Source: an uncultured Ignavibacteriales bacterium
GTDB lineage: Bacteria > Zixibacteria > MSB-5A5 > GN15 > FEB-12
Assembly: GCA_964618515.1 (NCBI GenBank)
Contig: CAZUAS010000002.1
Coordinates: 3,451-64,414 of the forward strand
DNA: 60,964 nt
Direction of reading: 5' to 3'
Shown here: positions 1 through 60,964 of the stretch, piece by piece
How positions within the stretch are numbered: position 1 is the stretch's first letter
How the letters are laid out: each line of letters starts with the position of its first letter
Made by a program: the position numbers and the translations under genes
The notes under the pieces: model-generated
Seen by the model: the letters and a program-made list of their open reading frames with translations, nothing else
Databases searched by the model: none
Told to the model about the DNA's origin: nothing

Positions 1-16
1 CCAAAGAAAAAATAAT

Positions 17-45
17 AAAAAAAGCCCGCCGACGGCGGGCTTTTT
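17..45 (-). terminator. Rho-independent terminator of bidirectional shape, downstream of the nuclease gene
   Basis: GC stem GCCCGCC-GAC-GGCGGGC at 24-40. It is flanked by an A-run (17-23) and a T-run (41-45), so on the minus strand the hairpin is followed by a T-run. Confidence 0.8.
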
Positions 46-59
46 CATTTAAGGCTATT

Positions 60-1298
60 CTATTCCTCCTCATCATCATCCTTTTTATTATGATGAGGGG
101 TGACGCGTTTATCTTCTTTTACCACCACGTACTTTTTAAAGGTTTCGAGCAATTCCGGGGTTAACCGTTCTTTCTGATATATTTCCTTCATCAGCGCCTT
201 CTCGTCGAGTTTAAAATATTCCTCAAAGCCGATTTTACGCACCAGGCCGCTAAGCTCCGCAAAAGCTTGCGGGTCTTCCGTTTTGGTGATAAATTTCTCC
301 GACCGGCTTATTTTAACGGACACCTCACCCTCCGAACCGGTCAGTTTATTAACCCCCAGATCTCTGGCGTACCGGACCATATCTTCCTTGAGAGCCTCTA
401 TTTCGGCTTTTAATTCCCCCAGCCGGCGGTGCTTGGTAAGGAAAAGGTCCACCCGATGGGCTGCGTTCTCAAAGGTTGATTTTTCTGAATCTTCCGCACC
501 CTCTTCTTCTTCGAGAACCAACAGGTGCCGTTTGGCCGGGCATAATTTATAATATTCGCAATAGTTACATAAACCACTTTCCCGGGTGGGAAAATTATCA
601 AGTTGCTCCGCTTTTATGGTTTCTACTATAGTGACTCGAATCTGTTCTTTCAACTCATCAAGCTCATCTGCGCGTAAACGTCGCCGTAACTGTTCATCGA
701 ACTTAAGATAATACTGAACCAGTTCAATATCTTCCCAGTGAGGGAATTTAGCCTGCACCGCCAGCTGGTAAAGACCCATCTGCTGGTAAAAAGACCGGTC
801 ATTGACGCCTTCCTGAGGCATTCGGCCGGTCTTGTAATCACAAATTTCAATCACATTATCATTACGCTTCCACAGGCGGTCAATTTTTGCCTTTATATCA
901 AAGGGGGTGTTTTCAAGCCTGAACCGCACGTTCATTTCCGTACCGATGGTTTTCCCGAGGTCAAACGGTTTGTACTTGTCATAATATGCTTCCAGCATTT
1001 TCCGGCCTTCTTCGATATAATCATCCACCGTTTGATACTCATTGACCACGGTGATGAATTTCCGGTCGGGTTTTTCCCATTCCGCCCGGTAAAAACGGAT
1101 AATCTCTTCAAGTGGTATTACAGCTTCGCCCAGGGGAGTGCTGTAAAGCACATCCAGAGCCCGGTGTACCGCATTACCCATATAGGTATCCGCAGTTATA
1201 CTTTTGGGGATTTCGGGCTTCTCAAAGTACTCGAACTTGAATTTTCTGGGACAGGTCTGAAAGGTTCCCAGAGCACTGTAACTGTAACTGCTCAACAT
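60..1298 (-). CDS. PD-(D/E)XK (RecB/Cas4-like) nuclease with four Cys in Cas4/AddB Fe-S spacing and a charged C-terminal tail
   Basis: 412-aa ORF. Nuclease motifs IDRLW...EICDYKTG (D..ExK-like) and QQMGLYQLA (QxxxY). Cys16 plus CNYCEYYKLC (C-x2-C-x5-C). The last ~150 aa are Lys/Glu-rich and end in DDDEEE. Confidence 0.7.
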   Translation of the reverse strand: MLSSYSYSALGTFQTCPRKFKFEYFEKPEIPKSITADTYMGNAVHRALDVLYSTPLGEAVIPLEEIIRFYRAEWEKPDRKFITVVNEYQTVDDYIEEGRKMLEAYYDKYKPFDLGKTIGTEMNVRFRLENTPFDIKAKIDRLWKRNDNVIEICDYKTGRMPQEGVNDRSFYQQMGLYQLAVQAKFPHWEDIELVQYYLKFDEQLRRRLRADELDELKEQIRVTIVETIKAEQLDNFPTRESGLCNYCEYYKLCPAKRHLLVLEEEEGAEDSEKSTFENAAHRVDLFLTKHRRLGELKAEIEALKEDMVRYARDLGVNKLTGSEGEVSVKISRSEKFITKTEDPQAFAELSGLVRKIGFEEYFKLDEKALMKEIYQKERLTPELLETFKKYVVVKEDKRVTPHHNKKDDDEEE

Positions 1299-1385
1299 GC
1301 TTAAAAAATAAGATTATGAAACCGGTAAGGCAATCACAAATATCAGCAAGTAATTACATTTTCGGGAAATAAAAGGTTAAAAAAA

Positions 1386-2519
1386 TCAGGCAACTACCAG
1401 TGAATTATAAAGTTCCGTCAGACTATTCCGGTAACTTTGCCAGTCGAATCTGGCAGCGTTATGGCCGGCGGTTTTTGATAATTTCTCAACCAGAGCACTA
1501 TTCTCAATAAGTTCAATTATTCGGTCAGCAAGTGCCACCGGGTCATTAATGGACACCACCAGGGCATCCCGACAGTCAGTAACCATCTCTGGAATACCGC
1601 CGGCGTCAGTGGTGACTATCGGCAGACCCGAAGCCATCGCCTCGACCAGTGACAGGGGGAAATCGTCAAGAGTCGAAGAATTTAAAAACAAGTCGGCTGT
1701 GTCATAAAGAGCCGGGATGTCCTCAGCCTTCACCCGGCCCGTAAAAGTAACCCCGCTGATTCTTTCGTCCTTTACCAGGTCATGCAACGCTGCTTCCAGC
1801 GAACCCTGGCCGGCTATTATCATTTCCGCCCGGGGATATTTTTGTTTTACCAGCTTGAAGGCTTTTAAAGCGCAGGGGATATTATTTTTAAGCTCTAAAG
1901 AACGGTTGACCAGTATCTTCGGCTGCAATGAAGACCGCAGTTTGAATCTAAAACGTCGGGTATCGATCGCCCGGGGAAGTATTTCAACTCGGTATCCGTA
2001 ACGGGCAAAAATGGTCGACGTATACTTCGAAGGAACAATAATCCGGTCAGCTTGAGAAATAATCGGTCGGCAGAGTTTCGCCCATTTATCCAGAAAAATC
2101 TCCGTATCCGAAGAAACATAACTGAGCACTATTTTACGGCCAAAAAACCGTGCCATAATTATTAGCGGCAGAACCTCTTTAAGAAAATTATCAAAAGAAC
2201 TTATATATAGATGAATTATATCATTACCCGGGATAGTTCTCAGAAGCCATTTTAAGAATTTCCCGTACCCCTCAGCCAGGTATCCGCGAGTTTCCAGAAT
2301 ATCAACCGTCTGATTATCCTCTTTTAACCGGTTATAAAGAAAATCCACCGCCGCGGTCTTATTGCCGTAAGTTCGACCGCTCGATAAAAAAAGCATAACC
2401 CGAGGTGTTTTAATTTTTTCGGCTTCCCTCACCCGGAGGGAACCAACCGCTACACTTTCACTATAAGCCTGCATATCCAGCATTCGGTCAAGAGTTAAGA
2501 TTCTACCCCCGACAAACAC
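1386..2519 (-). CDS. Glycosyltransferase, GT4/GT-B family
   Basis: 377-aa ORF. The C-terminal signature FLNSSTLDDFPLSLVEAMASGLPIVTTDAGGIPEMV is typical of GT4 enzymes. The true start may be an internal Met. Confidence 0.8.
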   Translation of the reverse strand: MFVGGRILTLDRMLDMQAYSESVAVGSLRVREAEKIKTPRVMLFLSSGRTYGNKTAAVDFLYNRLKEDNQTVDILETRGYLAEGYGKFLKWLLRTIPGNDIIHLYISSFDNFLKEVLPLIIMARFFGRKIVLSYVSSDTEIFLDKWAKLCRPIISQADRIIVPSKYTSTIFARYGYRVEILPRAIDTRRFRFKLRSSLQPKILVNRSLELKNNIPCALKAFKLVKQKYPRAEMIIAGQGSLEAALHDLVKDERISGVTFTGRVKAEDIPALYDTADLFLNSSTLDDFPLSLVEAMASGLPIVTTDAGGIPEMVTDCRDALVVSINDPVALADRIIELIENSALVEKLSKTAGHNAARFDWQSYRNSLTELYNSLVVA

Positions 2520-2578
2520 TTATGATATTTTACAAGCCAACTGGTATCTTGAATGAAATTTTTTTCAAAAAACAGCAT

Positions 2579-2608
2579 AAAAAAACAGCCTTGTTAGGGA
2601 CTGTTTTT
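2579..2608 (-). terminator. Probable intrinsic terminator after cysK (imperfect hairpin)
   Basis: ACAGCC...GGGACTGT imperfect stem flanked by A7 (2579-2585) and T5 (2604-2608). It lies just downstream of the cysK stop on the minus strand. Confidence 0.5.
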
Positions 2609-2623
2609 GAAAAAAAAGGATAT

Positions 2624-3556
2624 TTATTCAATTTCTTTATAACAGGGGGTAGAAAGGTACCGCTCCCCGGTATCACAGATTACCGTTACAATCATTTTCT
2701 CCTTGTTTTCTATTCTAGCGGCTTCTTTTAAAGCTATGGCGATATTGGCTCCCGATGATATACCCACCAGAATTCCCTCCTTACGAACCACCATCCGGGT
2801 GGTCTGAATCGCCTCCCGGCTTGTTACCGTAAGGATTTCATCGACTACCTCAAGGTCGAGTATATCCGGCTTGAAACCGGCTCCTATCCCCTGAATCGGG
2901 TGAGTACCTTTGATACCCCGGGTAAGAAACGGGGAATCCTCCGGCTCTACAGCGATAATTTTTATATCCGGTTTTTGTTCCTTGAGATATCTGCCGACAC
3001 CGCTAATGGTTCCGCCGGTACCCACTCCCGCGATAAAAATATCCACCCGGCCTTCGGTATCTTTCCATATTTCAGGCCCGGTAGTATAATAATGCACCGC
3101 CGGGTTGGCCGGATTTTGAAACTGCATGGGCATAAACCCACCCGGCGTTTCAGCCAGGATTCGTTCCGCTCGTTCAATCGCTCCGGCCATACCTTCCACT
3201 CCGGGGGTCAGAACGAGGTCGGCCCCTAAAGCCTTCAACAGATTGCGCCGTTCTTCGGACATGGTTTCCGGCATGGTCAGGATTATTTTATAGCCGCGAG
3301 ATGCCGCCACGAAAGCCAGGGCAATGCCGGTATTACCCGAAGTCGGCTCGATAATGGTTGCACCCGCCTTCAGCTTACCGGCCTTTTCCGCATCTTTTAT
3401 CATCGCCAGACCGATACGGTCTTTTACCGATGAACAGGGATTGAAGGATTCCAGCTTGCAGACCACTCGACCGGGCAGACCGGCGGCCAGTTTTGATAAC
3501 TCCACCAGAGGGGTTTTTCCCACCAACTCGGTAATATCTTTATATATTCCACTCAT
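2624..3556 (-). CDS. cysK: Cysteine synthase A (O-acetylserine sulfhydrylase)
   Basis: 310 aa, full length. PLP-Lys motif LESFNPCSSVKDRIG, then TSGNTGIALA and GVGTGGTISG loops. Confidence 0.9.
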   Translation of the reverse strand: MSGIYKDITELVGKTPLVELSKLAAGLPGRVVCKLESFNPCSSVKDRIGLAMIKDAEKAGKLKAGATIIEPTSGNTGIALAFVAASRGYKIILTMPETMSEERRNLLKALGADLVLTPGVEGMAGAIERAERILAETPGGFMPMQFQNPANPAVHYYTTGPEIWKDTEGRVDIFIAGVGTGGTISGVGRYLKEQKPDIKIIAVEPEDSPFLTRGIKGTHPIQGIGAGFKPDILDLEVVDEILTVTSREAIQTTRMVVRKEGILVGISSGANIAIALKEAARIENKEKMIVTVICDTGERYLSTPCYKEIE

Positions 3557-3796
3557 AATATCTCCTGGAAGTTATTTTATGAAACAACATTATACCAATG
3601 ATACGTTTTAAAATGGAGATGGAACAACAAGAAACTGCTGTAATTGCAGGATTAAAATACCATACAATTATCAACTTAAATAGTTTACTTAGTCACTAAA
3701 AATTTTATATTACTCCTAAAAATACGGATATTTTAACGTATTATGTTAAGTCATTGAAAGCATGAAAAGTATAAGCTTCTAAAACAGGAAAGACCG

Positions 3797-4885
3797 ATGA
3801 ATAACAATAAACCGGTTGTCGCGGTAATCAAAACCGACCCCGAAAATGTTCTGGCTGATTACTTCAAAGCGGCGGAACTTGCCGGCCTTCAAAACGCTCT
3901 TAAACCTGATACCACCACCATCCTGAAAGATAATATTTCCTGGCACCTGCCCTTTCCCGGCGCTAATACCGTCCCCTGGCAACTCGAAGGCGCCATAAAA
4001 GCTCTTAAGGGGAATGGTTTCAACGACCTGGTGGCGGTGCACAATGATACCGTGGTGACTAATCCCTACGTGGGCGGAAAACTTTTAAAACTCAAACCGG
4101 TCTATGAAAAATATCATATCCCCGAACGGTTCAACAATGACCCCAAAGATTTGAAATGGATTGAATATGCGCCAAAAGCCGAGATGCTGGTGTTGAAAAA
4201 AATCTATCATGAAGGAATAAGAATTCCCGAGTTTTTCCTCGGTAAAAATATTGTCCACCTGCCGACGGTCAAAACCCATATTTACACCACCACCACTGGG
4301 GCCATGAAAAACGCTTTCGGTGGTCTACTCAACACCAAACGCCATTATACCCATTCGGTGATTCATCAAACCCTGGTCGATTTACTCCATATCCAGAAAG
4401 AAATCCATCCGGGCATCTTCGCCTTCATGGACGGCACGACCTGCGGTTCCGGTCCGGGACCGCGCACGATGACGCCTCATGTCAAAAACTACCTTCTCGC
4501 TTCCGCCGACCAGGTAGCAATCGACGCCGTCGCCGCCAAAATGATGGGTTTCGACCCGATGAAGATCGAATACATCCGACTGGGTCACGAACACGGCCTG
4601 GGAAAAGGAAGGCTCGAAGAAATCGAGGTAAAGGGCGCCGATATTTCCGAAATCAATTTCAATTTCCAGGTCGGCGATAACCTGGCTTCGACAGTCGGTG
4701 ATATTTTCTGGTTCTCTCCCCTGAAGGTCATGCAGAAAATTTTATTCCATACCCCCCTGGTCTATATTTTCGTACTCGGCTCGGCAGTATATCATGACCG
4801 TCTGTGGTATCCTTCCAAAGGCCGCAAGGTCTTTAATGAATGGCTGGAAAAAACCGAATGGGGAGAGCTCTTCAGTAAGTACTAA
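3797..4885 (+). CDS. DUF362 domain-containing protein
   Basis: 362-aa ORF. The motif HLPTVKTHIYTTTTGAMKNAFGGLL matches my recollection of DUF362. The C-terminal segment is hydrophobic. Its stop overlaps the convergent neighbour by 4 nt. Confidence 0.65.
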   Translation: MNNNKPVVAVIKTDPENVLADYFKAAELAGLQNALKPDTTTILKDNISWHLPFPGANTVPWQLEGAIKALKGNGFNDLVAVHNDTVVTNPYVGGKLLKLKPVYEKYHIPERFNNDPKDLKWIEYAPKAEMLVLKKIYHEGIRIPEFFLGKNIVHLPTVKTHIYTTTTGAMKNAFGGLLNTKRHYTHSVIHQTLVDLLHIQKEIHPGIFAFMDGTTCGSGPGPRTMTPHVKNYLLASADQVAIDAVAAKMMGFDPMKIEYIRLGHEHGLGKGRLEEIEVKGADISEINFNFQVGDNLASTVGDIFWFSPLKVMQKILFHTPLVYIFVLGSAVYHDRLWYPSKGRKVFNEWLEKTEWGELFSKY

Positions 4886-6924
4886 AAGACCTTTTTCTGC
4901 GATAATTTGCGGAGCAGTTCTTTTTCACTTTCTTCTTTAGCCAGCTTCTGAAGTTTAAGGTAGATACGCAAGGCTTCCTCTACCCTGCCCAGCTGAATCA
5001 AAGCTACGCACCTGTTATAATTTATCAGGAAATTATCCGGTTCCAGCGTAAAAGCATGGTCCAATAATGACAGACATTGCACATGGTCGTTGTTTTTACT
5101 TTTAAATGTCGCGTAATTCATAACAATTTTCATATTGGTGCTATCAAGACTGAGAGCCTGCTGAAACAAACGCTCGGTCATTTCCTTATCGTCACCGGCG
5201 GAATATAATATAGCGGCATTCATCACCGCCTCCGCCTTTTGAGGAAAATGCCTGACCAATAAATCCGCCACCATCTTTTTGTTTTCGAGGGTCCCGAAAT
5301 CGATGCTGTATTTTACCATTAAAAGATGCGTGTTTAAATTCATACTGTCGGCTTTCAATGAATAGAAAGCATAGTTAAGTGCCTGGTCATACCGGCGCTC
5401 ATCATAATACATCTGGCTTATCTTGCCCAGGATATAAGAGGAGTCAACGTTGTTCGGAGCCACCTTCAGCACTTCCCAGGCAAGGTCAAAACGACGGTCT
5501 TTCAGTTCCGGTCGTTTGTTATAATAGTTCAAAAGATGTGCCAAATTCGAAAAAACGGGTTTAAAGCGCGTAATCTCCGCGATTTCCCTGAAACGGTCCG
5601 CCGATTTTACCGGCGAGCTGTTGATTATCGCAAAACTGAATGTCGTCACGAAAGCCATAGCTATTACCGGCCAGATAAAAACGCTCATAGTCTTTTTACA
5701 TCGCTCCGCGTAAATCACTACCACCGTACTCAGGGCAAAAAAAGCAGGCAGAGAAAAAATATCCCAGTCTCGGGGTCCCCCCAGCTGGGGGGTGTAGAAG
5801 AACATAAAGACAAGGGCGGATAATCCAATCCAGCCGAATATGAATATCTTCAGACGACTTGTACTCTCGAGAGTGCTTTTTATCTTCAAAAGAGGATAGA
5901 TTAAAAAAAGTAATGCCGGGGCGGCCAGATACAGCCAGTTGAGAATATTAAAGAAATGATTCAGCGTCAGAAGCCCCTGACCGTCTTTTACCGCCGGTAC
6001 CAGGGGCAGAAGCGACTTTTGAAAAATCTCCACCCCGCTATAACTGAGGATATATCCCATTACAATTGCCAGCGAGAGCATCACCGCCGGGTAAACCAAG
6101 AATCTCTTATTAAATGCTTTGTTTTCCCTGCGAAACAAAAACAAAAGCAACACCGCCCCCAACGACAGGATAAAAGCCGGCACCACATGCACCAGCGCCA
6201 GCAGGACATATAAAGCCAGAAAACCGACGATGCTTGTTTTTTTGTCGATAACTTTAAGAGCGGCCAGAATAACATACGGCATTACGGCCGCGGCGATTGA
6301 ATAACTCTCCACATAGCCGAAAAAAAGAACGGTAACACCGGAAGATATAAATATTAAGAAATAAATCAGTCCTTTCTCCTCGTCGAGGTAAAACGCCAGC
6401 CGCCTCAGACCATCGATGAAGAAAAGCCCGCTGACAATACTGACCACCCGGTAACATGCCACCGCCGACAACGCCAGTGGCGAAAACACGTACTGATACA
6501 ACAGAGCATGAACTAAAAAATCGAGTAATTCGAAAGGAAGCCACATCTCCCCTTTGCCAATCTGGTTTTGACGAAGAGTACCGTCGCCAAGAAGCGTCGT
6601 CTCTGAGGAAAAATAGTAGAACAAAAAAAGATAAATTAAAGACACTATAACCTGAAAAAATATTCCGTAACTTTTTTGTGTGCTTATTTTTTTTGATAAA
6701 GCCAGACTAATCTTGGTCAGACGCAGAGATATTATCGGAAGGAATATGACGGCCACGGCAAATAGAAAAAGCCAACGGACAGATAATGGGAAAAACTTAA
6801 GAAAATTGAAACCCCAGAAATATTCAAAGTCTCCCAGGCTGGCGATTATAAAGAGAGAGAACAATATTAGAGCCGGGATGAGATAATAAACCTCGTAAAC
6901 TTTCTTTTCCCCTGACTTACTCAT
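4882..6924 (-). CDS. Polytopic membrane protein with C-terminal TPR repeats (possible glycosyl/O-antigen-type transferase scaffold)
   Basis: 680 aa. The N-terminal ~440 aa contain more than 10 hydrophobic helices. The C-terminal ~230 aa contain TPR-like helical repeats (YDQALNYAFYSL, AEAVMNAAILYSAGDD, EEALRIYLKLQKLA). Confidence 0.6.
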   Translation of the reverse strand: MSKSGEKKVYEVYYLIPALILFSLFIIASLGDFEYFWGFNFLKFFPLSVRWLFLFAVAVIFLPIISLRLTKISLALSKKISTQKSYGIFFQVIVSLIYLFLFYYFSSETTLLGDGTLRQNQIGKGEMWLPFELLDFLVHALLYQYVFSPLALSAVACYRVVSIVSGLFFIDGLRRLAFYLDEEKGLIYFLIFISSGVTVLFFGYVESYSIAAAVMPYVILAALKVIDKKTSIVGFLALYVLLALVHVVPAFILSLGAVLLLFLFRRENKAFNKRFLVYPAVMLSLAIVMGYILSYSGVEIFQKSLLPLVPAVKDGQGLLTLNHFFNILNWLYLAAPALLFLIYPLLKIKSTLESTSRLKIFIFGWIGLSALVFMFFYTPQLGGPRDWDIFSLPAFFALSTVVVIYAERCKKTMSVFIWPVIAMAFVTTFSFAIINSSPVKSADRFREIAEITRFKPVFSNLAHLLNYYNKRPELKDRRFDLAWEVLKVAPNNVDSSYILGKISQMYYDERRYDQALNYAFYSLKADSMNLNTHLLMVKYSIDFGTLENKKMVADLLVRHFPQKAEAVMNAAILYSAGDDKEMTERLFQQALSLDSTNMKIVMNYATFKSKNNDHVQCLSLLDHAFTLEPDNFLINYNRCVALIQLGRVEEALRIYLKLQKLAKEESEKELLRKLSQKKVF

Positions 6925-6976
6925 CCGTCACGGCACAATCAAAGATTGAGTGAAACCATACACAGGTCTGAAAATT

Positions 6977-7019
6977 AAAAAAAATCCCCGGATAGAACTC
7001 ACAGGTTTCTAACCGGGGA
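6977..7019 (-). terminator. Intrinsic terminator after pdxS
   Basis: 7-bp stem TCCCCGG (6985-6991) / CCGGGGA (7013-7019). On the minus strand the hairpin is followed by T8 (complement of A-run 6977-6984). Confidence 0.7.
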
Positions 7020-7029
7020 AAACGCTTTT

Positions 7030-7914
7030 TTATCGAGTTTGAAGTTTCTCTTCTTCGGGGATGGTTTCGGCCTGGATACCTTTCATGGCTTCTCCCAGAG
7101 CATGCGAATTCTCGGCGATAATAGCATAATCCTGATAATGGGTAGTGGCGTTTACAATCGCCCTAGCTCTCTTTTCGGGATTGGCCGATTTGAAAATACC
7201 CGAACCTACAAAAACAGCCTCCGCGCCCAGATGCATACACAGGGCGGCATCGGCCGGAGTGGCAATTCCCCCGGCGGCAAAATTGGGAACCGGGAGTTTT
7301 CCTTTTTCAGCCACCACCCGGACAAGGTCGATTGAAACCTGGTATTCTTTGGCCAGACCATAGTGCTCCTCCGGACTCATAACCGTCAGCGCCTTCATGA
7401 CCGAAGTTATCTCCCGCAGATGTTTCACCGCCTGGGAAACATCACCCGTACCGGCCTCACCCTTGGTACGAATCATAGCCGCCCCCTCAGAGATACGCCT
7501 TAAAGCTTCACCCAGGTTGCGACAACCGCAGACAAATGGCACTTTGAAAGACCACTTGTCGATATGATACTTATTATCAGCCGGGGTAAGAACTTCAGAT
7601 TCATCGATAAAATCGACTTCCATTGCTTCCAGAACCCGGGCTTCGATAAAATGGCCGATGCGACATTTAGCCATAACTGGGATGGTTACCGAACGTTTGA
7701 TTTTCTCGATAACATCAAGGTCAGCCATGCGAGCCACCCCGCCTTCGGCGCGGATATCCGAGGGAACTCTTTCCAGAGCCATCACGGCGGCGGCTCCGGC
7801 CTGTTCGGCAATTTGGGCCTGTTCCGCCGAGGTGACATCCATTATCACCCCGCCTTTAAGCATTTCCGCCAGCCCGACTTTAACCTTATAATCTTTATCC
7901 TCATAGTACTTCAC
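7030..7914 (-). CDS. pdxS: Pyridoxal 5'-phosphate synthase lyase subunit PdxS
   Basis: 294 aa. Near-canonical PdxS sequence ([44 protein letters not shown]). No pdxT lies adjacent. Confidence 0.95.
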
Positions 7915-8213
7915 TTTACACCTCGGTTTTGATCGTCAGATTTCCCGCCCCGGACTTCTTCATACACCGAAACGTTAACCCTAGCCTAAAAGCGGAAAAT
8001 CATTATATATTAAATTTCACCAGACTTACTTTTTATAAGCCTGTAATAATAATATAATACAATCCCGCTAAATAGCACAACCCCCAAAGTAGCCCCTGGT
8101 TAATTTAAAGTCAAAAGATGTAAAAGGCAGAAAATTAGCAGGTATTAAAAAATACAAGTAACTGTGTTAAATGAACTTTACCCGCTGATTTGAAATAATC
8201 TGCCCGGAGAAGG

Positions 8214-8624
8214 TTACTTCTTGCCGGCTTTATACTTGTTGAAACTATGCTTGGCCAGAGCTTGTTTTATTTTTTTCTCCTGTCCCAGCCAGAATTCCCG
8301 AAATTGACAGGTTTCATACGACTCACATCCGCAGTTCGGCCCCTCTGTACAAAGATTAATATGCAAAGGTCCTTCAATCGCTTCGATAACGTTCAGAAAA
8401 GAAATGTCGCGCGGATTCTTGGATAACCGATAACCACCGGTAACCCCCTGATAGGATACCAGCACCCCATTGCGAGTCAAGTCCTTGAGAATTTTGGCTA
8501 AAAACTCCCGAGGTATCGCTTCTGCCTGGGCGATGGTATTAATGGAGCCGAGTTTTCCCTTGGGCAGTGACGACAGATATCGTACGGCTCTGAGAGCATA
8601 ATCGGCCTTTCTGGATAATTGCAT
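8214..8624 (-). CDS. Rrf2-family transcriptional regulator with candidate Fe-S ligands
   Basis: 136 aa. N-terminal wHTH MQLSRKADYALRAVRYL. Cys cluster CTEGPNCGCESYETC (C-x5-C-x-C-x5-C). Confidence 0.9.
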   Translation of the reverse strand: MQLSRKADYALRAVRYLSSLPKGKLGSINTIAQAEAIPREFLAKILKDLTRNGVLVSYQGVTGGYRLSKNPRDISFLNVIEAIEGPLHINLCTEGPNCGCESYETCQFREFWLGQEKKIKQALAKHSFNKYKAGKK

Positions 8625-8655
8625 ACAGCACCCCTGTTAAAGATAATTGTTTAAA

Positions 8656-8673
8656 ATAGAAATGTATTTCTAT
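8656..8673. promoter_or_regulatory. Candidate Rrf2 operator (perfect 8-bp inverted repeat)
   Basis: ATAGAAAT-GT-ATTTCTAT sits 32 bp upstream of the Rrf2 start codon. It lies in the 283-bp AT-rich divergent region shared with the pseudopilin operon. Confidence 0.45.
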
Positions 8674-8907
8674 ATTTCCACTTTTTATATACGGCTAAAT
8701 AATAAAAAATGATTGCCTTTGTCTATATTTTTTTAGTGCTCTGTCTTTCATTGTGAACATTTAAAAAAAGATTACCTACTCTTAGTTGTTAAACCCTATA
8801 TCCTTTCAAAAGTTCCCATTTAATCCACATTAAAAATTAACATAAAAACCACCTGTAAACAGCCGATAATTAAAGAAAAACGGCTTAAAATTGCTTCAGA
8901 GTAAAAA

Positions 8908-9657
8908 ATGTCCAAAAACAGACAACACGGCGGTTATACTTTAATAGAAATCGTAGTGGTTATTGTTATTATCGGGATTCTCAGTTCGCTTACCCTTAAG
9001 TCCCTGCGCACCACCAGTGAAATAGCCCGGATAGAGGAAACTCGCAAGGAACTGGACCGCCTGACCTGGTCCATAATCGGCCAACCGGATATAAATAATT
9101 CCGGCTCCCGCAGTAATTATGGTTATCTGGGCGATATCGGAGCTTTACCGCCTAATCTTGAGGCGCTGTTTCAAAATCCGGGTGGATTGGCCACCTGGCG
9201 AGGTCCGTATATCCGCGATGATTTTTATTCCGACAGCACCAGCCGTAATTTTAAAAAGGATGCCTGGGGTGTTAATTATATTTATTCCGGCGGTCTTACC
9301 CTGTCTTCTACTGGCGGGGGAACACCACTTACCCGTCAAATCGCACCCTCGCTTGACGACCTCCTTTACAACAAAGTAGTCGTGGTAGTTACCGATTTAA
9401 ACAATACTCCCCCCGGAACGGTTTTCAAAGATTCCGTAAGATTCGTTCTGCGATGCCCCGACGGCCATGGTTCCTACAGGTTCTTAAATCGCCACCCCGA
9501 TTTCAACGGCCTGGCGGTATTTGATTCCATCCCTATCGGTTTGCATGAACTGAGGTTGGTTTATCAGCCGGATAAGGATACTCTTCTCCGCCAAATAAAT
9601 GTCGATATCGGATCGGATTTGTACCTTGAGATGAATCTTTTTAAAGACGTCTGGTAA
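8908..9657 (+). CDS. GspG-like pseudopilin (prepilin N-terminus) fused to a beta-sandwich-like module, short form
   Basis: 249 aa. Class III signal GG|YTLIEIVVVIVIIGIL. GspG-like core YGYLGDIGALPPNLEALFQNPGGLATWRGPY...DAWG. Second module VRFVLRCPDG...FDSIPIGLHELRLVYQPDKDTL (CarboxypepD_reg-like). Ends in DVW. Confidence 0.75.
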   Translation: MSKNRQHGGYTLIEIVVVIVIIGILSSLTLKSLRTTSEIARIEETRKELDRLTWSIIGQPDINNSGSRSNYGYLGDIGALPPNLEALFQNPGGLATWRGPYIRDDFYSDSTSRNFKKDAWGVNYIYSGGLTLSSTGGGTPLTRQIAPSLDDLLYNKVVVVVTDLNNTPPGTVFKDSVRFVLRCPDGHGSYRFLNRHPDFNGLAVFDSIPIGLHELRLVYQPDKDTLLRQINVDIGSDLYLEMNLFKDVW

Positions 9658-9660
9658 AAT

Positions 9661-10821
9661 ATGTCAATTGTACGCCGAAAGGAACAGGGTTTCAGCCTTA
9701 TCGAGCTGACGGTTTTCATGGTCGTTATCGGCATCATGCTGACGGTGGCTATGAAATCGATGACCACCGTCACCGAAGATATCCGCCGGACGAAGACGCT
9801 GCAGGAGATGGAGTCACTGGCAAAAGGGATTACGGGTAACCCGGATATCATGACCGGTGGCCTTCGTTCAGATTTCGGATATGTCGGCGATGTCGGAGCC
9901 TTCCCTCCCAGCTTGCAGGCTCTGGTAACCAATCCGGGTTACAGTACCTGGCACGGTCCATATTTGCTTGCCGGGTTTGTTCAAGACACCGAGGGCTACC
10001 GCCTTGATGAATGGGGACAACCTTATGTTTATGACGGTGGTTTGTATATTACGTCCACTGGAAGCGGCGCCAATCTTACCAAAAAAATCGCTGATAACAC
10101 CTCGGATTATCTTTCAAATTCATATCAAGCCCTTCTACATGATGCCGCTAACAATCCGCCCGGTGTAATTTATCGCGATTCGGTCACTGTCAGGATAACC
10201 GTTCCCGATGGTTCCGGGACAACTCTCACCAAAAACTATCCGGTCGATTCCGCGGGTTTATTCACTCTGGATTCACTTCCAGTCGGGAAACATCCCCTGT
10301 GCATGATATACACTCCCCGGGTTGACACACTTTTACGTTATATTACCATCCTTCCTCGCCATAAAAGTCAATCTCTTCCGGTTTTTCAATTTGCCGCCGC
10401 TTATTTTTCCGGTGAGACCGAAACCGTTTACGACAGTGCTCTGACAAAAATCAGCGGCTCTGATTCCATTTACAGCGGTTTTTGCAATAACATCTCCCTG
10501 TGGATTCAAAATAACACCGGTGTAAGTGTCACCATAAATTCCTTAAAATTGACCTGGTCCGGTCCGACTGCCTATTATCGCTATGTTATCTGGGACGGTA
10601 CTACGGTTTTCAACCGTAACAATCCCAAAGCCGCTTCGGGCGAAACGGTCTTTTTCACCTCCGGCCAAACCATTGCCCAGGGGGAAAGTTTTAAGATACA
10701 AATCGCGGATTTCCGCAACCAGCCGAATGGCGGTTCACGGGTTAATATGCACAATACTAACTTTACCCTGGAACTTTCCGACGGGTCAACTTTGAGTGTT
10801 ACAGTGGGGAGCTGTCCATGA
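9661..10821 (+). CDS. GspG-like pseudopilin with beta-sandwich module and an extra ~130-aa C-terminal domain, long form
   Basis: 386 aa. QG|FSLIELTVFMVVIGIM, then FGYVGDVGAFPPSLQALVTNPGYSTWHGPY, then VTVRITVPDG...LDSLPVGKHPL. Extra domain ...SLKLTWSGPTAYYRYVIWDGTTVFNRNNPKAASGE... ends in GSCP. Its stop overlaps the next start (ATGA). Confidence 0.75.
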   Translation: MSIVRRKEQGFSLIELTVFMVVIGIMLTVAMKSMTTVTEDIRRTKTLQEMESLAKGITGNPDIMTGGLRSDFGYVGDVGAFPPSLQALVTNPGYSTWHGPYLLAGFVQDTEGYRLDEWGQPYVYDGGLYITSTGSGANLTKKIADNTSDYLSNSYQALLHDAANNPPGVIYRDSVTVRITVPDGSGTTLTKNYPVDSAGLFTLDSLPVGKHPLCMIYTPRVDTLLRYITILPRHKSQSLPVFQFAAAYFSGETETVYDSALTKISGSDSIYSGFCNNISLWIQNNTGVSVTINSLKLTWSGPTAYYRYVIWDGTTVFNRNNPKAASGETVFFTSGQTIAQGESFKIQIADFRNQPNGGSRVNMHNTNFTLELSDGSTLSVTVGSCP

Positions 10822-11981
10822 CAGGAGTTCATGATTCTAAAGGCTTCACCCTGGTGGAAATCGTTATGGTTATTGTTATCACCGGTATCCTGGCTACCAT
10901 AGCTTTTCAGGCCGGGTCGAATGTTTACGATACGGCTCGAGTTGAGGAAACCAGGCAGGAACTTGACGCCCTGGCTTTTGCCATTACCGGCAATCCAGCT
11001 TTAAATAACGATGGCGTGCGTTCAGATTTTGGTTATGTAGGCGATATCGGAGCAATGCCGCCCAGTCTTGACGCCTTGGTGCAAAATCCCGGCGATTACA
11101 GTACCTGGAGGGGACCGTATTTCCAGAATCGTTTTTCCCAGATAACCGATGATTATAAAACCGACGCCTGGGGTAAGACCTATCTATATAATGGGGTCAC
11201 TATCGCCAGTCAGGGTAAAATAGTCGGGGGCGGCTGTGGCGGCCCGGTGACATCCGGTGACATTATCCGACGAATATGCAATTCCACCAGTGACCTTCTT
11301 CTCAACCGGGTCAGCGGTACGGTTTTCGACCGTCATGGCACGCCGCCGGGGTATGACTACCGGGATTCCTTGCGCGTGGTTCTGACTGTCCCCGACGGTG
11401 CCGGTAATCTTGCCCGGCGTACCGTCTCGGTAAACTCCGGCGGTTATTTCTCTTTCGATTCGATTCCCATCGGCAATCATGACCTGGCGATAATTTTTCT
11501 GCCTGACCATGACACCCTCCATCGTTTCGTTTCCGTAACGCCTAAATCCTCGGTGTACCAGGAATATTATCTCTCCCGAAGTTTATCCTCGGCTAGTTTG
11601 TCCGAACTGACCAAAATCAACTACTCCGATTCTTTAAATAGCGATTGTCATGGTTTTTATTTCTGGATTAAAAACAACTCCGGCAGTGATATCACCATAA
11701 ACTCGATAGTTCTGCTCTGGAGCAGTCCGACGGCTTATTATCGATATGCCCGGTGGCAGGGAACGACTGTTTTCAACCGTTCCAATCCCAAAGCTGCATC
11801 AGGGGAATTAATCAGTTTCAGCCCGCAGACAATAAGTCCCGGGGAGACTATCAAAATTGAATTCGATGATTTTCGCACCTTCCCCAACGGCGGTTCACCG
11901 GTGAATATGAACAACACCAGTTTCAATATTGCCTTCTCCGACGGTTCTATCCTTGAGGCTGCAACGGGAGCCTGTCCATGA
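10818..11981 (+). CDS. GspG-like pseudopilin, long-form paralog
   Basis: 387 aa. KG|FTLVEIVMVIVITGIL, then FGYVGDIGAMPPSLDALVQNPGDYSTWRGPY. The C-terminal domain matches the previous gene (PTAYYRYARWQGTTVFNRSNPKAASGE) and ends in GACP. The same TGTCCATGA overlap junction leads into the next gene. Confidence 0.75.
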   Translation: MTGVHDSKGFTLVEIVMVIVITGILATIAFQAGSNVYDTARVEETRQELDALAFAITGNPALNNDGVRSDFGYVGDIGAMPPSLDALVQNPGDYSTWRGPYFQNRFSQITDDYKTDAWGKTYLYNGVTIASQGKIVGGGCGGPVTSGDIIRRICNSTSDLLLNRVSGTVFDRHGTPPGYDYRDSLRVVLTVPDGAGNLARRTVSVNSGGYFSFDSIPIGNHDLAIIFLPDHDTLHRFVSVTPKSSVYQEYYLSRSLSSASLSELTKINYSDSLNSDCHGFYFWIKNNSGSDITINSIVLLWSSPTAYYRYARWQGTTVFNRSNPKAASGELISFSPQTISPGETIKIEFDDFRTFPNGGSPVNMNNTSFNIAFSDGSILEAATGACP

Positions 11982-12712
11982 ACAAACATCATGACAATTA
12001 TGGATTCACTCTTGTAGAACTGGTGATAGTTATAATAATAATCGGTATTATCGCAGCTATTGCCACCCGCCAGATGTCCGGGACAATCGAAACCGCCCGC
12101 ATGGAACAGACCAAAAAAGAAATGGACCAGTTGGCGCGGGCAATCGCCGGCGACCCGGCTTTGTATTCCGGTCAGTCACGAATGGATTTCGGGTATGTAG
12201 GGGATGTAGGTGCTTTGCCGCCGGATCTCGATGCCTTGGTGCAAAACCCCGGCAGCTATGCCACCTGGAAGGGTCCTTATATGACTCAGGGATTTGACTC
12301 TGATGACTTTAAAAAAGACGGCTGGAACACGCCCTATATTTACATCGACACTCTTATACGCTCCACCGGGTCCGGAAGTAATATCGATAAGCTTTTTGCC
12401 GTAAGTACAGCCGCTTTACTTAATAACCGCCTTGAAGGTGTCATAACGGACGCTGACAATACCATGCCGGGCATCGTCTATCGCGATTCATTAATCATCC
12501 ACTTATCATATCCTGATGGTATCGGTGGAATAACGACCGCCTTAACCAATCCCAATATCACCGGCAATTTTTATTTTGACGGCCTTCCCATAGGTAATCA
12601 TAACCTGGAAATTATTTATCTTCCGGATAGTGACACTGTAACTTATCCGGTCAGCATCCATCCCGGCCGAACCGCAAAAATCAATATCACCTTCCCTGCC
12701 GACTTGTGGTGA
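11978..12712 (+). CDS. GspG-like pseudopilin, short-form paralog
   Basis: 244 aa. YG|FTLVELVIVIIIIGII, then FGYVGDVGALPPDLDALVQNPGSYATWKGPY, then IIHLSYPDG...FDGLPIGNHNLEIIYLPDSDTV. Ends in DLW. Confidence 0.75.
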   Translation: MNKHHDNYGFTLVELVIVIIIIGIIAAIATRQMSGTIETARMEQTKKEMDQLARAIAGDPALYSGQSRMDFGYVGDVGALPPDLDALVQNPGSYATWKGPYMTQGFDSDDFKKDGWNTPYIYIDTLIRSTGSGSNIDKLFAVSTAALLNNRLEGVITDADNTMPGIVYRDSLIIHLSYPDGIGGITTALTNPNITGNFYFDGLPIGNHNLEIIYLPDSDTVTYPVSIHPGRTAKINITFPADLW

Positions 12713-12760
12713 CAAACCGTTCAATTACCCCGCTACGAATGGCAGTGTGATATTATTTCC

Positions 12761-13915
12761 TCAGTTGCATACTTCTTCTTTTATATCAAGTTTAATACCC
12801 CGTTTTTTCAACTGGGGAATAAACAGGGAGGATTTGACGGCGATTTCCTGGGGCTTAACACCTCGTTCAGTTATTTGACCCGAAGCCGCCATCCAGGCGA
12901 TAATTGCGATTGGAAAAGCGGTGGTACGCATCATGGCCGTCAAGCCGGAGCGGGTATCCTGACGGTCAACAATTTCATAAACCGTTTTTATTGTCTTGCC
13001 GTTTTTTTCACCTTCGAATATCAGCCTGACCAAAACCATATCGAGGTCGTCTTCATAACTGAGATTACGGTCGAGGACCGCCTTGAATACTTCCCTCGGT
13101 TCGATTTTTTGTCCCCCGATATTGAGCGGTTGCCGTGAAGCCAGGCCTATCTCCAGCATGGGCTTGAATAACCTGCAATGACCGGGATAACGGATGGTTT
13201 TATAATCCAGAAAGTCAATTCGCCCCAGGTAGGTATCGGGCAGGGTCGAGGTACCGCCGGAGGTATAGAAAGCCTCGAACTCGCCGACACCGTCGAACTC
13301 CAGGCTTTCCACTGCGGTCATGGGGTGGACCATCTTTTTCTGACCATCTTCAAGAATAACACATGGTTCCCAGTATTCGTTTATCAAACCCTCAGCTGAA
13401 AAAACCATTTTATAATTTAGTGGCGGACGGGGCGACTGGGGTAACCCTCCAACCCGTATTTTTAAAGAACGCACCCGGTCATAACGGTTGAAACCATCAG
13501 CGGCGAAGATGGACACCATTCCCGGAGCCAGGCCGCAATCGGGGATAACAATAATCCCGGCTGAAGCTGCCGGGTCATTCATTTCCAGCTGCTGCTGTAC
13601 TACGTTATTATTGCCGCCAAGATCCATAAAATGACAACCGGCTTTTATTGCCGCCCGGGTCAGCCCGGGGTTGTATTTATAAGTCACGCAGGAAACAGCT
13701 GCATCATAGCCCCTCAAAATCTCCGCTACCAGGTCTTCATCAGCGGCATCAAGCTGACCAGCCACCGCTTTGCCGCCCCCGTATTTTTCACCCATCCTTC
13801 GGGCCAGTTCCGCATCAATATCATAAATACCCACGGCTTCAATACCATCCACCCGTGCCAGGTCATACAAGGCTGCCCGTCCCATCAAACCGGCTCCAAT
13901 AACAGCTATTTTCAT
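12761..13915 (-). CDS. Saccharopine dehydrogenase-family NAD(P)-binding oxidoreductase
   Basis: 384 aa. Rossmann start MKIAVIGAGLMGRAALYDL. Length and two-domain layout fit the saccharopine dehydrogenase-like family. Confidence 0.75.
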   Translation of the reverse strand: MKIAVIGAGLMGRAALYDLARVDGIEAVGIYDIDAELARRMGEKYGGGKAVAGQLDAADEDLVAEILRGYDAAVSCVTYKYNPGLTRAAIKAGCHFMDLGGNNNVVQQQLEMNDPAASAGIIVIPDCGLAPGMVSIFAADGFNRYDRVRSLKIRVGGLPQSPRPPLNYKMVFSAEGLINEYWEPCVILEDGQKKMVHPMTAVESLEFDGVGEFEAFYTSGGTSTLPDTYLGRIDFLDYKTIRYPGHCRLFKPMLEIGLASRQPLNIGGQKIEPREVFKAVLDRNLSYEDDLDMVLVRLIFEGEKNGKTIKTVYEIVDRQDTRSGLTAMMRTTAFPIAIIAWMAASGQITERGVKPQEIAVKSSLFIPQLKKRGIKLDIKEEVCN

Positions 13916-14039
13916 TCTCTGTCTCCTTTTCTTAACCGGTGAATATATATGAATTTTCTATTTTAAAAAGATAATTTATTGCCCCTTAAATAAGAAAAAG
14001 GGTTCCTCTGCCGATAATATATGTAAAATATAAATTTAA

Positions 14040-14372
14040 ATGAAAATCATATCCGGTATAAATCATCAAATGACCAGAACAATTGAACAAAAGATTCAGA
14101 CACAAGACCCGGCCGATATATTAAATAGGCTGCGACCGTTTATATTACGTTGCCTGAAACTTAACCATGAAATCAACAACCCTCTGGCTGGAATTCTCGG
14201 ATATACGGAATTTCTGCTTGAAGAAGAAACCCTGTCAGAAATCCAACGGGACTGTGTCCATCAAATAATGTCCTGTGCCGACCGGATAGAAAAAGAGATC
14301 AGCCGGTTATGTCAGGAAAAAATAGAACTCGCAGGGCGTCTCGATTTAAAGCAAATCTTCCCCGAGGAATAA
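14040..14372 (+). CDS. Stand-alone HisKA (DHp) phosphoacceptor-domain protein with no ATPase domain
   Basis: 110-aa ORF. NtrB-type H-box LKLNHEINNPLAGILGYTEFLLEE is followed by a second helix. There is no HATPase_c and no sensor domain. No clear SD precedes the start, so expression is uncertain. Confidence 0.5.
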   Translation: MKIISGINHQMTRTIEQKIQTQDPADILNRLRPFILRCLKLNHEINNPLAGILGYTEFLLEEETLSEIQRDCVHQIMSCADRIEKEISRLCQEKIELAGRLDLKQIFPEE

Positions 14373-14384
14373 AAAGAACCGCTT

Positions 14385-16556
14385 TTAAATTAAATTATTA
14401 ATTTTACGAATAATCCATTCCACTGATAAAAAGGTGATAAAAAGTAACAACAGCCAGAATTTATTCCACAAAACGACTTCCTTTTGAGTTAATTCCATAA
14501 CCATCTCCAGGTCCATGCTGTTAACGGCTTCGTTGAACCGGTCATAAGTAAAATACCCACCAGCGGTTATCGATGACAGCGCCATTAAACCGGTGTGATC
14601 GCCGCTCTGGTCGAATTCTTCCAGCGAGAAGACTTCTACTACCAGCCGGCCCCGGTTGTTTTTTAATATCTGCCCGCCCTTTTCAAGGTTAGCAGTATAA
14701 GTATATCTACCGGGCGGTATTTTAACCAGCTCAGCCTGTAATTGTCCGGGGGAACTTTCGATAAAATCCTGTTCGAAAATGTCGCTGCCGTTATCATTTT
14801 CCAGCCGCACAACCCCCGTAACTTCCGGCAAAGGCCGAAAACCCTGGTCATAGGCCCGAGCCTTGAAACGCACCGTTTCACCACGGCTGAAGACTTCTTT
14901 TTCCGGAGTTACTCTTACCGGCTCGAAATCATCCTGTACCGTCAACCAGCTGATCATCCCTTCCATAAATTTACCATAATTGCTGTCATCCTCACCGAAG
15001 CCCAGTTTGATAAAACCCCAGCTCCAGAACGGCAGGGCGGCGCTGGCAATAACTTTTCCGGGACCGAACCGCCGGTAGCCCAGAAGCGGGGCTTTATCAC
15101 CCGGCCGTCTTATATCGGCAGCCGTCACCAGAACCACGCCTTCGGGGTCAACCACATCACATCGGACCAGCATCTTAAACGGCGGCAGATTTGCCCAGAT
15201 CTCCCGGATGGCATTGCGGTCATCGGCCAGCCTCACCACCGGATGGAAAAGGTTTTGCTCCGAGGGTTCGCCGTGGAAATCGAAATATTCAACCGGTGAC
15301 TTCTGCGATTGATAATACGGCAGCAGGCTGTTGAACCAGCCGACCGGTCCCCGGCCGGCGTACTGTTGCCCCAGAATAATCCACAGAGCTCCCCCTTTTT
15401 CACTAAGATAAGTCTTTAAAATATCCTGCCGGGTTTCAAACTTGACCGGGTCTGGGTCATGCAGGATTACCAAGTCATAGCGGTTCAGGTCAGTTTGCCG
15501 GACAGGAAAAAGACCTGACAGGTTACCAGCCTTATCACCGGTAACGGTTAAAACCACGTCATATTTATCCGCCTGAAGTAAAAACCGCCGGAGAAAACCG
15601 ACTTCATAATCCGGGTGGTCCGTCACCAGCAAAATAAGCAGGCGATTCTTCAACACTTTAACTGAAATGGTTTTAAGATTATTGCCGGTTGTTTCCTCGC
15701 CTTCCTGCGGTACAATTTTAACCTGGAACAATTTCTGACCGGGTTCTTCAGGGGTGTAAGACAGGGTAACATCGCCAAAGCCGCCTTCCTGAGATATCGC
15801 CAGCCGGGTTTCATCCAAAATTTTCGTACTGTCAGCCAGTTGGACGGTAATATTTTTTCCGGCGGCATTATGCCAGTTGAGCTTGAGTTTCACTTCGGTC
15901 GGTTGACCTACAAAAACCACCGGGTTGAAGTTGATGCCTTCCAGCCCGATATCGAAATTCGCCGCCTTACCGGACATATCCACACATAAAAGGGGGGTTT
16001 TTGAACCGCGTAGCGCCTCAACCGGCTGACGCCCGGAATTCGATTTACCGTCGGAAAATAACAACCAGTAATCCGAGGCTTCGATAAGGTCAATTTTCTT
16101 CAGCTCATAGAGAGCTTCGCCCAGGGCTGTTCGGTCACGGTCTACATTTTTCTCCGAAACGGCCAAATTACCGCCAAAATAAAAAATTTTCATATTCACC
16201 CGGTCTTTTAAACGGGCAAAATCGGCCGATTTCAATAGCGAATCAAGCCGGGCTTTACGTGATTTATCCTTCTCCACTCGTTCCATGCTGGAAGAGCCGT
16301 CAATAAGAACCGTTACTTTTTTTGGCCTTTTAAATTCCCGGGCATAACTGAGAACCGGTTCCAGTAAAGCCAGACACAGTGCCAGTACCGCCATCACCCT
16401 GAGAAAAATGAAAACTGTTTTCAGAAAAAGCGTCACCGGTGGATTGGTTCGCCGGTACAACCAGAAGGACATTAAAAGTAAACCGGCCAGCGCCAGCCAG
16501 ACCATAACCTGGTGCCCGGATAAAAAATCAATAGAGATATCTTTAAAACCGAACAT
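14385..16556 (-). CDS. vWA-domain membrane protein (BatA/N-terminal double-TM-like architecture)
   Basis: 723 aa. Two N-terminal TM helices, MIDAS-like VTVLIDGSSSM, a large extracytoplasmic region and a C-terminal TM anchor FWLLLLFITFLSVEWII. Confidence 0.6.
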   Translation of the reverse strand: MFGFKDISIDFLSGHQVMVWLALAGLLLMSFWLYRRTNPPVTLFLKTVFIFLRVMAVLALCLALLEPVLSYAREFKRPKKVTVLIDGSSSMERVEKDKSRKARLDSLLKSADFARLKDRVNMKIFYFGGNLAVSEKNVDRDRTALGEALYELKKIDLIEASDYWLLFSDGKSNSGRQPVEALRGSKTPLLCVDMSGKAANFDIGLEGINFNPVVFVGQPTEVKLKLNWHNAAGKNITVQLADSTKILDETRLAISQEGGFGDVTLSYTPEEPGQKLFQVKIVPQEGEETTGNNLKTISVKVLKNRLLILLVTDHPDYEVGFLRRFLLQADKYDVVLTVTGDKAGNLSGLFPVRQTDLNRYDLVILHDPDPVKFETRQDILKTYLSEKGGALWIILGQQYAGRGPVGWFNSLLPYYQSQKSPVEYFDFHGEPSEQNLFHPVVRLADDRNAIREIWANLPPFKMLVRCDVVDPEGVVLVTAADIRRPGDKAPLLGYRRFGPGKVIASAALPFWSWGFIKLGFGEDDSNYGKFMEGMISWLTVQDDFEPVRVTPEKEVFSRGETVRFKARAYDQGFRPLPEVTGVVRLENDNGSDIFEQDFIESSPGQLQAELVKIPPGRYTYTANLEKGGQILKNNRGRLVVEVFSLEEFDQSGDHTGLMALSSITAGGYFTYDRFNEAVNSMDLEMVMELTQKEVVLWNKFWLLLLFITFLSVEWIIRKINNLI

Positions 16557-16644
16557 GACTACAATATACCAGCTCTAACCGGTTAAGTTAATGAAAAAAA
16601 ACATAATACTGATTTTACCGTGGAAACAAACTGAAGTTGCAAAA

Positions 16645-17646
16645 TTATGACGTCCGGGCTATGGTGTATTTAACCATACTGGTCAGGGATTCATAATAAG
16701 CGGAATTGCTGATAGGTAAGATACTTTCAAGCCCCTGCTGACACAGTTCATCAGCTTTTTTATAAGCGTATTCGATGCCGCCGTTTTCGTTCACAAAATC
16801 ATAGACCAGCCGGAACGAATCTTCGTTTCCCTGTTTTAACTGCTTGATTATATCGCTTCCCCCTGCAGCTGTCACTTTTTTCAGTGAGTATATGAGCGGT
16901 AGAGTTACTTTACCGGTCATTACATCATTGCCGGGCTCCTTCCCGATGGTTTCCGCGTCGCCGACGAAATCCAGAAGGTCATCGACAATTTGAAAAGCCA
17001 CCCCGATTTTTTCACCGAAGGAGGCAAACTTACGTCTTTCGGAATGGTTCTTTTTCTTTAAAATCGGTCCCGCTTCACAGGACACATTAAAAAGCGAAGC
17101 CGTTTTGTCGGCAATGATATCAAGGTATTCCTCTTCGGAAAGCGCATAATTGCCGGTTTCCTCAATCTGCCGCAACTCACCGATGGAGACCCGCGAGGTA
17201 GCCAGGGAAACGGCGTTAATCAAATCCATAGAATTGACATCCACCATGATGCGGAAAGCCTTGGCAAAAAGATAGTCGCCCATCAATACCGAAATCAGGT
17301 TCGTCCACTGGGCATTGACCGTCTTCTGACCGCGTCGTAAATGAGATTCGTCCACGACATCATCATGCAGAAGAGTTGCGGTGTGAATCAACTCTATGGC
17401 CAGCGAAGCATCGACCGAAATCTCGGTGTAGTTATCCGATGCCCGAGATGAAAGAAACAAAAAAGCCGGGCGTATCCTTTTCCCGCGGGATTTTAACAGG
17501 TGCCGGGCAATAGAAGAAATTAACGGCGAATCCCCCCGCAGATAATCACTCAGCTTTTCTTCAAACAAATCTAGGTCCGAATGGACAGGCCGGGTGTATT
17601 CCTGTAATCTGTTTATATCCAGCATTTTCAATATATACGTTTCCAA
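16645..17646 (-). CDS. Polyprenyl diphosphate synthase (trans-IPPS, long-chain type)
   Basis: 333 aa. First Asp-rich motif LLHDDVVDES and second Asp-rich motif FQIVDDLLDF. Confidence 0.9.
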   Translation of the reverse strand: METYILKMLDINRLQEYTRPVHSDLDLFEEKLSDYLRGDSPLISSIARHLLKSRGKRIRPAFLFLSSRASDNYTEISVDASLAIELIHTATLLHDDVVDESHLRRGQKTVNAQWTNLISVLMGDYLFAKAFRIMVDVNSMDLINAVSLATSRVSIGELRQIEETGNYALSEEEYLDIIADKTASLFNVSCEAGPILKKKNHSERRKFASFGEKIGVAFQIVDDLLDFVGDAETIGKEPGNDVMTGKVTLPLIYSLKKVTAAGGSDIIKQLKQGNEDSFRLVYDFVNENGGIEYAYKKADELCQQGLESILPISNSAYYESLTSMVKYTIARTS

Positions 17647-17783
17647 AAACAGGTTTTACATTTTTAAATATGCTTTTTTTCATGACTTGTCAATGGAATT
17701 AAAAAGAATTGTATCCTTATTCCCCTTATCCATAATTTGTTTGTGGACAACATATTTAACGATCATTATAAATAAATATGACC

Positions 17784-18614
17784 CTAATTTCCATATTCGG
17801 GAAACAGGAATTTTCTGATTCCGTTTTTATAAGAAATACTGTTCAGGTACTCACGGTCGTTATGTGAACCGCATAGTTCGATAAAATACTTCGGTTCCGG
17901 GGCAAGATTATATAACTTCCGGCCCATTTCGTAAGGAATCATATCATCATCAGGCGAATGGGTTACCAGCACCGGACAGGACAGTAAACCAATTTTGGCG
18001 GCGGAATCAAATTTATAGCGGAGTAAATACCTGACCGGGAAAAAGGGGAACATTTTCTGCCCCAGTTCCGCAACCGAGGTAAAAGAAGACTCCACAATCA
18101 CCCCGCCACAGGAAACTTTAAAAGCCGTTTCAACAGCTACGGCGCCGCCGAGGGACCGCCCGAACAGGATAATATCCGCATTCGCAATATTCTTTTCCTG
18201 CACCAGCCAGTTGAAGGCGGCCAGGGCATCCTCGTAAACACCCGCTTCGGAGGGCTTGCCGTCGGAACGACCATAACCGCGGTAATCAAATAAAAGCACA
18301 TTGACATTAAAACTTGTGAAAAACTGAACCGTTTCGAGCCGATGAGAAATATTGCCGGCGTTCCCGTGGCAGAATAAAACCGTCTTGTCCCCCGGCATCG
18401 AGGGAAAATACCAGGCATGAATTTTTTGACCGGGAACAATCTCAATTAAAACATCTTCAAAGACCAAGTTCAATTCATCCGGGGTGACAGCCAATTCTCT
18501 CACGGGCATAAAAACCATACGGCCCTGGTTGAAATACAAATAAAGACCGATAGCCAGAAAAACTCCAAAAAGAACCAAAAAAAGCCAGGTTATCATTTTA
18601 AATACTTTCAGCAA
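17784..18614 (-). CDS. Alpha/beta hydrolase with N-terminal membrane anchor
   Basis: 276 aa. N-terminal TM helix, HGNAGN oxyanion region and nucleophile elbow GRSLGG. Confidence 0.8.
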   Translation of the reverse strand: MLKVFKMITWLFLVLFGVFLAIGLYLYFNQGRMVFMPVRELAVTPDELNLVFEDVLIEIVPGQKIHAWYFPSMPGDKTVLFCHGNAGNISHRLETVQFFTSFNVNVLLFDYRGYGRSDGKPSEAGVYEDALAAFNWLVQEKNIANADIILFGRSLGGAVAVETAFKVSCGGVIVESSFTSVAELGQKMFPFFPVRYLLRYKFDSAAKIGLLSCPVLVTHSPDDDMIPYEMGRKLYNLAPEPKYFIELCGSHNDREYLNSISYKNGIRKFLFPEYGN

Positions 18615-18672
18615 TTATCCAGCCTGCATAAAATATATGTTCGTGGAAATATATGCGGACGCTATCCGCAGG

Positions 18673-20208
18673 TTATTCCCATTCGATTGTAGCCGGCGGC
18701 TTGGAGGAAATATCGTAAGTGACGCGGTTAACCCCCTTGACATGGCGAATAATCCGGTTGGAGATGTGCGCCAGAAGGTCGGGGTCGATGCGCGCCCAAT
18801 CGGCTGTCATGGCGTCAACCGAGGTCACCGCTCGAAGAGCCACGACATTTTCATAGGTTCTTTCGTCCCCCATTACGCCGACCGCTTTGACCGGCAGAAG
18901 CACCGCGAAAGCCTGCCAGATTTCATCGTAGAGGTTATGCCGGCGGAGTTCCTCGATAAAAATGGCGTCAACCTCGCGCAGTAAATCCAGCCGTTCTCGG
19001 GTTACAGGTCCCAGTATCCTGACCGCCAGCCCCGGCCCGGGAAACGGGTGTCGCCGGACGAATTGTTCCGATAAACCCAGCGCCCGCCCCAGAGCTCTTA
19101 CCTCATCTTTAAACAGCTCCCGCAAAGGTTCAATCAACCTGAGTTTCATGTGTTCTTTCAGCCCCCCGACATTATGATGTGATTTAATCGTCACCGATGG
19201 ACCTTTGAAGGAGACCGATTCTATGACGTCAGGATACAGCGTTCCCTGCCCCAGAAAATCAATGTCTCCGATTTTTTCGGCTTCCGCTTCGAAAACATCA
19301 ATGAAGGTGTTACCGATAATCTTCCGTTTTTGCTCCGGGTCTTCCACTCCCGCCAGCCGCTCTAGGAATATATCGGAGGCATCGACCTTATGCAGGTTTA
19401 TTCCCAGCGATTCAAGCAGGTTGCCGACTTCGTGGAACTCGTTTTTGCGAAGGACGCCGTTATTGACGAAGACCGCATGCAGGTTGTTCCCGATTGCCCG
19501 ATGCAGCAATATAGCCGCCACCGAGGAATCCACCCCGCCGGATATGCCCAGGAGAACCTTTCCCCTGCCGACCTGTTTTTTTATTTTCGCTATCGCTTCA
19601 TCGATAAACGACTCCGTCGTCCAGTCCCCCTTCAGACCACAAATCCTGTAGAGAAAATTATGCAGTATCTTCTCCCCTTCGATGGTATGATGGACTTCAG
19701 GATGAAACTGCAAACCATAGACGCTTCTTTTCTCGTCGGCAATAGCCGCCACTTGCAATGAATCAGTGGAGCCGATAACGCGAAAACCCTCGGGCAGTCT
19801 GACGATGGAATCGCCATGCGACATCCACACCCGGCTTTCCGGTTTAATTCCCTGGAACAAAAGACCGTCATCGACCACCTTAAAAGTCGAGGCGCCGTAC
19901 TCACGGTTGGTGCTTCTGACCAGCTGCCCGCCATGATAATCAGCCAAAAGCTGCATTCCGTAACAAACCCCCAGAACAGGCTGCTCCTGCCGGTAAAAGG
20001 AAGCCGGTAAACGCGGGGAATCAGGGTCAGCCAGCGAGGCCGGACCGCCCGAGAGGATATAACCGGATACCTTCCGGTTGGCATATTTATCCAGTTCGAC
20101 ATTATAGGGGACAATTTCACAATAGACATGAGCCTCGCGTACCCGGCGGGCAATTAACTGAGTGTACTGCGAACCAAAATCCAGTATCAAAATCATTTCA
20201 TGAGACAT
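18673..20208 (-). CDS. guaA: GMP synthase (glutamine-hydrolysing)
   Basis: 511 aa. GATase1 CYGMQL, PP-loop SGGVDSS and canonical C-terminus KPPATIEWE. Confidence 0.97.
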   Translation of the reverse strand: MSHEMILILDFGSQYTQLIARRVREAHVYCEIVPYNVELDKYANRKVSGYILSGGPASLADPDSPRLPASFYRQEQPVLGVCYGMQLLADYHGGQLVRSTNREYGASTFKVVDDGLLFQGIKPESRVWMSHGDSIVRLPEGFRVIGSTDSLQVAAIADEKRSVYGLQFHPEVHHTIEGEKILHNFLYRICGLKGDWTTESFIDEAIAKIKKQVGRGKVLLGISGGVDSSVAAILLHRAIGNNLHAVFVNNGVLRKNEFHEVGNLLESLGINLHKVDASDIFLERLAGVEDPEQKRKIIGNTFIDVFEAEAEKIGDIDFLGQGTLYPDVIESVSFKGPSVTIKSHHNVGGLKEHMKLRLIEPLRELFKDEVRALGRALGLSEQFVRRHPFPGPGLAVRILGPVTRERLDLLREVDAIFIEELRRHNLYDEIWQAFAVLLPVKAVGVMGDERTYENVVALRAVTSVDAMTADWARIDPDLLAHISNRIIRHVKGVNRVTYDISSKPPATIEWE

Positions 20209-20210
20209 AA

Positions 20211-21815
20211 CTAACTTTTCCTGTCTTTAGTTTTACCCGGTAAAACCGTATCATGCAAAAACGACGGGTCTGTTTCAGTTCGGTCTTCCAGATAATGCAA
20301 ACCGCGCGATTCCTTTCGGGAAATAGCCGACCTTATAATCAACTCCGCCACGGTGGCGATATTGCGAAGTTCCACAACTTGCACGGTGGCCGGAGTAGCA
20401 AAATAATACTCCTCCACCGCGTTTTTTATCTGCAATGCCCGTTCCAGTGCCAGGGCAAGACGTTCTTCCGTACGAACGATACCGACGAAATCCGACATGA
20501 CCCGGGTTAATTGGTGACGGTCATGGGCAATTACAATTTTTTCCCGCGGATAATGCAAAGTGGAATAAAGAAGATTGTCCACCGGAACAGCTTCCGGAAA
20601 ATGAGAATGTTTGAAGAAATCATAAGATTTCCGGGCGGCGAAACGCGAAATCACAACCGCCTCCAGAAGAGAATTGGACGCCAGCCGATTAGCCCCGTGC
20701 ATTCCCGTCATGGCTACTTCCCCGGCTACATATAATCCCGGTAGAGAGGTTTCACCGTTGATATCGCTGACAACGCCTCCGCAGGCATAATGAGCCGCCG
20801 GAACCACCGGTATTGACCGCTTCGTTATATCGAAACCATACTTGAGACAATTACGATAAATATTAGGGAAACGCTTTTTAATAAATGATTCCCCCCGGTG
20901 ACTGATGGTCAAGAGAACATATTCTTCACCGGTCTGTTTGAGTTCGCGGTCAATAGCCCGCGCCACGATATCACGCGGGGCCAGGTCTTTAAGCTCATGG
21001 TCTTCCATAATAAACCGGCCATCGACCGATTTTAACCGTCCTCCCTCACCGCGAACAGCCTCGGAAATTAAAAACGGGCGCCGTCCCGGGCTGTACAGGG
21101 TGGTAGGGTGAAATTGAATAAACTCAAGGTTGGCGACGGACACCCCGGCGCGATAAGCGATCGCCACACCGTCGCCGGTGGCGATTTTGGGATTCGAAGT
21201 ATGAAAATAAACCTGCCCTAATCCGCCGGTAGCCAGTAAAGTCACCGGGGCGTAAAAAGAGCTGAACTCCCTTTCCGATTCGCAGAAAACAAAAGCCCCG
21301 GCACAACAATCCCTGCCGGCCAGGGTATAAGTAATTAAATCAAGCACCATGTGGTCAGGAAAAATATCAATATTTTTTTTATAAGACCGACAGGCCTTGA
21401 TAAGCGCCCGCTCTATTTCCCGGCCGGTTAAATCCGAAGCATGCACCACTCTCTTGGCGGAATGACCGCCTTCCCGACCCAGATCAAACTGACCATCGAC
21501 CCTGGTGAAGCGTACCCCATATTCCATTAATTCTTCTATGGCGGAAGGCCCGTTTTCTATTACCTGCTCGACGACATCTTTATGACACAGGCCGCAACCT
21601 ACTTTCAGAGTATCTTCGATATGTTTTTCAAAAGAGTCATTTTTGTCAAAAACAGCGGCTATTCCACCTTGTGCCCGGTTGGTGTTTGTATCGCTTTCGT
21701 CGGTTTTGGTGATGATGGCAATTTTTACTTTGGAATCTTTTTCCACCACCTGCAGGGCGTAAAAAAGACCCGCAATCCCGCTTCCGATTACCAGAAAATC
21801 GTACCGCCGTTCCAT
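20211..21815 (-). CDS. nadB: L-aspartate oxidase
   Basis: 534 aa. FAD fold DFLVIGSGIAGL. Length and conserved blocks (RAQGGIAA, HPT..) fit the NadB/fumarate reductase flavoprotein family. Confidence 0.92.
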   Translation of the reverse strand: MERRYDFLVIGSGIAGLFYALQVVEKDSKVKIAIITKTDESDTNTNRAQGGIAAVFDKNDSFEKHIEDTLKVGCGLCHKDVVEQVIENGPSAIEELMEYGVRFTRVDGQFDLGREGGHSAKRVVHASDLTGREIERALIKACRSYKKNIDIFPDHMVLDLITYTLAGRDCCAGAFVFCESEREFSSFYAPVTLLATGGLGQVYFHTSNPKIATGDGVAIAYRAGVSVANLEFIQFHPTTLYSPGRRPFLISEAVRGEGGRLKSVDGRFIMEDHELKDLAPRDIVARAIDRELKQTGEEYVLLTISHRGESFIKKRFPNIYRNCLKYGFDITKRSIPVVPAAHYACGGVVSDINGETSLPGLYVAGEVAMTGMHGANRLASNSLLEAVVISRFAARKSYDFFKHSHFPEAVPVDNLLYSTLHYPREKIVIAHDRHQLTRVMSDFVGIVRTEERLALALERALQIKNAVEEYYFATPATVQVVELRNIATVAELIIRSAISRKESRGLHYLEDRTETDPSFLHDTVLPGKTKDRKS

Positions 21816-22900
21816 TAACTCTCCTGTTTTTTTAAATCAAGCCTGGTCATGATGAATTCCATCAGCTTTTCTTCTCCGGGATTCAAATCCACCGATAAAT
21901 CAAGATAATATATTTCACGACCAAAATCAAAATTTCCCAACTTTACCCAGTCTTTACTGGTCGTAACAATTACGTCCGAATCAAGCTCCTCCGCCATGGC
22001 TTTTATTTCTTCAAGCAGAGTCTGGTCGTATTGCTGATGGTCCGATAATTCCCAGGCATAGTCAAGGTCGCCGGACAAGGCAAAAACCTGTTTTTTCAAA
22101 ACCTCGAAATTACCCACCCCGGCAAACAGGAAAACCGACTTATCCTCAAGATATTTAACCGGCATACTCTGACCAGGGCTGACCAGGGAGGTAATCGAAA
22201 AGGCGGCATTATAATAATCCGCCTTGGGATGTATTTTTTGAAGACGCTTCATGAGAAGATTCAGGTCTTTGGCAAACCGGGAACGGGTCACCACCACGAT
22301 ATCGGCCCGTCTTATAGCCGACACCGGTTCACGAAGAATGCCATATGGAAAAGGCTTAAGTAATCTCTTTTTAACACCGGCGTCATATGTAACCAGGTTG
22401 ATATCTCGCCCCAGTTTAAAGTGCTGATAACCGTCATCGATAATAATGACATCGACTTTGTTCATTTCGGCGAGCTTCATGGCCGCTTCGGTCTTTGATT
22501 CGTGAACAGCGAAGTACGCTTCCGGTAACTCATGCGCCAACAGCATGACTTCATCCCCAGTCACATGGACATCCATCTTCTGTACCTTGTACCCCGGTTT
22601 TACGAAAGCGATTTTTTTGGTTCGGCCGTAACCGGAGGATACGATACCCACCCTGATTTCCTCATTCAAAAAAAACCGGGAAATAAATGCCACCATTGGT
22701 GTTTTACCGGAACCGCCGACCGTAATATTACCCACCGATAAAACGGGGATGTTAATTTTAACCGGTTTTCCGGAAGTTATTTTTTTTATAAAAAACAGGA
22801 AACGATAAAAGTAAGAAGCCAGCCACAGGAAAAAAGCGACCACCCGCCAAAACGAAAAACCCTGGCTGCGAATTATCTTTTTCCAGATTTCTTCAACCAT
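21815..22900 (-). CDS. lpxK: Tetraacyldisaccharide 4'-kinase
   Basis: 361 aa. N-terminal TM helix and P-loop VGNITVGGSGKTP. Sits within the lipid A gene context. Confidence 0.85.
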   Translation of the reverse strand: MVEEIWKKIIRSQGFSFWRVVAFFLWLASYFYRFLFFIKKITSGKPVKINIPVLSVGNITVGGSGKTPMVAFISRFFLNEEIRVGIVSSGYGRTKKIAFVKPGYKVQKMDVHVTGDEVMLLAHELPEAYFAVHESKTEAAMKLAEMNKVDVIIIDDGYQHFKLGRDINLVTYDAGVKKRLLKPFPYGILREPVSAIRRADIVVVTRSRFAKDLNLLMKRLQKIHPKADYYNAAFSITSLVSPGQSMPVKYLEDKSVFLFAGVGNFEVLKKQVFALSGDLDYAWELSDHQQYDQTLLEEIKAMAEELDSDVIVTTSKDWVKLGNFDFGREIYYLDLSVDLNPGEEKLMEFIMTRLDLKKQES

Positions 22901-24164
22901 GTTCGATTCTTTCCAGAAGATAACAGCCCACCTTCGCCGTAACCGATCGTTGCATATCCTTGGTGGACTTAACGGCGAATTTTTTCTCCCCCCGAAGCAC
23001 CTGTTCTATTATCTTTTCCAGTTCGCTTGCCGAATCCGCTCGGGCACCGAAATTACCGTTTATAATATAATCCGCGGCTTCCATAACGTTGTCAAGCGAT
23101 GGTCCGAAAAGCACCGGCGTCCCGGCCCAGACCGGTTCCAGCAGGTTATGACCGCCGATTGGCACCAGAGTACCACCGACAAAAGCAAGGTCCGCGGCCA
23201 GGTATAATTCGTTTAAAGGACCCATGCGGTTTATCAAAACAAGACTTTTCCTTTTATTGTCAGCCCCGGGAGGAACCTGCCCGGTAAGAGATAAACCATC
23301 GTAAATATTATAACCAAACCCATTTCTTTCCAAAAGAGCTTTTATATCTTCAATTCGTTCCAGATGCCGCGGGGCTACCGCCAGGACCAGTTTTTCATGC
23401 CTTTTTTTCAAATTTTTAAAGATTTCCATCAGCATCTCTTCTTCGCCAGGCCGGGTGGAACCCGCTACCAGCAGGAAATCTTCTCTTTTGAAACCAATTT
23501 TTTCCCGGTTCTGCCTAATCTTTACTTCCGACCGGTCCGGCACGGGGGCATCAAACTTCATATCTCCGGCACAAACCGTTTTTTCCGGGGCGACGCCAAA
23601 ATAAAGATATCGCTTCAAGTCGTCCTCCGTTTTAAAAAAGAAACGTTCATATCGTGCCAGGAGTTTTACAAAAAAAGGTCTCAACCATTTGTACTTATTA
23701 AAGGCCCTGGCCGACATGCGACCGTTTATCAGAATAATCGGAAGATTGCACCGTGACGCTTCCAGAACCAGATTCGGCCAGATTTCGGTTTCCGCAATCA
23801 CCAGCATATCAGGTCTCAAGTTTTTTAACAACTTCCGCATCAAAGGCGATGTATCGATCGGCAGATAAGCTAAAGCGACTTTATTACCCAGCGTGGCGAG
23901 TGCTGTCTTATAGCCGGTGCGGGTCATGGTCGTCAGAAATATGCTCAGGGAAGGGTTTTTTTCAAGAAGGTATTCTACCAGGAGCCCGATTATTTTGACT
24001 TCGCCTACCGAAGCGGCATGAAGCCAGATATTTTTTTGTCCAATATCATTATTTAAAACGAGTCGGCCTTTCCATAAAGGGTCACCGGTCGCCGCTTTCA
24101 ATCGAGCGTAAGGATACACTGCCAGGTAAATCAAAAAACTGAATATTTTATATATGAAAATCAT
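22893..24164 (-). CDS. waaA: 3-deoxy-D-manno-octulosonic acid (Kdo) transferase
   Basis: 423 aa. GT30 N-terminal motif IWLHAASVGE. Overlaps lpxK by 8 nt. Confidence 0.88.
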   Translation of the reverse strand: MIFIYKIFSFLIYLAVYPYARLKAATGDPLWKGRLVLNNDIGQKNIWLHAASVGEVKIIGLLVEYLLEKNPSLSIFLTTMTRTGYKTALATLGNKVALAYLPIDTSPLMRKLLKNLRPDMLVIAETEIWPNLVLEASRCNLPIILINGRMSARAFNKYKWLRPFFVKLLARYERFFFKTEDDLKRYLYFGVAPEKTVCAGDMKFDAPVPDRSEVKIRQNREKIGFKREDFLLVAGSTRPGEEEMLMEIFKNLKKRHEKLVLAVAPRHLERIEDIKALLERNGFGYNIYDGLSLTGQVPPGADNKRKSLVLINRMGPLNELYLAADLAFVGGTLVPIGGHNLLEPVWAGTPVLFGPSLDNVMEAADYIINGNFGARADSASELEKIIEQVLRGEKKFAVKSTKDMQRSVTAKVGCYLLERIEHG

Positions 24165-25264
24165 AAATATTCCCGGACAAGTGCCGCCGCCCGCCGAGAA
24201 GCTCCTGTCCCACCCAGTACAGCTGGTAGCCTGTCCAGTTTTTCTTTGACCTTTTCAGTATAAGAAGCATCCAGCAGGAATTTTTCAAGTTCTACAGCCA
24301 TCATTTCCGGAGTCGCCTGGTGCTGTACAAGTTCCGGTACCGCTTTGTCATTCAAAACCAGATTGACCAGACCAATCATTTTCAATCTTACCAGCCGACG
24401 GGCGATGTGGTACGTTACAAAACCAGTCTTATAAATAACCACCATGGGTCTGCCGATAATCCCCGCTTCCAGGGTGGCGGTGCCTGAAGAAGTTAAAACC
24501 AGGCGGCTTTCATAGATTACCTGACGGGCGTTATCATAGGTAATCACGACTTTATCAGCTAATCCTTCAGAAGCCTTTTCATAATCATAGCGCCCCCTGA
24601 TACCGGCAATGACCGGAGTAATATCATATTTTTTCCGAAGAATGGCGACGGCCTGTAACATGGGGCGAAGCATCCGGTCAATCTCCTGCGGGCGGGAACC
24701 GGGCAACAGGGCCAGCCGGTTTTCAGACGGCAACGACGAACGGATATAAGCAGAAGGAATATCATCCAGAAGATAATGGCCCACAAAACTACTCTTCACT
24801 TTGTTCTCAGTATAGAGCTCTGTTTCAAAAGGCAGGATGTACATCATCAGATCCACCAGGTGATTTATCTTTTTGAGCCGCTCCTTTCCCCATGCCCATA
24901 CCTGGGGAGAGATATAATAAACCACCGGAATCCCGAGCGGTTTTATTTTTTCAGCCAGGCGGAGATTGAACCCGGGATAATCGACCAGCAGAACCAGAGC
25001 CGGCCGTCGCTTTTTTATTTGTTCCAAACAATGGAAAAAAAGACGCCTGAAAAAAAAATATTTTCGTGCCACCTCCCAGAAACCAAGCACCGCCAGGTCA
25101 TGGCTCTTGGCCAGTTGTTCTTGACCGAGTTGATGCAATTTCGGGCCCCCCAGGCCGAAAAAGGAAACATCTGGAACCATACTTTTAAGTACCATAATAA
25201 GATGACTGACGGCATTGTCTCCCGAGGGATCCCCCGCTGAGATGAATATCAATGGTTTCCCCAT
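24161..25264 (-). CDS. lpxB: Lipid-A-disaccharide synthase
   Basis: 367 aa. GT19 start IFISAGDPSGD. Overlaps waaA by 4 nt. Confidence 0.9.
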   Translation of the reverse strand: MGKPLIFISAGDPSGDNAVSHLIMVLKSMVPDVSFFGLGGPKLHQLGQEQLAKSHDLAVLGFWEVARKYFFFRRLFFHCLEQIKKRRPALVLLVDYPGFNLRLAEKIKPLGIPVVYYISPQVWAWGKERLKKINHLVDLMMYILPFETELYTENKVKSSFVGHYLLDDIPSAYIRSSLPSENRLALLPGSRPQEIDRMLRPMLQAVAILRKKYDITPVIAGIRGRYDYEKASEGLADKVVITYDNARQVIYESRLVLTSSGTATLEAGIIGRPMVVIYKTGFVTYHIARRLVRLKMIGLVNLVLNDKAVPELVQHQATPEMMAVELEKFLLDASYTEKVKEKLDRLPAVLGGTGASRRAAALVREYL

Positions 25265-26260
25265 CTAATCCGTATCCGCTTCCATCATGCGAGCGATTGA
25301 ATTCAGGCCGATGCGTTCAATTTCGAGAGCGACCCGCAAAGCCTCGGCCGCTTCTTCAATCGTTACCGCCACCGGGGTTTCATTGACCACCGCCTTCAAA
25401 AAAGTTTCCAGCTCCAGACCCAGCATATCTTCACCGGTATCAGATACTTTTTTATAAACCAGATGTTTGCCGGATTTACCCAGAGGGACGCGCATACCGT
25501 CGAATCCGTTTTCTCCGGCGGCCAGACGGTACAGGTCAGCCTGTTTGCCGGCCAGGTCAATCGAATAATAACCGGATTTTTCGAAAATTCGTATTTTCCG
25601 CATACTGTGAAGCGAGATACGCGAAGCGGTAAGATTGGCCACGGCGCCGTTTTCAAATGTCAACCGGGCATTGGCGATATCGGCTTGCTCGGACACCACG
25701 GCCACGGCCGAGGCCTGGATATCGGCGATTTTCGATTTGATAAAATAAAGTGTCAGGTCGATATCGTGAATCATGAGGTCAAGTACCACCGCTACATCGG
25801 TTCCCCGCGGGTCAAACGCCGCCAGACGGTGAGCTTCGATAAACGACGGCCTGATATTCAGATTTTTAAAAGCCAGGACTGCCGGATTGAAACGTTCTAT
25901 CTGCCCAACCGTGACTTTTACTTTTTGCTCAGCCGCCAGCTTCTGCAGGGCGGAAGCCTGTGACAGACTCGAAGTCATCGGTTTTTCAATAAAACAATGA
26001 ATACCTCTTTCCATCAGGTATCGGGCAACCTCATAATGAAGTGTTGTCGGCACGACAATCGATACCAATTCCACTTCGCTCGCCAGCCGTTCCAGGGAAG
26101 CGAAAGCGGTGATATTATATTCAGCGGCGTATTTATCGGCTTTTTCCCGGTCAATATCATAAAGACCGATAAGCTGCGACTGAGGCAGGCGGGCGAGCCA
26201 CTTGAGATGGTGACGTCCCAGCGAGCCCACTCCTACCACGGCTGTTTTTATCTTTAACAT
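25265..26260 (-). CDS. Gfo/Idh/MocA-family NAD(P) oxidoreductase embedded in the lipid A operon
   Basis: 331 aa. Rossmann AVVGVGSLGRHH and the family motif CFIEKPM. Abuts the lpxB start. Confidence 0.85.
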   Translation of the reverse strand: MLKIKTAVVGVGSLGRHHLKWLARLPQSQLIGLYDIDREKADKYAAEYNITAFASLERLASEVELVSIVVPTTLHYEVARYLMERGIHCFIEKPMTSSLSQASALQKLAAEQKVKVTVGQIERFNPAVLAFKNLNIRPSFIEAHRLAAFDPRGTDVAVVLDLMIHDIDLTLYFIKSKIADIQASAVAVVSEQADIANARLTFENGAVANLTASRISLHSMRKIRIFEKSGYYSIDLAGKQADLYRLAAGENGFDGMRVPLGKSGKHLVYKKVSDTGEDMLGLELETFLKAVVNETPVAVTIEEAAEALRVALEIERIGLNSIARMMEADTD

Positions 26261-26306
26261 ATCTATAGTATGTTTATAAAAGTTATAACCGTCCCGGAAA
26301 CCGGAA

Positions 26307-27080
26307 TTATTTCGTCAAGCCACGGTCCGAACGCTCTATAAATTCAAGGATTATCTTAATCTCAGGGATAACTTCCATTTCCCCTTTTATCCGTTCCACC
26401 GCCTGAGTGGTGTTTAAACCGGAGAAAAAAAGAAACTTGAAAGCTTTTTCGAGTGCTTCAATTACTTCCTTTTTAAAACCCCGACGATGAAGCCCGATTT
26501 TATTGACGCCGACCACCTTCAGAGGATACCCGCCCATTAACGCATAGGGACAGACATCCTGCGGTACCCGAAAACCCCCGCCAATCATACTGTGTGTTCC
26601 GATTTTGACAAACTGGTGTACCGGTAGAACGCCGCCCAGAATAGCGTAATCATGGATTTCGATATGTCCGGCCAGGTTAACGGAGTTGGCCATGATGACA
26701 TTATCCCCGATATGGCAGTCATGGGCGGAATGAGCATAGGCCATTAAAAGACAATTTTTGCCGATTCTGGTTTCCCCGGTCGCTTTGGTGCCGCGATTAA
26801 CAGTAACATATTCACGGATAACGGTATTGTCGCCGATAACAGCCCTGGTTTTTTCACCTTCGAATTTCAAATCCTGGGGCTCGGTGCCGATTACCGCCCC
26901 ATGTGATACTTTTACATTCTCTCCCAGTTCCGCCCCGGTAGCTAACAGAACGGAAGAAGCGATTCTTGTACCTTTGCCGATTATAACACCCTCCTCCACG
27001 ATAGAGTAAGGACCAATCGTAACGTCATCGGCAATTACGGCCTTGGGAGATACAATAGCGGTTTTGTGAATGTCCATCAT
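26307..27080 (-). CDS. lpxA: Acyl-ACP--UDP-N-acetylglucosamine O-acyltransferase
   Basis: 257 aa. Left-handed beta-helix hexapeptide repeats plus the LpxA C-terminal helical domain. Confidence 0.92.
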   Translation of the reverse strand: MMDIHKTAIVSPKAVIADDVTIGPYSIVEEGVIIGKGTRIASSVLLATGAELGENVKVSHGAVIGTEPQDLKFEGEKTRAVIGDNTVIREYVTVNRGTKATGETRIGKNCLLMAYAHSAHDCHIGDNVIMANSVNLAGHIEIHDYAILGGVLPVHQFVKIGTHSMIGGGFRVPQDVCPYALMGGYPLKVVGVNKIGLHRRGFKKEVIEALEKAFKFLFFSGLNTTQAVERIKGEMEVIPEIKIILEFIERSDRGLTK

Positions 27081-28468
27081 CGGTCAATCACCATGGCCAT
27101 AAAATCTGCATTGGCAACCAGGGTTTCACCCACAAACGCCTTGCCAGCCATTTTACAGGTACCGCGGCGGAAGGATACCATATCCATTTCAAACCGGAGC
27201 TGGTCGCCGGGTACAACCGGTTGTCGAAAACGGGCGTTATCAATAGCCATGAAATAAACCAGTTTCTTTTCAGGTTCTTCGACGGCATTTAGAAGCAATA
27301 CTCCTCCGGTTTGCGCCATTGCCTCAAGTATCAATACCCCGGGCATTATGGGGTGTCCGGGGAAATGCCCCTGGAAGAAAGGTTCGTTGATGGTTACATT
27401 TTTTATGCCCACAACTTTCTTCTCCGGTTCCAGGTCAAGAATGCGGTCCACCAGGAGGAAAGGATAACGATGGGGCATGATACTGGAAATGGCATTAATA
27501 TCCAGAAAGTGTTTACTCTCCCCGACCGCGTAGCGACTGGCGATTTTTTTCTTCTTGTAAAGCTTGCGCATCCGGCGGGCTAGCTCCACGTTGGCTTTAT
27601 GCCCCGACCGACCGGCCAGAACATGACCCTTGAAAGGTACCCCGATTAAAAACAGGTCCCCCAGCAAATCGAGTGTTTTATGCCTGACCGGCTCATTATA
27701 AAAACGAAGAGGGATATCATTGATTATGCCGGTTTTCCCGACAAACGCCTGGCCTTTTAAATTTAAAGCGTTACGAATACGGTCCACCTCAATTTGACCT
27801 AAATCGGAATCGTATATGACAATAGCATTATCCAGACTGCCGCCCTTGATTAAACCGGCCGCCTTGAGCATCTCTACTTCCGAAAGAAAACAAAAAGTCC
27901 GTGCCGGGGCAAACTCCTCAACGAATTCCTTCTCAAGGTCCTGTAAAGTGGTATACTGAGTGCCCAGAGCCGGATTTTTGTAATCGATCATGAAGGTTAT
28001 ACGAAGGTCATTTGAGGGAGTAACTACCAGGTCCACCTGGCGCTCCGGCTCGCTCAAGGACATCGGCGTATCAATCTCCAGGTAATCTTTGTCCGCTTCC
28101 TGATTTTCTATACCGGCTTCGAGGATTTTATCGACATATGGCTTGGCGGAACCATCCCCTACCGGTGGTTCATTATTATCCAGCTCCACTATCATGTTGT
28201 CCAGTTGAAGACCGGCGAAAGTAGCCAGAACATGCTCCACCGTATAAACCTTGGCTTCTCCCTTCTGGAGTGTTGTTCCCCGAGAGATATCCACTACATG
28301 GTCAATATCGGCGATAACCGAAGGCTGGCCTTCAAGGTCGGTTCGTACAAAACGAATCCCCGAATCAGGCGGGGCCGGCTTGAAAGTCATTGTACAATTA
28401 TTACCGGTATGCAAACCAATACCGGTCATCGAAATCTGGCTTCGTATAGTTCTTTGCTTTTCAAACAT
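27077..28468 (-). CDS. lpxC/fabZ: Bifunctional UDP-3-O-acyl-GlcNAc deacetylase / 3-hydroxyacyl-ACP dehydratase (LpxC-FabZ fusion)
   Basis: 463 aa. N-terminal LpxC blocks (GIGLHTG, GRSGHKANVEL). C-terminal FabZ hotdog (LPHRYPFLLVDRI, FFQGHFPGHPIMPGVL). Confidence 0.92.
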   Translation of the reverse strand: MFEKQRTIRSQISMTGIGLHTGNNCTMTFKPAPPDSGIRFVRTDLEGQPSVIADIDHVVDISRGTTLQKGEAKVYTVEHVLATFAGLQLDNMIVELDNNEPPVGDGSAKPYVDKILEAGIENQEADKDYLEIDTPMSLSEPERQVDLVVTPSNDLRITFMIDYKNPALGTQYTTLQDLEKEFVEEFAPARTFCFLSEVEMLKAAGLIKGGSLDNAIVIYDSDLGQIEVDRIRNALNLKGQAFVGKTGIINDIPLRFYNEPVRHKTLDLLGDLFLIGVPFKGHVLAGRSGHKANVELARRMRKLYKKKKIASRYAVGESKHFLDINAISSIMPHRYPFLLVDRILDLEPEKKVVGIKNVTINEPFFQGHFPGHPIMPGVLILEAMAQTGGVLLLNAVEEPEKKLVYFMAIDNARFRQPVVPGDQLRFEMDMVSFRRGTCKMAGKAFVGETLVANADFMAMVIDR

Positions 28469-28585
28469 AATCTTAAGTTCTCTAATAAGTTACATGATTA
28501 TACAAATATCCTTGAAGCCTTTCAAGACTTTTTTATTTTTTTCCTTATTCCTGGCTTCAAACAAATATTATAGGAAAGTTTTATC

Positions 28586-28606
28586 GATGTTTCAAGTTGA
28601 AACATC
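28586..28606. promoter_or_regulatory. Perfect 21-bp palindrome (candidate operator) in the lpxC / secreted-giant divergent region
   Basis: GATGTTTCAA-G-TTGAAACATC, with no adjacent T-run. A second inverted repeat CTTGAA-GCCT-TTCAAG lies at 28511-28526. Confidence 0.4.
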
Positions 28607-28857
28607 ACAATTTAAATCCTGTCGAAAATCACTATAATTGACTCGCACACTAACAAAAAAAATAAGGTTTCGCCGTTCTTTTGTTGTGAAAGTAAGTTTC
28701 TGTAATAACAATAGTTAAGAGAACCTCTCAAGATCCGATTAATAAGAAAAATATTCATGTTTTGTTAATCTTATAATAAAAAAAGTCTTTCATAAAAGAG
28801 GTTTTTTTTGTATTATATCTTTGGACTGATTTACTACTTACCTATTAGGGAAGCAAC

Positions 28858-31779
28858 ATGAAGACCCTCACAATCGGTTTAATTTTTTTATTCTCTTTAT
28901 TACAATTTTCCTCAGTACAAGGTGAAATCCCAACACAAAGACCTGCTTTACAAGGTTTTTCCGGGCCACCTCTGATTTTTACTGCCAATTATGGTCAATG
29001 GGACCAAAAAGTATCTTTCAGATGCGATGCGGGTGGAGCTGTTATCTGGTTTACTCGTGATGGTGTTTACTATCATTTTAACCGCCGCCTTTCTGCAGAA
29101 AATGCCAGCCACAACCGCCTTCCCCACCTTCAGGATAATACCTTTTCAGACCAGGTCTTATTTGAACGGCTTTTGATTAAAGCGGAATTTGTTGACGCCA
29201 AGATGAATCCTGAACTAACCGGGCGGCAGCTTTCGGGACATATCACCAATTTCATTAAAGGAAGTAACCCTGAAGACTGGCAAACCAATGTTCCCGGTTT
29301 CCGGTCAATTACTTATGAAAACATCTATTCCGGTATTAACCTGACCTATTACGTTAATAATGGGCAGCTCGAGTACGATTTCGTCGTCTCTCCCGGAGCC
29401 GAGCCGGAACGGATTAAGATCAATTATAATGGAGTTAAAGGATTATCCCTTGACCAGTCGGGGCAATTGCTTATTGAAACTGCCTGGGGTATTATAGTTG
29501 AGCAAAAACCGGTTTTCTACCAGTTAGAGAACGGACGCCGAAAAGCTGTCGAGGGCAATTACCGTCTGATTGATAATACCACTTTCGGCTTTTCTCCGGA
29601 GCCAGCTTATGATAAATCATTACCGCTGGTTATCGACCCGGTTTATGTATTCAGTACTTACCTGGGCGGAAGTATTGAAGACTGGGGGTTCGATATTACG
29701 GTTGATAAGGACAGTAATATCTATGTTACCGGAATGACTTACTCGGCCGATTTCCCTCTGGAAGCACCTCTTATCGATACTCTCACCGGTACTTCCGATA
29801 TTTTTGTTACCAAACTTAAAACAAGCGGTGATTCACTATTTTTCAGCACTTATCTGGGTGGTAACGGTTCCGATTTCGGGCTCGCCATGACAGTCGACGA
29901 GGACAGCTATTGTTATATTACGGGGACAACTTATTCAACTGATTTTCCGACCGTGAACGCTCTTCAAGAAAACCCCGGAGGTAACGGTGACCTTTTCATC
30001 ATAAAACTCAATCCTGCCGGGGACACCCTGCTTTACAGCACCTATCTGGGCGGTAACGGTTTCGACGGTGGCGAGGATATCATTATTGATGGCGACCGTA
30101 ATATTTATGTAACCGGCGGAACCGATTCGGACAATTTTCCGTTAGCCTTACCTCTTTATACGAACAAACTTCAGCGAGACGCCTTCGTATCAAAAATAAG
30201 CAGCAACGGCAGCACTCTGCTTTACAGCACTTACCTGGGTGGTGACAAGGGCGATTTCGGGAAAGCCGTTGGTCTTGACGGTGAAGGTAATATTTTAATT
30301 CTGGGCACAACCAATTCGGATAATTTCCCCAGCCACCGGGCTATTCAGGATGAACGTGGCGGTTTATACGATGCCTTTTTAACCCGCATAAGCAACTCCG
30401 GAACTTCTCTTATTTACAGCACCTATCTCGGCGGTCTTGACGATGATTGGGCTATTGATATGAAAGTCGATGCCGACGGCTATGCATATCTGACCGGTTA
30501 CACCTTTTCCTATGATTTTCCAAAGAAGAATGCTTTTCAAAATGCTAAAGCCGCCCTGGCGGATGCTTTCGTGACTAAAATCGATTCTTCGGGAGTAACC
30601 CTTATTTTCAGCACTTTTCTTGGTGGCAATCAAAACGATTACAGTCAGGGAATTGCCTTTGATACCGCCGGCCGGGTATATGTTACCGGAAGCACGGAAT
30701 CAACCAATTTCCCTCTGAAAAGAGAAATTCAAAATTACCAGGCCGCCAGTGATGCTTTCATTACCAAATTCAATGTCACGGCCAGCCTGTTGTTTTTCAG
30801 CTCTTATTTGGGAGGTAATGCCGGTGATGCCGCCAATTGCCTTGAGGTTGACCTGAACGGTCATATCTATCTGGCAGGTTCGACCTCGTCAACCGATTTC
30901 CCTATGGCTAATCCGCTTTATGACATTCTTACCGGCGTCAAAGATGTATTCATTACAAAAATTTTCGACGACTGTATCGACGACGACCAGGATGATATTT
31001 GTGAAGGTGAGGACAACTGCCCCGAGGTGTACAATCCCGACCAAACCGATATCGATGGCGACTTAGTAGGGGATGCCTGCGATACCTGCACTGATACGGA
31101 CGGTGACGGATTCGGTAACCCGGGTTTTGCCGCCAACACCTGTGATACTGATAATTGTCCCTACATATATAACGCTGAGCAGGAGGACAGCGATTTTGAT
31201 GGTATCGGGGATTCCTGCGATATCTGCCTTTATGACCCCCAGAATGACATCGACGGCGACGGCATCTGCGGCGATATAGATATATGTCCTTTCGACTATG
31301 ACCCCCTACAAACCAATGTCGACGGTGATGATTACGGTGATTCCTGCGATAACTGCCCCGAAGTATTCAATAACGACCAGACGGATACCGACGGTGACGG
31401 TCTGGGAGATTCCTGCGACATCTGCATAAACGATTTCTACAATGATATTGATAACGACGGCTTCTGCGGCAACATCGATAACTGCCCCTTCTTTTATAAC
31501 CCGGATCAGCTCGACGCCGACAGCAACGGTATTGGCGATGCCTGTGAAACCTGTTGTGTGGGAATCACCGGAAATGCCGATTGCTCCATGATTGACGATC
31601 CGGACATATCCGATATTACCCGTCTGATTGATTATCTCTACATCAGCCATACCCCTCTTTGCTGCCCGGAAGAAGCCGACGTCAACGCCAGTGGCGGACC
31701 GGACCCGGATATTTCCGACATCACCCGCCTAATCGATTATCTCTACCTGAGCCATAACCCTCTGCCGGATTGTCCATAA
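28858..31779 (+). CDS. Secreted giant protein: signal peptide, ~11 SBBP beta-propeller repeats, thrombospondin type-3 Ca-binding repeats, and two dockerin-like segments
   Basis: 973 aa. Repeats STYLGG..D.G..I.VD..GN.YVTG.T.S.DFP (SBBP-like). DNCP..YNPDQ.D.DGD..GD.CD repeats x~6 (TSP3). C-terminal duplicated DISDITRLIDYLY(I/L)SH.PL. Confidence 0.8.
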   Translation: MKTLTIGLIFLFSLLQFSSVQGEIPTQRPALQGFSGPPLIFTANYGQWDQKVSFRCDAGGAVIWFTRDGVYYHFNRRLSAENASHNRLPHLQDNTFSDQVLFERLLIKAEFVDAKMNPELTGRQLSGHITNFIKGSNPEDWQTNVPGFRSITYENIYSGINLTYYVNNGQLEYDFVVSPGAEPERIKINYNGVKGLSLDQSGQLLIETAWGIIVEQKPVFYQLENGRRKAVEGNYRLIDNTTFGFSPEPAYDKSLPLVIDPVYVFSTYLGGSIEDWGFDITVDKDSNIYVTGMTYSADFPLEAPLIDTLTGTSDIFVTKLKTSGDSLFFSTYLGGNGSDFGLAMTVDEDSYCYITGTTYSTDFPTVNALQENPGGNGDLFIIKLNPAGDTLLYSTYLGGNGFDGGEDIIIDGDRNIYVTGGTDSDNFPLALPLYTNKLQRDAFVSKISSNGSTLLYSTYLGGDKGDFGKAVGLDGEGNILILGTTNSDNFPSHRAIQDERGGLYDAFLTRISNSGTSLIYSTYLGGLDDDWAIDMKVDADGYAYLTGYTFSYDFPKKNAFQNAKAALADAFVTKIDSSGVTLIFSTFLGGNQNDYSQGIAFDTAGRVYVTGSTESTNFPLKREIQNYQAASDAFITKFNVTASLLFFSSYLGGNAGDAANCLEVDLNGHIYLAGSTSSTDFPMANPLYDILTGVKDVFITKIFDDCIDDDQDDICEGEDNCPEVYNPDQTDIDGDLVGDACDTCTDTDGDGFGNPGFAANTCDTDNCPYIYNAEQEDSDFDGIGDSCDICLYDPQNDIDGDGICGDIDICPFDYDPLQTNVDGDDYGDSCDNCPEVFNNDQTDTDGDGLGDSCDICINDFYNDIDNDGFCGNIDNCPFFYNPDQLDADSNGIGDACETCCVGITGNADCSMIDDPDISDITRLIDYLYISHTPLCCPEEADVNASGGPDPDISDITRLIDYLYLSHNPLPDCP

Positions 31780-31803
31780 CCTTACCTTGAGCAGAGTCTT
31801 AGA

Positions 31804-31834
31804 CCGTCTTTTAAAAAGAAGGCGGGGGGTTTTT
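31804..31834 (+). terminator. Probable intrinsic terminator after the SBBP gene
   Basis: Imperfect stem CCGTCTT...AAGGCGG followed by GGGGTTTTT. Confidence 0.45.
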
Positions 31835-31858
31835 GCTCATCACCTTCAAAAATTATAG

Positions 31859-32113
31859 TTAGATTTCCTTAAGCGCTTTGACCTGGCGCAGTTTGCGAAA
31901 GAGTTCCACATATTCTTTTACCATGACTTCCTCCGCCTGCGACAGACCCTCCATCATGGGAATCCCGATTCGTAACACCGCCCGGACAATATCCGCCGTG
32001 GTTCGGTCATATTTCCGGGCTAATTCCTTCAGCCGGTTTTTCAGCTCGTAGGAAACGAAAATATTAAGACAATGCTCGCCCCTTAATTTTACCTGAGATT
32101 GGTTTTCTTTCAT
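31859..32113 (-). CDS. Small ribbon-helix-helix-like DNA-binding protein
   Basis: 84-aa ORF. The segment NIFVSYELKNRLKELARKYDRTTADIVRAVLRIG resembles an RHH strand-helix-helix. An AGGAG-type SD lies in the 16-nt gap after the upstream gene. Confidence 0.45.
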   Translation of the reverse strand: MKENQSQVKLRGEHCLNIFVSYELKNRLKELARKYDRTTADIVRAVLRIGIPMMEGLSQAEEVMVKEYVELFRKLRQVKALKEI

Positions 32114-32129
32114 TTTCTTCTCCTTTCAT

Positions 32130-32741
32130 TTAGTGATATTTTTCATGGCCGATTAAAACCTGCGGGGTTTTAATCTTCAAACTGTATTTCTCTTTTAAGA
32201 TTCTGATAACGGGTTGCCACGTACCTTGCGGGTCCCGGCTACGGATTAACCTGTCAATTTCAGCACGGTGCGGAGACTGGCACACCGGACAGGCCTTAGA
32301 AATTCCTTCTTCAGCCGGTTTAAAAGTCACGTTATATAATTCCGCCATCAACGGTGACAGTTCCTTTTTAAGCTTCTTTATGGCTCTTTTATGCAAAGCT
32401 TCCAGTTTATAAACAGCCCGGCCTGATTTTTCGGAAATCTGACGATAACTCTGCCCGATATAATAAAACCTCTCGATAAACTCCTTTTCGTCTTCACTCA
32501 AACACCTGAGCGCCGCAGACACTCGTTCCTTGATATAAATCTGTCGTCGCAGATCCTCCTGGTATCCCTTGTCATCAGAATACAACACCGCCTCCTCCGC
32601 AACCTCATTGATACTCCCCTCTTCAAACGTTAATCCATCCTCCAACTGATAATATCGATATTTAATATTTCTTATTTTTTCGGGGTCAGTCCCCAGCTCC
32701 ACAATCCAGTTTCGATAAACTATCCGGCTTCGACCCATCAT
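32130..32741 (-). CDS. Sigma-70 region-4-like HTH protein with C-terminal CxxC...HxxxH segment and no region 2
   Basis: 203 aa. LSEDEKEFIERFYYIGQSYRQISEKSGRAVYKLEALHKRAIKKLKK resembles sigma r4.2. C-terminal CPVCQSP...GHEKYH. No recognisable -10-binding region. Confidence 0.55.
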   Translation of the reverse strand: MMGRSRIVYRNWIVELGTDPEKIRNIKYRYYQLEDGLTFEEGSINEVAEEAVLYSDDKGYQEDLRRQIYIKERVSAALRCLSEDEKEFIERFYYIGQSYRQISEKSGRAVYKLEALHKRAIKKLKKELSPLMAELYNVTFKPAEEGISKACPVCQSPHRAEIDRLIRSRDPQGTWQPVIRILKEKYSLKIKTPQVLIGHEKYH

Positions 32742-32842
32742 CCCTCCTTATTTACATCAGGTGCATACTTTACATTCCATTTTGATTGTTGCAAGATAAA
32801 GATGCCGCCAATTAGATGGTTTGTCGATGACATGATAGTCAC

Positions 32843-32887
32843 ATCACACAAGCGGTATTCAGCGGGGTGATTATCACATGTATCACC
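32843..32887. promoter_or_regulatory. Cluster of ATCAC/GTGAT half-sites upstream of the r4/RHH pair
   Basis: ATCAC at 32843-47. GTGAT-T-ATCAC palindrome at 32867-77. ATCAC(C) at 32882-87, forming GGTGAT-N10-ATCACC. Confidence 0.35.
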
Positions 32888-33002
32888 AGCGGTTCCGGAA
32901 AGTTACTCCCCGGATAAGTTTTTCTAAACTTTTACCGTTTTTTTACATATATTAACTATAAGTAATAAAACAGGCTTTCAAGCCGATTAATAATTTAAGT
33001 GG

Positions 33003-33218
33003 ATGAATATGAAAGATGATAAAAATAATATCAGCCGGCGCCGCCCTGTAATCAGCGGTTTTATATTGTTGGGGCTGGGTATTTATTTACAATTATGGTC
33101 CATGGACCTTATTCCGGATTTTGACAAAACCTGGCCGTTATTTATTATTATTATTGGCCTGGCTTTAATCTTCGGTACTTTTACCCGTAAAAGAGAAGCG
33201 GGTAAAAGCCACCTGTAA
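33003..33218 (+). CDS. Small two-TM membrane protein (LiaI/LiaF-N-terminal, DUF5668-like)
   Basis: 71 aa. Two hydrophobic helices GFILLGLGIYLQLW and WPLFIIIIGLALIF followed by a basic tail. Lies 12 nt upstream of the CPBP gene. A paralog lies at 50611-50769. Confidence 0.55.
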   Translation: MNMKDDKNNISRRRPVISGFILLGLGIYLQLWSMDLIPDFDKTWPLFIIIIGLALIFGTFTRKREAGKSHL

Positions 33219-33230
33219 TCACGTCTCCCG

Positions 33231-34019
33231 GTGAGTGTCGCCTTGAATAATCATGACTTCGAACGCATCCCGGCTTATGAGACTATCAGTCCCGTTGGTA
33301 CAAGCAACGCCTTTGCTCTTTTTCAAGCGGATTTTAATAATCAGAATTTCAAGGCCGGTTTTTTTACTTATTTTAATCTGGTAATACTTCTTCTCATTTA
33401 TCCCGGCTTGTCCCTGATAGGCATCGGCGATACTTCAAACATGCTCAAAAATATCAACCAGCAGGCTCTGGCTTTTCTCTTAATCTCCACCATTCTTTTA
33501 CAATGGGTCATCTTTCTGGTTAATTTCGCAGGTGCCTACGTTGAAAACACCGGCCTTGCTGGCTTGGGACTGGTAAGGATCCGCTATGTCGATTTTGCCT
33601 GGGCTTTCAGTTTTCTTCTGATGTCCAATCTTATTCTCTCCGGTCTGGCCTGGTTTTTGGCCCAAATCGGCCTGCCAATGCCGGGTGAAATAGCCTTTTT
33701 AATCCCTACCGAAAACACCGGCCGCCTGCTCTGGGTGTTTGTTTCTTTCACGGCCGGGTTTTGCGAGGAAATCGCCTTTCGCGGTTATTTGATGACCCGG
33801 TTGCGTCTTTTAGGAAAGTTTAAAAGCTGGCTTGTTCCCACAGTCGTATCGGTTCTTATATTCGGGGTTTGCCACAGCTACCAGGGTTTGCCCGGGTTTA
33901 TCATCATCAGCGTTTACGGGCTGATGTTTTCTTTATTATTTATCAAAACCCGACGCCTTTGGCCCTGTATAATTGCTCATTTTTTCCAGGATTTCAGCGC
34001 CATTTTCTTCCCGCAATAA
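33231..34019 (+). CDS. CPBP-family intramembrane glutamic endopeptidase (CAAX protease-like)
   Basis: 262 aa with a GTG start. Motifs FCEEIAFRGYL, FGVCHSYQG and IAHFFQDF. Confidence 0.85.
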   Translation: MSVALNNHDFERIPAYETISPVGTSNAFALFQADFNNQNFKAGFFTYFNLVILLLIYPGLSLIGIGDTSNMLKNINQQALAFLLISTILLQWVIFLVNFAGAYVENTGLAGLGLVRIRYVDFAWAFSFLLMSNLILSGLAWFLAQIGLPMPGEIAFLIPTENTGRLLWVFVSFTAGFCEEIAFRGYLMTRLRLLGKFKSWLVPTVVSVLIFGVCHSYQGLPGFIIISVYGLMFSLLFIKTRRLWPCIIAHFFQDFSAIFFPQ

Positions 34020-34035
34020 TTAAATCCGACCAAAA

Positions 34036-34072
34036 TAAAAACCAGCACACCTTACGGCACGCTGGCTTTTTC
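34036..34072. terminator. Bidirectional terminator between convergent genes
   Basis: Stem CCAGC (34042-46) / GCTGG (34061-65) with an internal loop. Flanked by an A-run and a T-run. Confidence 0.55.
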
Positions 34073-34100
34073 TCATTGGCTCTTTGCTGCTGCAAAAAGT

Positions 34101-36845
34101 TTATTTTAATAGAATCATTTTTCGTTCCTGTGAATAATGGCCACTAGCCAGACGATAAAAATAAATTCCGCTGGCAACCCGGGTATTGACCTCATCGGTA
34201 CCATCCCAGACCACGCGGTGTTCACCGGCGCCATAGTAACTGTCGGCCAGAACTTTGACCGTTTGTCCAAGCAGATTATAAACTGTAAGAGTAACAGCCA
34301 TCGGTGCCGGCAGGGAGAAGGTTATTACAGTCGCGGGATTGAAGGGATTGGGGTAATTCTGGTCAAGAGAAAAGATTTCCGGCAACCGTGGTTCATCATC
34401 ATCGACAGCGGTGGCCAGGTAAAGATAATTACCGGCATAAACCGTCAGGCCGTTTTCCCTGGGGTCGACCCAGGCAAACCAAGCCCGGCCCCGGGCGGCG
34501 TCAACCGAAGGTGACTGCATGAATTCCGGAAATACCGATGATACCAGCTGATTGCCCCCCAGTGGCACTAAGGTATTATTATAAAGCTGGAAATAGATCA
34601 GTTTGGCGCCTGTCCGATGGTCGGTCCAGGTCGCCGTGATATAATCATTTTCATCGACCGCCAGGGCTGGTTCGACAGGGTCAGCCGACTCATTATCATC
34701 AACTCTTACCGGCGCCTTTATGACACCACCACTGTTGTTAAGAACCGTCAAATACATGCGATAACGACTCCCGTCAAAACCGGTCCAGAGCAGGTAAATA
34801 TCACCGCCGGAATTAACGTCCACCGCCACCTCGGAAAGTTCTACTCCGGTTACCGACGAAACCCAGCTGAAAGTACCTCCGAGAGTTTTATCCCCGTTAA
34901 AGAATTTTACCTTTACCGCCACCGGATTGAGACCATAATCCACCCAGGTAACATAGAACCGGTTTTGGGCGTCGACGGTTACTTTAACATCGCCGTTTTC
35001 CAGGTCAACCGCATCGGAGCTAATCTGAAATTCAGCTTCTTCGGGCTGTCCCATTGAATTCAACCACCTTCCGAAAACCTGGGACGAACCGGTACGTTTA
35101 TCCAGCCAGGTAACCAGGCTTCTGCCGGTATTATTAACGGCCACGGCCGGATTAGCTTTCACCTCAATCCGTAAAGAATCGGAAATCAGAAATTCATCGC
35201 TGTTCATAATACCGTAAGGAGTACAAAAACGGCCGTAAATTCGCTGCCCCGATAGCCCGTTAAGCGCGCGTCCATCGACCCAGACTATCAAAGCACCGGT
35301 TGAAGTCGCGGCGGCATACGGCTCGGCTTGAAGGTTAAATCCGATATCCTGATTTACCTTCCGGTTATACCCGATTTTATCACCGTTGTTGGTAACCACC
35401 TGCAAATAAATATCCCCGAAGTCATGACGGCGGTCCGTAAAAACCAGCAGGTTATACCAGTTGGTCAAAGAAATTACCATCGGCTCCAGCGAGGGAGCGC
35501 CGACGGCATCGTCATTAATTTTTTTCTCGTCCGATGTAATTTTCGTCCAGAGAGTATCATATAGTATAAAATGAATGTCGGTATTACTGTGGACGGACTC
35601 CGTCCAGGCAAATCCCATCCGGTTGGATGGCGCCATGACCACGCTCGGATGCCAGCGCTGGTCGATTATGGAACTGTTAACCTGATGCGGACTGCCGATT
35701 GGATTGAGGACATTGTCAAAACGTAAACCCATAATCTTGTTCTGGCTGCCGAACGATGACCACACCGCTACAAGACGGCCACCGGAAGTTACCGCCAGGC
35801 ACGGGTCCCAATTTGTCACCTGGTTGTCCGGTACCGAGATTAAAAGGTTTTCACCAACCAGACCGGTCTGAGGATTATATTGCTGAATATAAATTTCATG
35901 CGTGCTGCGAAGGTCAACCCAGCTGATGATATAGTTGTGTATTGAAGAATAGACAACCCGTGGCAAATACTGGTCACTGCTGCCAGCGGGAGGGGGCACC
36001 AGTGTAAAATCTCCACCCACAGCATCACCGCCGCCTGAAAATAACCGGGCATAGATATCGGCCTGGCCGTTTCTATAATCCTCCCAGGTCACCAGGAAGC
36101 CGCTGCCCGGCTGGACAGCCACCGAAGGTACCCATTTCATAGCCGTGCCACCATCAGCATCGACCCGGGTCGGTCCCTTTACGGAATTACCGGACAAATC
36201 ATAAATGCGCATATATATCGCCGAACCGGATACCGCGTAATTTTCCCATACCACTACCAGCCGCCCCGAAGGATAAATATCAAAATCATATGGTCCCGCA
36301 AAAGATGACTGGCTGGTATCGTTTACCAGAAAGGTCGGTCGTTCAATTGACAGAGCGGAGTTGTAAACCCGGCCGTATATCAAACCATTGGTTCGGTCAC
36401 GATAGAATAAAAATACCCGCCCGAGAGTGTCTGTTTTGATTTTAGGGTCAACCAGGTCAGCCCCGTTATCAGAACTCACCATCAACTGATTGACACCAGA
36501 CGGATTTCCATTACCGTCCATAAGTTGCATGAAGATTTTACTGGAACCAAACCGTTCATCCGACCAGACCGCCAACCACCGGTTATCCTCCAGAAAACAG
36601 AGACTGACATTATCCTGGTTAAAACGTGCCGGCGCAACCGATTCCGATATACTAACTTCATCTTCAACCGAGACGTTGAAAGAAACAGGATTTTTCAACA
36701 TTGAAGTGGAATTTCTGCTGGATAAATCAAGACCAGCCATCCGAGAGGCATGCTCATAAGCCCGCTCCATACCCATAACCGGTTTAATCAAGAACCAGCA
36801 CAGAACGATAAAAAAGGTAAATCTTAATAAAAACATAATGCTCAA
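34101..36845 (-). CDS. Secreted ~14-repeat (PD40/TolB-like) protein with T9SS C-terminal sorting domain
   Basis: 914 aa. Signal peptide; start is TTG at 36845 or ATG at 36836. Repeats every ~55 aa of the form (V/A)W.D.R.G...IY.Q.....G...G. C-terminus LDQNYPNPFNPATVITF...WDG...ASGIYFYRL...K (Por/T9SS type A CTD). Confidence 0.8.
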   Translation of the reverse strand: MSIMFLLRFTFFIVLCWFLIKPVMGMERAYEHASRMAGLDLSSRNSTSMLKNPVSFNVSVEDEVSISESVAPARFNQDNVSLCFLEDNRWLAVWSDERFGSSKIFMQLMDGNGNPSGVNQLMVSSDNGADLVDPKIKTDTLGRVFLFYRDRTNGLIYGRVYNSALSIERPTFLVNDTSQSSFAGPYDFDIYPSGRLVVVWENYAVSGSAIYMRIYDLSGNSVKGPTRVDADGGTAMKWVPSVAVQPGSGFLVTWEDYRNGQADIYARLFSGGGDAVGGDFTLVPPPAGSSDQYLPRVVYSSIHNYIISWVDLRSTHEIYIQQYNPQTGLVGENLLISVPDNQVTNWDPCLAVTSGGRLVAVWSSFGSQNKIMGLRFDNVLNPIGSPHQVNSSIIDQRWHPSVVMAPSNRMGFAWTESVHSNTDIHFILYDTLWTKITSDEKKINDDAVGAPSLEPMVISLTNWYNLLVFTDRRHDFGDIYLQVVTNNGDKIGYNRKVNQDIGFNLQAEPYAAATSTGALIVWVDGRALNGLSGQRIYGRFCTPYGIMNSDEFLISDSLRIEVKANPAVAVNNTGRSLVTWLDKRTGSSQVFGRWLNSMGQPEEAEFQISSDAVDLENGDVKVTVDAQNRFYVTWVDYGLNPVAVKVKFFNGDKTLGGTFSWVSSVTGVELSEVAVDVNSGGDIYLLWTGFDGSRYRMYLTVLNNSGGVIKAPVRVDDNESADPVEPALAVDENDYITATWTDHRTGAKLIYFQLYNNTLVPLGGNQLVSSVFPEFMQSPSVDAARGRAWFAWVDPRENGLTVYAGNYLYLATAVDDDEPRLPEIFSLDQNYPNPFNPATVITFSLPAPMAVTLTVYNLLGQTVKVLADSYYGAGEHRVVWDGTDEVNTRVASGIYFYRLASGHYSQERKMILLK

Positions 36846-36870
36846 ACCTATAAGATTTCTTTATAGATAT

Positions 36871-36886
36871 TGCAAATTAGGTGCCC
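36871..36886 (-). promoter_or_regulatory. Sigma-54 (-24/-12) promoter candidate for the T9SS cargo gene
   Basis: Minus strand reads GGGCAC-CTAAT-TTGCA (consensus TGGCAC-N5-TTGCW) with correct GG-N10-GC spacing. Lies ~25-35 nt upstream of the candidate start codons. Confidence 0.5.
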
Positions 36887-37069
36887 TCCTGTAATAAAAT
36901 ATATATAATGAAAATAAAATAGCAAGGGAAAACTGTCAACCCCTAATTAATTGATATAATATGAGTTACTTCAAGATATTAATTTTTTTGTTTTAAGATT
37001 TAGGAACGCTTGTGAGCTTGATTAAAATTCTCTGCAAGCCTTTTCACAAATTTTCAAAATAATTAAAAA

Positions 37070-37082
37070 GTCAATAATTGAC
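37070..37082. promoter_or_regulatory. Inverted repeat GTCAAT-A-ATTGAC in the divergent intergenic region
   Basis: Perfect 6-bp arms. Lies ~190 bp upstream of the sigma-54-like promoter, a UAS-compatible distance. Confidence 0.3.
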
Positions 37083-37172
37083 AAACCGGTTGATTTTGGA
37101 TAGCTATACACTGAAACTCTTGCTTAATTTTAGACGTAGTAGAAGTAGGCTTATTATGCTCTGGACATTCGG

Positions 37173-37189
37173 TTTTCAAATTTTGAAAA
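37173..37189. promoter_or_regulatory. Perfect palindrome TTTTCAAA-T-TTTGAAAA upstream of the DUF4097 gene
   Basis: 8-bp arms, 60 bp upstream of the ATG at 37249. TTTCAA half-sites also occur at 37042-37047 and 37052-37057. Confidence 0.35.
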
Positions 37190-37248
37190 TCGAAATATTA
37201 AAAGGGTTGCTAAGTAATTGAAAATGTATTAAATCTGAAGGTGCCGGA

Positions 37249-39156
37249 ATGAGAAAGAATTTATTTAAACATATCAGCTTAGTCTTTCTTTTTTTCATCC
37301 TGGCCGCTTCTATGTCGGTAATCAGTTATGCCCAGACCATCAAAAAGGACAAAATTGATATCGACCCGGATATAATCATACTCAATCTCGATGAGGATGA
37401 ACAGGACCTCGCTGATGAATACCTTGACATTCTTGAGCAGTTAAAAGAGACCATTGAAGACTTCAAAGATTATCTTTCCGATATCGATGAAACCAATCCC
37501 TGTGATAATGCCATCAATTTTGAAATTTTTGAAAAAGGTCTGGCTAGCGGTTTATATGCCGAAGACATCAAGATGCTCAAAAGCGATATTGAGGACTACA
37601 CGGATAACCTGAGAAACCTCCAGAGAGATTTCAGGGAATCGGAGGATATCAATGCCCGTGACTGTTATCGCATCACCCGCAGTCTCCAGAGAGAACTTTC
37701 CATATTAAACAACCTCATAGATAAAAACATCACCAGTCGCTTCGTTCAAAAACTCAAAGATGAAAAATTTGCCAACTACCTCAAGGATGCTATCTTAAAA
37801 TTTACGCAGAATATCTTAAAAGGTCATCAACTTACCGAACTGGAAAAACAGCTGACCGAACTTGAAGAACAACTGGAAGGAATGGAAGATTTCGAGGTGA
37901 TTGAAATCCCCCCCATCCCGGCCATACCTGAAATCCCTGAGATTCCCCCCATTCCGGTAATTCCGGATGAAGGACGTTCACGGGTAAAAACTATAATTGA
38001 TCTTGACGGCACTTCTCGAGAAAGCGGTCTGGCCAAAGTCTATACTGCCGTACAGAGCGTATCTTCCCCCAATCTGCCCATTAATATCAATAATCCTCTG
38101 GGAGGAATCATTATCCTGGGCAATAACGATAAAAAACTCGAAGCCGTCCTTAATCTGGAGGTCGCGGCCGACTCCCGAATTCGGGAAAAAAGCTTTACCG
38201 AGGCTTCTTCCCTGGAGATCCGCGAAGATAAAAACGGTTATTTCGTCAATGTCTCTTTCCCCAAACTGACAGACCCGCATACGAAAATCCTGAACAGTCT
38301 GCTGACGCTAAGCCTGCCTTCCCGCAACCATGTCATCTGCAAGAGTTCTTTCGGACCGATAAAAGCGTCCAACCTTCTCAACGGCCTGGTTCTTAACTCC
38401 AGTTATGCCGAAATCAAGTTGAACGACATCAAAGGCGAAGTAAAAGTGACCAATTCCATGAATACCGTGGAACTGCGAAACATCAACGGACCCCTCACTG
38501 TCACCAACTCCTACAGTCCGATTATGATTTATGACTGCAGCGGGAAAATGGAAATCGCCAATGCCTATGCCCAGGTGTCCATCTTCAATTCCTCCGGCGA
38601 AGCAAGGATTAAAAATTCCGGCCAGACGGAAGTTCAAAATCACAAGGGAGATATTAATATCGACAACAGCTACGGGTTGGTTAAAGTGGACAATTTATAC
38701 GGCAATCTGAAAGCCAACAATAACTACAGCCCTATCGAAACCAATATCATCAAAGGCACGGTGACCCTGGGCAACACCTATTCTCTTGTTTCCGCGGTCG
38801 ATATCGAGGGTAGCCTTACGGTGGAGAATAAATACGGAAAAATCGATGCCCGGTATTTGAACGGACCTTTCCAAATCATCAATGAAAATGGTGACATTTC
38901 AGTGGTAATCAACAATCCCCTCAAGGGTTCTTCATCCATATCCGCCATATCAGGTACCATGAATATCGCTCTCAATAAGGAAACGGACATTTTCCTGAAA
39001 GCCCAGACTAAGGACGGCCAGATAAAAAGTACCTATCCCCTCAAGCTGATTGACTTGGGAAATATGCAATCAGGCGAACTCATCCTGGGTCGCGGTAAAG
39101 ACTCCCTGTCCCTTTTCGGCAACCGGACCGATATCATCATTAAAGAAACCAAGTAA
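37249..39156 (+). CDS. Secreted protein: acidic coiled-coil N-domain, (I/E)P repeat linker, and C-terminal DUF4097-like beta-strand repeats
   Basis: 635 aa. Signal peptide, then a D/E-rich helical region, then PPIPAIPEIPEIPPIPVIPDE. The C-terminal ~300 aa carry periodic N.YG.I / NSYS.I strands typical of DUF4097 putative adhesins. Confidence 0.7.
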   Translation: MRKNLFKHISLVFLFFILAASMSVISYAQTIKKDKIDIDPDIIILNLDEDEQDLADEYLDILEQLKETIEDFKDYLSDIDETNPCDNAINFEIFEKGLASGLYAEDIKMLKSDIEDYTDNLRNLQRDFRESEDINARDCYRITRSLQRELSILNNLIDKNITSRFVQKLKDEKFANYLKDAILKFTQNILKGHQLTELEKQLTELEEQLEGMEDFEVIEIPPIPAIPEIPEIPPIPVIPDEGRSRVKTIIDLDGTSRESGLAKVYTAVQSVSSPNLPININNPLGGIIILGNNDKKLEAVLNLEVAADSRIREKSFTEASSLEIREDKNGYFVNVSFPKLTDPHTKILNSLLTLSLPSRNHVICKSSFGPIKASNLLNGLVLNSSYAEIKLNDIKGEVKVTNSMNTVELRNINGPLTVTNSYSPIMIYDCSGKMEIANAYAQVSIFNSSGEARIKNSGQTEVQNHKGDINIDNSYGLVKVDNLYGNLKANNNYSPIETNIIKGTVTLGNTYSLVSAVDIEGSLTVENKYGKIDARYLNGPFQIINENGDISVVINNPLKGSSSISAISGTMNIALNKETDIFLKAQTKDGQIKSTYPLKLIDLGNMQSGELILGRGKDSLSLFGNRTDIIIKETK

Positions 39157-39206
39157 GTCCCCACTACGAAAAACCCTGTTCTCGTTTATGGATAATTAAG
39201 CCGGTT

Positions 39207-40517
39207 TTATTCGGCTCTAAAAGAAGTTTCCAGTTCCTTGAGTTGCTGTTTTATTTTGTTCTCGATATCGATGATGTAATTTTCTTCGTGATAAACCGTT
39301 GTTTCATACGAAGACAGATTTTTCAATTCCTTCATAACCAGGCAGATGGTATTGACGCTCTGAATAATAACCTTCATGGTCTGCAGAATTTGACCCTCGC
39401 GGTCAGGTATGACCCCATTCTTAACCGCCAGCTCTACCAGCTGGGCTCGCCCCAGGATGGTCGCCGTGGCGTTATTAATATAGTGGTTGAAAGTAGCTGT
39501 GATAGTTCTCAACGTTTCCAGGGCGGCTTCTTTCATCTGGTTGCGGGCAATCTGCTGCTGCATTCGGCGATTTTCGCACAACAGAGTTTCCACCGCCAAA
39601 TACTGCCGGGTTAACAGACGGTTGGCTTCGGATAATATTTCTTCCACCGAACCGATTTCAATATCCAGGTAACGGGCTTCCTCGACCGTTTGCGGCAACA
39701 GCCGGACCTGGATGTCCCGCAGGCTTTCAACCGTCAGATTGAGATTGTCCCGAATGGTATTGCGATTCTCGATTTCATAAGCTTCCTCATCCCGAACTTC
39801 CTTTATCACTCCGAAACTTGATACAAGATTGGCCAGGGCAACAATCTGACTGTAGATCATCTCGGAGTCACAGCAGTTAGGTGCATACTGGATATGGTGA
39901 TGCCCAACCGCTTCACAGATTGCCTGGGGGATATTCCATTGTTCGAGCAGAAACTGGCCGACCCGGGCATGATTGGTGCCCCATAATTCTTCCTCAAGTT
40001 CCAGCGTCCTCTCGCCCTTCTTAGCCTGACTGCACAGGTGTTCAAAGTCTTTTGGAAAAGATTTTTCTAAAATCAAAAGACCGATATCATGCAGAAGGCC
40101 GGCTATGAAGGCTTCTTCTATATGCGGATATTGAATCGCCTCGGCAATCATCCTGGAAGCAATCGCCACCTCCAGTGAATGCCTCCAGAAACGAAGGCGG
40201 TCGATTTTCGTTTCCCATCGGGCCACCAAATTATAAATCGAAGCCGACAGCGCCAGGGCGGTTACCTGGCGGAGACCCAGCATAACCACCGCCTTGGTCA
40301 TTGTCGTAACTTCCCGATGAACACTATAATACGGCGAATTAGCCATCCGCAGAATCTTGGCCGTCAGAGCCGGGTCATGCATCAATACCTTAGCCATTTC
40401 ATCAGCCGAGGAGCGGTCATCACGGGCTATCCGCAATACCTCCACCAGCGTTTGCGGAAGAGAAAACAGTTCATGACGTTCCTGAAGAATCTTATTGATT
40501 ATTTCGTTTTTATCCAT
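39207..40517 (-). CDS. HDOD-domain protein with C-terminal degenerate HisKA-like (DHp) helix pair and no ATPase domain
   Basis: 436 aa. HDOD region LPQTLVEVLRIARDDRSSADEMAKVLMHDPALTAKILRMANSPYY ... GLLHDIGLLIL. C-terminal ATFNHYINNATATILGRAQLVE resembles the H-box of ORF 14040. Confidence 0.75.
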   Translation of the reverse strand: MDKNEIINKILQERHELFSLPQTLVEVLRIARDDRSSADEMAKVLMHDPALTAKILRMANSPYYSVHREVTTMTKAVVMLGLRQVTALALSASIYNLVARWETKIDRLRFWRHSLEVAIASRMIAEAIQYPHIEEAFIAGLLHDIGLLILEKSFPKDFEHLCSQAKKGERTLELEEELWGTNHARVGQFLLEQWNIPQAICEAVGHHHIQYAPNCCDSEMIYSQIVALANLVSSFGVIKEVRDEEAYEIENRNTIRDNLNLTVESLRDIQVRLLPQTVEEARYLDIEIGSVEEILSEANRLLTRQYLAVETLLCENRRMQQQIARNQMKEAALETLRTITATFNHYINNATATILGRAQLVELAVKNGVIPDREGQILQTMKVIIQSVNTICLVMKELKNLSSYETTVYHEENYIIDIENKIKQQLKELETSFRAE

Positions 40518-40588
40518 AGAAGCTCGCTATTTATACTTGTATCGGCTAAAATATCGTCAAATTGAGATGCTTTATAACTTATTGGATC

Positions 40589-41809
40589 TCATCCGCTTAA
40601 CCTGGCTGAAAGGCGGTCAAGACGCCTTTTTAACTGGTTCTGCAGGTAAATACTATGAGGACCAAGGGTTATTGCCGACCGGGTATAATATAAAGCTTTT
40701 TGAAGATTTTTTTCGCGATGTTCATAATATTTGGCCAGTTCCAGATTAGCCAGGAAAGCTTCCCGCCCGTCGGCTTCATCTAAATCCTGCCAGATTTCAA
40801 CAGCCGATGACCACTGACCGGCTCTTTTCATAGCCAGCGAATGAAAAAAATGCATTTCACCCGTTAAAGCTTCGTTTCCGTCCCTTTTTAGAAGGCCATA
40901 AAGGTTAATAACTTTATCCACCTGCTTCCGCTTTCCATATATGCGGGAAAGCGAATAAATATCTTCGACCCGGTCAAGGTCCGTACCTTCGGTAAGAAAA
41001 ATATTATTTATTTGAGTAACCAGAAAATAAAGGGACAAAATATCAAGGCGGTTATGTTTCAAAACCTCTTTCATATTATCCAGGTTTTCCCCGGCCAGCC
41101 AGTCGAAATAAACGGAAGGTATCAGATAGCCGGGGATATCATCCTCGCGATAAAAACCAAAAAGCTCGCGTTCAATATTACCCAGACTGCAATCACCCAG
41201 CCGTCGCTTGAAAAGACGGCGGGTGGTGTGCAAAAGGTCGATATGACCGGCGGTCTTTATTTCCCGGGCTACCCGGTTGATAATCATCCGGTCACGAACT
41301 ATGGACAGGTCGAAAGCGGCTCCATTGTAGCTCACTATGGTTTTGTCGGGACCAAGTTCCGTCAGGACTTGCTCAAGTAAGGCGGTTTCATCGGTATAAT
41401 CAGGAAGTAAATACTGGCGAACCTCAAAACCCTCAGCTACCCGCGAACCACAGCCGACCAGGAAAGCGACCGTCCCGGTTCCCCCCAAGCCGGTGGTTTC
41501 AATATCGAAAAAGAGCATCGAAGAAAGGGTTGTTTCACCGTCAATTTCACGGTTGGAAAAAGCGGACCCGGTCACAACTGCTTCCGGCACCTCGTCCTCA
41601 AGGTAAACTTCACCCAAAGAAGAACCAGCCGGGAAAAGCGTTTTGACAACACAGCAGGTTCCCTCTTGGCGGGTAACGAGGTGGCCGCCAAGTTCTGAAG
41701 CCAGGCGTCGATAGCGCGAGGGCAGGCGGTCTGTTGGTACTCCAGGGGCGGCTGATACAATGAATTTTTTCAGGTTGTCTAAACGTTCGTTAAAATTATC
41801 ACCGGACAT
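40589..41809 (-). CDS. RNaseH-fold DEDDh 3'-5' exonuclease with C-terminal TPR-like region (YprB/COG3359-like)
   Basis: 406 aa. ExoI FFDIETTGL, ExoII VSYNGAAFDLSIV, ExoIII HNRLD. The C-terminus is helical and repeat-like. Overlaps the upstream gene by 11 nt. Confidence 0.7.
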   Translation of the reverse strand: MSGDNFNERLDNLKKFIVSAAPGVPTDRLPSRYRRLASELGGHLVTRQEGTCCVVKTLFPAGSSLGEVYLEDEVPEAVVTGSAFSNREIDGETTLSSMLFFDIETTGLGGTGTVAFLVGCGSRVAEGFEVRQYLLPDYTDETALLEQVLTELGPDKTIVSYNGAAFDLSIVRDRMIINRVAREIKTAGHIDLLHTTRRLFKRRLGDCSLGNIERELFGFYREDDIPGYLIPSVYFDWLAGENLDNMKEVLKHNRLDILSLYFLVTQINNIFLTEGTDLDRVEDIYSLSRIYGKRKQVDKVINLYGLLKRDGNEALTGEMHFFHSLAMKRAGQWSSAVEIWQDLDEADGREAFLANLELAKYYEHREKNLQKALYYTRSAITLGPHSIYLQNQLKRRLDRLSARLSG

Positions 41810-42737
41810 GGGATGCGGCTTTCAGAGCTGAGGCCATTTTAAGGCGCACCAGGCGGTCTTGTTCCTGCTCGTAAAAGAATCTCCTGAAACAGCAGTTATC
41901 TTCCGGGTCGGCAAGAATAATCGCCACGGCGGCATGAGCCCGGCGGCCGGGATCGGTCGCAGATGTCTGGTCGAGCAGAATTTCCAGGGCTTCATCGGTG
42001 GCGTATCGTCCCAGTACCCGACAAGCCAGGTTCCCCAGGAGAACCTTCGGGGAGTTAATCGAATCCTGAAGAGCCCTTATTACTTCTACCGTATCCATTT
42101 TTAAAAGAGCTTCCATAGCGGTCATTCGTACCCCGTAAAATTCATCTCCCAAAAGACTGGTCAGTTTCCTGATATTGCCAGCCACCATCAGATTACCACA
42201 GGCCACCGCCGCTGATTTTCTTACCTGGGCGATGGAATCGTTCAGGGCTTCCGTAACAGCGTCTGCCGCCCGGTGGTCGCCGATTTTCCCCAAGGCGCCA
42301 ATCGCTTCATCGCGGACCTGCCAGCGTTCATGACGGCTGACCTCGATTAGCGGCTGCACCGAAGAAGTATCCTTAATATCCCCCAGAGCCCAGCAGACTC
42401 GTGACACCACTTCGCCATCGGGGCGATTCAACGCCGCCGTCAGGTATGGTACCGCCGGAGAACCGATTCTCTGCAGAACATGAATTATAGCCCACCTCTC
42501 CCGGGCGGATTTAGTTATAAACTTATCAATTAGGTAAGGTACCGCCGGAGCTCCTAATGCCGCCAGGGAGTCCTTGGCCGGTTCCACCAAATCCTGGTAA
42601 AGAACCGACCCTGAAGAAGCAATAACAAACAGGGAATCGACTTTCTTTTTTATGTCCTCTTGCGCCGACAAAGTTTCGCTGACAGCCGCAATCATAATTA
42701 AAAGCGTTAGAGTTGTTTTTAAAATCACTTTCAGCAT
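41799..42737 (-). CDS. Secreted/periplasmic HEAT-repeat (PBS-lyase-like) protein
   Basis: 312 aa. Signal peptide ...AAVSETLSAQ. Repeated A.P.L...L.d....VR..A..ALG.i units. Confidence 0.8.
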   Translation of the reverse strand: MLKVILKTTLTLLIMIAAVSETLSAQEDIKKKVDSLFVIASSGSVLYQDLVEPAKDSLAALGAPAVPYLIDKFITKSARERWAIIHVLQRIGSPAVPYLTAALNRPDGEVVSRVCWALGDIKDTSSVQPLIEVSRHERWQVRDEAIGALGKIGDHRAADAVTEALNDSIAQVRKSAAVACGNLMVAGNIRKLTSLLGDEFYGVRMTAMEALLKMDTVEVIRALQDSINSPKVLLGNLACRVLGRYATDEALEILLDQTSATDPGRRAHAAVAIILADPEDNCCFRRFFYEQEQDRLVRLKMASALKAASHVR

Positions 42738-42738
42738 T

Positions 42739-44685
42739 TTATTCCTTTGTGCCTGTCAGGCTGTCCGCGGTTATGTACTCAATATCCATCCCGCCCCCCC
42801 ATTGGGAGTTCGTCCGCCAGTAATAGTTATCCTGTCCGTTCCCCAGATACTGGTCGGTACCGCCAAGGTCGATAAGGAGGCCGATGGAGCCGAAATCCCG
42901 GCGGGGATTGCCGTAACCCTGGGTATTCTGAAAATTATTCACCAGGTACCGGTCATTGCCTTCGTTGTCTATAAGAACGCCGGCGCCATTGGCCGAACCG
43001 GCTCCCTGAGAAAGGTCGTAAGCTATATAAGTATCGTTGCCGTGACGGTCCAATATAAGGCCGCAGGAATAATCATGACCGCAGCCCTGCATCAGTCCCT
43101 TCCCGAAATAAACGTCCGAACCACAATCATCAATAAGGACACCCAGCGCCATGTGCGTGGCCGTCCCCTGACCGTACTGAAAACAACTGTACTGGTCGTT
43201 ACCGCAGGAGTCATAAATTACCCCGAGCGACCACCAGTAACTGCAACCCTGGGCAAAAATATCCGCCTGGTAATTATCGTTGCCGGTCAGGTCGATAATC
43301 GCCCCGATTCCACCGGACATCCAGGGACGCAAACCATAACCGAACCCCTGTGAAAGAGACAGGTAATGTTCCTTATAACGGAGAATATCTTTATATTTAC
43401 CCCCGGCATAATAAGTATCCGAACCGTCCATTTCGTATATCATACCCAACCCCTGAATAAAACCGAATCCCTGAGCATAAAGGGCGGCGTTATAGACATC
43501 GCGGCCCCCCTCGTCAATCAAAAGCCCCATCCCGAAACTTCCCGCCCCCTGAACATGGGTATCACCGTCATAACGGTCATCCCCGGCGGCATCATAAAGG
43601 AGACCGAAACCAAAATACCCTGAGCCCAGAGCAAAAGACCGGGCATCATAACGGTCATGGCCGTCAAAATCCAGAAGCAATCCGACCGAGAAACAGCCCG
43701 AGCCGAGGGTAAAATCCGACCGGGAACGGTAACAGTCATTACCGGCCAGGTCAATAATGATGACACTATGGGGATTAGCCGGGTCATAGGTTAAGTCATA
43801 GATATCATCGCCGCCGAAATCGAGGATAAATTTATAATCGCCGTTGTAATAATCATTGCCGGGACCGCCGATTTTCCATCCCGGTTGCCGTCCCAGATAG
43901 GTTTCGGTGCGGGCGTCGGCGGGAAGGTACCCGGTGCCTTCGATAATTTTTTCCGCGGTCACCTGCCCCGAACGAAGCAGTGTCCGTAGGGCGTTGATTT
44001 CAAGCATCAACTCCTGAAGACAGTCAAGACCGGCGGCCACCAGCGGGTCCTTATCAATGGCTGTACCGAAAGTAATAAACTCATCGCTGTAAGCTTCTTC
44101 CAGCTTCTCCAGAGAATCGTTCTGCTGAACCGTGAAAAATTCCTCTTCCACGGTCATCACGATGAGTTCCTTGAACTGCTTTTTCAGGAAATTCTTTTGC
44201 TCGGAGGTCAGCGGCGCCAGCATCATCTCAGCCGAGCGGGGAAAAACCACGTCGATATATTTCATGGCCCGCGTTAAAAGCTGGTTGAGATTGAAATCGG
44301 TATAAAAAAGATTGTAACGACCCTGTATTTCCGAAATATCCGCCTGGTAAGGTTTCGCCCTTCCGAGCTGGTATTCACCCCTGAGGTCACCAAACAGAAT
44401 CCGGGCTATTATTTCCGGCTGTTTTTTAACATGAGCTTTTTTCAGAGTTGCCGTATAACCAATCATGCCCAGGGGCGCCGCCATGAGGTCGGCAACCAGT
44501 TTCAGGCGAAACGAATCCGGCTCGGTATAGTCCGAACGATAAGCGATATCGGCCGGTTGCAGTCCCAGGTAGTCGGTCAAATGCTCCAGGCCGAACCACT
44601 CAGGCGTTACGGGAGAATTATCCTGGCCCAAAAGACCAAAAGGTACCAGGCAGAGTAATAATATCAGGAAAAACTTCATATCCAC
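42739..44685 (-). CDS. Secreted protein with ~13 Gly/Asp/Tyr-rich ~24-aa repeats (predicted beta-solenoid), family unknown
   Basis: 648 aa. Signal peptide, then a ~270-aa helical N-domain. Repeats follow the pattern G.G..G.LhD..G.D.Y......QG (e.g. LLDFDGHDRYDARSFALGSGYFGFGLLYDAAGDDRYDGDTHVQGAGSFGMGLLIDEGGRDVY). Confidence 0.6.
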   Translation of the reverse strand: MDMKFFLILLLCLVPFGLLGQDNSPVTPEWFGLEHLTDYLGLQPADIAYRSDYTEPDSFRLKLVADLMAAPLGMIGYTATLKKAHVKKQPEIIARILFGDLRGEYQLGRAKPYQADISEIQGRYNLFYTDFNLNQLLTRAMKYIDVVFPRSAEMMLAPLTSEQKNFLKKQFKELIVMTVEEEFFTVQQNDSLEKLEEAYSDEFITFGTAIDKDPLVAAGLDCLQELMLEINALRTLLRSGQVTAEKIIEGTGYLPADARTETYLGRQPGWKIGGPGNDYYNGDYKFILDFGGDDIYDLTYDPANPHSVIIIDLAGNDCYRSRSDFTLGSGCFSVGLLLDFDGHDRYDARSFALGSGYFGFGLLYDAAGDDRYDGDTHVQGAGSFGMGLLIDEGGRDVYNAALYAQGFGFIQGLGMIYEMDGSDTYYAGGKYKDILRYKEHYLSLSQGFGYGLRPWMSGGIGAIIDLTGNDNYQADIFAQGCSYWWSLGVIYDSCGNDQYSCFQYGQGTATHMALGVLIDDCGSDVYFGKGLMQGCGHDYSCGLILDRHGNDTYIAYDLSQGAGSANGAGVLIDNEGNDRYLVNNFQNTQGYGNPRRDFGSIGLLIDLGGTDQYLGNGQDNYYWRTNSQWGGGMDIEYITADSLTGTKE

Positions 44686-44740
44686 TTCAAAAGATAATTT
44701 AAAGATAAGAATCCGGTCAACAATAATGATTAATGATGGG

Positions 44741-45343
44741 TTATTTCTTTTTGGTCAGAACCCAGACAAATTCGCTGAAAAAAGATATTTTCAGCCACCT
44801 GAGGAAATAACTGAAAATATTGCCGGACTGCTCCACAGGGGAATATTCATCATAAAAAAGAGCCTGGTTTTCTTCGATTAAAGGCGTGTAATCATGAATC
44901 CAGAAATCGGCAAAGACTTTTTTCAGATAGCTTTTAGTGCGGTAATTTTTATCCGCCGGGGTTTTATCCCTGCGACCCGGGGTAAAAAACCCCCGGCCCG
45001 ACAAATAACAGAAACCGTTGCTTTTAAGCAGGCGGTATATTTCATCTGCCAGCGCCGGTAAACAGTCATATTTTTGATAGTTATCGGCACAGAGAACAAG
45101 GTCGAAGGTTTCATCGTTAAAACAATTGTCAAAAGGTCGGGCAGTTTCATAGCGGGCAAAAAAACGGTCCATAAATAAAGCCTTATCGCCGGAGCCGGTC
45201 AAATCCAGGCAGTCCAGAGTCACCAGGGGCACCGTTGTAAAATGCTCACAGACCGCCAAAAGTTTCCTTCGCCGGGCGTCCCTCACCGGATGCCCTCCAA
45301 CCGGTATTGATTCGGGAACTTTTTTCTCCATATTAAAAGCCAT
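44741..45343 (-). CDS. Class I SAM-methyltransferase-like protein (divergent motif I)
   Basis: 200 aa. CLDLTGSGD (motif I-like) ... FDLVLCADNYQKY ... LLKSNGFCYLSG. Weak call. Confidence 0.4.
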   Translation of the reverse strand: MAFNMEKKVPESIPVGGHPVRDARRRKLLAVCEHFTTVPLVTLDCLDLTGSGDKALFMDRFFARYETARPFDNCFNDETFDLVLCADNYQKYDCLPALADEIYRLLKSNGFCYLSGRGFFTPGRRDKTPADKNYRTKSYLKKVFADFWIHDYTPLIEENQALFYDEYSPVEQSGNIFSYFLRWLKISFFSEFVWVLTKKK

Positions 45344-45378
45344 ATTTTTTTATCGGATATTTATTTTGAAAACTGGAG

Positions 45379-45409
45379 AAAAAAAACGCTCCTTAAAAGG
45401 AGCGTTTTT
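45379..45409 (-). terminator. Intrinsic terminator of pilin gene copy 1
   Basis: CGCTCCT-TAAA-AGGAGCG hairpin (45387-45404). On the minus strand it is followed by T8. An identical copy lies at 46097-46127. Confidence 0.8.
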
Positions 45410-45845
45410 AATAATTTCAACAACGTACCGATCAGGTGGTCACGTCATCGATGGTGCAGGTCAGAACACCGGTCTGGTCAATGGTCCAGGTATCGACCGT
45501 AGCATCATCGTCAAGGTTGGCTGTCGCCGTAGCGGTGAAGGTGTTGGCGGCCGCCACGATAGCATAGGTGTACATGGCGCTGGTCATGACTTCGACACCG
45601 ATTTGCGGGAAAGTACCGCCGGCTCCGGCAGCGATGGAGACACCACCGTCACCATAAGTACCGTTGGCCTGACGATAGGTCCGCTGCATGGTATATATCT
45701 GCTTCAAAAGCTGTTTGCATTCGGACTGCTTGGACTTGGTCGTGGCCTGCATGAAACGCGGAATAGCCAGAGCGGCCAGAATACCGATGATTACGACCAC
45801 AATCATCAACTCGATAAGGGTGAAACCCTTCTGGCGATTGTGAAA
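45379..45845. repeat. 467-bp perfect direct repeat, copy A (terminator plus almost all of the pilin CDS)
   Basis: Compared by eye in 60-nt rows against 46097-46563 (offset 718). No mismatch found. Identity breaks at 45378/46096 and at 45846/46564. Confidence 0.9.
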
Positions 45846-45857
45846 CTTGCTAAACAT
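45432..45857 (-). CDS. pilA: Type IV (IVa-like) major pilin, copy 1
   Basis: 141 aa. Leader MFSKFHNRQKG|FTLIELMIVVVIIGILAALAIPRF with E5. AGGAGGA SD. C-terminal ...DDDATVDTWTIDQTG.... Confidence 0.9.
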   Translation of the reverse strand: MFSKFHNRQKGFTLIELMIVVVIIGILAALAIPRFMQATTKSKQSECKQLLKQIYTMQRTYRQANGTYGDGGVSIAAGAGGTFPQIGVEVMTSAMYTYAIVAAANTFTATATANLDDDATVDTWTIDQTGVLTCTIDDVTT

Positions 45858-45923
45858 GTGTCCTCCTAAAGTTAATTCCTGTTAAGGTTCTATGTTCTGT
45901 TTTAATTTCACACTTTTACAAAG

Positions 45924-45937
45924 GCAAAGGACATGCC
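45924..45937 (-). promoter_or_regulatory. Sigma-54 -24/-12 promoter of pilin copy 1
   Basis: Minus strand reads GGCATG-TCCTT-TGC with GG-N10-GC spacing. Lies 67 nt upstream of the ATG. The 14-nt core is identical to the one upstream of copy 2. Confidence 0.65.
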
Positions 45938-46064
45938 TTTGACGGAGCTTTTTTTGAACAGCTTTTTCCGAAAGTAACCGCCTAAAAAACAAAGCGTTAT
46001 AAAAAAAGGTGAAAAATAAGGGATAAATCCAATAATTTTCAGCCTTTTTTTATGAGTAAGTTTA

Positions 46065-46098
46065 GGGCATAATGCAATAAATCAGTGCATTTTGCAAA
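46065..46098. promoter_or_regulatory. Candidate enhancer (UAS) for the pilin copy 1 promoter
   Basis: GGGCATAATGCAATAA-N-GTGCATTTTGCAA. Half-sites GCATAATGC / GCATTTTGC form an 8/9 inverted repeat centred ~157 bp upstream of the -12 element. Homologous to 46786-46818. Confidence 0.5.
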
Positions 46099-46127
46099 AA
46101 AAAACGCTCCTTAAAAGGAGCGTTTTT
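46097..46127 (-). terminator. Intrinsic terminator of pilin gene copy 2
   Basis: Same hairpin CGCTCCTTAAAAGGAGCG plus T-run as copy 1. Part of the 467-bp perfect repeat. Confidence 0.8.
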
Positions 46128-46563
46128 AATAATTTCAACAACGTACCGATCAGGTGGTCACGTCATCGATGGTGCAGGTCAGAACACCGGTCTGGTCAAT
46201 GGTCCAGGTATCGACCGTAGCATCATCGTCAAGGTTGGCTGTCGCCGTAGCGGTGAAGGTGTTGGCGGCCGCCACGATAGCATAGGTGTACATGGCGCTG
46301 GTCATGACTTCGACACCGATTTGCGGGAAAGTACCGCCGGCTCCGGCAGCGATGGAGACACCACCGTCACCATAAGTACCGTTGGCCTGACGATAGGTCC
46401 GCTGCATGGTATATATCTGCTTCAAAAGCTGTTTGCATTCGGACTGCTTGGACTTGGTCGTGGCCTGCATGAAACGCGGAATAGCCAGAGCGGCCAGAAT
46501 ACCGATGATTACGACCACAATCATCAACTCGATAAGGGTGAAACCCTTCTGGCGATTGTGAAA
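46097..46563. repeat. 467-bp perfect direct repeat, copy B
   Basis: See copy A. Confidence 0.9.
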
Positions 46564-46575
46564 TATGTTAAACAT
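46150..46575 (-). CDS. pilA: Type IV major pilin, copy 2 (identical to copy 1 from residue 5 onward)
   Basis: 141 aa. Leader MFNIFHNRQKG|FTLIEL.... Differs from copy 1 at residues 3-4 only. Confidence 0.9.
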   Translation of the reverse strand: MFNIFHNRQKGFTLIELMIVVVIIGILAALAIPRFMQATTKSKQSECKQLLKQIYTMQRTYRQANGTYGDGGVSIAAGAGGTFPQIGVEVMTSAMYTYAIVAAANTFTATATANLDDDATVDTWTIDQTGVLTCTIDDVTT

Positions 46576-46638
46576 AAATCCTCCTTAAGTTAATTCATAT
46601 AAGGGTTATTTTAGAAATTCGCCACGGCTGACTATATT

Positions 46639-46652
46639 GCAAAGGACATGCC
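46639..46652 (-). promoter_or_regulatory. Sigma-54 -24/-12 promoter of pilin copy 2
   Basis: Minus strand reads GGCATG-TCCTT-TGCAAT, 64 nt upstream of the ATG. Confidence 0.65.
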
Positions 46653-46785
46653 CCGCCCCTGTATTAAATCAATACCGCTTTTTAAACAGGGTGAAGTATA
46701 TGACATCTATCGCATTATCTATTCCGTTCAAATCAGCGGCTTTCACACGCACAGTTTTATATCGTTTTTTTCTTATAAGGAAACC

Positions 46786-46818
46786 GGGCAATTTGCATTA
46801 ACAACCGCAAATTGCAAT
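46786..46818. promoter_or_regulatory. Candidate enhancer (UAS) for the pilin copy 2 promoter
   Basis: GGGCAATTTGCATTAACAACCGCAAATTGCAAT. Perfect 9-bp inverted repeat GCAATTTGC-N10-GCAAATTGC centred ~161 bp upstream of the -12 element. Confidence 0.5.
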
Positions 46819-46841
46819 AAAAAAGGCGCCCGCAGGCGCCC
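46819..46841 (-). terminator. Intrinsic terminator of the third pilin gene
   Basis: GGCGCC-CGCA-GGCGCC hairpin. On the minus strand it is followed by T6. Confidence 0.75.
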
Positions 46842-46867
46842 TGTAAATTAAACGGTTTTTTTATCCG

Positions 46868-47296
46868 TCAATTAAGCACGTCATCAATGGTGTTAGTAAG
46901 AATACCCAGGTCATTTATTGTCCAGGTATCGATAGTAGCGTCATCGTCGATATTAGCGGCTGCCGTTGCCACGAAGTTGTTGGCACCTCCGATTACCGTA
47001 TAGGTATATTTGGCATCCGCCATTATCTCTATCCAGATCGAGCTTAAGGCATTCGGGCTGGCCGCCGAGGCCGGTCCGGCCGGAATGTAATAACTGTTAA
47101 CACTCGACTGCTGACGATAAGCATGCTCATTAACATAAATTTGCTTTAAGATCAGCTTGGCCTCGGACTGTTTGGTTTTCGTGGTTGAACGCATAAAACG
47201 GGGAATAGCCAGTGCCGCCAGAATGCCAATGATGACAACCACTATCATAAGTTCTATCAGGGTAAAACCGCCATTTCTTGATTTTTTCATAAACAT
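46868..47296 (-). CDS. Type IV pilin, divergent third paralog
   Basis: The ORF track gives 46868-47329. I prefer the start at Met12 (47296), with GAGGA 6 nt upstream, giving leader MFMKKSRNGG|FTLIELMIVVVIIGILAALAIPRF. Met14 (47290) is also possible. The C-terminus ...DDDATIDTWTINDLG resembles copies 1/2. Confidence 0.85.
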   Translation of the reverse strand: MFMKKSRNGGFTLIELMIVVVIIGILAALAIPRFMRSTTKTKQSEAKLILKQIYVNEHAYRQQSSVNSYYIPAGPASAASPNALSSIWIEIMADAKYTYTVIGGANNFVATAAANIDDDATIDTWTINDLGILTNTIDDVLN

Positions 47297-47344
47297 AATT
47301 TTCCTCGTTATTTGAGTCTGATATTTCAATCACCAGAATTAAGT

Positions 47345-47359
47345 GGCAATTTACATTCC
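47345..47359 (-). promoter_or_regulatory. Weaker sigma-54-like promoter upstream of the third pilin
   Basis: Minus strand reads GGAATG-TAAAT-TGCC with correct GG-N10-GC spacing. Matches the pilin 1/2 core at 10/14 positions. Lies ~50 nt upstream of the start. Confidence 0.35.
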
Positions 47360-47388
47360 CGTTGCCTGTTCAAAATACCACCAACTTT

Positions 47389-48783
47389 TCATTTTTTTTC
47401 GTTTTTACTTCCCGACCTGTTTTGGGGCAGGTTTTTCAATTTATATTTTTCTATCTTCCGATAAAGAGTGGAACTGTCAATACCGAGAATTTTCGCCGCC
47501 TCGGATTTTTTCCCCTCGGTCTCGACCATGATATACTGAATATAAGCTTTCTCGATTGATTCCAGCGTCGGCGTGACCGGGTCGCTGTCCTTGACCACCG
47601 TTATTCGTTCCTTCTGCAACAGCTTTTCAGGGAAATCGCTTATATCCAGTTTATCGGTCCGGTTCAGGAGAATAGCACGCTCAATAGTATTTTCCAGCTC
47701 CCGGACATTACCCGGCCAGTGATACTCGGTCAGGTACTGCATGGCTTCTTCGGAAATACTCTTAAGAGGTACTTTCACCTTATCACAATAGCGGGCGATA
47801 AAATAATCCACCAAAAGGGCAATATCCTCTTTTCTTTCCCGAAGCGGCGGTATATAAAGGGGAATTACATTTAACCGGTAAAACAAATCCGCCCGGAAAC
47901 GGTCATTTCTTACTTCTTCTTCAAGGTCGGCATTGGTGGCGGCAATCAGACGAACATCGACATTGATAGGCTGGGTATCGCCGACCGGGATAATCTTTTT
48001 ATCTTCCAGCACCCGCAGTAATTTCACCTGAATGGCCAGCGAAGTATTGCCGACCTCGTCGAGGAAAAACGTCCCCCCGCTGGCAACCTTGAACAGGCCA
48101 TCCTTATCCTTGATGGCACCAGTAAAAGCGCCTTTTTTGTATCCGAACAATTCCGATTCCAGAAGCGTTTCCGGAAGAGCGGCACAGTTGATGGTGACGA
48201 AAGGCCCGCTGCAACGCGGTGAATGATGGTGAATCGCCCGGGCTATCAGGTCCTTGCCCGTCCCGGATTCCCCGCGTATCATAACGGTGGAATCGGACGA
48301 AGCCACCCGCTGAGCCAGCTTTTTCAACCGCACTACCACCTCCGACTTGCCGATAAATTTGTCAAAAGAATTATCCCCCTGGAGCTGACGCTTGAGGGTC
48401 GTGTTTTCTTCGAGAAGTTTCTTGCGGTTGATGGATTTCTCGATGGCCAGTTTGATTTCATCGATTTTAAACGGCTTGGTGATATAGTCGGCCGCCCCCA
48501 GTTTCATGGCTTCGATCGCCGTATCCACCGAGGCGAATGCCGTCATCATAATTATCTCCTGCTCCTTCTTGAATGACTTTATCCCCTTGAGTACCTCAAT
48601 CCCGGACATCTCCGGCATATTCAGGTCGGCAATCACCAGGTCGAAATTTCCATCTTTCAAGAGATTTATGGCTTCCCCCCCCGACGTGGTCGTCTCGACC
48701 TTGTAGCCGTCTTTGGTAAGCATTATTTCCATGAAATTGCACATGGAATCTTCGTCATCTACAACCAGTATTTTGGCCGACAT
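47389..48783 (-). CDS. Sigma-54-dependent response regulator (NtrC/PilR-type bEBP)
   Basis: 464 aa. Receiver domain (ILVVDDE ... LVIADLNMPEMSG). AAA+ domain with GESGTGKD, GAFTGA and ESELFGY. Fis-type HTH AAKILGIDSSTLYRKIEKY. Confidence 0.93.
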   Translation of the reverse strand: MSAKILVVDDEDSMCNFMEIMLTKDGYKVETTTSGGEAINLLKDGNFDLVIADLNMPEMSGIEVLKGIKSFKKEQEIIMMTAFASVDTAIEAMKLGAADYITKPFKIDEIKLAIEKSINRKKLLEENTTLKRQLQGDNSFDKFIGKSEVVVRLKKLAQRVASSDSTVMIRGESGTGKDLIARAIHHHSPRCSGPFVTINCAALPETLLESELFGYKKGAFTGAIKDKDGLFKVASGGTFFLDEVGNTSLAIQVKLLRVLEDKKIIPVGDTQPINVDVRLIAATNADLEEEVRNDRFRADLFYRLNVIPLYIPPLRERKEDIALLVDYFIARYCDKVKVPLKSISEEAMQYLTEYHWPGNVRELENTIERAILLNRTDKLDISDFPEKLLQKERITVVKDSDPVTPTLESIEKAYIQYIMVETEGKKSEAAKILGIDSSTLYRKIEKYKLKNLPQNRSGSKNEKK

Positions 48784-49139
48784 AAAATCTCCGAAAAACT
48801 CCGATAAATACTCTTATTCATATTGATATTCGGCAATCTTCAAACCGTCTGAATACGAACAAAAGATATTGCTCATTCTTTTAACAGGACATGAAAAAGC
48901 CGGTTTTAAATAATAGGGAGACGACCATAAAAATTTCTTCAGGCTGTTACTTTTGAAACACCGAAAACGGATAACTTCCATTAGAAAGCAATCAGCCGGA
49001 CTGGGAAATCTGATGGCTGATAAAAGACCGCCATTAAAACACCGACCGACCGGTTAAACCCGTCTCGAATCCCCAAATAAAAAACTCTTTCCCAAACGTA
49101 TAATATTATTAACTTTCAGGTAAGAAACAGAGGCAAAAT

Positions 49140-50141
49140 TTGGCTAAATATTCTCATCGTGAACGGTTGCAGATGATTCTGGCCGGGGAAAAGCCCGACC
49201 GCTTCGCCGCCTCTTTCTGGCGGCACTTTTTCCATAAGGAACACGATGTCCATAGTACCGCCGAAATAATGCTGGCTTTTCAGAAGGAATTCGACTGGGA
49301 TTTCATGAAAATAAATCCCCGTGCCGACTACCATACCCAGGACTGGGGCGTTAAACTGGAATATTCCCGAAACGAATACCGGAAACATAACAAGAGCAAT
49401 TTCCCGGTCAAAGACCCGGAGGACTGGCTTAAAATAAATGCCCATGACCCGACTTCCCCCGTCCTGGCGGAACATCTGAAAATGGTTGCCTTTATTAGAA
49501 AAAATGCCGAACGCGAATTGCCCCTGTTGATGACGGTTTTTACGCCTCTGGCGATCGCCGGACGACTGGTTGAAGATCCCCGGGTACTGGTCGAGCACAT
49601 CCATACCGCCCCGGAAATGGTCGAAAAAGCCCTGGGTGCCATAACCGATACCTTCAAACCTTTCGTAGCGGAACTTCGTAACGCCGGTGCCGACGGTATT
49701 TTCTACGCTACCCTGCAATGGGCTTCTGCGGAGATGCTCACCTGGAAGGAATATGAACGTTTCGGACTGCCCTATGACCTCGAAGTAATCAGGGCCTCAG
49801 AAAACGACGCCCTCAATTTACTTCATGTCTGCCATACCCGCAACTATCTGGAGCACCTGCACCAGCATCATTACCCCTGCCTGATGTATAACTGGGACAG
49901 CAACCATGAAACCAACCTTTCACTGGAAACCGCCTATGATCACATCAAGGGAAAAGTATTTGTCGGTGGCGTCGAGGAAAACGGCTGGCTCCAGCTGAGC
50001 CGGGACACTGTCCGCGACAAGATCAGCCGCCTTTTAAAATTGCACGACCCGCATCGCCTGATTATCGGGCCGGGATGCTGCATCCCTCCGGAAACACCTT
50101 TTGAAAACCTGAAAATAATTAGAGAGAAAATAAATGGATAA
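49140..50141 (+). CDS. Uroporphyrinogen decarboxylase (URO-D)-family protein
   Basis: 333 aa. TTG start with AGAGG SD. The N-terminus SHRERLQMILAGEKPDRF resembles URO-D/MtaA-like family starts. Substrate unknown. Confidence 0.6.
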   Translation: MAKYSHRERLQMILAGEKPDRFAASFWRHFFHKEHDVHSTAEIMLAFQKEFDWDFMKINPRADYHTQDWGVKLEYSRNEYRKHNKSNFPVKDPEDWLKINAHDPTSPVLAEHLKMVAFIRKNAERELPLLMTVFTPLAIAGRLVEDPRVLVEHIHTAPEMVEKALGAITDTFKPFVAELRNAGADGIFYATLQWASAEMLTWKEYERFGLPYDLEVIRASENDALNLLHVCHTRNYLEHLHQHHYPCLMYNWDSNHETNLSLETAYDHIKGKVFVGGVEENGWLQLSRDTVRDKISRLLKLHDPHRLIIGPGCCIPPETPFENLKIIREKING

Positions 50142-50598
50142 GAAACGGCAACAACTGATTAACCGCGTAAAAGAGGCTATTGCCCATAAAAAAACAGAGC
50201 AAGATATTCTTCGAACCGCGGTGGAAATAATTGACAGTTATTCCGAAGACTTCAACTGGACGGGTTTTTACATGATGAAAGGAAATAGGCTCGAAGTCGG
50301 CCCCTATATCGGACCGGTCACCGAGCACGTCAAAATCCCTTTGAACTCCGGGATTTGCGGCGCCGCCGCCACTCGGAAAAAAACTATAATCGTGGATGAT
50401 GTCAACGCCGACCCCCGTTTTCTGGCCTGTTCCCTGACCACCCGCTCGGAAATCGTCGTTCCCCTGATGGACGGCGATACCTGTTTGGGTGAAATTGATA
50501 TTGACTCCGACAAACCTTCCAATTTTACTAAGGAAGACAAACAGATGCTTGAGGCGATAGCCGCCCTGGTAGTTGAAAGGCTGAAAAATATTAGATAA
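50134..50598 (+). CDS. GAF-domain protein, free methionine-(R)-sulfoxide reductase-like
   Basis: 154 aa. WTGFYMM...GPYIG, SGICGAAA, FLACSLTTRSEIVVPL and CLGEIDIDS. Three Cys sit at fRMsr-like positions. Overlaps the upstream gene by 8 nt. Confidence 0.75.
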   Translation: MDKKRQQLINRVKEAIAHKKTEQDILRTAVEIIDSYSEDFNWTGFYMMKGNRLEVGPYIGPVTEHVKIPLNSGICGAAATRKKTIIVDDVNADPRFLACSLTTRSEIVVPLMDGDTCLGEIDIDSDKPSNFTKEDKQMLEAIAALVVERLKNIR

Positions 50599-50610
50599 AC
50601 CGAGGTTAAT

Positions 50611-50769
50611 ATGTTCTTTGGGTTCCTTTTAATTCTCATCGGGATTCTTCTTATGCTTAACAAGCTAGGGATAATAAACGGCGATTTCTGGGATTATTTC
50701 TGGCCGGCAATCCTGGTGGCGCTGGGTCTATCAATGATTTTCAAGGACCGTAAAAAAACTGACCGATGA
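50611..50769 (+). CDS. Unlisted 52-aa two-TM membrane protein (DUF5668/LiaF-N-like)
   Basis: Absent from the ORF track because it is under 60 aa. Sequence ATG 50611 ... TGA 50767-50769: MFFGFLLILIGILLMLNKLGIINGDFWDYFWPAILVALGLSMIFKDRKKTDR. GAGG SD lies 5 nt upstream. ATGA overlap with the BlaI-like gene. Alignable to ORF 33003-33218. Confidence 0.55.
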   Translation: MFFGFLLILIGILLMLNKLGIINGDFWDYFWPAILVALGLSMIFKDRKKTDR

Positions 50770-51092
50770 TATCAAGGAAATTCTATTTCGACCCGGCCGC
50801 CGAGGGCCTGGCCGTTTTCATGGGGCAAACCGAAGCCGCCCTCATGGAACTGGCCTGGCGATATGAAAAATTAACCGTTAAAAAAGCTCTCTTTCATCTT
50901 GATAAACAACGTCTTGCCTATACCACCGTCATGACGGTTTTAAGCCGTCTGGCTGATAAGGGTCTGCTGGTTAAGGAAAAGGAAGGTCGCAATTATATTT
51001 ACCGACCCGCTCTTGACCGGGAACGTTTTATCAAAGAAAAATCAAAGGTAGTTGCCGACTGCCTGAAAAAAAATTTTAAAGCCGCTATATAA
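50766..51092 (+). CDS. BlaI/MecI/CopY-family winged-helix repressor
   Basis: 108 aa. TEAALMELAW...TVKKAL......YTTVMTVLSRLADKGLLVKEKEGRNYIYRP is typical of the Penicillinase_R family. Confidence 0.8.
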   Translation: MISRKFYFDPAAEGLAVFMGQTEAALMELAWRYEKLTVKKALFHLDKQRLAYTTVMTVLSRLADKGLLVKEKEGRNYIYRPALDRERFIKEKSKVVADCLKKNFKAAI

Positions 51093-51096
51093 ATTA

Positions 51097-51113
51097 ACCG
51101 TAAATTCTTTACG
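51097..51113 (+). terminator. Hairpin after the BlaI-like gene (weak terminator or attenuator)
   Basis: CCGTAAA-TTC-TTTACGG perfect 7-bp stem followed by T-rich AATCTTTATTATTTTT. Confidence 0.4.
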
Positions 51114-51154
51114 GAATCTTTATTATTTTTCATTTTTTCGTCGATAAATAATAT

Positions 51155-51922
51155 ATGCCATTACGCTCCCTGTTTTTATTATGCCTGATATTGTCGGGAA
51201 CAGCGACGTCGGCCGGTATCAACGTCGAACTGGGACAGGAAATTAAAATCCCCCTGCCGAACGACTGGATTGTGGCCACCGACGGTTCGGAGTACCCGTT
51301 TCAACTGGTTGACACCACCCTAAGTTCGGATATCATGATTTTTAAATCGGATATTCCCCGTGATGATATGATAAGCAACGATACTGCCTTAAAAAAATCG
51401 GTACAGGGTGTTATCGACGAAGTCATCATGAGCCTGCCCGACGCGCGGATTTTGTCCAACACCGGTTATTTTGAAAAATACCGGGCTGGTTTCATTCTGG
51501 AATTCCTGTCTTTCGATACGGTCAATCTGATTACCCTGCAGCACCGTCTCCAGGGAATCATTTACAGGCATCCCGACGGTTATCAGCTTCTCTTCATCAT
51601 CTGGGCTAAATCGGGACAGGCAACCTACCCGGCAGTCGAAAACAGCATCAAACTTATTCAGAGCGGCTTTGACTATCTGGGGCCCAAGCTGAGTGATGTA
51701 TTCGGTGCCCGGCATAAAATACCGACTTTTCTTTATGTTTTTCTTTTTTTGCTACTGGGGATATTTTTCTTCATGAGAGCGAGGCAACTACAAAAAGCGC
51801 GGATAAAATTCAGCGATGACGAAGTATTCTGGCGCTGTGAATGCGGTCGGCTCAATCCTTTAAATCAAATGACCTGTCGCCGTTGCGGCCGTACCAAAAT
51901 TCCCGGTCCGGTCGTTAACTGA
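51155..51922 (+). CDS. Single-pass membrane protein with extracytoplasmic domain and cytoplasmic RanBP2-like zinc ribbon
   Basis: 255 aa. Signal peptide ...GTATSAG, TM helix IPTFLYVFLFLLLGIFFFM, and C-terminal WRCECGRLNPLNQMTCRRCG. Confidence 0.55.
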   Translation: MPLRSLFLLCLILSGTATSAGINVELGQEIKIPLPNDWIVATDGSEYPFQLVDTTLSSDIMIFKSDIPRDDMISNDTALKKSVQGVIDEVIMSLPDARILSNTGYFEKYRAGFILEFLSFDTVNLITLQHRLQGIIYRHPDGYQLLFIIWAKSGQATYPAVENSIKLIQSGFDYLGPKLSDVFGARHKIPTFLYVFLFLLLGIFFFMRARQLQKARIKFSDDEVFWRCECGRLNPLNQMTCRRCGRTKIPGPVVN

Positions 51923-51958
51923 CACCCCCCGATAAATACCAACTTAAAAGTCACTTTA

Positions 51959-52387
51959 TTATTTTGTCTTTTCCTCCAGCTCTATTAAAACGCCGTTCGT
52001 CCCGGCGGGATGCACGAAAGCGATCCGGTGTCCCTCGGCACCGAGGCGCGGGTTTTCATCGATAAGACGAACCCCTGCAGCTTTTAAAAGCGCCAGTTGT
52101 TTTTCGATATCGTCCACATAAATACACAGGTGATGTAAACCCTCGCCTCTTTTGGCGATAAATTTCGATATCGGACTGTCTTCCGAGGTCCCGCTGAGCA
52201 GTTCAATATTTCCCCCGGTAAAACCGACCTTTTCACCCCCGGTCGAGAAGATGCCCACCCGCACCTTCTGCGAGGCAACTTCCTCTATTTCCTTCACCTT
52301 CGTTCCCGTCAGCTTTTCATACAGGGGAATACTCTTTTCCAGGTCTTTAACGGCTATTCCCACATGAGATATTACGGCATTTTTCAT
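51959..52387 (-). CDS. mce: Methylmalonyl-CoA epimerase (VOC family)
   Basis: 142 aa. ISHVGIAVKDLEKSIPLY ... GEGLHHLCIYVDDIE ... IAFVHP..TNGVLIELEE. Confidence 0.85.
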   Translation of the reverse strand: MKNAVISHVGIAVKDLEKSIPLYEKLTGTKVKEIEEVASQKVRVGIFSTGGEKVGFTGGNIELLSGTSEDSPISKFIAKRGEGLHHLCIYVDDIEKQLALLKAAGVRLIDENPRLGAEGHRIAFVHPAGTNGVLIELEEKTK

Positions 52388-52415
52388 TTTTCATTGTTCC
52401 TCTGGTTTGATACTG

Positions 52416-52934
52416 TCAGCGGTCACCGGACTTTTTCTTTTTTTCTTCGAAATCTTTTTGTTTGTATATTGAGCTGATAGTCGGTTTAATCCAGCGGCCC
52501 TGATGATAATATACGATATACTCGTTGTGAATAACAAAGGTATCGCCCTTCAAACCGACGAAGACCACCCTGTCTCTGACCCTGGCGGAGTCCCGGTCAT
52601 ACAGGTTTATATCAAGCACCGTAAACGATTCCACCGTATCTGCGGTAGCCGCCCTTATATACTGATGCTTGAGGTATTCGTCAAAAGTATAGAGTTCTTT
52701 AAGATACTCGAACTCGTTATCGTACAGACCGCCCTTGTCATCATAGTGAAGGCGTTCGATGGCATCATAAAGCATGGCTTTTATCTGTTCTTTGTCGGGG
52801 TCGCCTGCCGTGTTGACTTCCGCAACCGAATCGGATTTTCCAGATTGGTTATCCCCGGAGCAACCCAACATTAAAAACAACCCCGAAAAAATAAAAAGTA
52901 CCGTAAATCCGTAAAAAGAATTCATTCTGATCAT
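52416..52934 (-). CDS. Lipoprotein, function unknown
   Basis: The ORF track extends to 53021 and would overlap the BCCP gene. I prefer the Met at 52934, with GGAGA SD 5 nt upstream. That gives MIRMNSFYGFTVLFIFSGLFLMLGC|SGD (lipobox). Confidence 0.6.
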   Translation of the reverse strand: MIRMNSFYGFTVLFIFSGLFLMLGCSGDNQSGKSDSVAEVNTAGDPDKEQIKAMLYDAIERLHYDDKGGLYDNEFEYLKELYTFDEYLKHQYIRAATADTVESFTVLDINLYDRDSARVRDRVVFVGLKGDTFVIHNEYIVYYHQGRWIKPTISSIYKQKDFEEKKKKSGDR

Positions 52935-52965
52935 GACTGTCTCCTGTCCGTTACGTGTTACCAGG

Positions 52966-53478
52966 TTATTCAAATTCCATAATTTTATCGCCTCTTTCGA
53001 CCGACATCCCTTTTTTGACAAACACCTCTTTTACTCGGGCCGGCGCTTTGGCTTTGATGATATTTTCCATTTTCATGGCCTCGATAACGAAAAGCGGCTG
53101 ACCTTTTTCTACTTTTTCCCCCGGAGCCACCTTGACCTCGAGAACCATACCCGGCATCGGCGCTTTGAAAAGCGTCTCCATCGCCGACACCACCGACAAC
53201 CCCGCGGTTCGGCGCATCTGTGCCAGGTGATAATTTTCCACCGTGGCCATGATATCCAGCCCCATCATGAAAACCTTCCGCCCGCCGTTTTCTCCCTCCA
53301 GCCGAATATCGACTTCATAGGACTTGTTATCAACAAACATCAGCGACCGCGTCTCGCTCAGCTTGCGGCTGACCACCTCAACCTTGCGGCCGTTCACCGT
53401 GACGAAATATTTCTCCGAATGATACTCCAGTTCGATATCGAACTCTTTACCGCCGGTATTTACATGATACCTGGGCAT
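52966..53478 (-). CDS. Biotin carboxyl carrier (biotinyl-domain) protein
   Basis: 170 aa. Biotinylation motif VIEAMKMEN in the C-terminal lipoyl-like domain. Confidence 0.85.
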   Translation of the reverse strand: MPRYHVNTGGKEFDIELEYHSEKYFVTVNGRKVEVVSRKLSETRSLMFVDNKSYEVDIRLEGENGGRKVFMMGLDIMATVENYHLAQMRRTAGLSVVSAMETLFKAPMPGMVLEVKVAPGEKVEKGQPLFVIEAMKMENIIKAKAPARVKEVFVKKGMSVERGDKIMEFE

Positions 53479-55010
53479 CAGCGACTCCCCCCGAATTGTC
53501 GAAGGCTGTTTTTCCGGTGATACGTTACCCAGCCGCAGGCGGGACGGTTATGGCCGGAAGTCTGGCTGAGGATAATTTTACGTTCGTTAATAAAACTGTC
53601 CAGAGCAACGGCGATGGCGGCCTTTTCAAGAACCTCCCCGTCAAGCCGATGGTAATCATTATCCGGATATTCTTCTTCGAGAAACCGGGTCGATAAATCC
53701 CCCTTTATAAATTTTTCATTGTCCATGATGGTCAGGTGAAAACCGATGGTCGAGTCCACTCCGCCAACCCGGTACTCCTGAAGAGCCCTTCTGGTACGGT
53801 CAATGGCTTCCCGGCGGTCTTTGCCCCAGACAATCAGCTTGGCAATCATCGGGTCGTAATAAATCGGAATCTGGGAATTCAGCAGTACGCCGGAGTCAAT
53901 CCGGACTCCCGGACCGGCCGGAATACGGTAATGCGTCAGGGTTCCGGTTGAAGGTACGAAACCTTCCTCCGGTTTTTCGGCATAGATGCGGCACTCAATC
54001 GCATGCCCCCGCAATTTAATATCTTCCTGGTTATAGCTCAGCGGCAACCCTTCGGCAATGAAAACCTGTTCTTTGACCAGGTCCAGACCGGTGACCATTT
54101 CGGTGACCGGGTGTTCCACCTGGAGCCGGGTGTTGACTTCGAGAAAATAGAACGACAGGTCGTGGTCGACGAGAAACTCCACCGTTCCCGCCCCGACATA
54201 ACCGGCGCTCCGGGCGATACTCACCGCCGCCCGGCCCATTTGCTGTCGCAGGGCTTCCGTCACCACCGGCGAGGGTGATTCCTCGATGACTTTCTGATGA
54301 CGCCTCTGGATGGAGCACTCGCGTTCGCCCAGGTATATACAGTTGCCGTGACTGTCGGCTAGAATCTGGATTTCGATATGCCGCGGGCGGGGCAGATATT
54401 TTTCAAGGAATACCCGGCTGTCGCCGAACGCCGAAGCGGCTTCGTTAGCGGCGGATTTCAGCGATTCGGCAAAGAGGTCTTCGGACGTCACCACCCGCAT
54501 CCCCTTGCCCCCGCCGCCGCCGGCGGCTTTAACCAGCACCGGAAAACCGATATCTCTGGCCGCGGCCAGAGCCGACGCCATATCAAGACCGCCGATATCG
54601 CGACCCGGCACCACCGGCAAACCGGCTTTTAAAGCCGTCTCGCGAGCCAGAAGTTTATCGCCCAAAAGACGGATCGTCTCCGGCTTGGGACCGATAAAAA
54701 TTATCCCCGCTTCAAGACATTTTTCAGCAAACAATGGATTCTCGGCTAAAAAACCGTACCCCGGATGAATAGCGTCAGCGTTACATTTCCGGGCGGTTTC
54801 GATTATTTTTTCATGTACCAGATAGCTTTCGGTTGAGGGTGACGGCCCTATATAATAAGCCTCGTCAGCCAGTCGGACATGGTAGGCGGTCTTGTCACAT
54901 TCGGAATAAACGGCAATTGCCTCGATACCCAGGTCATGGCAGGCACGGATAATCCGAACGGCGATTTCGCCCCGGTTGGCGATAAGTATTTTCTTTATCT
55001 TTTCAGTCAT
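53478..55010 (-). CDS. accC: Biotin carboxylase subunit (acyl-CoA/pyruvate carboxylase type)
   Basis: 510 aa. KILIANRGEIAVRIIRA, the ATP-grasp GGGGKGMR and the conserved EVNTRLQVEHPVTE. Confidence 0.93.
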   Translation of the reverse strand: MTEKIKKILIANRGEIAVRIIRACHDLGIEAIAVYSECDKTAYHVRLADEAYYIGPSPSTESYLVHEKIIETARKCNADAIHPGYGFLAENPLFAEKCLEAGIIFIGPKPETIRLLGDKLLARETALKAGLPVVPGRDIGGLDMASALAAARDIGFPVLVKAAGGGGGKGMRVVTSEDLFAESLKSAANEAASAFGDSRVFLEKYLPRPRHIEIQILADSHGNCIYLGERECSIQRRHQKVIEESPSPVVTEALRQQMGRAAVSIARSAGYVGAGTVEFLVDHDLSFYFLEVNTRLQVEHPVTEMVTGLDLVKEQVFIAEGLPLSYNQEDIKLRGHAIECRIYAEKPEEGFVPSTGTLTHYRIPAGPGVRIDSGVLLNSQIPIYYDPMIAKLIVWGKDRREAIDRTRRALQEYRVGGVDSTIGFHLTIMDNEKFIKGDLSTRFLEEEYPDNDYHRLDGEVLEKAAIAVALDSFINERKIILSQTSGHNRPACGWVTYHRKNSLRQFGGSR

Positions 55011-55908
55011 CTATAAAATAATCATTATCAATTTTCTTTAATTCATAAAGTGCTACTGAAGATACTCCAAGGTTATATTCAATCATTAGATGTGCAAGTT
55101 CTTCACCATCTATTAAAATTATTGTTTTCTGTATTTTCTTTACATAATCTCTTGCGTCAGCTGTAAATTTAGAAGTTGTGATAAAGACGCCTTTTGTTGC
55201 ATGATGCATTTCTAAACTACCAGCAAATTTTTGTAGTTCTGGTCTTCCTACATGTGTATCCCCCCATTTCTTTGCTTGAATATATATTTTATCTAATCCT
55301 AATTTATCTTCATTAATAATTCCATCAATGCCACCATCACCACTTTTTCCAATAGCTTTTCCAGCATCTTTTCTTGAACCTCCGTATCCCATTTTTAAAA
55401 GTAGTTCAACAACAATTTTTTCAAAAAAAGAATTTGAAGATTCTTCAATTTTTCCTAATAATTCAAAGGCTAATGACTCGTTTATTTCTAAGATACTTGA
55501 TTCAATTTTCTCTTCCGGTGTGTTTTCCTCATTTTCAATATTTTCATAATTCGTTCTTGTTTTTCTTCTACCTTGAAAAGTCTGAAATTCTGGGAATTGC
55601 CATAAAGATTTAGTTGTAATTTGATCTGGTTTTTTTGAAAGAAATTGAATACCTCTATCAGTAATTTTAAAAAAACCCCTTTCAGGACAATCTAATAATC
55701 CTGCTTTTCTCAAATAAGTTCTTGCCCAATTAACACGATTATTAAACTTATATTGCTTACCACTTGGGAGTAATTCTTTTTTTTCTTCATCTGTGAGATT
55801 AAAATTTTCAGAAAGTTCTTTTATCGCATCTTGCAACTTATGTTTTTTATTATCTTGTGCGATTAATAGCAAAGGTAACATTAATTTTTGATAATCTGGA
55901 ATACTCAT
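55003..55908 (-). CDS. mrr: Mrr-family type IV restriction endonuclease (Mrr_N winged helix plus Mrr_cat)
   Basis: 301 aa. N-terminus [13 protein letters not shown]...[16 protein letters not shown]. Catalytic region [26 protein letters not shown]. Hand counts on two 60-nt rows give ~25-27% GC against ~55% in the flank. Confidence 0.88.
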
Positions 55909-57455
55909 AATGGTATATTTCCATGCTTTTTGGGTGGATTAGAATCTTTTTTTGTCTCAAGCATCTCAAAAGCTCGTATCAGCCGCGGCCGGGTGGTTTT
56001 GGGCTCAATAATATCATCGATATACCCCCGTGATGCCGCTATATATGGATTGGCGAATTTCTCCCGGTACTCCTCGGTCTTTTTTTGAATTTCCGCCTCG
56101 GCATCGGCGGCTCCGGCGATATCGTTCTTGAAAATAATTTCCACCGCCCCTTTAGGTCCCATAACGGCGATTTCAGCGGTCGGCCAGGCATAGTTCATAT
56201 CGCCGCGGACGTGCTTGGAATTCATGACATCATAAGCCCCGCCATAAGCCTTGCGGGTGATAACCGTCACCTTGGGTACCGTGGCTTCACAATAAGCATA
56301 AAGCAACTTGGCGCCATTGAGAATAATCCCGCGGTGTTCCTGGTCCACGCCGGGTAAAAAGCCGGGTACATCTTCAAAAGTCAGAAGGGGGATATTGAAG
56401 GCGTCGCAGAAACGAATAAAGCGCGCGCCTTTTATCGAAGACCGGATACTGAGCACTCCGGCCAGCACCGCCGGCTGGTTGGCGATGACGCCTATCGATC
56501 GTCCTCCCAAACGGGCAAACCCTACTACGATATTCTGGGCAAACTCCTCGTGAACCTCGAAAAAGGTTCCCTTATCCACCACCAGGTTGATAACGTCTTT
56601 GATGTCATAGGGCTGGTTTGGATTTTCCGGGACAATATGGTTGAGCGCTTCCTCCTCGCGGTCAGCCGGGTCGCCGGTTTCAATAAAGGGCGGGTCTTCA
56701 CAGTTGTTCTGGGGGATATAACCGACCAGTTTTTTTAATTTAGTGATGGCATCGGCTTCGTTTTCACAGGCAAAATGCGCCACGCCGGATTTGGAAGCGT
56801 GCACCATCGCCCCACCCAGCTCCTCCGAGGTCACCTGTTCGTGCGTCACGGTCTTGACGACATTAGGACCGGTTACGAACATGTACGACGTTCCTTTTGA
56901 CATCAGCACGAAATCGGTAATGGCCGGACTGTACACCGCCCCACCGGCGCAGGGACCCAAAATAACCGAAATCTGCGGCACCACTCCCGAAGCCAGGGTA
57001 TTCAGCAGGAAAATATCGGCATACCCGCCCAGTGACACCACGCCTTCCTGAATCCGCGCTCCGCCGGAGTCGTTGATGCCGATAATGGGCGCCCCGACTT
57101 TAAGTGCCATCTTCATGATTTTACAAATCTTTTCGGCATGGGCTTCGGAGAGCGAACCGCCGAATACGGTGAAATCCTGCGAGAAGATATAGACTTTCCG
57201 CCCGTTTATCTTGCCGCAGCCGGTAACCACCCCGTCTCCGAGGATTTTTTTCTCCGCCAGACCGAAATCCGTCGAACGATGCGTAACAAACATGTCAAAC
57301 TCTTCAAAGGAATTAGTATCCACCAGCAGTTCAATCCGCTCCCGGGCGGTCAGTTTCTTTTTCTCATGCTGAGCATCGATACGCCGGGCGCCACCCCCGA
57401 GTTTCGCCTGGGTGCGCAATTTCTCAAGTTCATTTAATTTTTCTTCTAATGACAT
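55905..57455 (-). CDS. Methylmalonyl-CoA carboxyltransferase / propionyl-CoA carboxylase beta subunit
   Basis: 516 aa. Carboxyl_trans family ([21 protein letters not shown]-terminal KKHGNIPL). Confidence 0.93.
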
Positions 57456-57476
57456 GTTTTCTCTGCAATTTTAATT

Positions 57477-58322
57477 TTATACTCGTACGTTAACGACCGC
57501 TTGCGCCACCAGCCGGTTATCCTTTTCTCTGATGAACGCCAGCGGCTGCTGTACATCATGGTCAAAAGCCATTATCACATTTTGATTGACTATCCGGGGC
57601 AAAGTCCGGCGTTTAATTTCCATCGTCTGAAGCGGGTACAAATCGGTCGCCGGGACATAAGCCACTTTCATATGGTGCGCGGTACAGAAAATATCCGCAT
57701 AATAAAAAACACTTGTCCCCCCGGATGTTATCTCCAGGGCGTAATGGGCTTCGGTATGCCCGCCGGTAATAACCGCTTTGATGCCCGGAAACAATTCGGT
57801 GTCCCCATCGAAAAAATCCACCTGCCCGGCTTGTTCCAGGGGCGCAAGGCGGTCGGGGATATAAACCGCCGCGGTTCGTTCATCGGGATGCAATGCTCTT
57901 TGCCATTCGGACCGGTTGATTATATAACGGGCGTTTTTAAAACGCGGCAGGTATCTTCCTTTTTCATTTTTTACCGCCCCCCCGGCATGGTCGGTGTGAA
58001 GATGGGTCAAAATGACAAAATCGATATCTTCGGGGCTCAAGCCAAGACCGGCCAGACCGGCTTCAAGCGACGACTCACCGTCGGCGGTGTAAATTTTCTT
58101 TTCTCTTTTGGTCAGGGTATCGCCCAGCCCGGCATCGAATAGATAGTTTTTCCCATGGGCTTTCAGGACAAAAAGATTGGTCACCATGGGGATGAGATTA
58201 TTTTCATCGGCCGGTATCAGATTCTGCCAGATTGCTTTTGGTACCACGCCGAACATACTACCTCCGTCGAGCCGGAATTTCTGCTCGACGAAGGTATATA
58301 TTTCGAACAGCCCCACTTTCAT
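57477..58322 (-). CDS. MBL-fold metallo-hydrolase
   Basis: 281 aa. HxHxDH motif THLHTDHAGG. Confidence 0.85.
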   Translation of the reverse strand: MKVGLFEIYTFVEQKFRLDGGSMFGVVPKAIWQNLIPADENNLIPMVTNLFVLKAHGKNYLFDAGLGDTLTKREKKIYTADGESSLEAGLAGLGLSPEDIDFVILTHLHTDHAGGAVKNEKGRYLPRFKNARYIINRSEWQRALHPDERTAAVYIPDRLAPLEQAGQVDFFDGDTELFPGIKAVITGGHTEAHYALEITSGGTSVFYYADIFCTAHHMKVAYVPATDLYPLQTMEIKRRTLPRIVNQNVIMAFDHDVQQPLAFIREKDNRLVAQAVVNVRV

Positions 58323-59468
58323 TTAGCGGCCTATAACGTTCCCCGCAATAACCAGGCGTTGGACTTCCGAAGTTCCCTCGTAAATTTCCAGCACGCGCTG
58401 GTCGCGGTACAATTTCTCGATAACGGAGAACTCCCCGATATAACCGTACCCGGCATGTATCTGCATAGCGCGGTCAACACAGAAATTGGCCGTTTCGGAA
58501 CAATACAATTTGGCCATGGCGGCATCAACCGAAAACGGCTCGCCTTTGTCCTGTTTTAGTACGGCTTTATAGCACAAGCCGCGAGCGGCTTCAAGACGCG
58601 TGGCCATATCGGCAATCATCCACTGAATAGCCTGAAGCTTGGCGATGGGAGCCCCGAACGCGATACGTTTCTTGGCATAAGCGACCGATTCATCCAGCGC
58701 CCGCTGGGCAATCCCCACTCCCTGGGCCGCCACCCCGATCCGGGCGCTGTCCAGCGTCATCATGGCATAGCGGAAACCCTTGCCGATTTCACCCAGCAGG
58801 TTCGCTTTGGGAGCTTTTACGTCTTTTAAGATAATCCCGCCGGTCGTAGCCGCCCGCATCCCCATCTTGTTTTTGAGTGTCCGCGCCTGCCAGCCGGGTT
58901 GTTTGGTATCTTCTACGATTATAGCTGAAAGCTTGGGCTGGTCTTTAATTTTGCAGAATAAAACGCCTAAATCAGCCGCATCGCCGTGCATGATGAATAT
59001 TTTCTCGCCGTTAATGATAAACTCGTTGCCGGTCTCCACGGCTTCGGTGGACTGGTTGGCGGCATCAGACCCGGCGTTGGGCTCGGTCAATACGAATGCG
59101 GGAATCCTCTTCCCCGCGGCGCAGTCAGGAACGAATTTCTTCTTGAGCTCGTCGCTGGCAAAATGGATAATGGGATAAGTCGCCAGCTCACCCACGGCGC
59201 ATAGAAGCCCCACCGCGGCGTCATGATAACAAAGTTCCTCAATCAGGGTTATATACTCAAGGTGCGACTTGCCCTTACCGCCGTATTCCGGAGGCATGGC
59301 GTAGCCGATAAAACCCGCTTCACCGATTTTACGATAGAGATCGACGGGAAATTTTCGAGGTTCCGGCATCTGGTCCAGTTCCCTCGAACGGGGATAGATT
59401 TCCTTCTCCGCAAATGCCTTTACTTCGTCTCTGACAGCCTGTTGTTTCGGGTCAATATTCTTGTTCAT
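58323..59468 (-). CDS. Acyl-CoA dehydrogenase
   Basis: 381 aa. ACAD blocks (LTEPNAGSD, catalytic-base region YEGTSEVQRLVI). Abuts the MBL gene start. Confidence 0.92.
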   Translation of the reverse strand: MNKNIDPKQQAVRDEVKAFAEKEIYPRSRELDQMPEPRKFPVDLYRKIGEAGFIGYAMPPEYGGKGKSHLEYITLIEELCYHDAAVGLLCAVGELATYPIIHFASDELKKKFVPDCAAGKRIPAFVLTEPNAGSDAANQSTEAVETGNEFIINGEKIFIMHGDAADLGVLFCKIKDQPKLSAIIVEDTKQPGWQARTLKNKMGMRAATTGGIILKDVKAPKANLLGEIGKGFRYAMMTLDSARIGVAAQGVGIAQRALDESVAYAKKRIAFGAPIAKLQAIQWMIADMATRLEAARGLCYKAVLKQDKGEPFSVDAAMAKLYCSETANFCVDRAMQIHAGYGYIGEFSVIEKLYRDQRVLEIYEGTSEVQRLVIAGNVIGR

Positions 59469-59513
59469 TGTTCCTCCCAGAACAAAATGTTTATTTTATC
59501 GAAAATTATTCCG

Positions 59514-59933
59514 CTACATTATTTTTTCATCCGACGATTTCCGGGCCACCGCCTTTTTTAAAAAGTCGATGGCTTCCTCGGTGGGAGCACCCGGTGTGAA
59601 AATGCGGGCGACACCCATTTTTTCCAGAGCGATTTTGTCGTCTTCCGGGATGATACCGCCGCCGAACAGGAGTATATCCTCGGCGCCCCGTTTTTTCATT
59701 TCTTCGAGGATGGCCGGGAACAGCGTCATGTGTGCGCCGGAAAGAATCGATATCCCGATCGCGTCCACATCCTCCTGAATCGCCGCCTCGACAATCATCG
59801 GCGGGGTCTGGCGAAGACCGGTGTAGATGACTTCCATCCCGGCATCGCGAAACGCCGCCGCTACCACTTTAACACCCCGGTCGTGGCCGTCTAGACCGGG
59901 CTTGGCTAACAGCACTCTGATTTTTTTTGCCAT
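59514..59933 (-). CDS. Methylmalonyl-CoA mutase B12-binding (small/C-terminal) subunit
   Basis: 139 aa. [21 protein letters not shown] carries the DxHxxG cobalamin motif. Confidence 0.9.
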
Positions 59934-59960
59934 AATTCTCTATATGCTAAAAATTATTCT

Positions 59961-60964
59961 TTACGAGACCTGCATGGCTGAGGCTGACTCAACATGCTCG
60001 CCCCACTCCTCGCGGAGTACATCGCATATCTCGCCCAGGGTGGCATACACCCGGACGCAGTCCAGGATAACTTCAAAGGTATTCTCTTTGCCCCGTGCGA
60101 CCGCCCGCAGTTTTTCCAGGTTCTCATGCACCGCTTTATTGTCGCGTTCCTGCCGGATTTTCTTTACGAAGGCGCATTGTTCCTTTTCCACCTGCTGGTC
60201 GATTTTCAGAACCGGTATCTCCAGTTTTTCATCTTCCATGACATATTTGTTGACGCCGACAATAACGCGCTCTTCTTTTTCGATTTCCTGCTGGAAGCGG
60301 TAAGCCGATTTAGCCAGTTCCCGCTGGAAGAAACCTTCCTCGATACAATTTATGACCCCGCCCCGGCGTTCGATTTCCGCAAAATATTTTTCCGCCTCGG
60401 CTTCCATTTTATCCGTCAAAGCCTCAATAAAATACGAACCGGCCAGAGGGTCAACCGTGTTGGCCACACCGGTTTCATAAGCGATAATCTGCTGGGTGCG
60501 AAGAGCGATGCGGACCGCTTTTTCCGACGGCAAAGCCAGTGTTTCGTCCATCGAGTTGGTGTGCAGCGATTGCGTCCCGCCCAGAACCGCCGCCAGAGCC
60601 TGGGTCGTTACCCGAACGATATTATTTTCCGGCTGTTGCGCCGTCAGCGAGCAACCGGCGGTCTGGGTGTGGAACCGAAGCATCCAGCTACGGGGGTCTT
60701 TAGCTTTGTATTTATTTTTCATCCGTTTGGCATAAATGCGGCGCGCCGCCCGGTATTTGGCGATTTCTTCGAAAAAGTCCGAATGGGCGTTGAAGAAAAA
60801 CGACAGCCGGGGAGCGAACTCATCGACATCCTGACCATCGGCAATCGCCGCCTCGATATACTCAAAACCATCAGCCAGCGTAAACGCCAGCTCCTGAACC
60901 GCCGTGGCTCCCGCTTCCCGGATATGATATCCCGATATGGAAATGGTATTCCACTGCGGTACAT
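59961..60964 (-). CDS. Methylmalonyl-CoA mutase catalytic (large) subunit, 5'-truncated by the window edge
   Basis: I hand-translated the frame of ORF 59961-60722 upstream of its first Met. It stays open to position 60964 and reads ...[85 protein letters not shown]..., which is canonical MCM. Confidence 0.92.

Follow-up and report, generated by a model that had tools for sequence, protein, structure and literature searches.

A predicted Mrr-family restriction endonuclease gene, old and under purifying selection, between two carboxylase genes of a putative propionyl-CoA operon in a Zixibacteria-like bacterium

The window (the whole stretch of DNA that was analysed, 60,964 nucleotides long) contains, between the carboxyltransferase (CT) and biotin carboxylase (accC) genes of a metabolic operon, an open reading frame whose sequence predicts a full-length, intact Mrr-family Type IV restriction endonuclease. 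Judged from its gene content, the host context is the biotin-dependent propionyl-CoA carboxylase/methylmalonyl-CoA operon of a Zixibacteria-like bacterium. The best joint explanation of the evidence, and a likely one, is that an intact Type IV mrr gene entered this operon by one ancestral insertion, and is now old, selected, and coupled to accC. Coordinates are given in Table 1; relatives are referred to by locus numbers (L).

Table 1. Features of the mrr gene and its operon in the window
Feature	Position	Strand	Evidence and remarks
MBL-fold hydrolase, acyl-CoA dehydrogenase (ACAD), methylmalonyl-CoA mutase B12-binding subunit, upstream	57477..59933	-	Pfam; gene order in L001
Acyl-CoA carboxyltransferase CT (PccB/MmdA-like), upstream neighbour	55905..57455	-	Pfam Carboxyl_trans 1.5e-199
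ATGA overlap: CT stop TGA and Mrr start ATG	55905..55908	-	sequence; same in L007/L009
Mrr-family Type IV (modification-dependent) restriction endonuclease gene, predicted	55003..55908	-	301 aa, GC 29%, GC3 14%; ORF, Pfam, PADLOC
Mrr_N winged-helix DNA-binding domain, aa 6-91	55636..55893	-	Pfam PF14338 4.7e-32, AF2, Foldseek
Mrr_cat PD-(D/E)xK-type nuclease domain, aa 155-275	55084..55446	-	Pfam PF04471 1e-36, LlaBIII profile, Foldseek
Conserved nuclease-core motif D191-G-G-I-D195 ... E200-D201 ... D206 ... Q211-A-K213-x-W215	55264..55338	-	family alignment
8-nt overlap ATGACTGA: accC start within last Mrr codons	55003..55010	-	sequence
Biotin carboxylase accC, downstream neighbour	53478..55010	-	Pfam; TIGR00514 653 bits (cutoff 626.5)
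Biotin carboxyl carrier protein (BCCP)	52966..53478	-	Pfam Biotin_lipoyl 2.5e-18
Methylmalonyl-CoA epimerase, last gene of the cluster	51959..52387	-	TIGR03081 144.6 bits (cutoff 114.95)

The cluster lies on one strand in the order meaB-mcm-B12-ACAD-MBL-CT-[Mrr]-accC-BCCP-hyp-epimerase. CT, biotin carboxylase, BCCP, the epimerase, and the mutase subunits are co-linear by Pfam and NCBIfam assignment, and their order is conserved in L001 and L007-L010. The match of CT to TIGR01117 (1.2e-243) falls under the model cutoff, and the substrate specificity of CT is thus putative. The large subunit of methylmalonyl-CoA mutase continues beyond position 59961. All genes within ~8 kb of mrr are metabolic or regulatory; in agreement with the initial annotation, Pfam and NCBIfam identify none of them as an integrase, transposase, or methyltransferase, and a repeat search found no repeats or target duplication flanking the gene. 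The missing methyltransferase is no anomaly, because the predicted enzyme is of Type IV. Both overlaps described in that annotation, the shared start/stop codons at the CT border and the 8-nt overlap with accC, can be read directly in the sequence; the L007/L009 orthologs have the same 8-nt overlap, there ATGATTAA. The accC ATG within this overlap is confirmed by agreement of the encoded N-terminus with orthologs, and the sequence offers no alternative in-frame accC start further downstream.

Pfam confirms the Mrr_N plus Mrr_cat architecture first assigned to the 301-residue ORF between CT and accC, and the 23-residue motif quoted for it is present. The PADLOC model PDLC03657 (mREase_IV) matches the protein at 9.4e-90, with residues 1-298 aligned to profile positions 1-314 of 317. 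In a comparison with 334 family members, residues D191, D195, E200, D201, D206, Q211, A212, K213, and W215 are invariant and all occur in the window Mrr, which retains 79 of the 80 positions with 95% or higher conservation across the family and has a natural C-terminus. The AF2 model has a pLDDT of 85.8, rising above 90 in Mrr_N with a high-confidence helix/strand pattern there. Foldseek searches with this model matched the nuclease domain to MspJI (6e-5) and AspBHI (5.4e-4), with further matches to AF1548 and winged-helix proteins (Mrr_N), and a profile search matched the Mrr_cat region to the nuclease domain of LlaBIII (4.9e-5). A direct PDB sequence search gave zero matches, so that these relatives came only from profile and fold searches, and no NCBIfam model matches the protein. 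A secondary Pfam match to NA-iREase1, a family of inactive restriction endonucleases, has an E-value of 1.6e-10, but Mrr_cat scores far higher. By analogy with characterised Mrr enzymes, the protein would cleave incoming DNA bearing foreign methylation, and is predicted to work without a partner methyltransferase.

The mrr gene has a GC content of 0.292 and a GC3 of 0.142, compared with 0.521 and 0.596 for CT and 0.545 and 0.603 for accC. It is the lowest-GC of all 906-nt windows across 61 kb (mean 0.470, SD 0.041), and among the 52 ORFs (mean GC3 0.524, SD 0.073) it is the sole gene below 0.35, ~5 SD low; sliding-window GC and GC3 therefore both mark it as the outlier that the initial annotation took it to be. 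The figures first given hold approximately: ~55% for CT is about right, and 25-27% for mrr is slightly low. The compositional shift is abrupt, as claimed, but does not coincide exactly with the gene borders; AT-richness runs ~55 nt into the 3' end of CT, where the final ~18 codons are AT-rich synonymous codons, and ~30 nt into the 5' end of accC. A general AT-rich island was considered and rejected; the other low-GC patches of the window (~3557-3796, 8625-8907, 28469-28857, and 36846-37248) are all intergenic.

The insertion is old and precedes the split of the window lineage from the L007-L009 lineage, because synonymous divergence between the two is saturated and the same junctions are found in both. 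The L007-L009 ortholog is 69% identical to the window Mrr and lies in the corresponding slot, where it overlaps its neighbours by 4 nt and 8 nt just as the window gene does; in the L009 lineage it is likewise AT-rich (GC3 0.22). Between the window and the L009 lineage dS is 1.4-2.9 for all operon genes and at least as large for mrr, which contradicts the recent acquisition implied by the initial annotation. The gene is retained under purifying selection, with a dN/dS of 0.074 against 0.04-0.10 for neighbouring genes; by domain, dN is 0.13 in the catalytic domain, the most constrained, vs 0.24 in Mrr_N. The extreme AT-richness is thus a persistent and probably maintained property of the window/L009 Mrr, not a scar of recent transfer. 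It could stem from AT-biased mutation where codon or gBGC selection is slight, from selection that keeps translation of a potentially genotoxic nuclease low, or from selection for an unstructured accC leader.

Both occupied and empty sites are present among the orthologous operons of relatives. Beyond the window and L007-L009, mrr genes fill the CT/accC slot in L091/L171/L172, L170, L175/L176, L092, L011, and L173, at least five further diverged lineages; the site is empty in L010, L090, L099, L012, and the outgroups. Occupied and empty loci alike have an intact CT C-terminus (...KKHGNIPL-stop) and an intact accC N-terminus. Because the outgroup and several sister operons run CT straight into accC, the mrr gene is of extraneous origin, and its description as a foreign defence gene in a metabolic operon stands. 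The initial annotation would have given up that description had all relatives carried the gene here with host-like composition; a same-position mrr does occur in several relatives, but host-like composition does not. GC3 of the slot genes is 0.14-0.22 in the window/L009 pair and 0.42-0.60 elsewhere, against 0.60-0.80 in the flanks. In every case the gene has the same orientation and is tightly packed; its junction spacing varies (-4, 2, 9, or 12 nt), as does its GC3 (0.14 to 0.60). A 2-nt junction is common to L091, L170, L175, and a displaced mrr remnant in L173 (Mrrs 58-69% identical). Other cargo of the slot includes an IS200-like Y1 transposase in L093/L097, a repeat-flanked, MITE-like hairpin element in L173, and, in L094, a palindromic spacer. 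L173 also has a 28-nt duplication, which surrounds the separate hairpin element and not mrr. Rare shared residues predicted that P0152 is a slot gene, and its context confirmed this; P0245, P0125, and P0273, which also share rare residues with slot Mrrs, have genomic contexts outside the slot.

By its sequence, accC has lost its Shine-Dalgarno (SD) in occupied loci, while empty-site relatives have one: calculated SD energies are +0.6 (window), +0.4, -2.5, and -1.5 kcal/mol in the former vs -4.5 to -11.1 kcal/mol in the latter. Owing to this loss, accC initiation now probably needs translation of mrr, an unstructured AT-rich leader, or both; with 30% of its genes at -5 kcal/mol or below, this genome makes only moderate use of SDs, and absence of an SD does not in itself prove coupling. 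Translation of mrr would begin by termination-reinitiation at the CT stop (ATGA), and the accC start would sit in a near structure-free, AT-rich leader provided by the mrr 3' end; the predicted folding energy of the accC initiation region is -1.3 kcal/mol, second least structured among 47 genes. The mrr gene also appears to be transcribed together with the carboxylase cluster. RNA contigs bridge 55905-8 (X20 and X26) and 55003-10 (X20); these are unstranded assembled contigs that may contain DNA, and they fit the co-expression with propionate/methylmalonyl-CoA genes proposed at the outset. A scan of the gene strand from CT to accC found no sigma-70 promoter or intrinsic terminator, although these consensus patterns may not fit the phylum.

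Most deletions in an embedded, coupled mrr would be polar on accC and BCCP, and such polarity would hold in place a solitary defence gene that the host could otherwise do without. That operon embedding is an anchoring strategy ("addiction by translational coupling") for a solitary defence gene, with AT-richness tuning dosage or the accC leader, is a rather doubtful extension of the preferred reading. If it were true, nearly any deletion or nonsense mutation in mrr would impair synthesis of biotin carboxylase and BCCP, and the host would be forced to keep and translate a nuclease across the deep Zixibacteria radiation; defence expression would be tied to propionate and branched-chain catabolism, and the maintained extreme AT-richness would either tune nuclease dosage or act as the SD-independent leader of accC.

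The simplest account of the clade-wide slot Mrrs, judged from their sequences, is a single ancestral insertion that was then passed on vertically. The main competing account, itself on the unlikely side, is that the CT/accC junction is an integration hotspot, a recurrent landing or exchange site at which different mrr alleles were captured or swapped independently; recombination through the conserved 3' end of CT and 5' end of accC could, for example, exchange a resident mrr for another, and on this account an AT-rich donor would have supplied the window/L009 allele as a later substitute. Neighbour-joining (NJ) bootstraps never recovered the seven full-length slot Mrrs as one clade (0/100 and 0/60), and each slot Mrr has equal or closer relatives in other phyla, with 55-61% identity to some unrelated-phylum Mrr vs 48-59% to other slot lineages (the best matches of the window Mrr outside slot lineages are in Nostocales cyanobacteria, ~60%). 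The wide differences in junctions and GC among slot lineages, the other cargo of the slot, and the AT-rich codons at the 3' end of the window CT, as from a recombination tract, could be read in the same way. However, the long branches of slot Mrrs alone can break NJ monophyly; L091, L170, and L175 form a clade at 88%, sub-clades appear as sampling grows, and rare residues are shared. No mechanism is known that would direct mrr genes to a single intergenic site, and flanking repeats and mobility genes are missing; repeated capture also sits poorly with the uniform orientation and packing and with a 2-nt junction common to Mrrs so diverged from one another. Mrr divergence is moreover of the same order as BCCP and MBL divergence between the same hosts. 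Three further analyses bear on the matter: quartet mapping (0.63 vs 0.59 in long-branch controls) is not above controls, the host tree (CT+accC+ACAD+MBL) is star-like, so that gains and losses cannot be counted, and the Mrr-vs-accC identity correlation (r=0.80) comes mainly from one close pair, window-L009, and carries little weight.

Recent horizontal insertion of an AT-rich foreign gene whose composition is still unameliorated would account for the extreme GC3, the sharp borders, and the empty sites of the close relatives L010, L090, and L012, yet it is very improbable in view of an AT-rich L007-L009 ortholog with identical junctions at saturated synonymous divergence, and of the perfect ORF-to-ORF compaction and accC SD loss, which imply long co-adaptation. 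There is practically no chance that an assembly chimera wrongly joined an AT-rich segment between CT and accC; the abrupt composition change, and nothing else, speaks for it. The same arrangement occurs in at least 8 independent Logan contigs and 19 runs from ~10 studies, and the contigs span both junctions, whose read support the initial annotation had left to be checked, with 0 mismatches. Such identical junction-spanning contigs from many independent metagenome runs and studies, together with the RNA contigs over both junctions, rule out misassembly, and the arrangement is repeated in diverged JGI, ENA, and NCBI assemblies. Strain-level polymorphism was not seen among the matching runs, all contigs being identical with no empty allele; runs with a lower k-mer share of the locus merely have thin coverage. 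It is quite improbable, finally, that the product is a domesticated or inactive Mrr-like protein, such as a DNA-binding operon regulator, or a translated spacer for accC. The NA-iREase1 match, the unusual metabolic context, and the inferred reliance of accC on the 3' end of the ORF point in that direction, but Mrr_cat outscores NA-iREase1 by far, every invariant nuclease-core residue is kept, constraint is protein-wide and strongest in the catalytic domain, and a mere spacer would not keep its protein sequence conserved.

Solitary Type IV restriction genes are usually regarded as cargo that variable defence islands pick up and lose with ease. Here, a solitary mrr has persisted to synonymous-site saturation between the genes for two subunits of an enzyme of core metabolism, and it turns up repeatedly within a candidate-phylum clade. 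With a GC3 of 0.14 that has persisted in a host averaging 0.52-0.68, the gene illustrates that atypical composition is an unreliable clock for horizontal transfer. The locus reveals no new enzyme class and no new immunity mechanism; it offers a natural setting in which to ask whether a dispensable gene can be made permanent through the ratchet of translational coupling, suggests that a metabolic operon can take control of defence expression, and provides a convenient marker for Zixibacteria population genomics.

Among known systems, the closest solved folds and sequences for the nuclease domain are MspJI, AspBHI, and the Type ISP enzyme LlaBIII (4f0p, 4oc8, and 4xqk), with which only the catalytic domain is common: the N-terminal reader of MspJI and AspBHI is SRA-like, and LlaBIII is a helicase-methyltransferase fusion of 1578 aa. 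The PDB sequence search returned no solved structure matching the full Mrr_N plus Mrr_cat protein. Mrr of E. coli K-12 and its family share with the window Mrr this two-domain organization, a length of ~300 aa, the D...QxK core, and solitary occurrence without a methyltransferase; unlike E. coli K-12 Mrr, the predicted enzyme of the window is encoded inside a central-metabolism operon, by a gene that shares codons with both neighbours. Enzymes of the family restrict methylated DNA and are genotoxic when incompatible methyltransferases are present (PMC3152355; PMC2993543). Like defence-gene hotspots, the CT/accC slot is a fixed site between conserved genes with variable occupancy (Mrr, IS200-like, MITE-like, or empty); unlike them, it separates the genes for two subunits of one enzyme within an operon, and its cargo is nearly always one single-gene family in one orientation, merged with the translation signals of the genes on either side.

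Operon-like gene clusters are known to take up restriction-modification units, and solitary Type IV genes (mcrA) are likewise known to insert with no mobility genes beside them (Furuta, Abe & Kobayashi 2010, PMC2853133; Ishikawa et al. 2010, PMC2993543). As in these cases, the restriction gene at the Zixibacteria locus is its own insertion unit at a start/stop boundary with flanking genes intact, and shows presence/absence polymorphism among relatives with no integrase or transposase. Those insertions are recent, distinguish closely related genomes, and often come with ~100 bp target duplications, whereas the window Mrr has no flanking duplication, is ancient, clade-wide, and under purifying selection, and is fused to the translation signals of both neighbours, the downstream SD having been lost. 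Operon insertion of restriction genes is thus already known, and the mrr locus adds a variant.

The Mrr gene of the propionyl-CoA carboxylase operon encodes a two-domain protein and overlaps both of its neighbors, the genes for carboxyltransferase (CT) and biotin carboxylase (accC). The CT stop and the Mrr start share the sequence ATGA (55905-55908), and the Mrr stop lies 8 nt past the accC ATG (ATGACTGA, 55003-55010). The genes that follow accC encode the biotin carboxyl carrier protein (BCCP), a small hypothetical protein, and methylmalonyl-CoA epimerase; farther out, 5' of CT, are genes for an MBL-fold hydrolase, an acyl-CoA dehydrogenase, and methylmalonyl-CoA mutase subunits. The hydrolase gene (57477-58322, minus strand; best NCBIfam match YtnP-family lactonase, 1.1e-61, under cutoff) is kept between acyl-CoA dehydrogenase and CT throughout the clade's operon.

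Features of the Mrr locus in the window
Feature	Position	Strand	Basis
Mrr ORF, 301 aa	55003-55908	-	ORF call
Mrr_N domain	aa 6-91		Pfam 4.7e-32
Mrr_cat domain	aa 155-275		Pfam 1e-36
CT, 516 aa, 5' neighbor of Mrr	55905-57455	-	
accC, 3' neighbor of Mrr	53478-55010	-	

Mrr has a GC content of 0.292 and a GC3 of 0.142, against 0.52-0.55 and ~0.60 for CT and accC. It has the lowest GC among all 906-nt windows of the 61 kb and is the only one of 52 window genes with GC3 <0.35 (mean 0.524, SD 0.073). Other AT-rich patches in the window proved to be intergenic, not genes, and no flanking repeats were found around the Mrr gene in the window. The initial annotation, which had described the ORF, both overlaps, the outlying composition, and the lack of flanking repeats, is right in all essentials. 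Unrelated to Mrr, four consecutive genes at 8908-12712 (plus strand) and two more at 46150-46575 and 46868-47329 (minus strand) encode products with prepilin-type N-terminal signals (GFTLIE/GYTLIE), resembling a type II secretion/type IV pilus pseudopilin cluster.

By its sequence and predicted structure, the window protein is a bona fide and apparently active Mrr-family enzyme, for several reasons. The PADLOC model for Type IV methyl-directed restriction enzymes matches it end to end (9.4e-90); it keeps 79 of 80 positions conserved at >=95% among 334 homologues, including the nuclease core (D191/D195, E200-D201, D206, Q211-A-K213-x-W215), and it ends at the family's natural C-terminus (KKIDxDYFxDD). 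The fold of its AlphaFold model (pLDDT 85.8) matches winged-helix proteins in the N-terminal half and, in the C-terminal half, archaeal AF1548, the RPB5 fold, and the modification-dependent restriction enzymes MspJI and AspBHI; the family profile also matches the Mrr-like nuclease domain of LlaBIII. Type IV enzymes normally lack a methyltransferase, and within the Mrr family the enzyme is unremarkable. As in characterized Mrr enzymes, the wHTH domain would recognize methylated DNA and the D...QxK nuclease would cut it (PMC3152355, PMC2993543).

An assembly artefact is ruled out by independent contigs and mismatch-free junction coverage. At least 8 contigs assembled independently encode the identical protein with the same neighbors, 19 of 24 listed runs (sludge, soil, wastewater, and bioreactor studies) contain the 1.9-kb junction region, long DNA contigs span both junctions with 0 mismatches, and none of the contigs examined skips the gene. 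Mrr is also present in several metatranscriptomes; RNA contigs extend across the CT/Mrr junction (X20, 55876-56026; X26, 55418-55940) and the Mrr/accC junction (X20, 54972-55122). Being unstranded and possibly including carried-over DNA, these contigs support CT-Mrr-accC co-transcription, short of proof. A consensus scan of the gene strand from CT to accC found no promoter-like or terminator-like site, though the sigma-70 consensus may not be valid for this phylum. In four metatranscriptomes from a single study (X20, X25, X26, and X27), contigs cover Mrr (55034-55940) more continuously than CT and accC, the opposite of what uniform DNA carry-over predicts; this excess may reflect higher abundance or stability of the mRNA segment, or assembly bias for AT-rich sequence. 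At 55266-55330, high-depth contigs (17-25x) from several DNA and RNA runs match for only ~30-60 nt and then diverge (loose ends 55266/55292; variants 55296, 55297, 55302). The most conserved motif of Mrr (GDGGIDGII) is encoded here, so the contigs probably come from Mrr genes of different community members that are more abundant.

The window CT is 82-87% identical to CTs of MAGs of the candidate phylum Zixibacteria. The two nearest Mrr homologues among 5.8 billion proteins searched (68-69% identity) occupy the same slot, between CT and accC, in a syntenic operon (L007-L009; CT 89%, accC 81%, BCCP 66% identical to the window), with the same ATGA and 8-nt accC overlaps and a GC3 of 0.22 between flanks of 0.65-0.69. 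Synonymous sites between the two operons are saturated in every gene (dS 1.4-2.9), so the insertion is older than their split. The Mrr dN is 0.21 and its dN/dS of ~0.07 falls within the range of its metabolic neighbors (0.04-0.10), indicating purifying selection since then; constraint is strongest in the catalytic domain. The proposed foreign defense gene coupled into the operon is upheld in part: the gene is foreign by origin and probably coupled and co-expressed, but its implied recency is contradicted by this AT-rich ortholog with the same junctions, and the insertion is ancient and maintained.

Among related operons both occupied and empty sites are seen. All six further locus groups in the table below carry Mrr in exactly the same slot and orientation, with Mrr GC3 below that of the flanks in every occupied locus. 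The slot is empty in the close relatives L010, L090, L099, and L012, where 12-18 nt including a clear Shine-Dalgarno (SD) sequence separate CT from accC, and in the more distant L094 and L020; no slot Mrr was found in ~150 more distant CT loci. The L094 spacer (3413-3494, 83 nt) holds a G+C-rich palindrome (CCCTCACCCC...GGGGTGAGGG) that is REP-like or terminator-like, and in a complete Zixibacteria MAG chromosome (CP070766.1, L013:7534-7633) a masked run of N directly after CT hides the slot. In L093 (6651-7064) and L097, operons with CT 77% identical, it contains a different AT-rich gene (GC 34%) for a 137-aa IS200-like Y1 transposase (PF01797, 5.8e-9), so the slot can take other cargo.

Mrr genes found between CT and accC in related operons
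Locus	Identity to window Mrr	Spacers and start	Composition
L091/L171/L172	53%	2 nt, 5 nt	GC3 0.60 (flanks 0.76)
L170	54%	2 nt	GC3 0.50
L175/L176	54%	2 nt	GC3 0.48 (flanks 0.60)
L092	50%	9 nt, 3 nt	GC3 0.59 (flanks 0.80)
L011, N-terminal half only	38%	12 nt with SD; TTG start	GC ~0.52
L173 (Zixibacteria MAG)	58%		GC3 0.42 (flanks ~0.68)

The L173 locus carries a ~295-nt element inserted right behind the CT stop (248-541). Its 131-nt core, which contains an inverted repeat of its own, lies between two identical direct repeats of 76 nt (254-329, 461-536) with two hairpins apiece, and 28 nt of duplicated CT 3' end (218-245/542-569) bound the whole; in sequence it resembles a mobile element of the MITE/REP type with a target duplication. 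Another two hairpins lie between Mrr and accC (~1490-1570).

A single ancient insertion is somewhat likelier than several captures or replacement of alleles. Every slot Mrr has the same position and orientation, and all occupied loci belong to one host clade; L091, L170, and L175 have a common junction (...CCGTTGTA(G/A)-NN-ATG) and group as a clade with 88% support when the tree includes all three, and the displaced CT 3' copy of L173 retains the same TAG-CT-ATG junction. Residues rare in the family recur in the slot (T22 in four slot lineages versus 1.2% of the pool of Mrr proteins; E76 in three versus 0.3%), and ranking pool proteins by rare-residue sharing rightly predicted P0152 as a slot gene. 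Repeated filling, a tentative but not negligible prospect, draws instead on the transposase as other cargo, on the absence of one clade of all slot Mrrs (0/100 and 0/60 bootstraps), and on the identity of each slot Mrr to Mrrs of other phyla (55-61%), which equals or exceeds that to the remaining slot lineages (48-59%). The slot Mrrs have long branches, lying on average 0.65-0.77 from the pool against 0.52 inside it; quartet mapping gives 0.63 for slot pairs, which is not beyond matched long-branch controls (0.59), and the host tree is a star.

The Mrr composition is not a signature of fresh transfer, since a GC3 of 0.14-0.22 is kept in the window and L009 orthologues, in hosts with GC3 of 0.52-0.68, while synonymous sites are saturated. 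AT-richness has shifted amino-acid usage (FYMINK residues 0.35-0.38 versus a family mean of 0.25, SD 0.04), leaving conserved residues unaffected. Possible causes are AT-biased mutation of a gene that codon usage or gBGC constrains little (the window's intergenic DNA has 26-35% GC), selection to keep translation of a potentially genotoxic nuclease inefficient in a well-expressed operon, selection for an unstructured accC leader, and replacement of the allele by one from an AT-rich relative. In the window CT, the last ~18 codons (55909-55965; ~55 nt) also use AT-rich synonymous codons (GC3 ~0.18 versus 0.60 gene-wide), a stretch absent from L009 (~0.58); it could be a recombination tract or reflect selection for an unstructured Mrr initiation region.

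For the window accC, SD pairing is absent (+0.6 kcal/mol, one of the weakest values among 47 genes), and only one other of these genes has a less structured initiation region (accC -1.3 versus a mean of -7.1 kcal/mol). SD energies of accC are +0.4, -2.5, and -1.5 kcal/mol in other occupied loci and -4.5 to -11.1 in empty-site orthologues. Mrr would be translated by reinitiation at the CT stop, and accC either by ribosomes terminating 8 nt downstream at the Mrr stop or by ribosomes loading without an SD onto the unstructured AT-rich leader formed by the Mrr 3' end. Since under both options accC expression would now depend on Mrr sequence, most Mrr deletions would be polar, which would provide a simple ratchet for long-term retention beyond any defense benefit.

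No published description of an Mrr gene within a carboxylase operon was found, and a literature search on Zixibacteria and restriction endonucleases turned up only incidental mentions. The locus is of interest as an evolutionary case with a testable anchoring hypothesis; its biochemical mechanism is not new. Restriction and restriction-modification units are known to insert into operon-like clusters at start/stop boundaries, and the solitary Type IV gene mcrA has inserted without mobility genes; these insertions are polymorphic and recent, and often come with long target duplications (PMC2853133, PMC2993543). In contrast, the present arrangement is old and spread across a clade, with Mrr fully compacted ORF-to-ORF between two subunits of one enzyme, a downstream accC that has lost its ribosome-binding site, and a composition both extreme and persistent.
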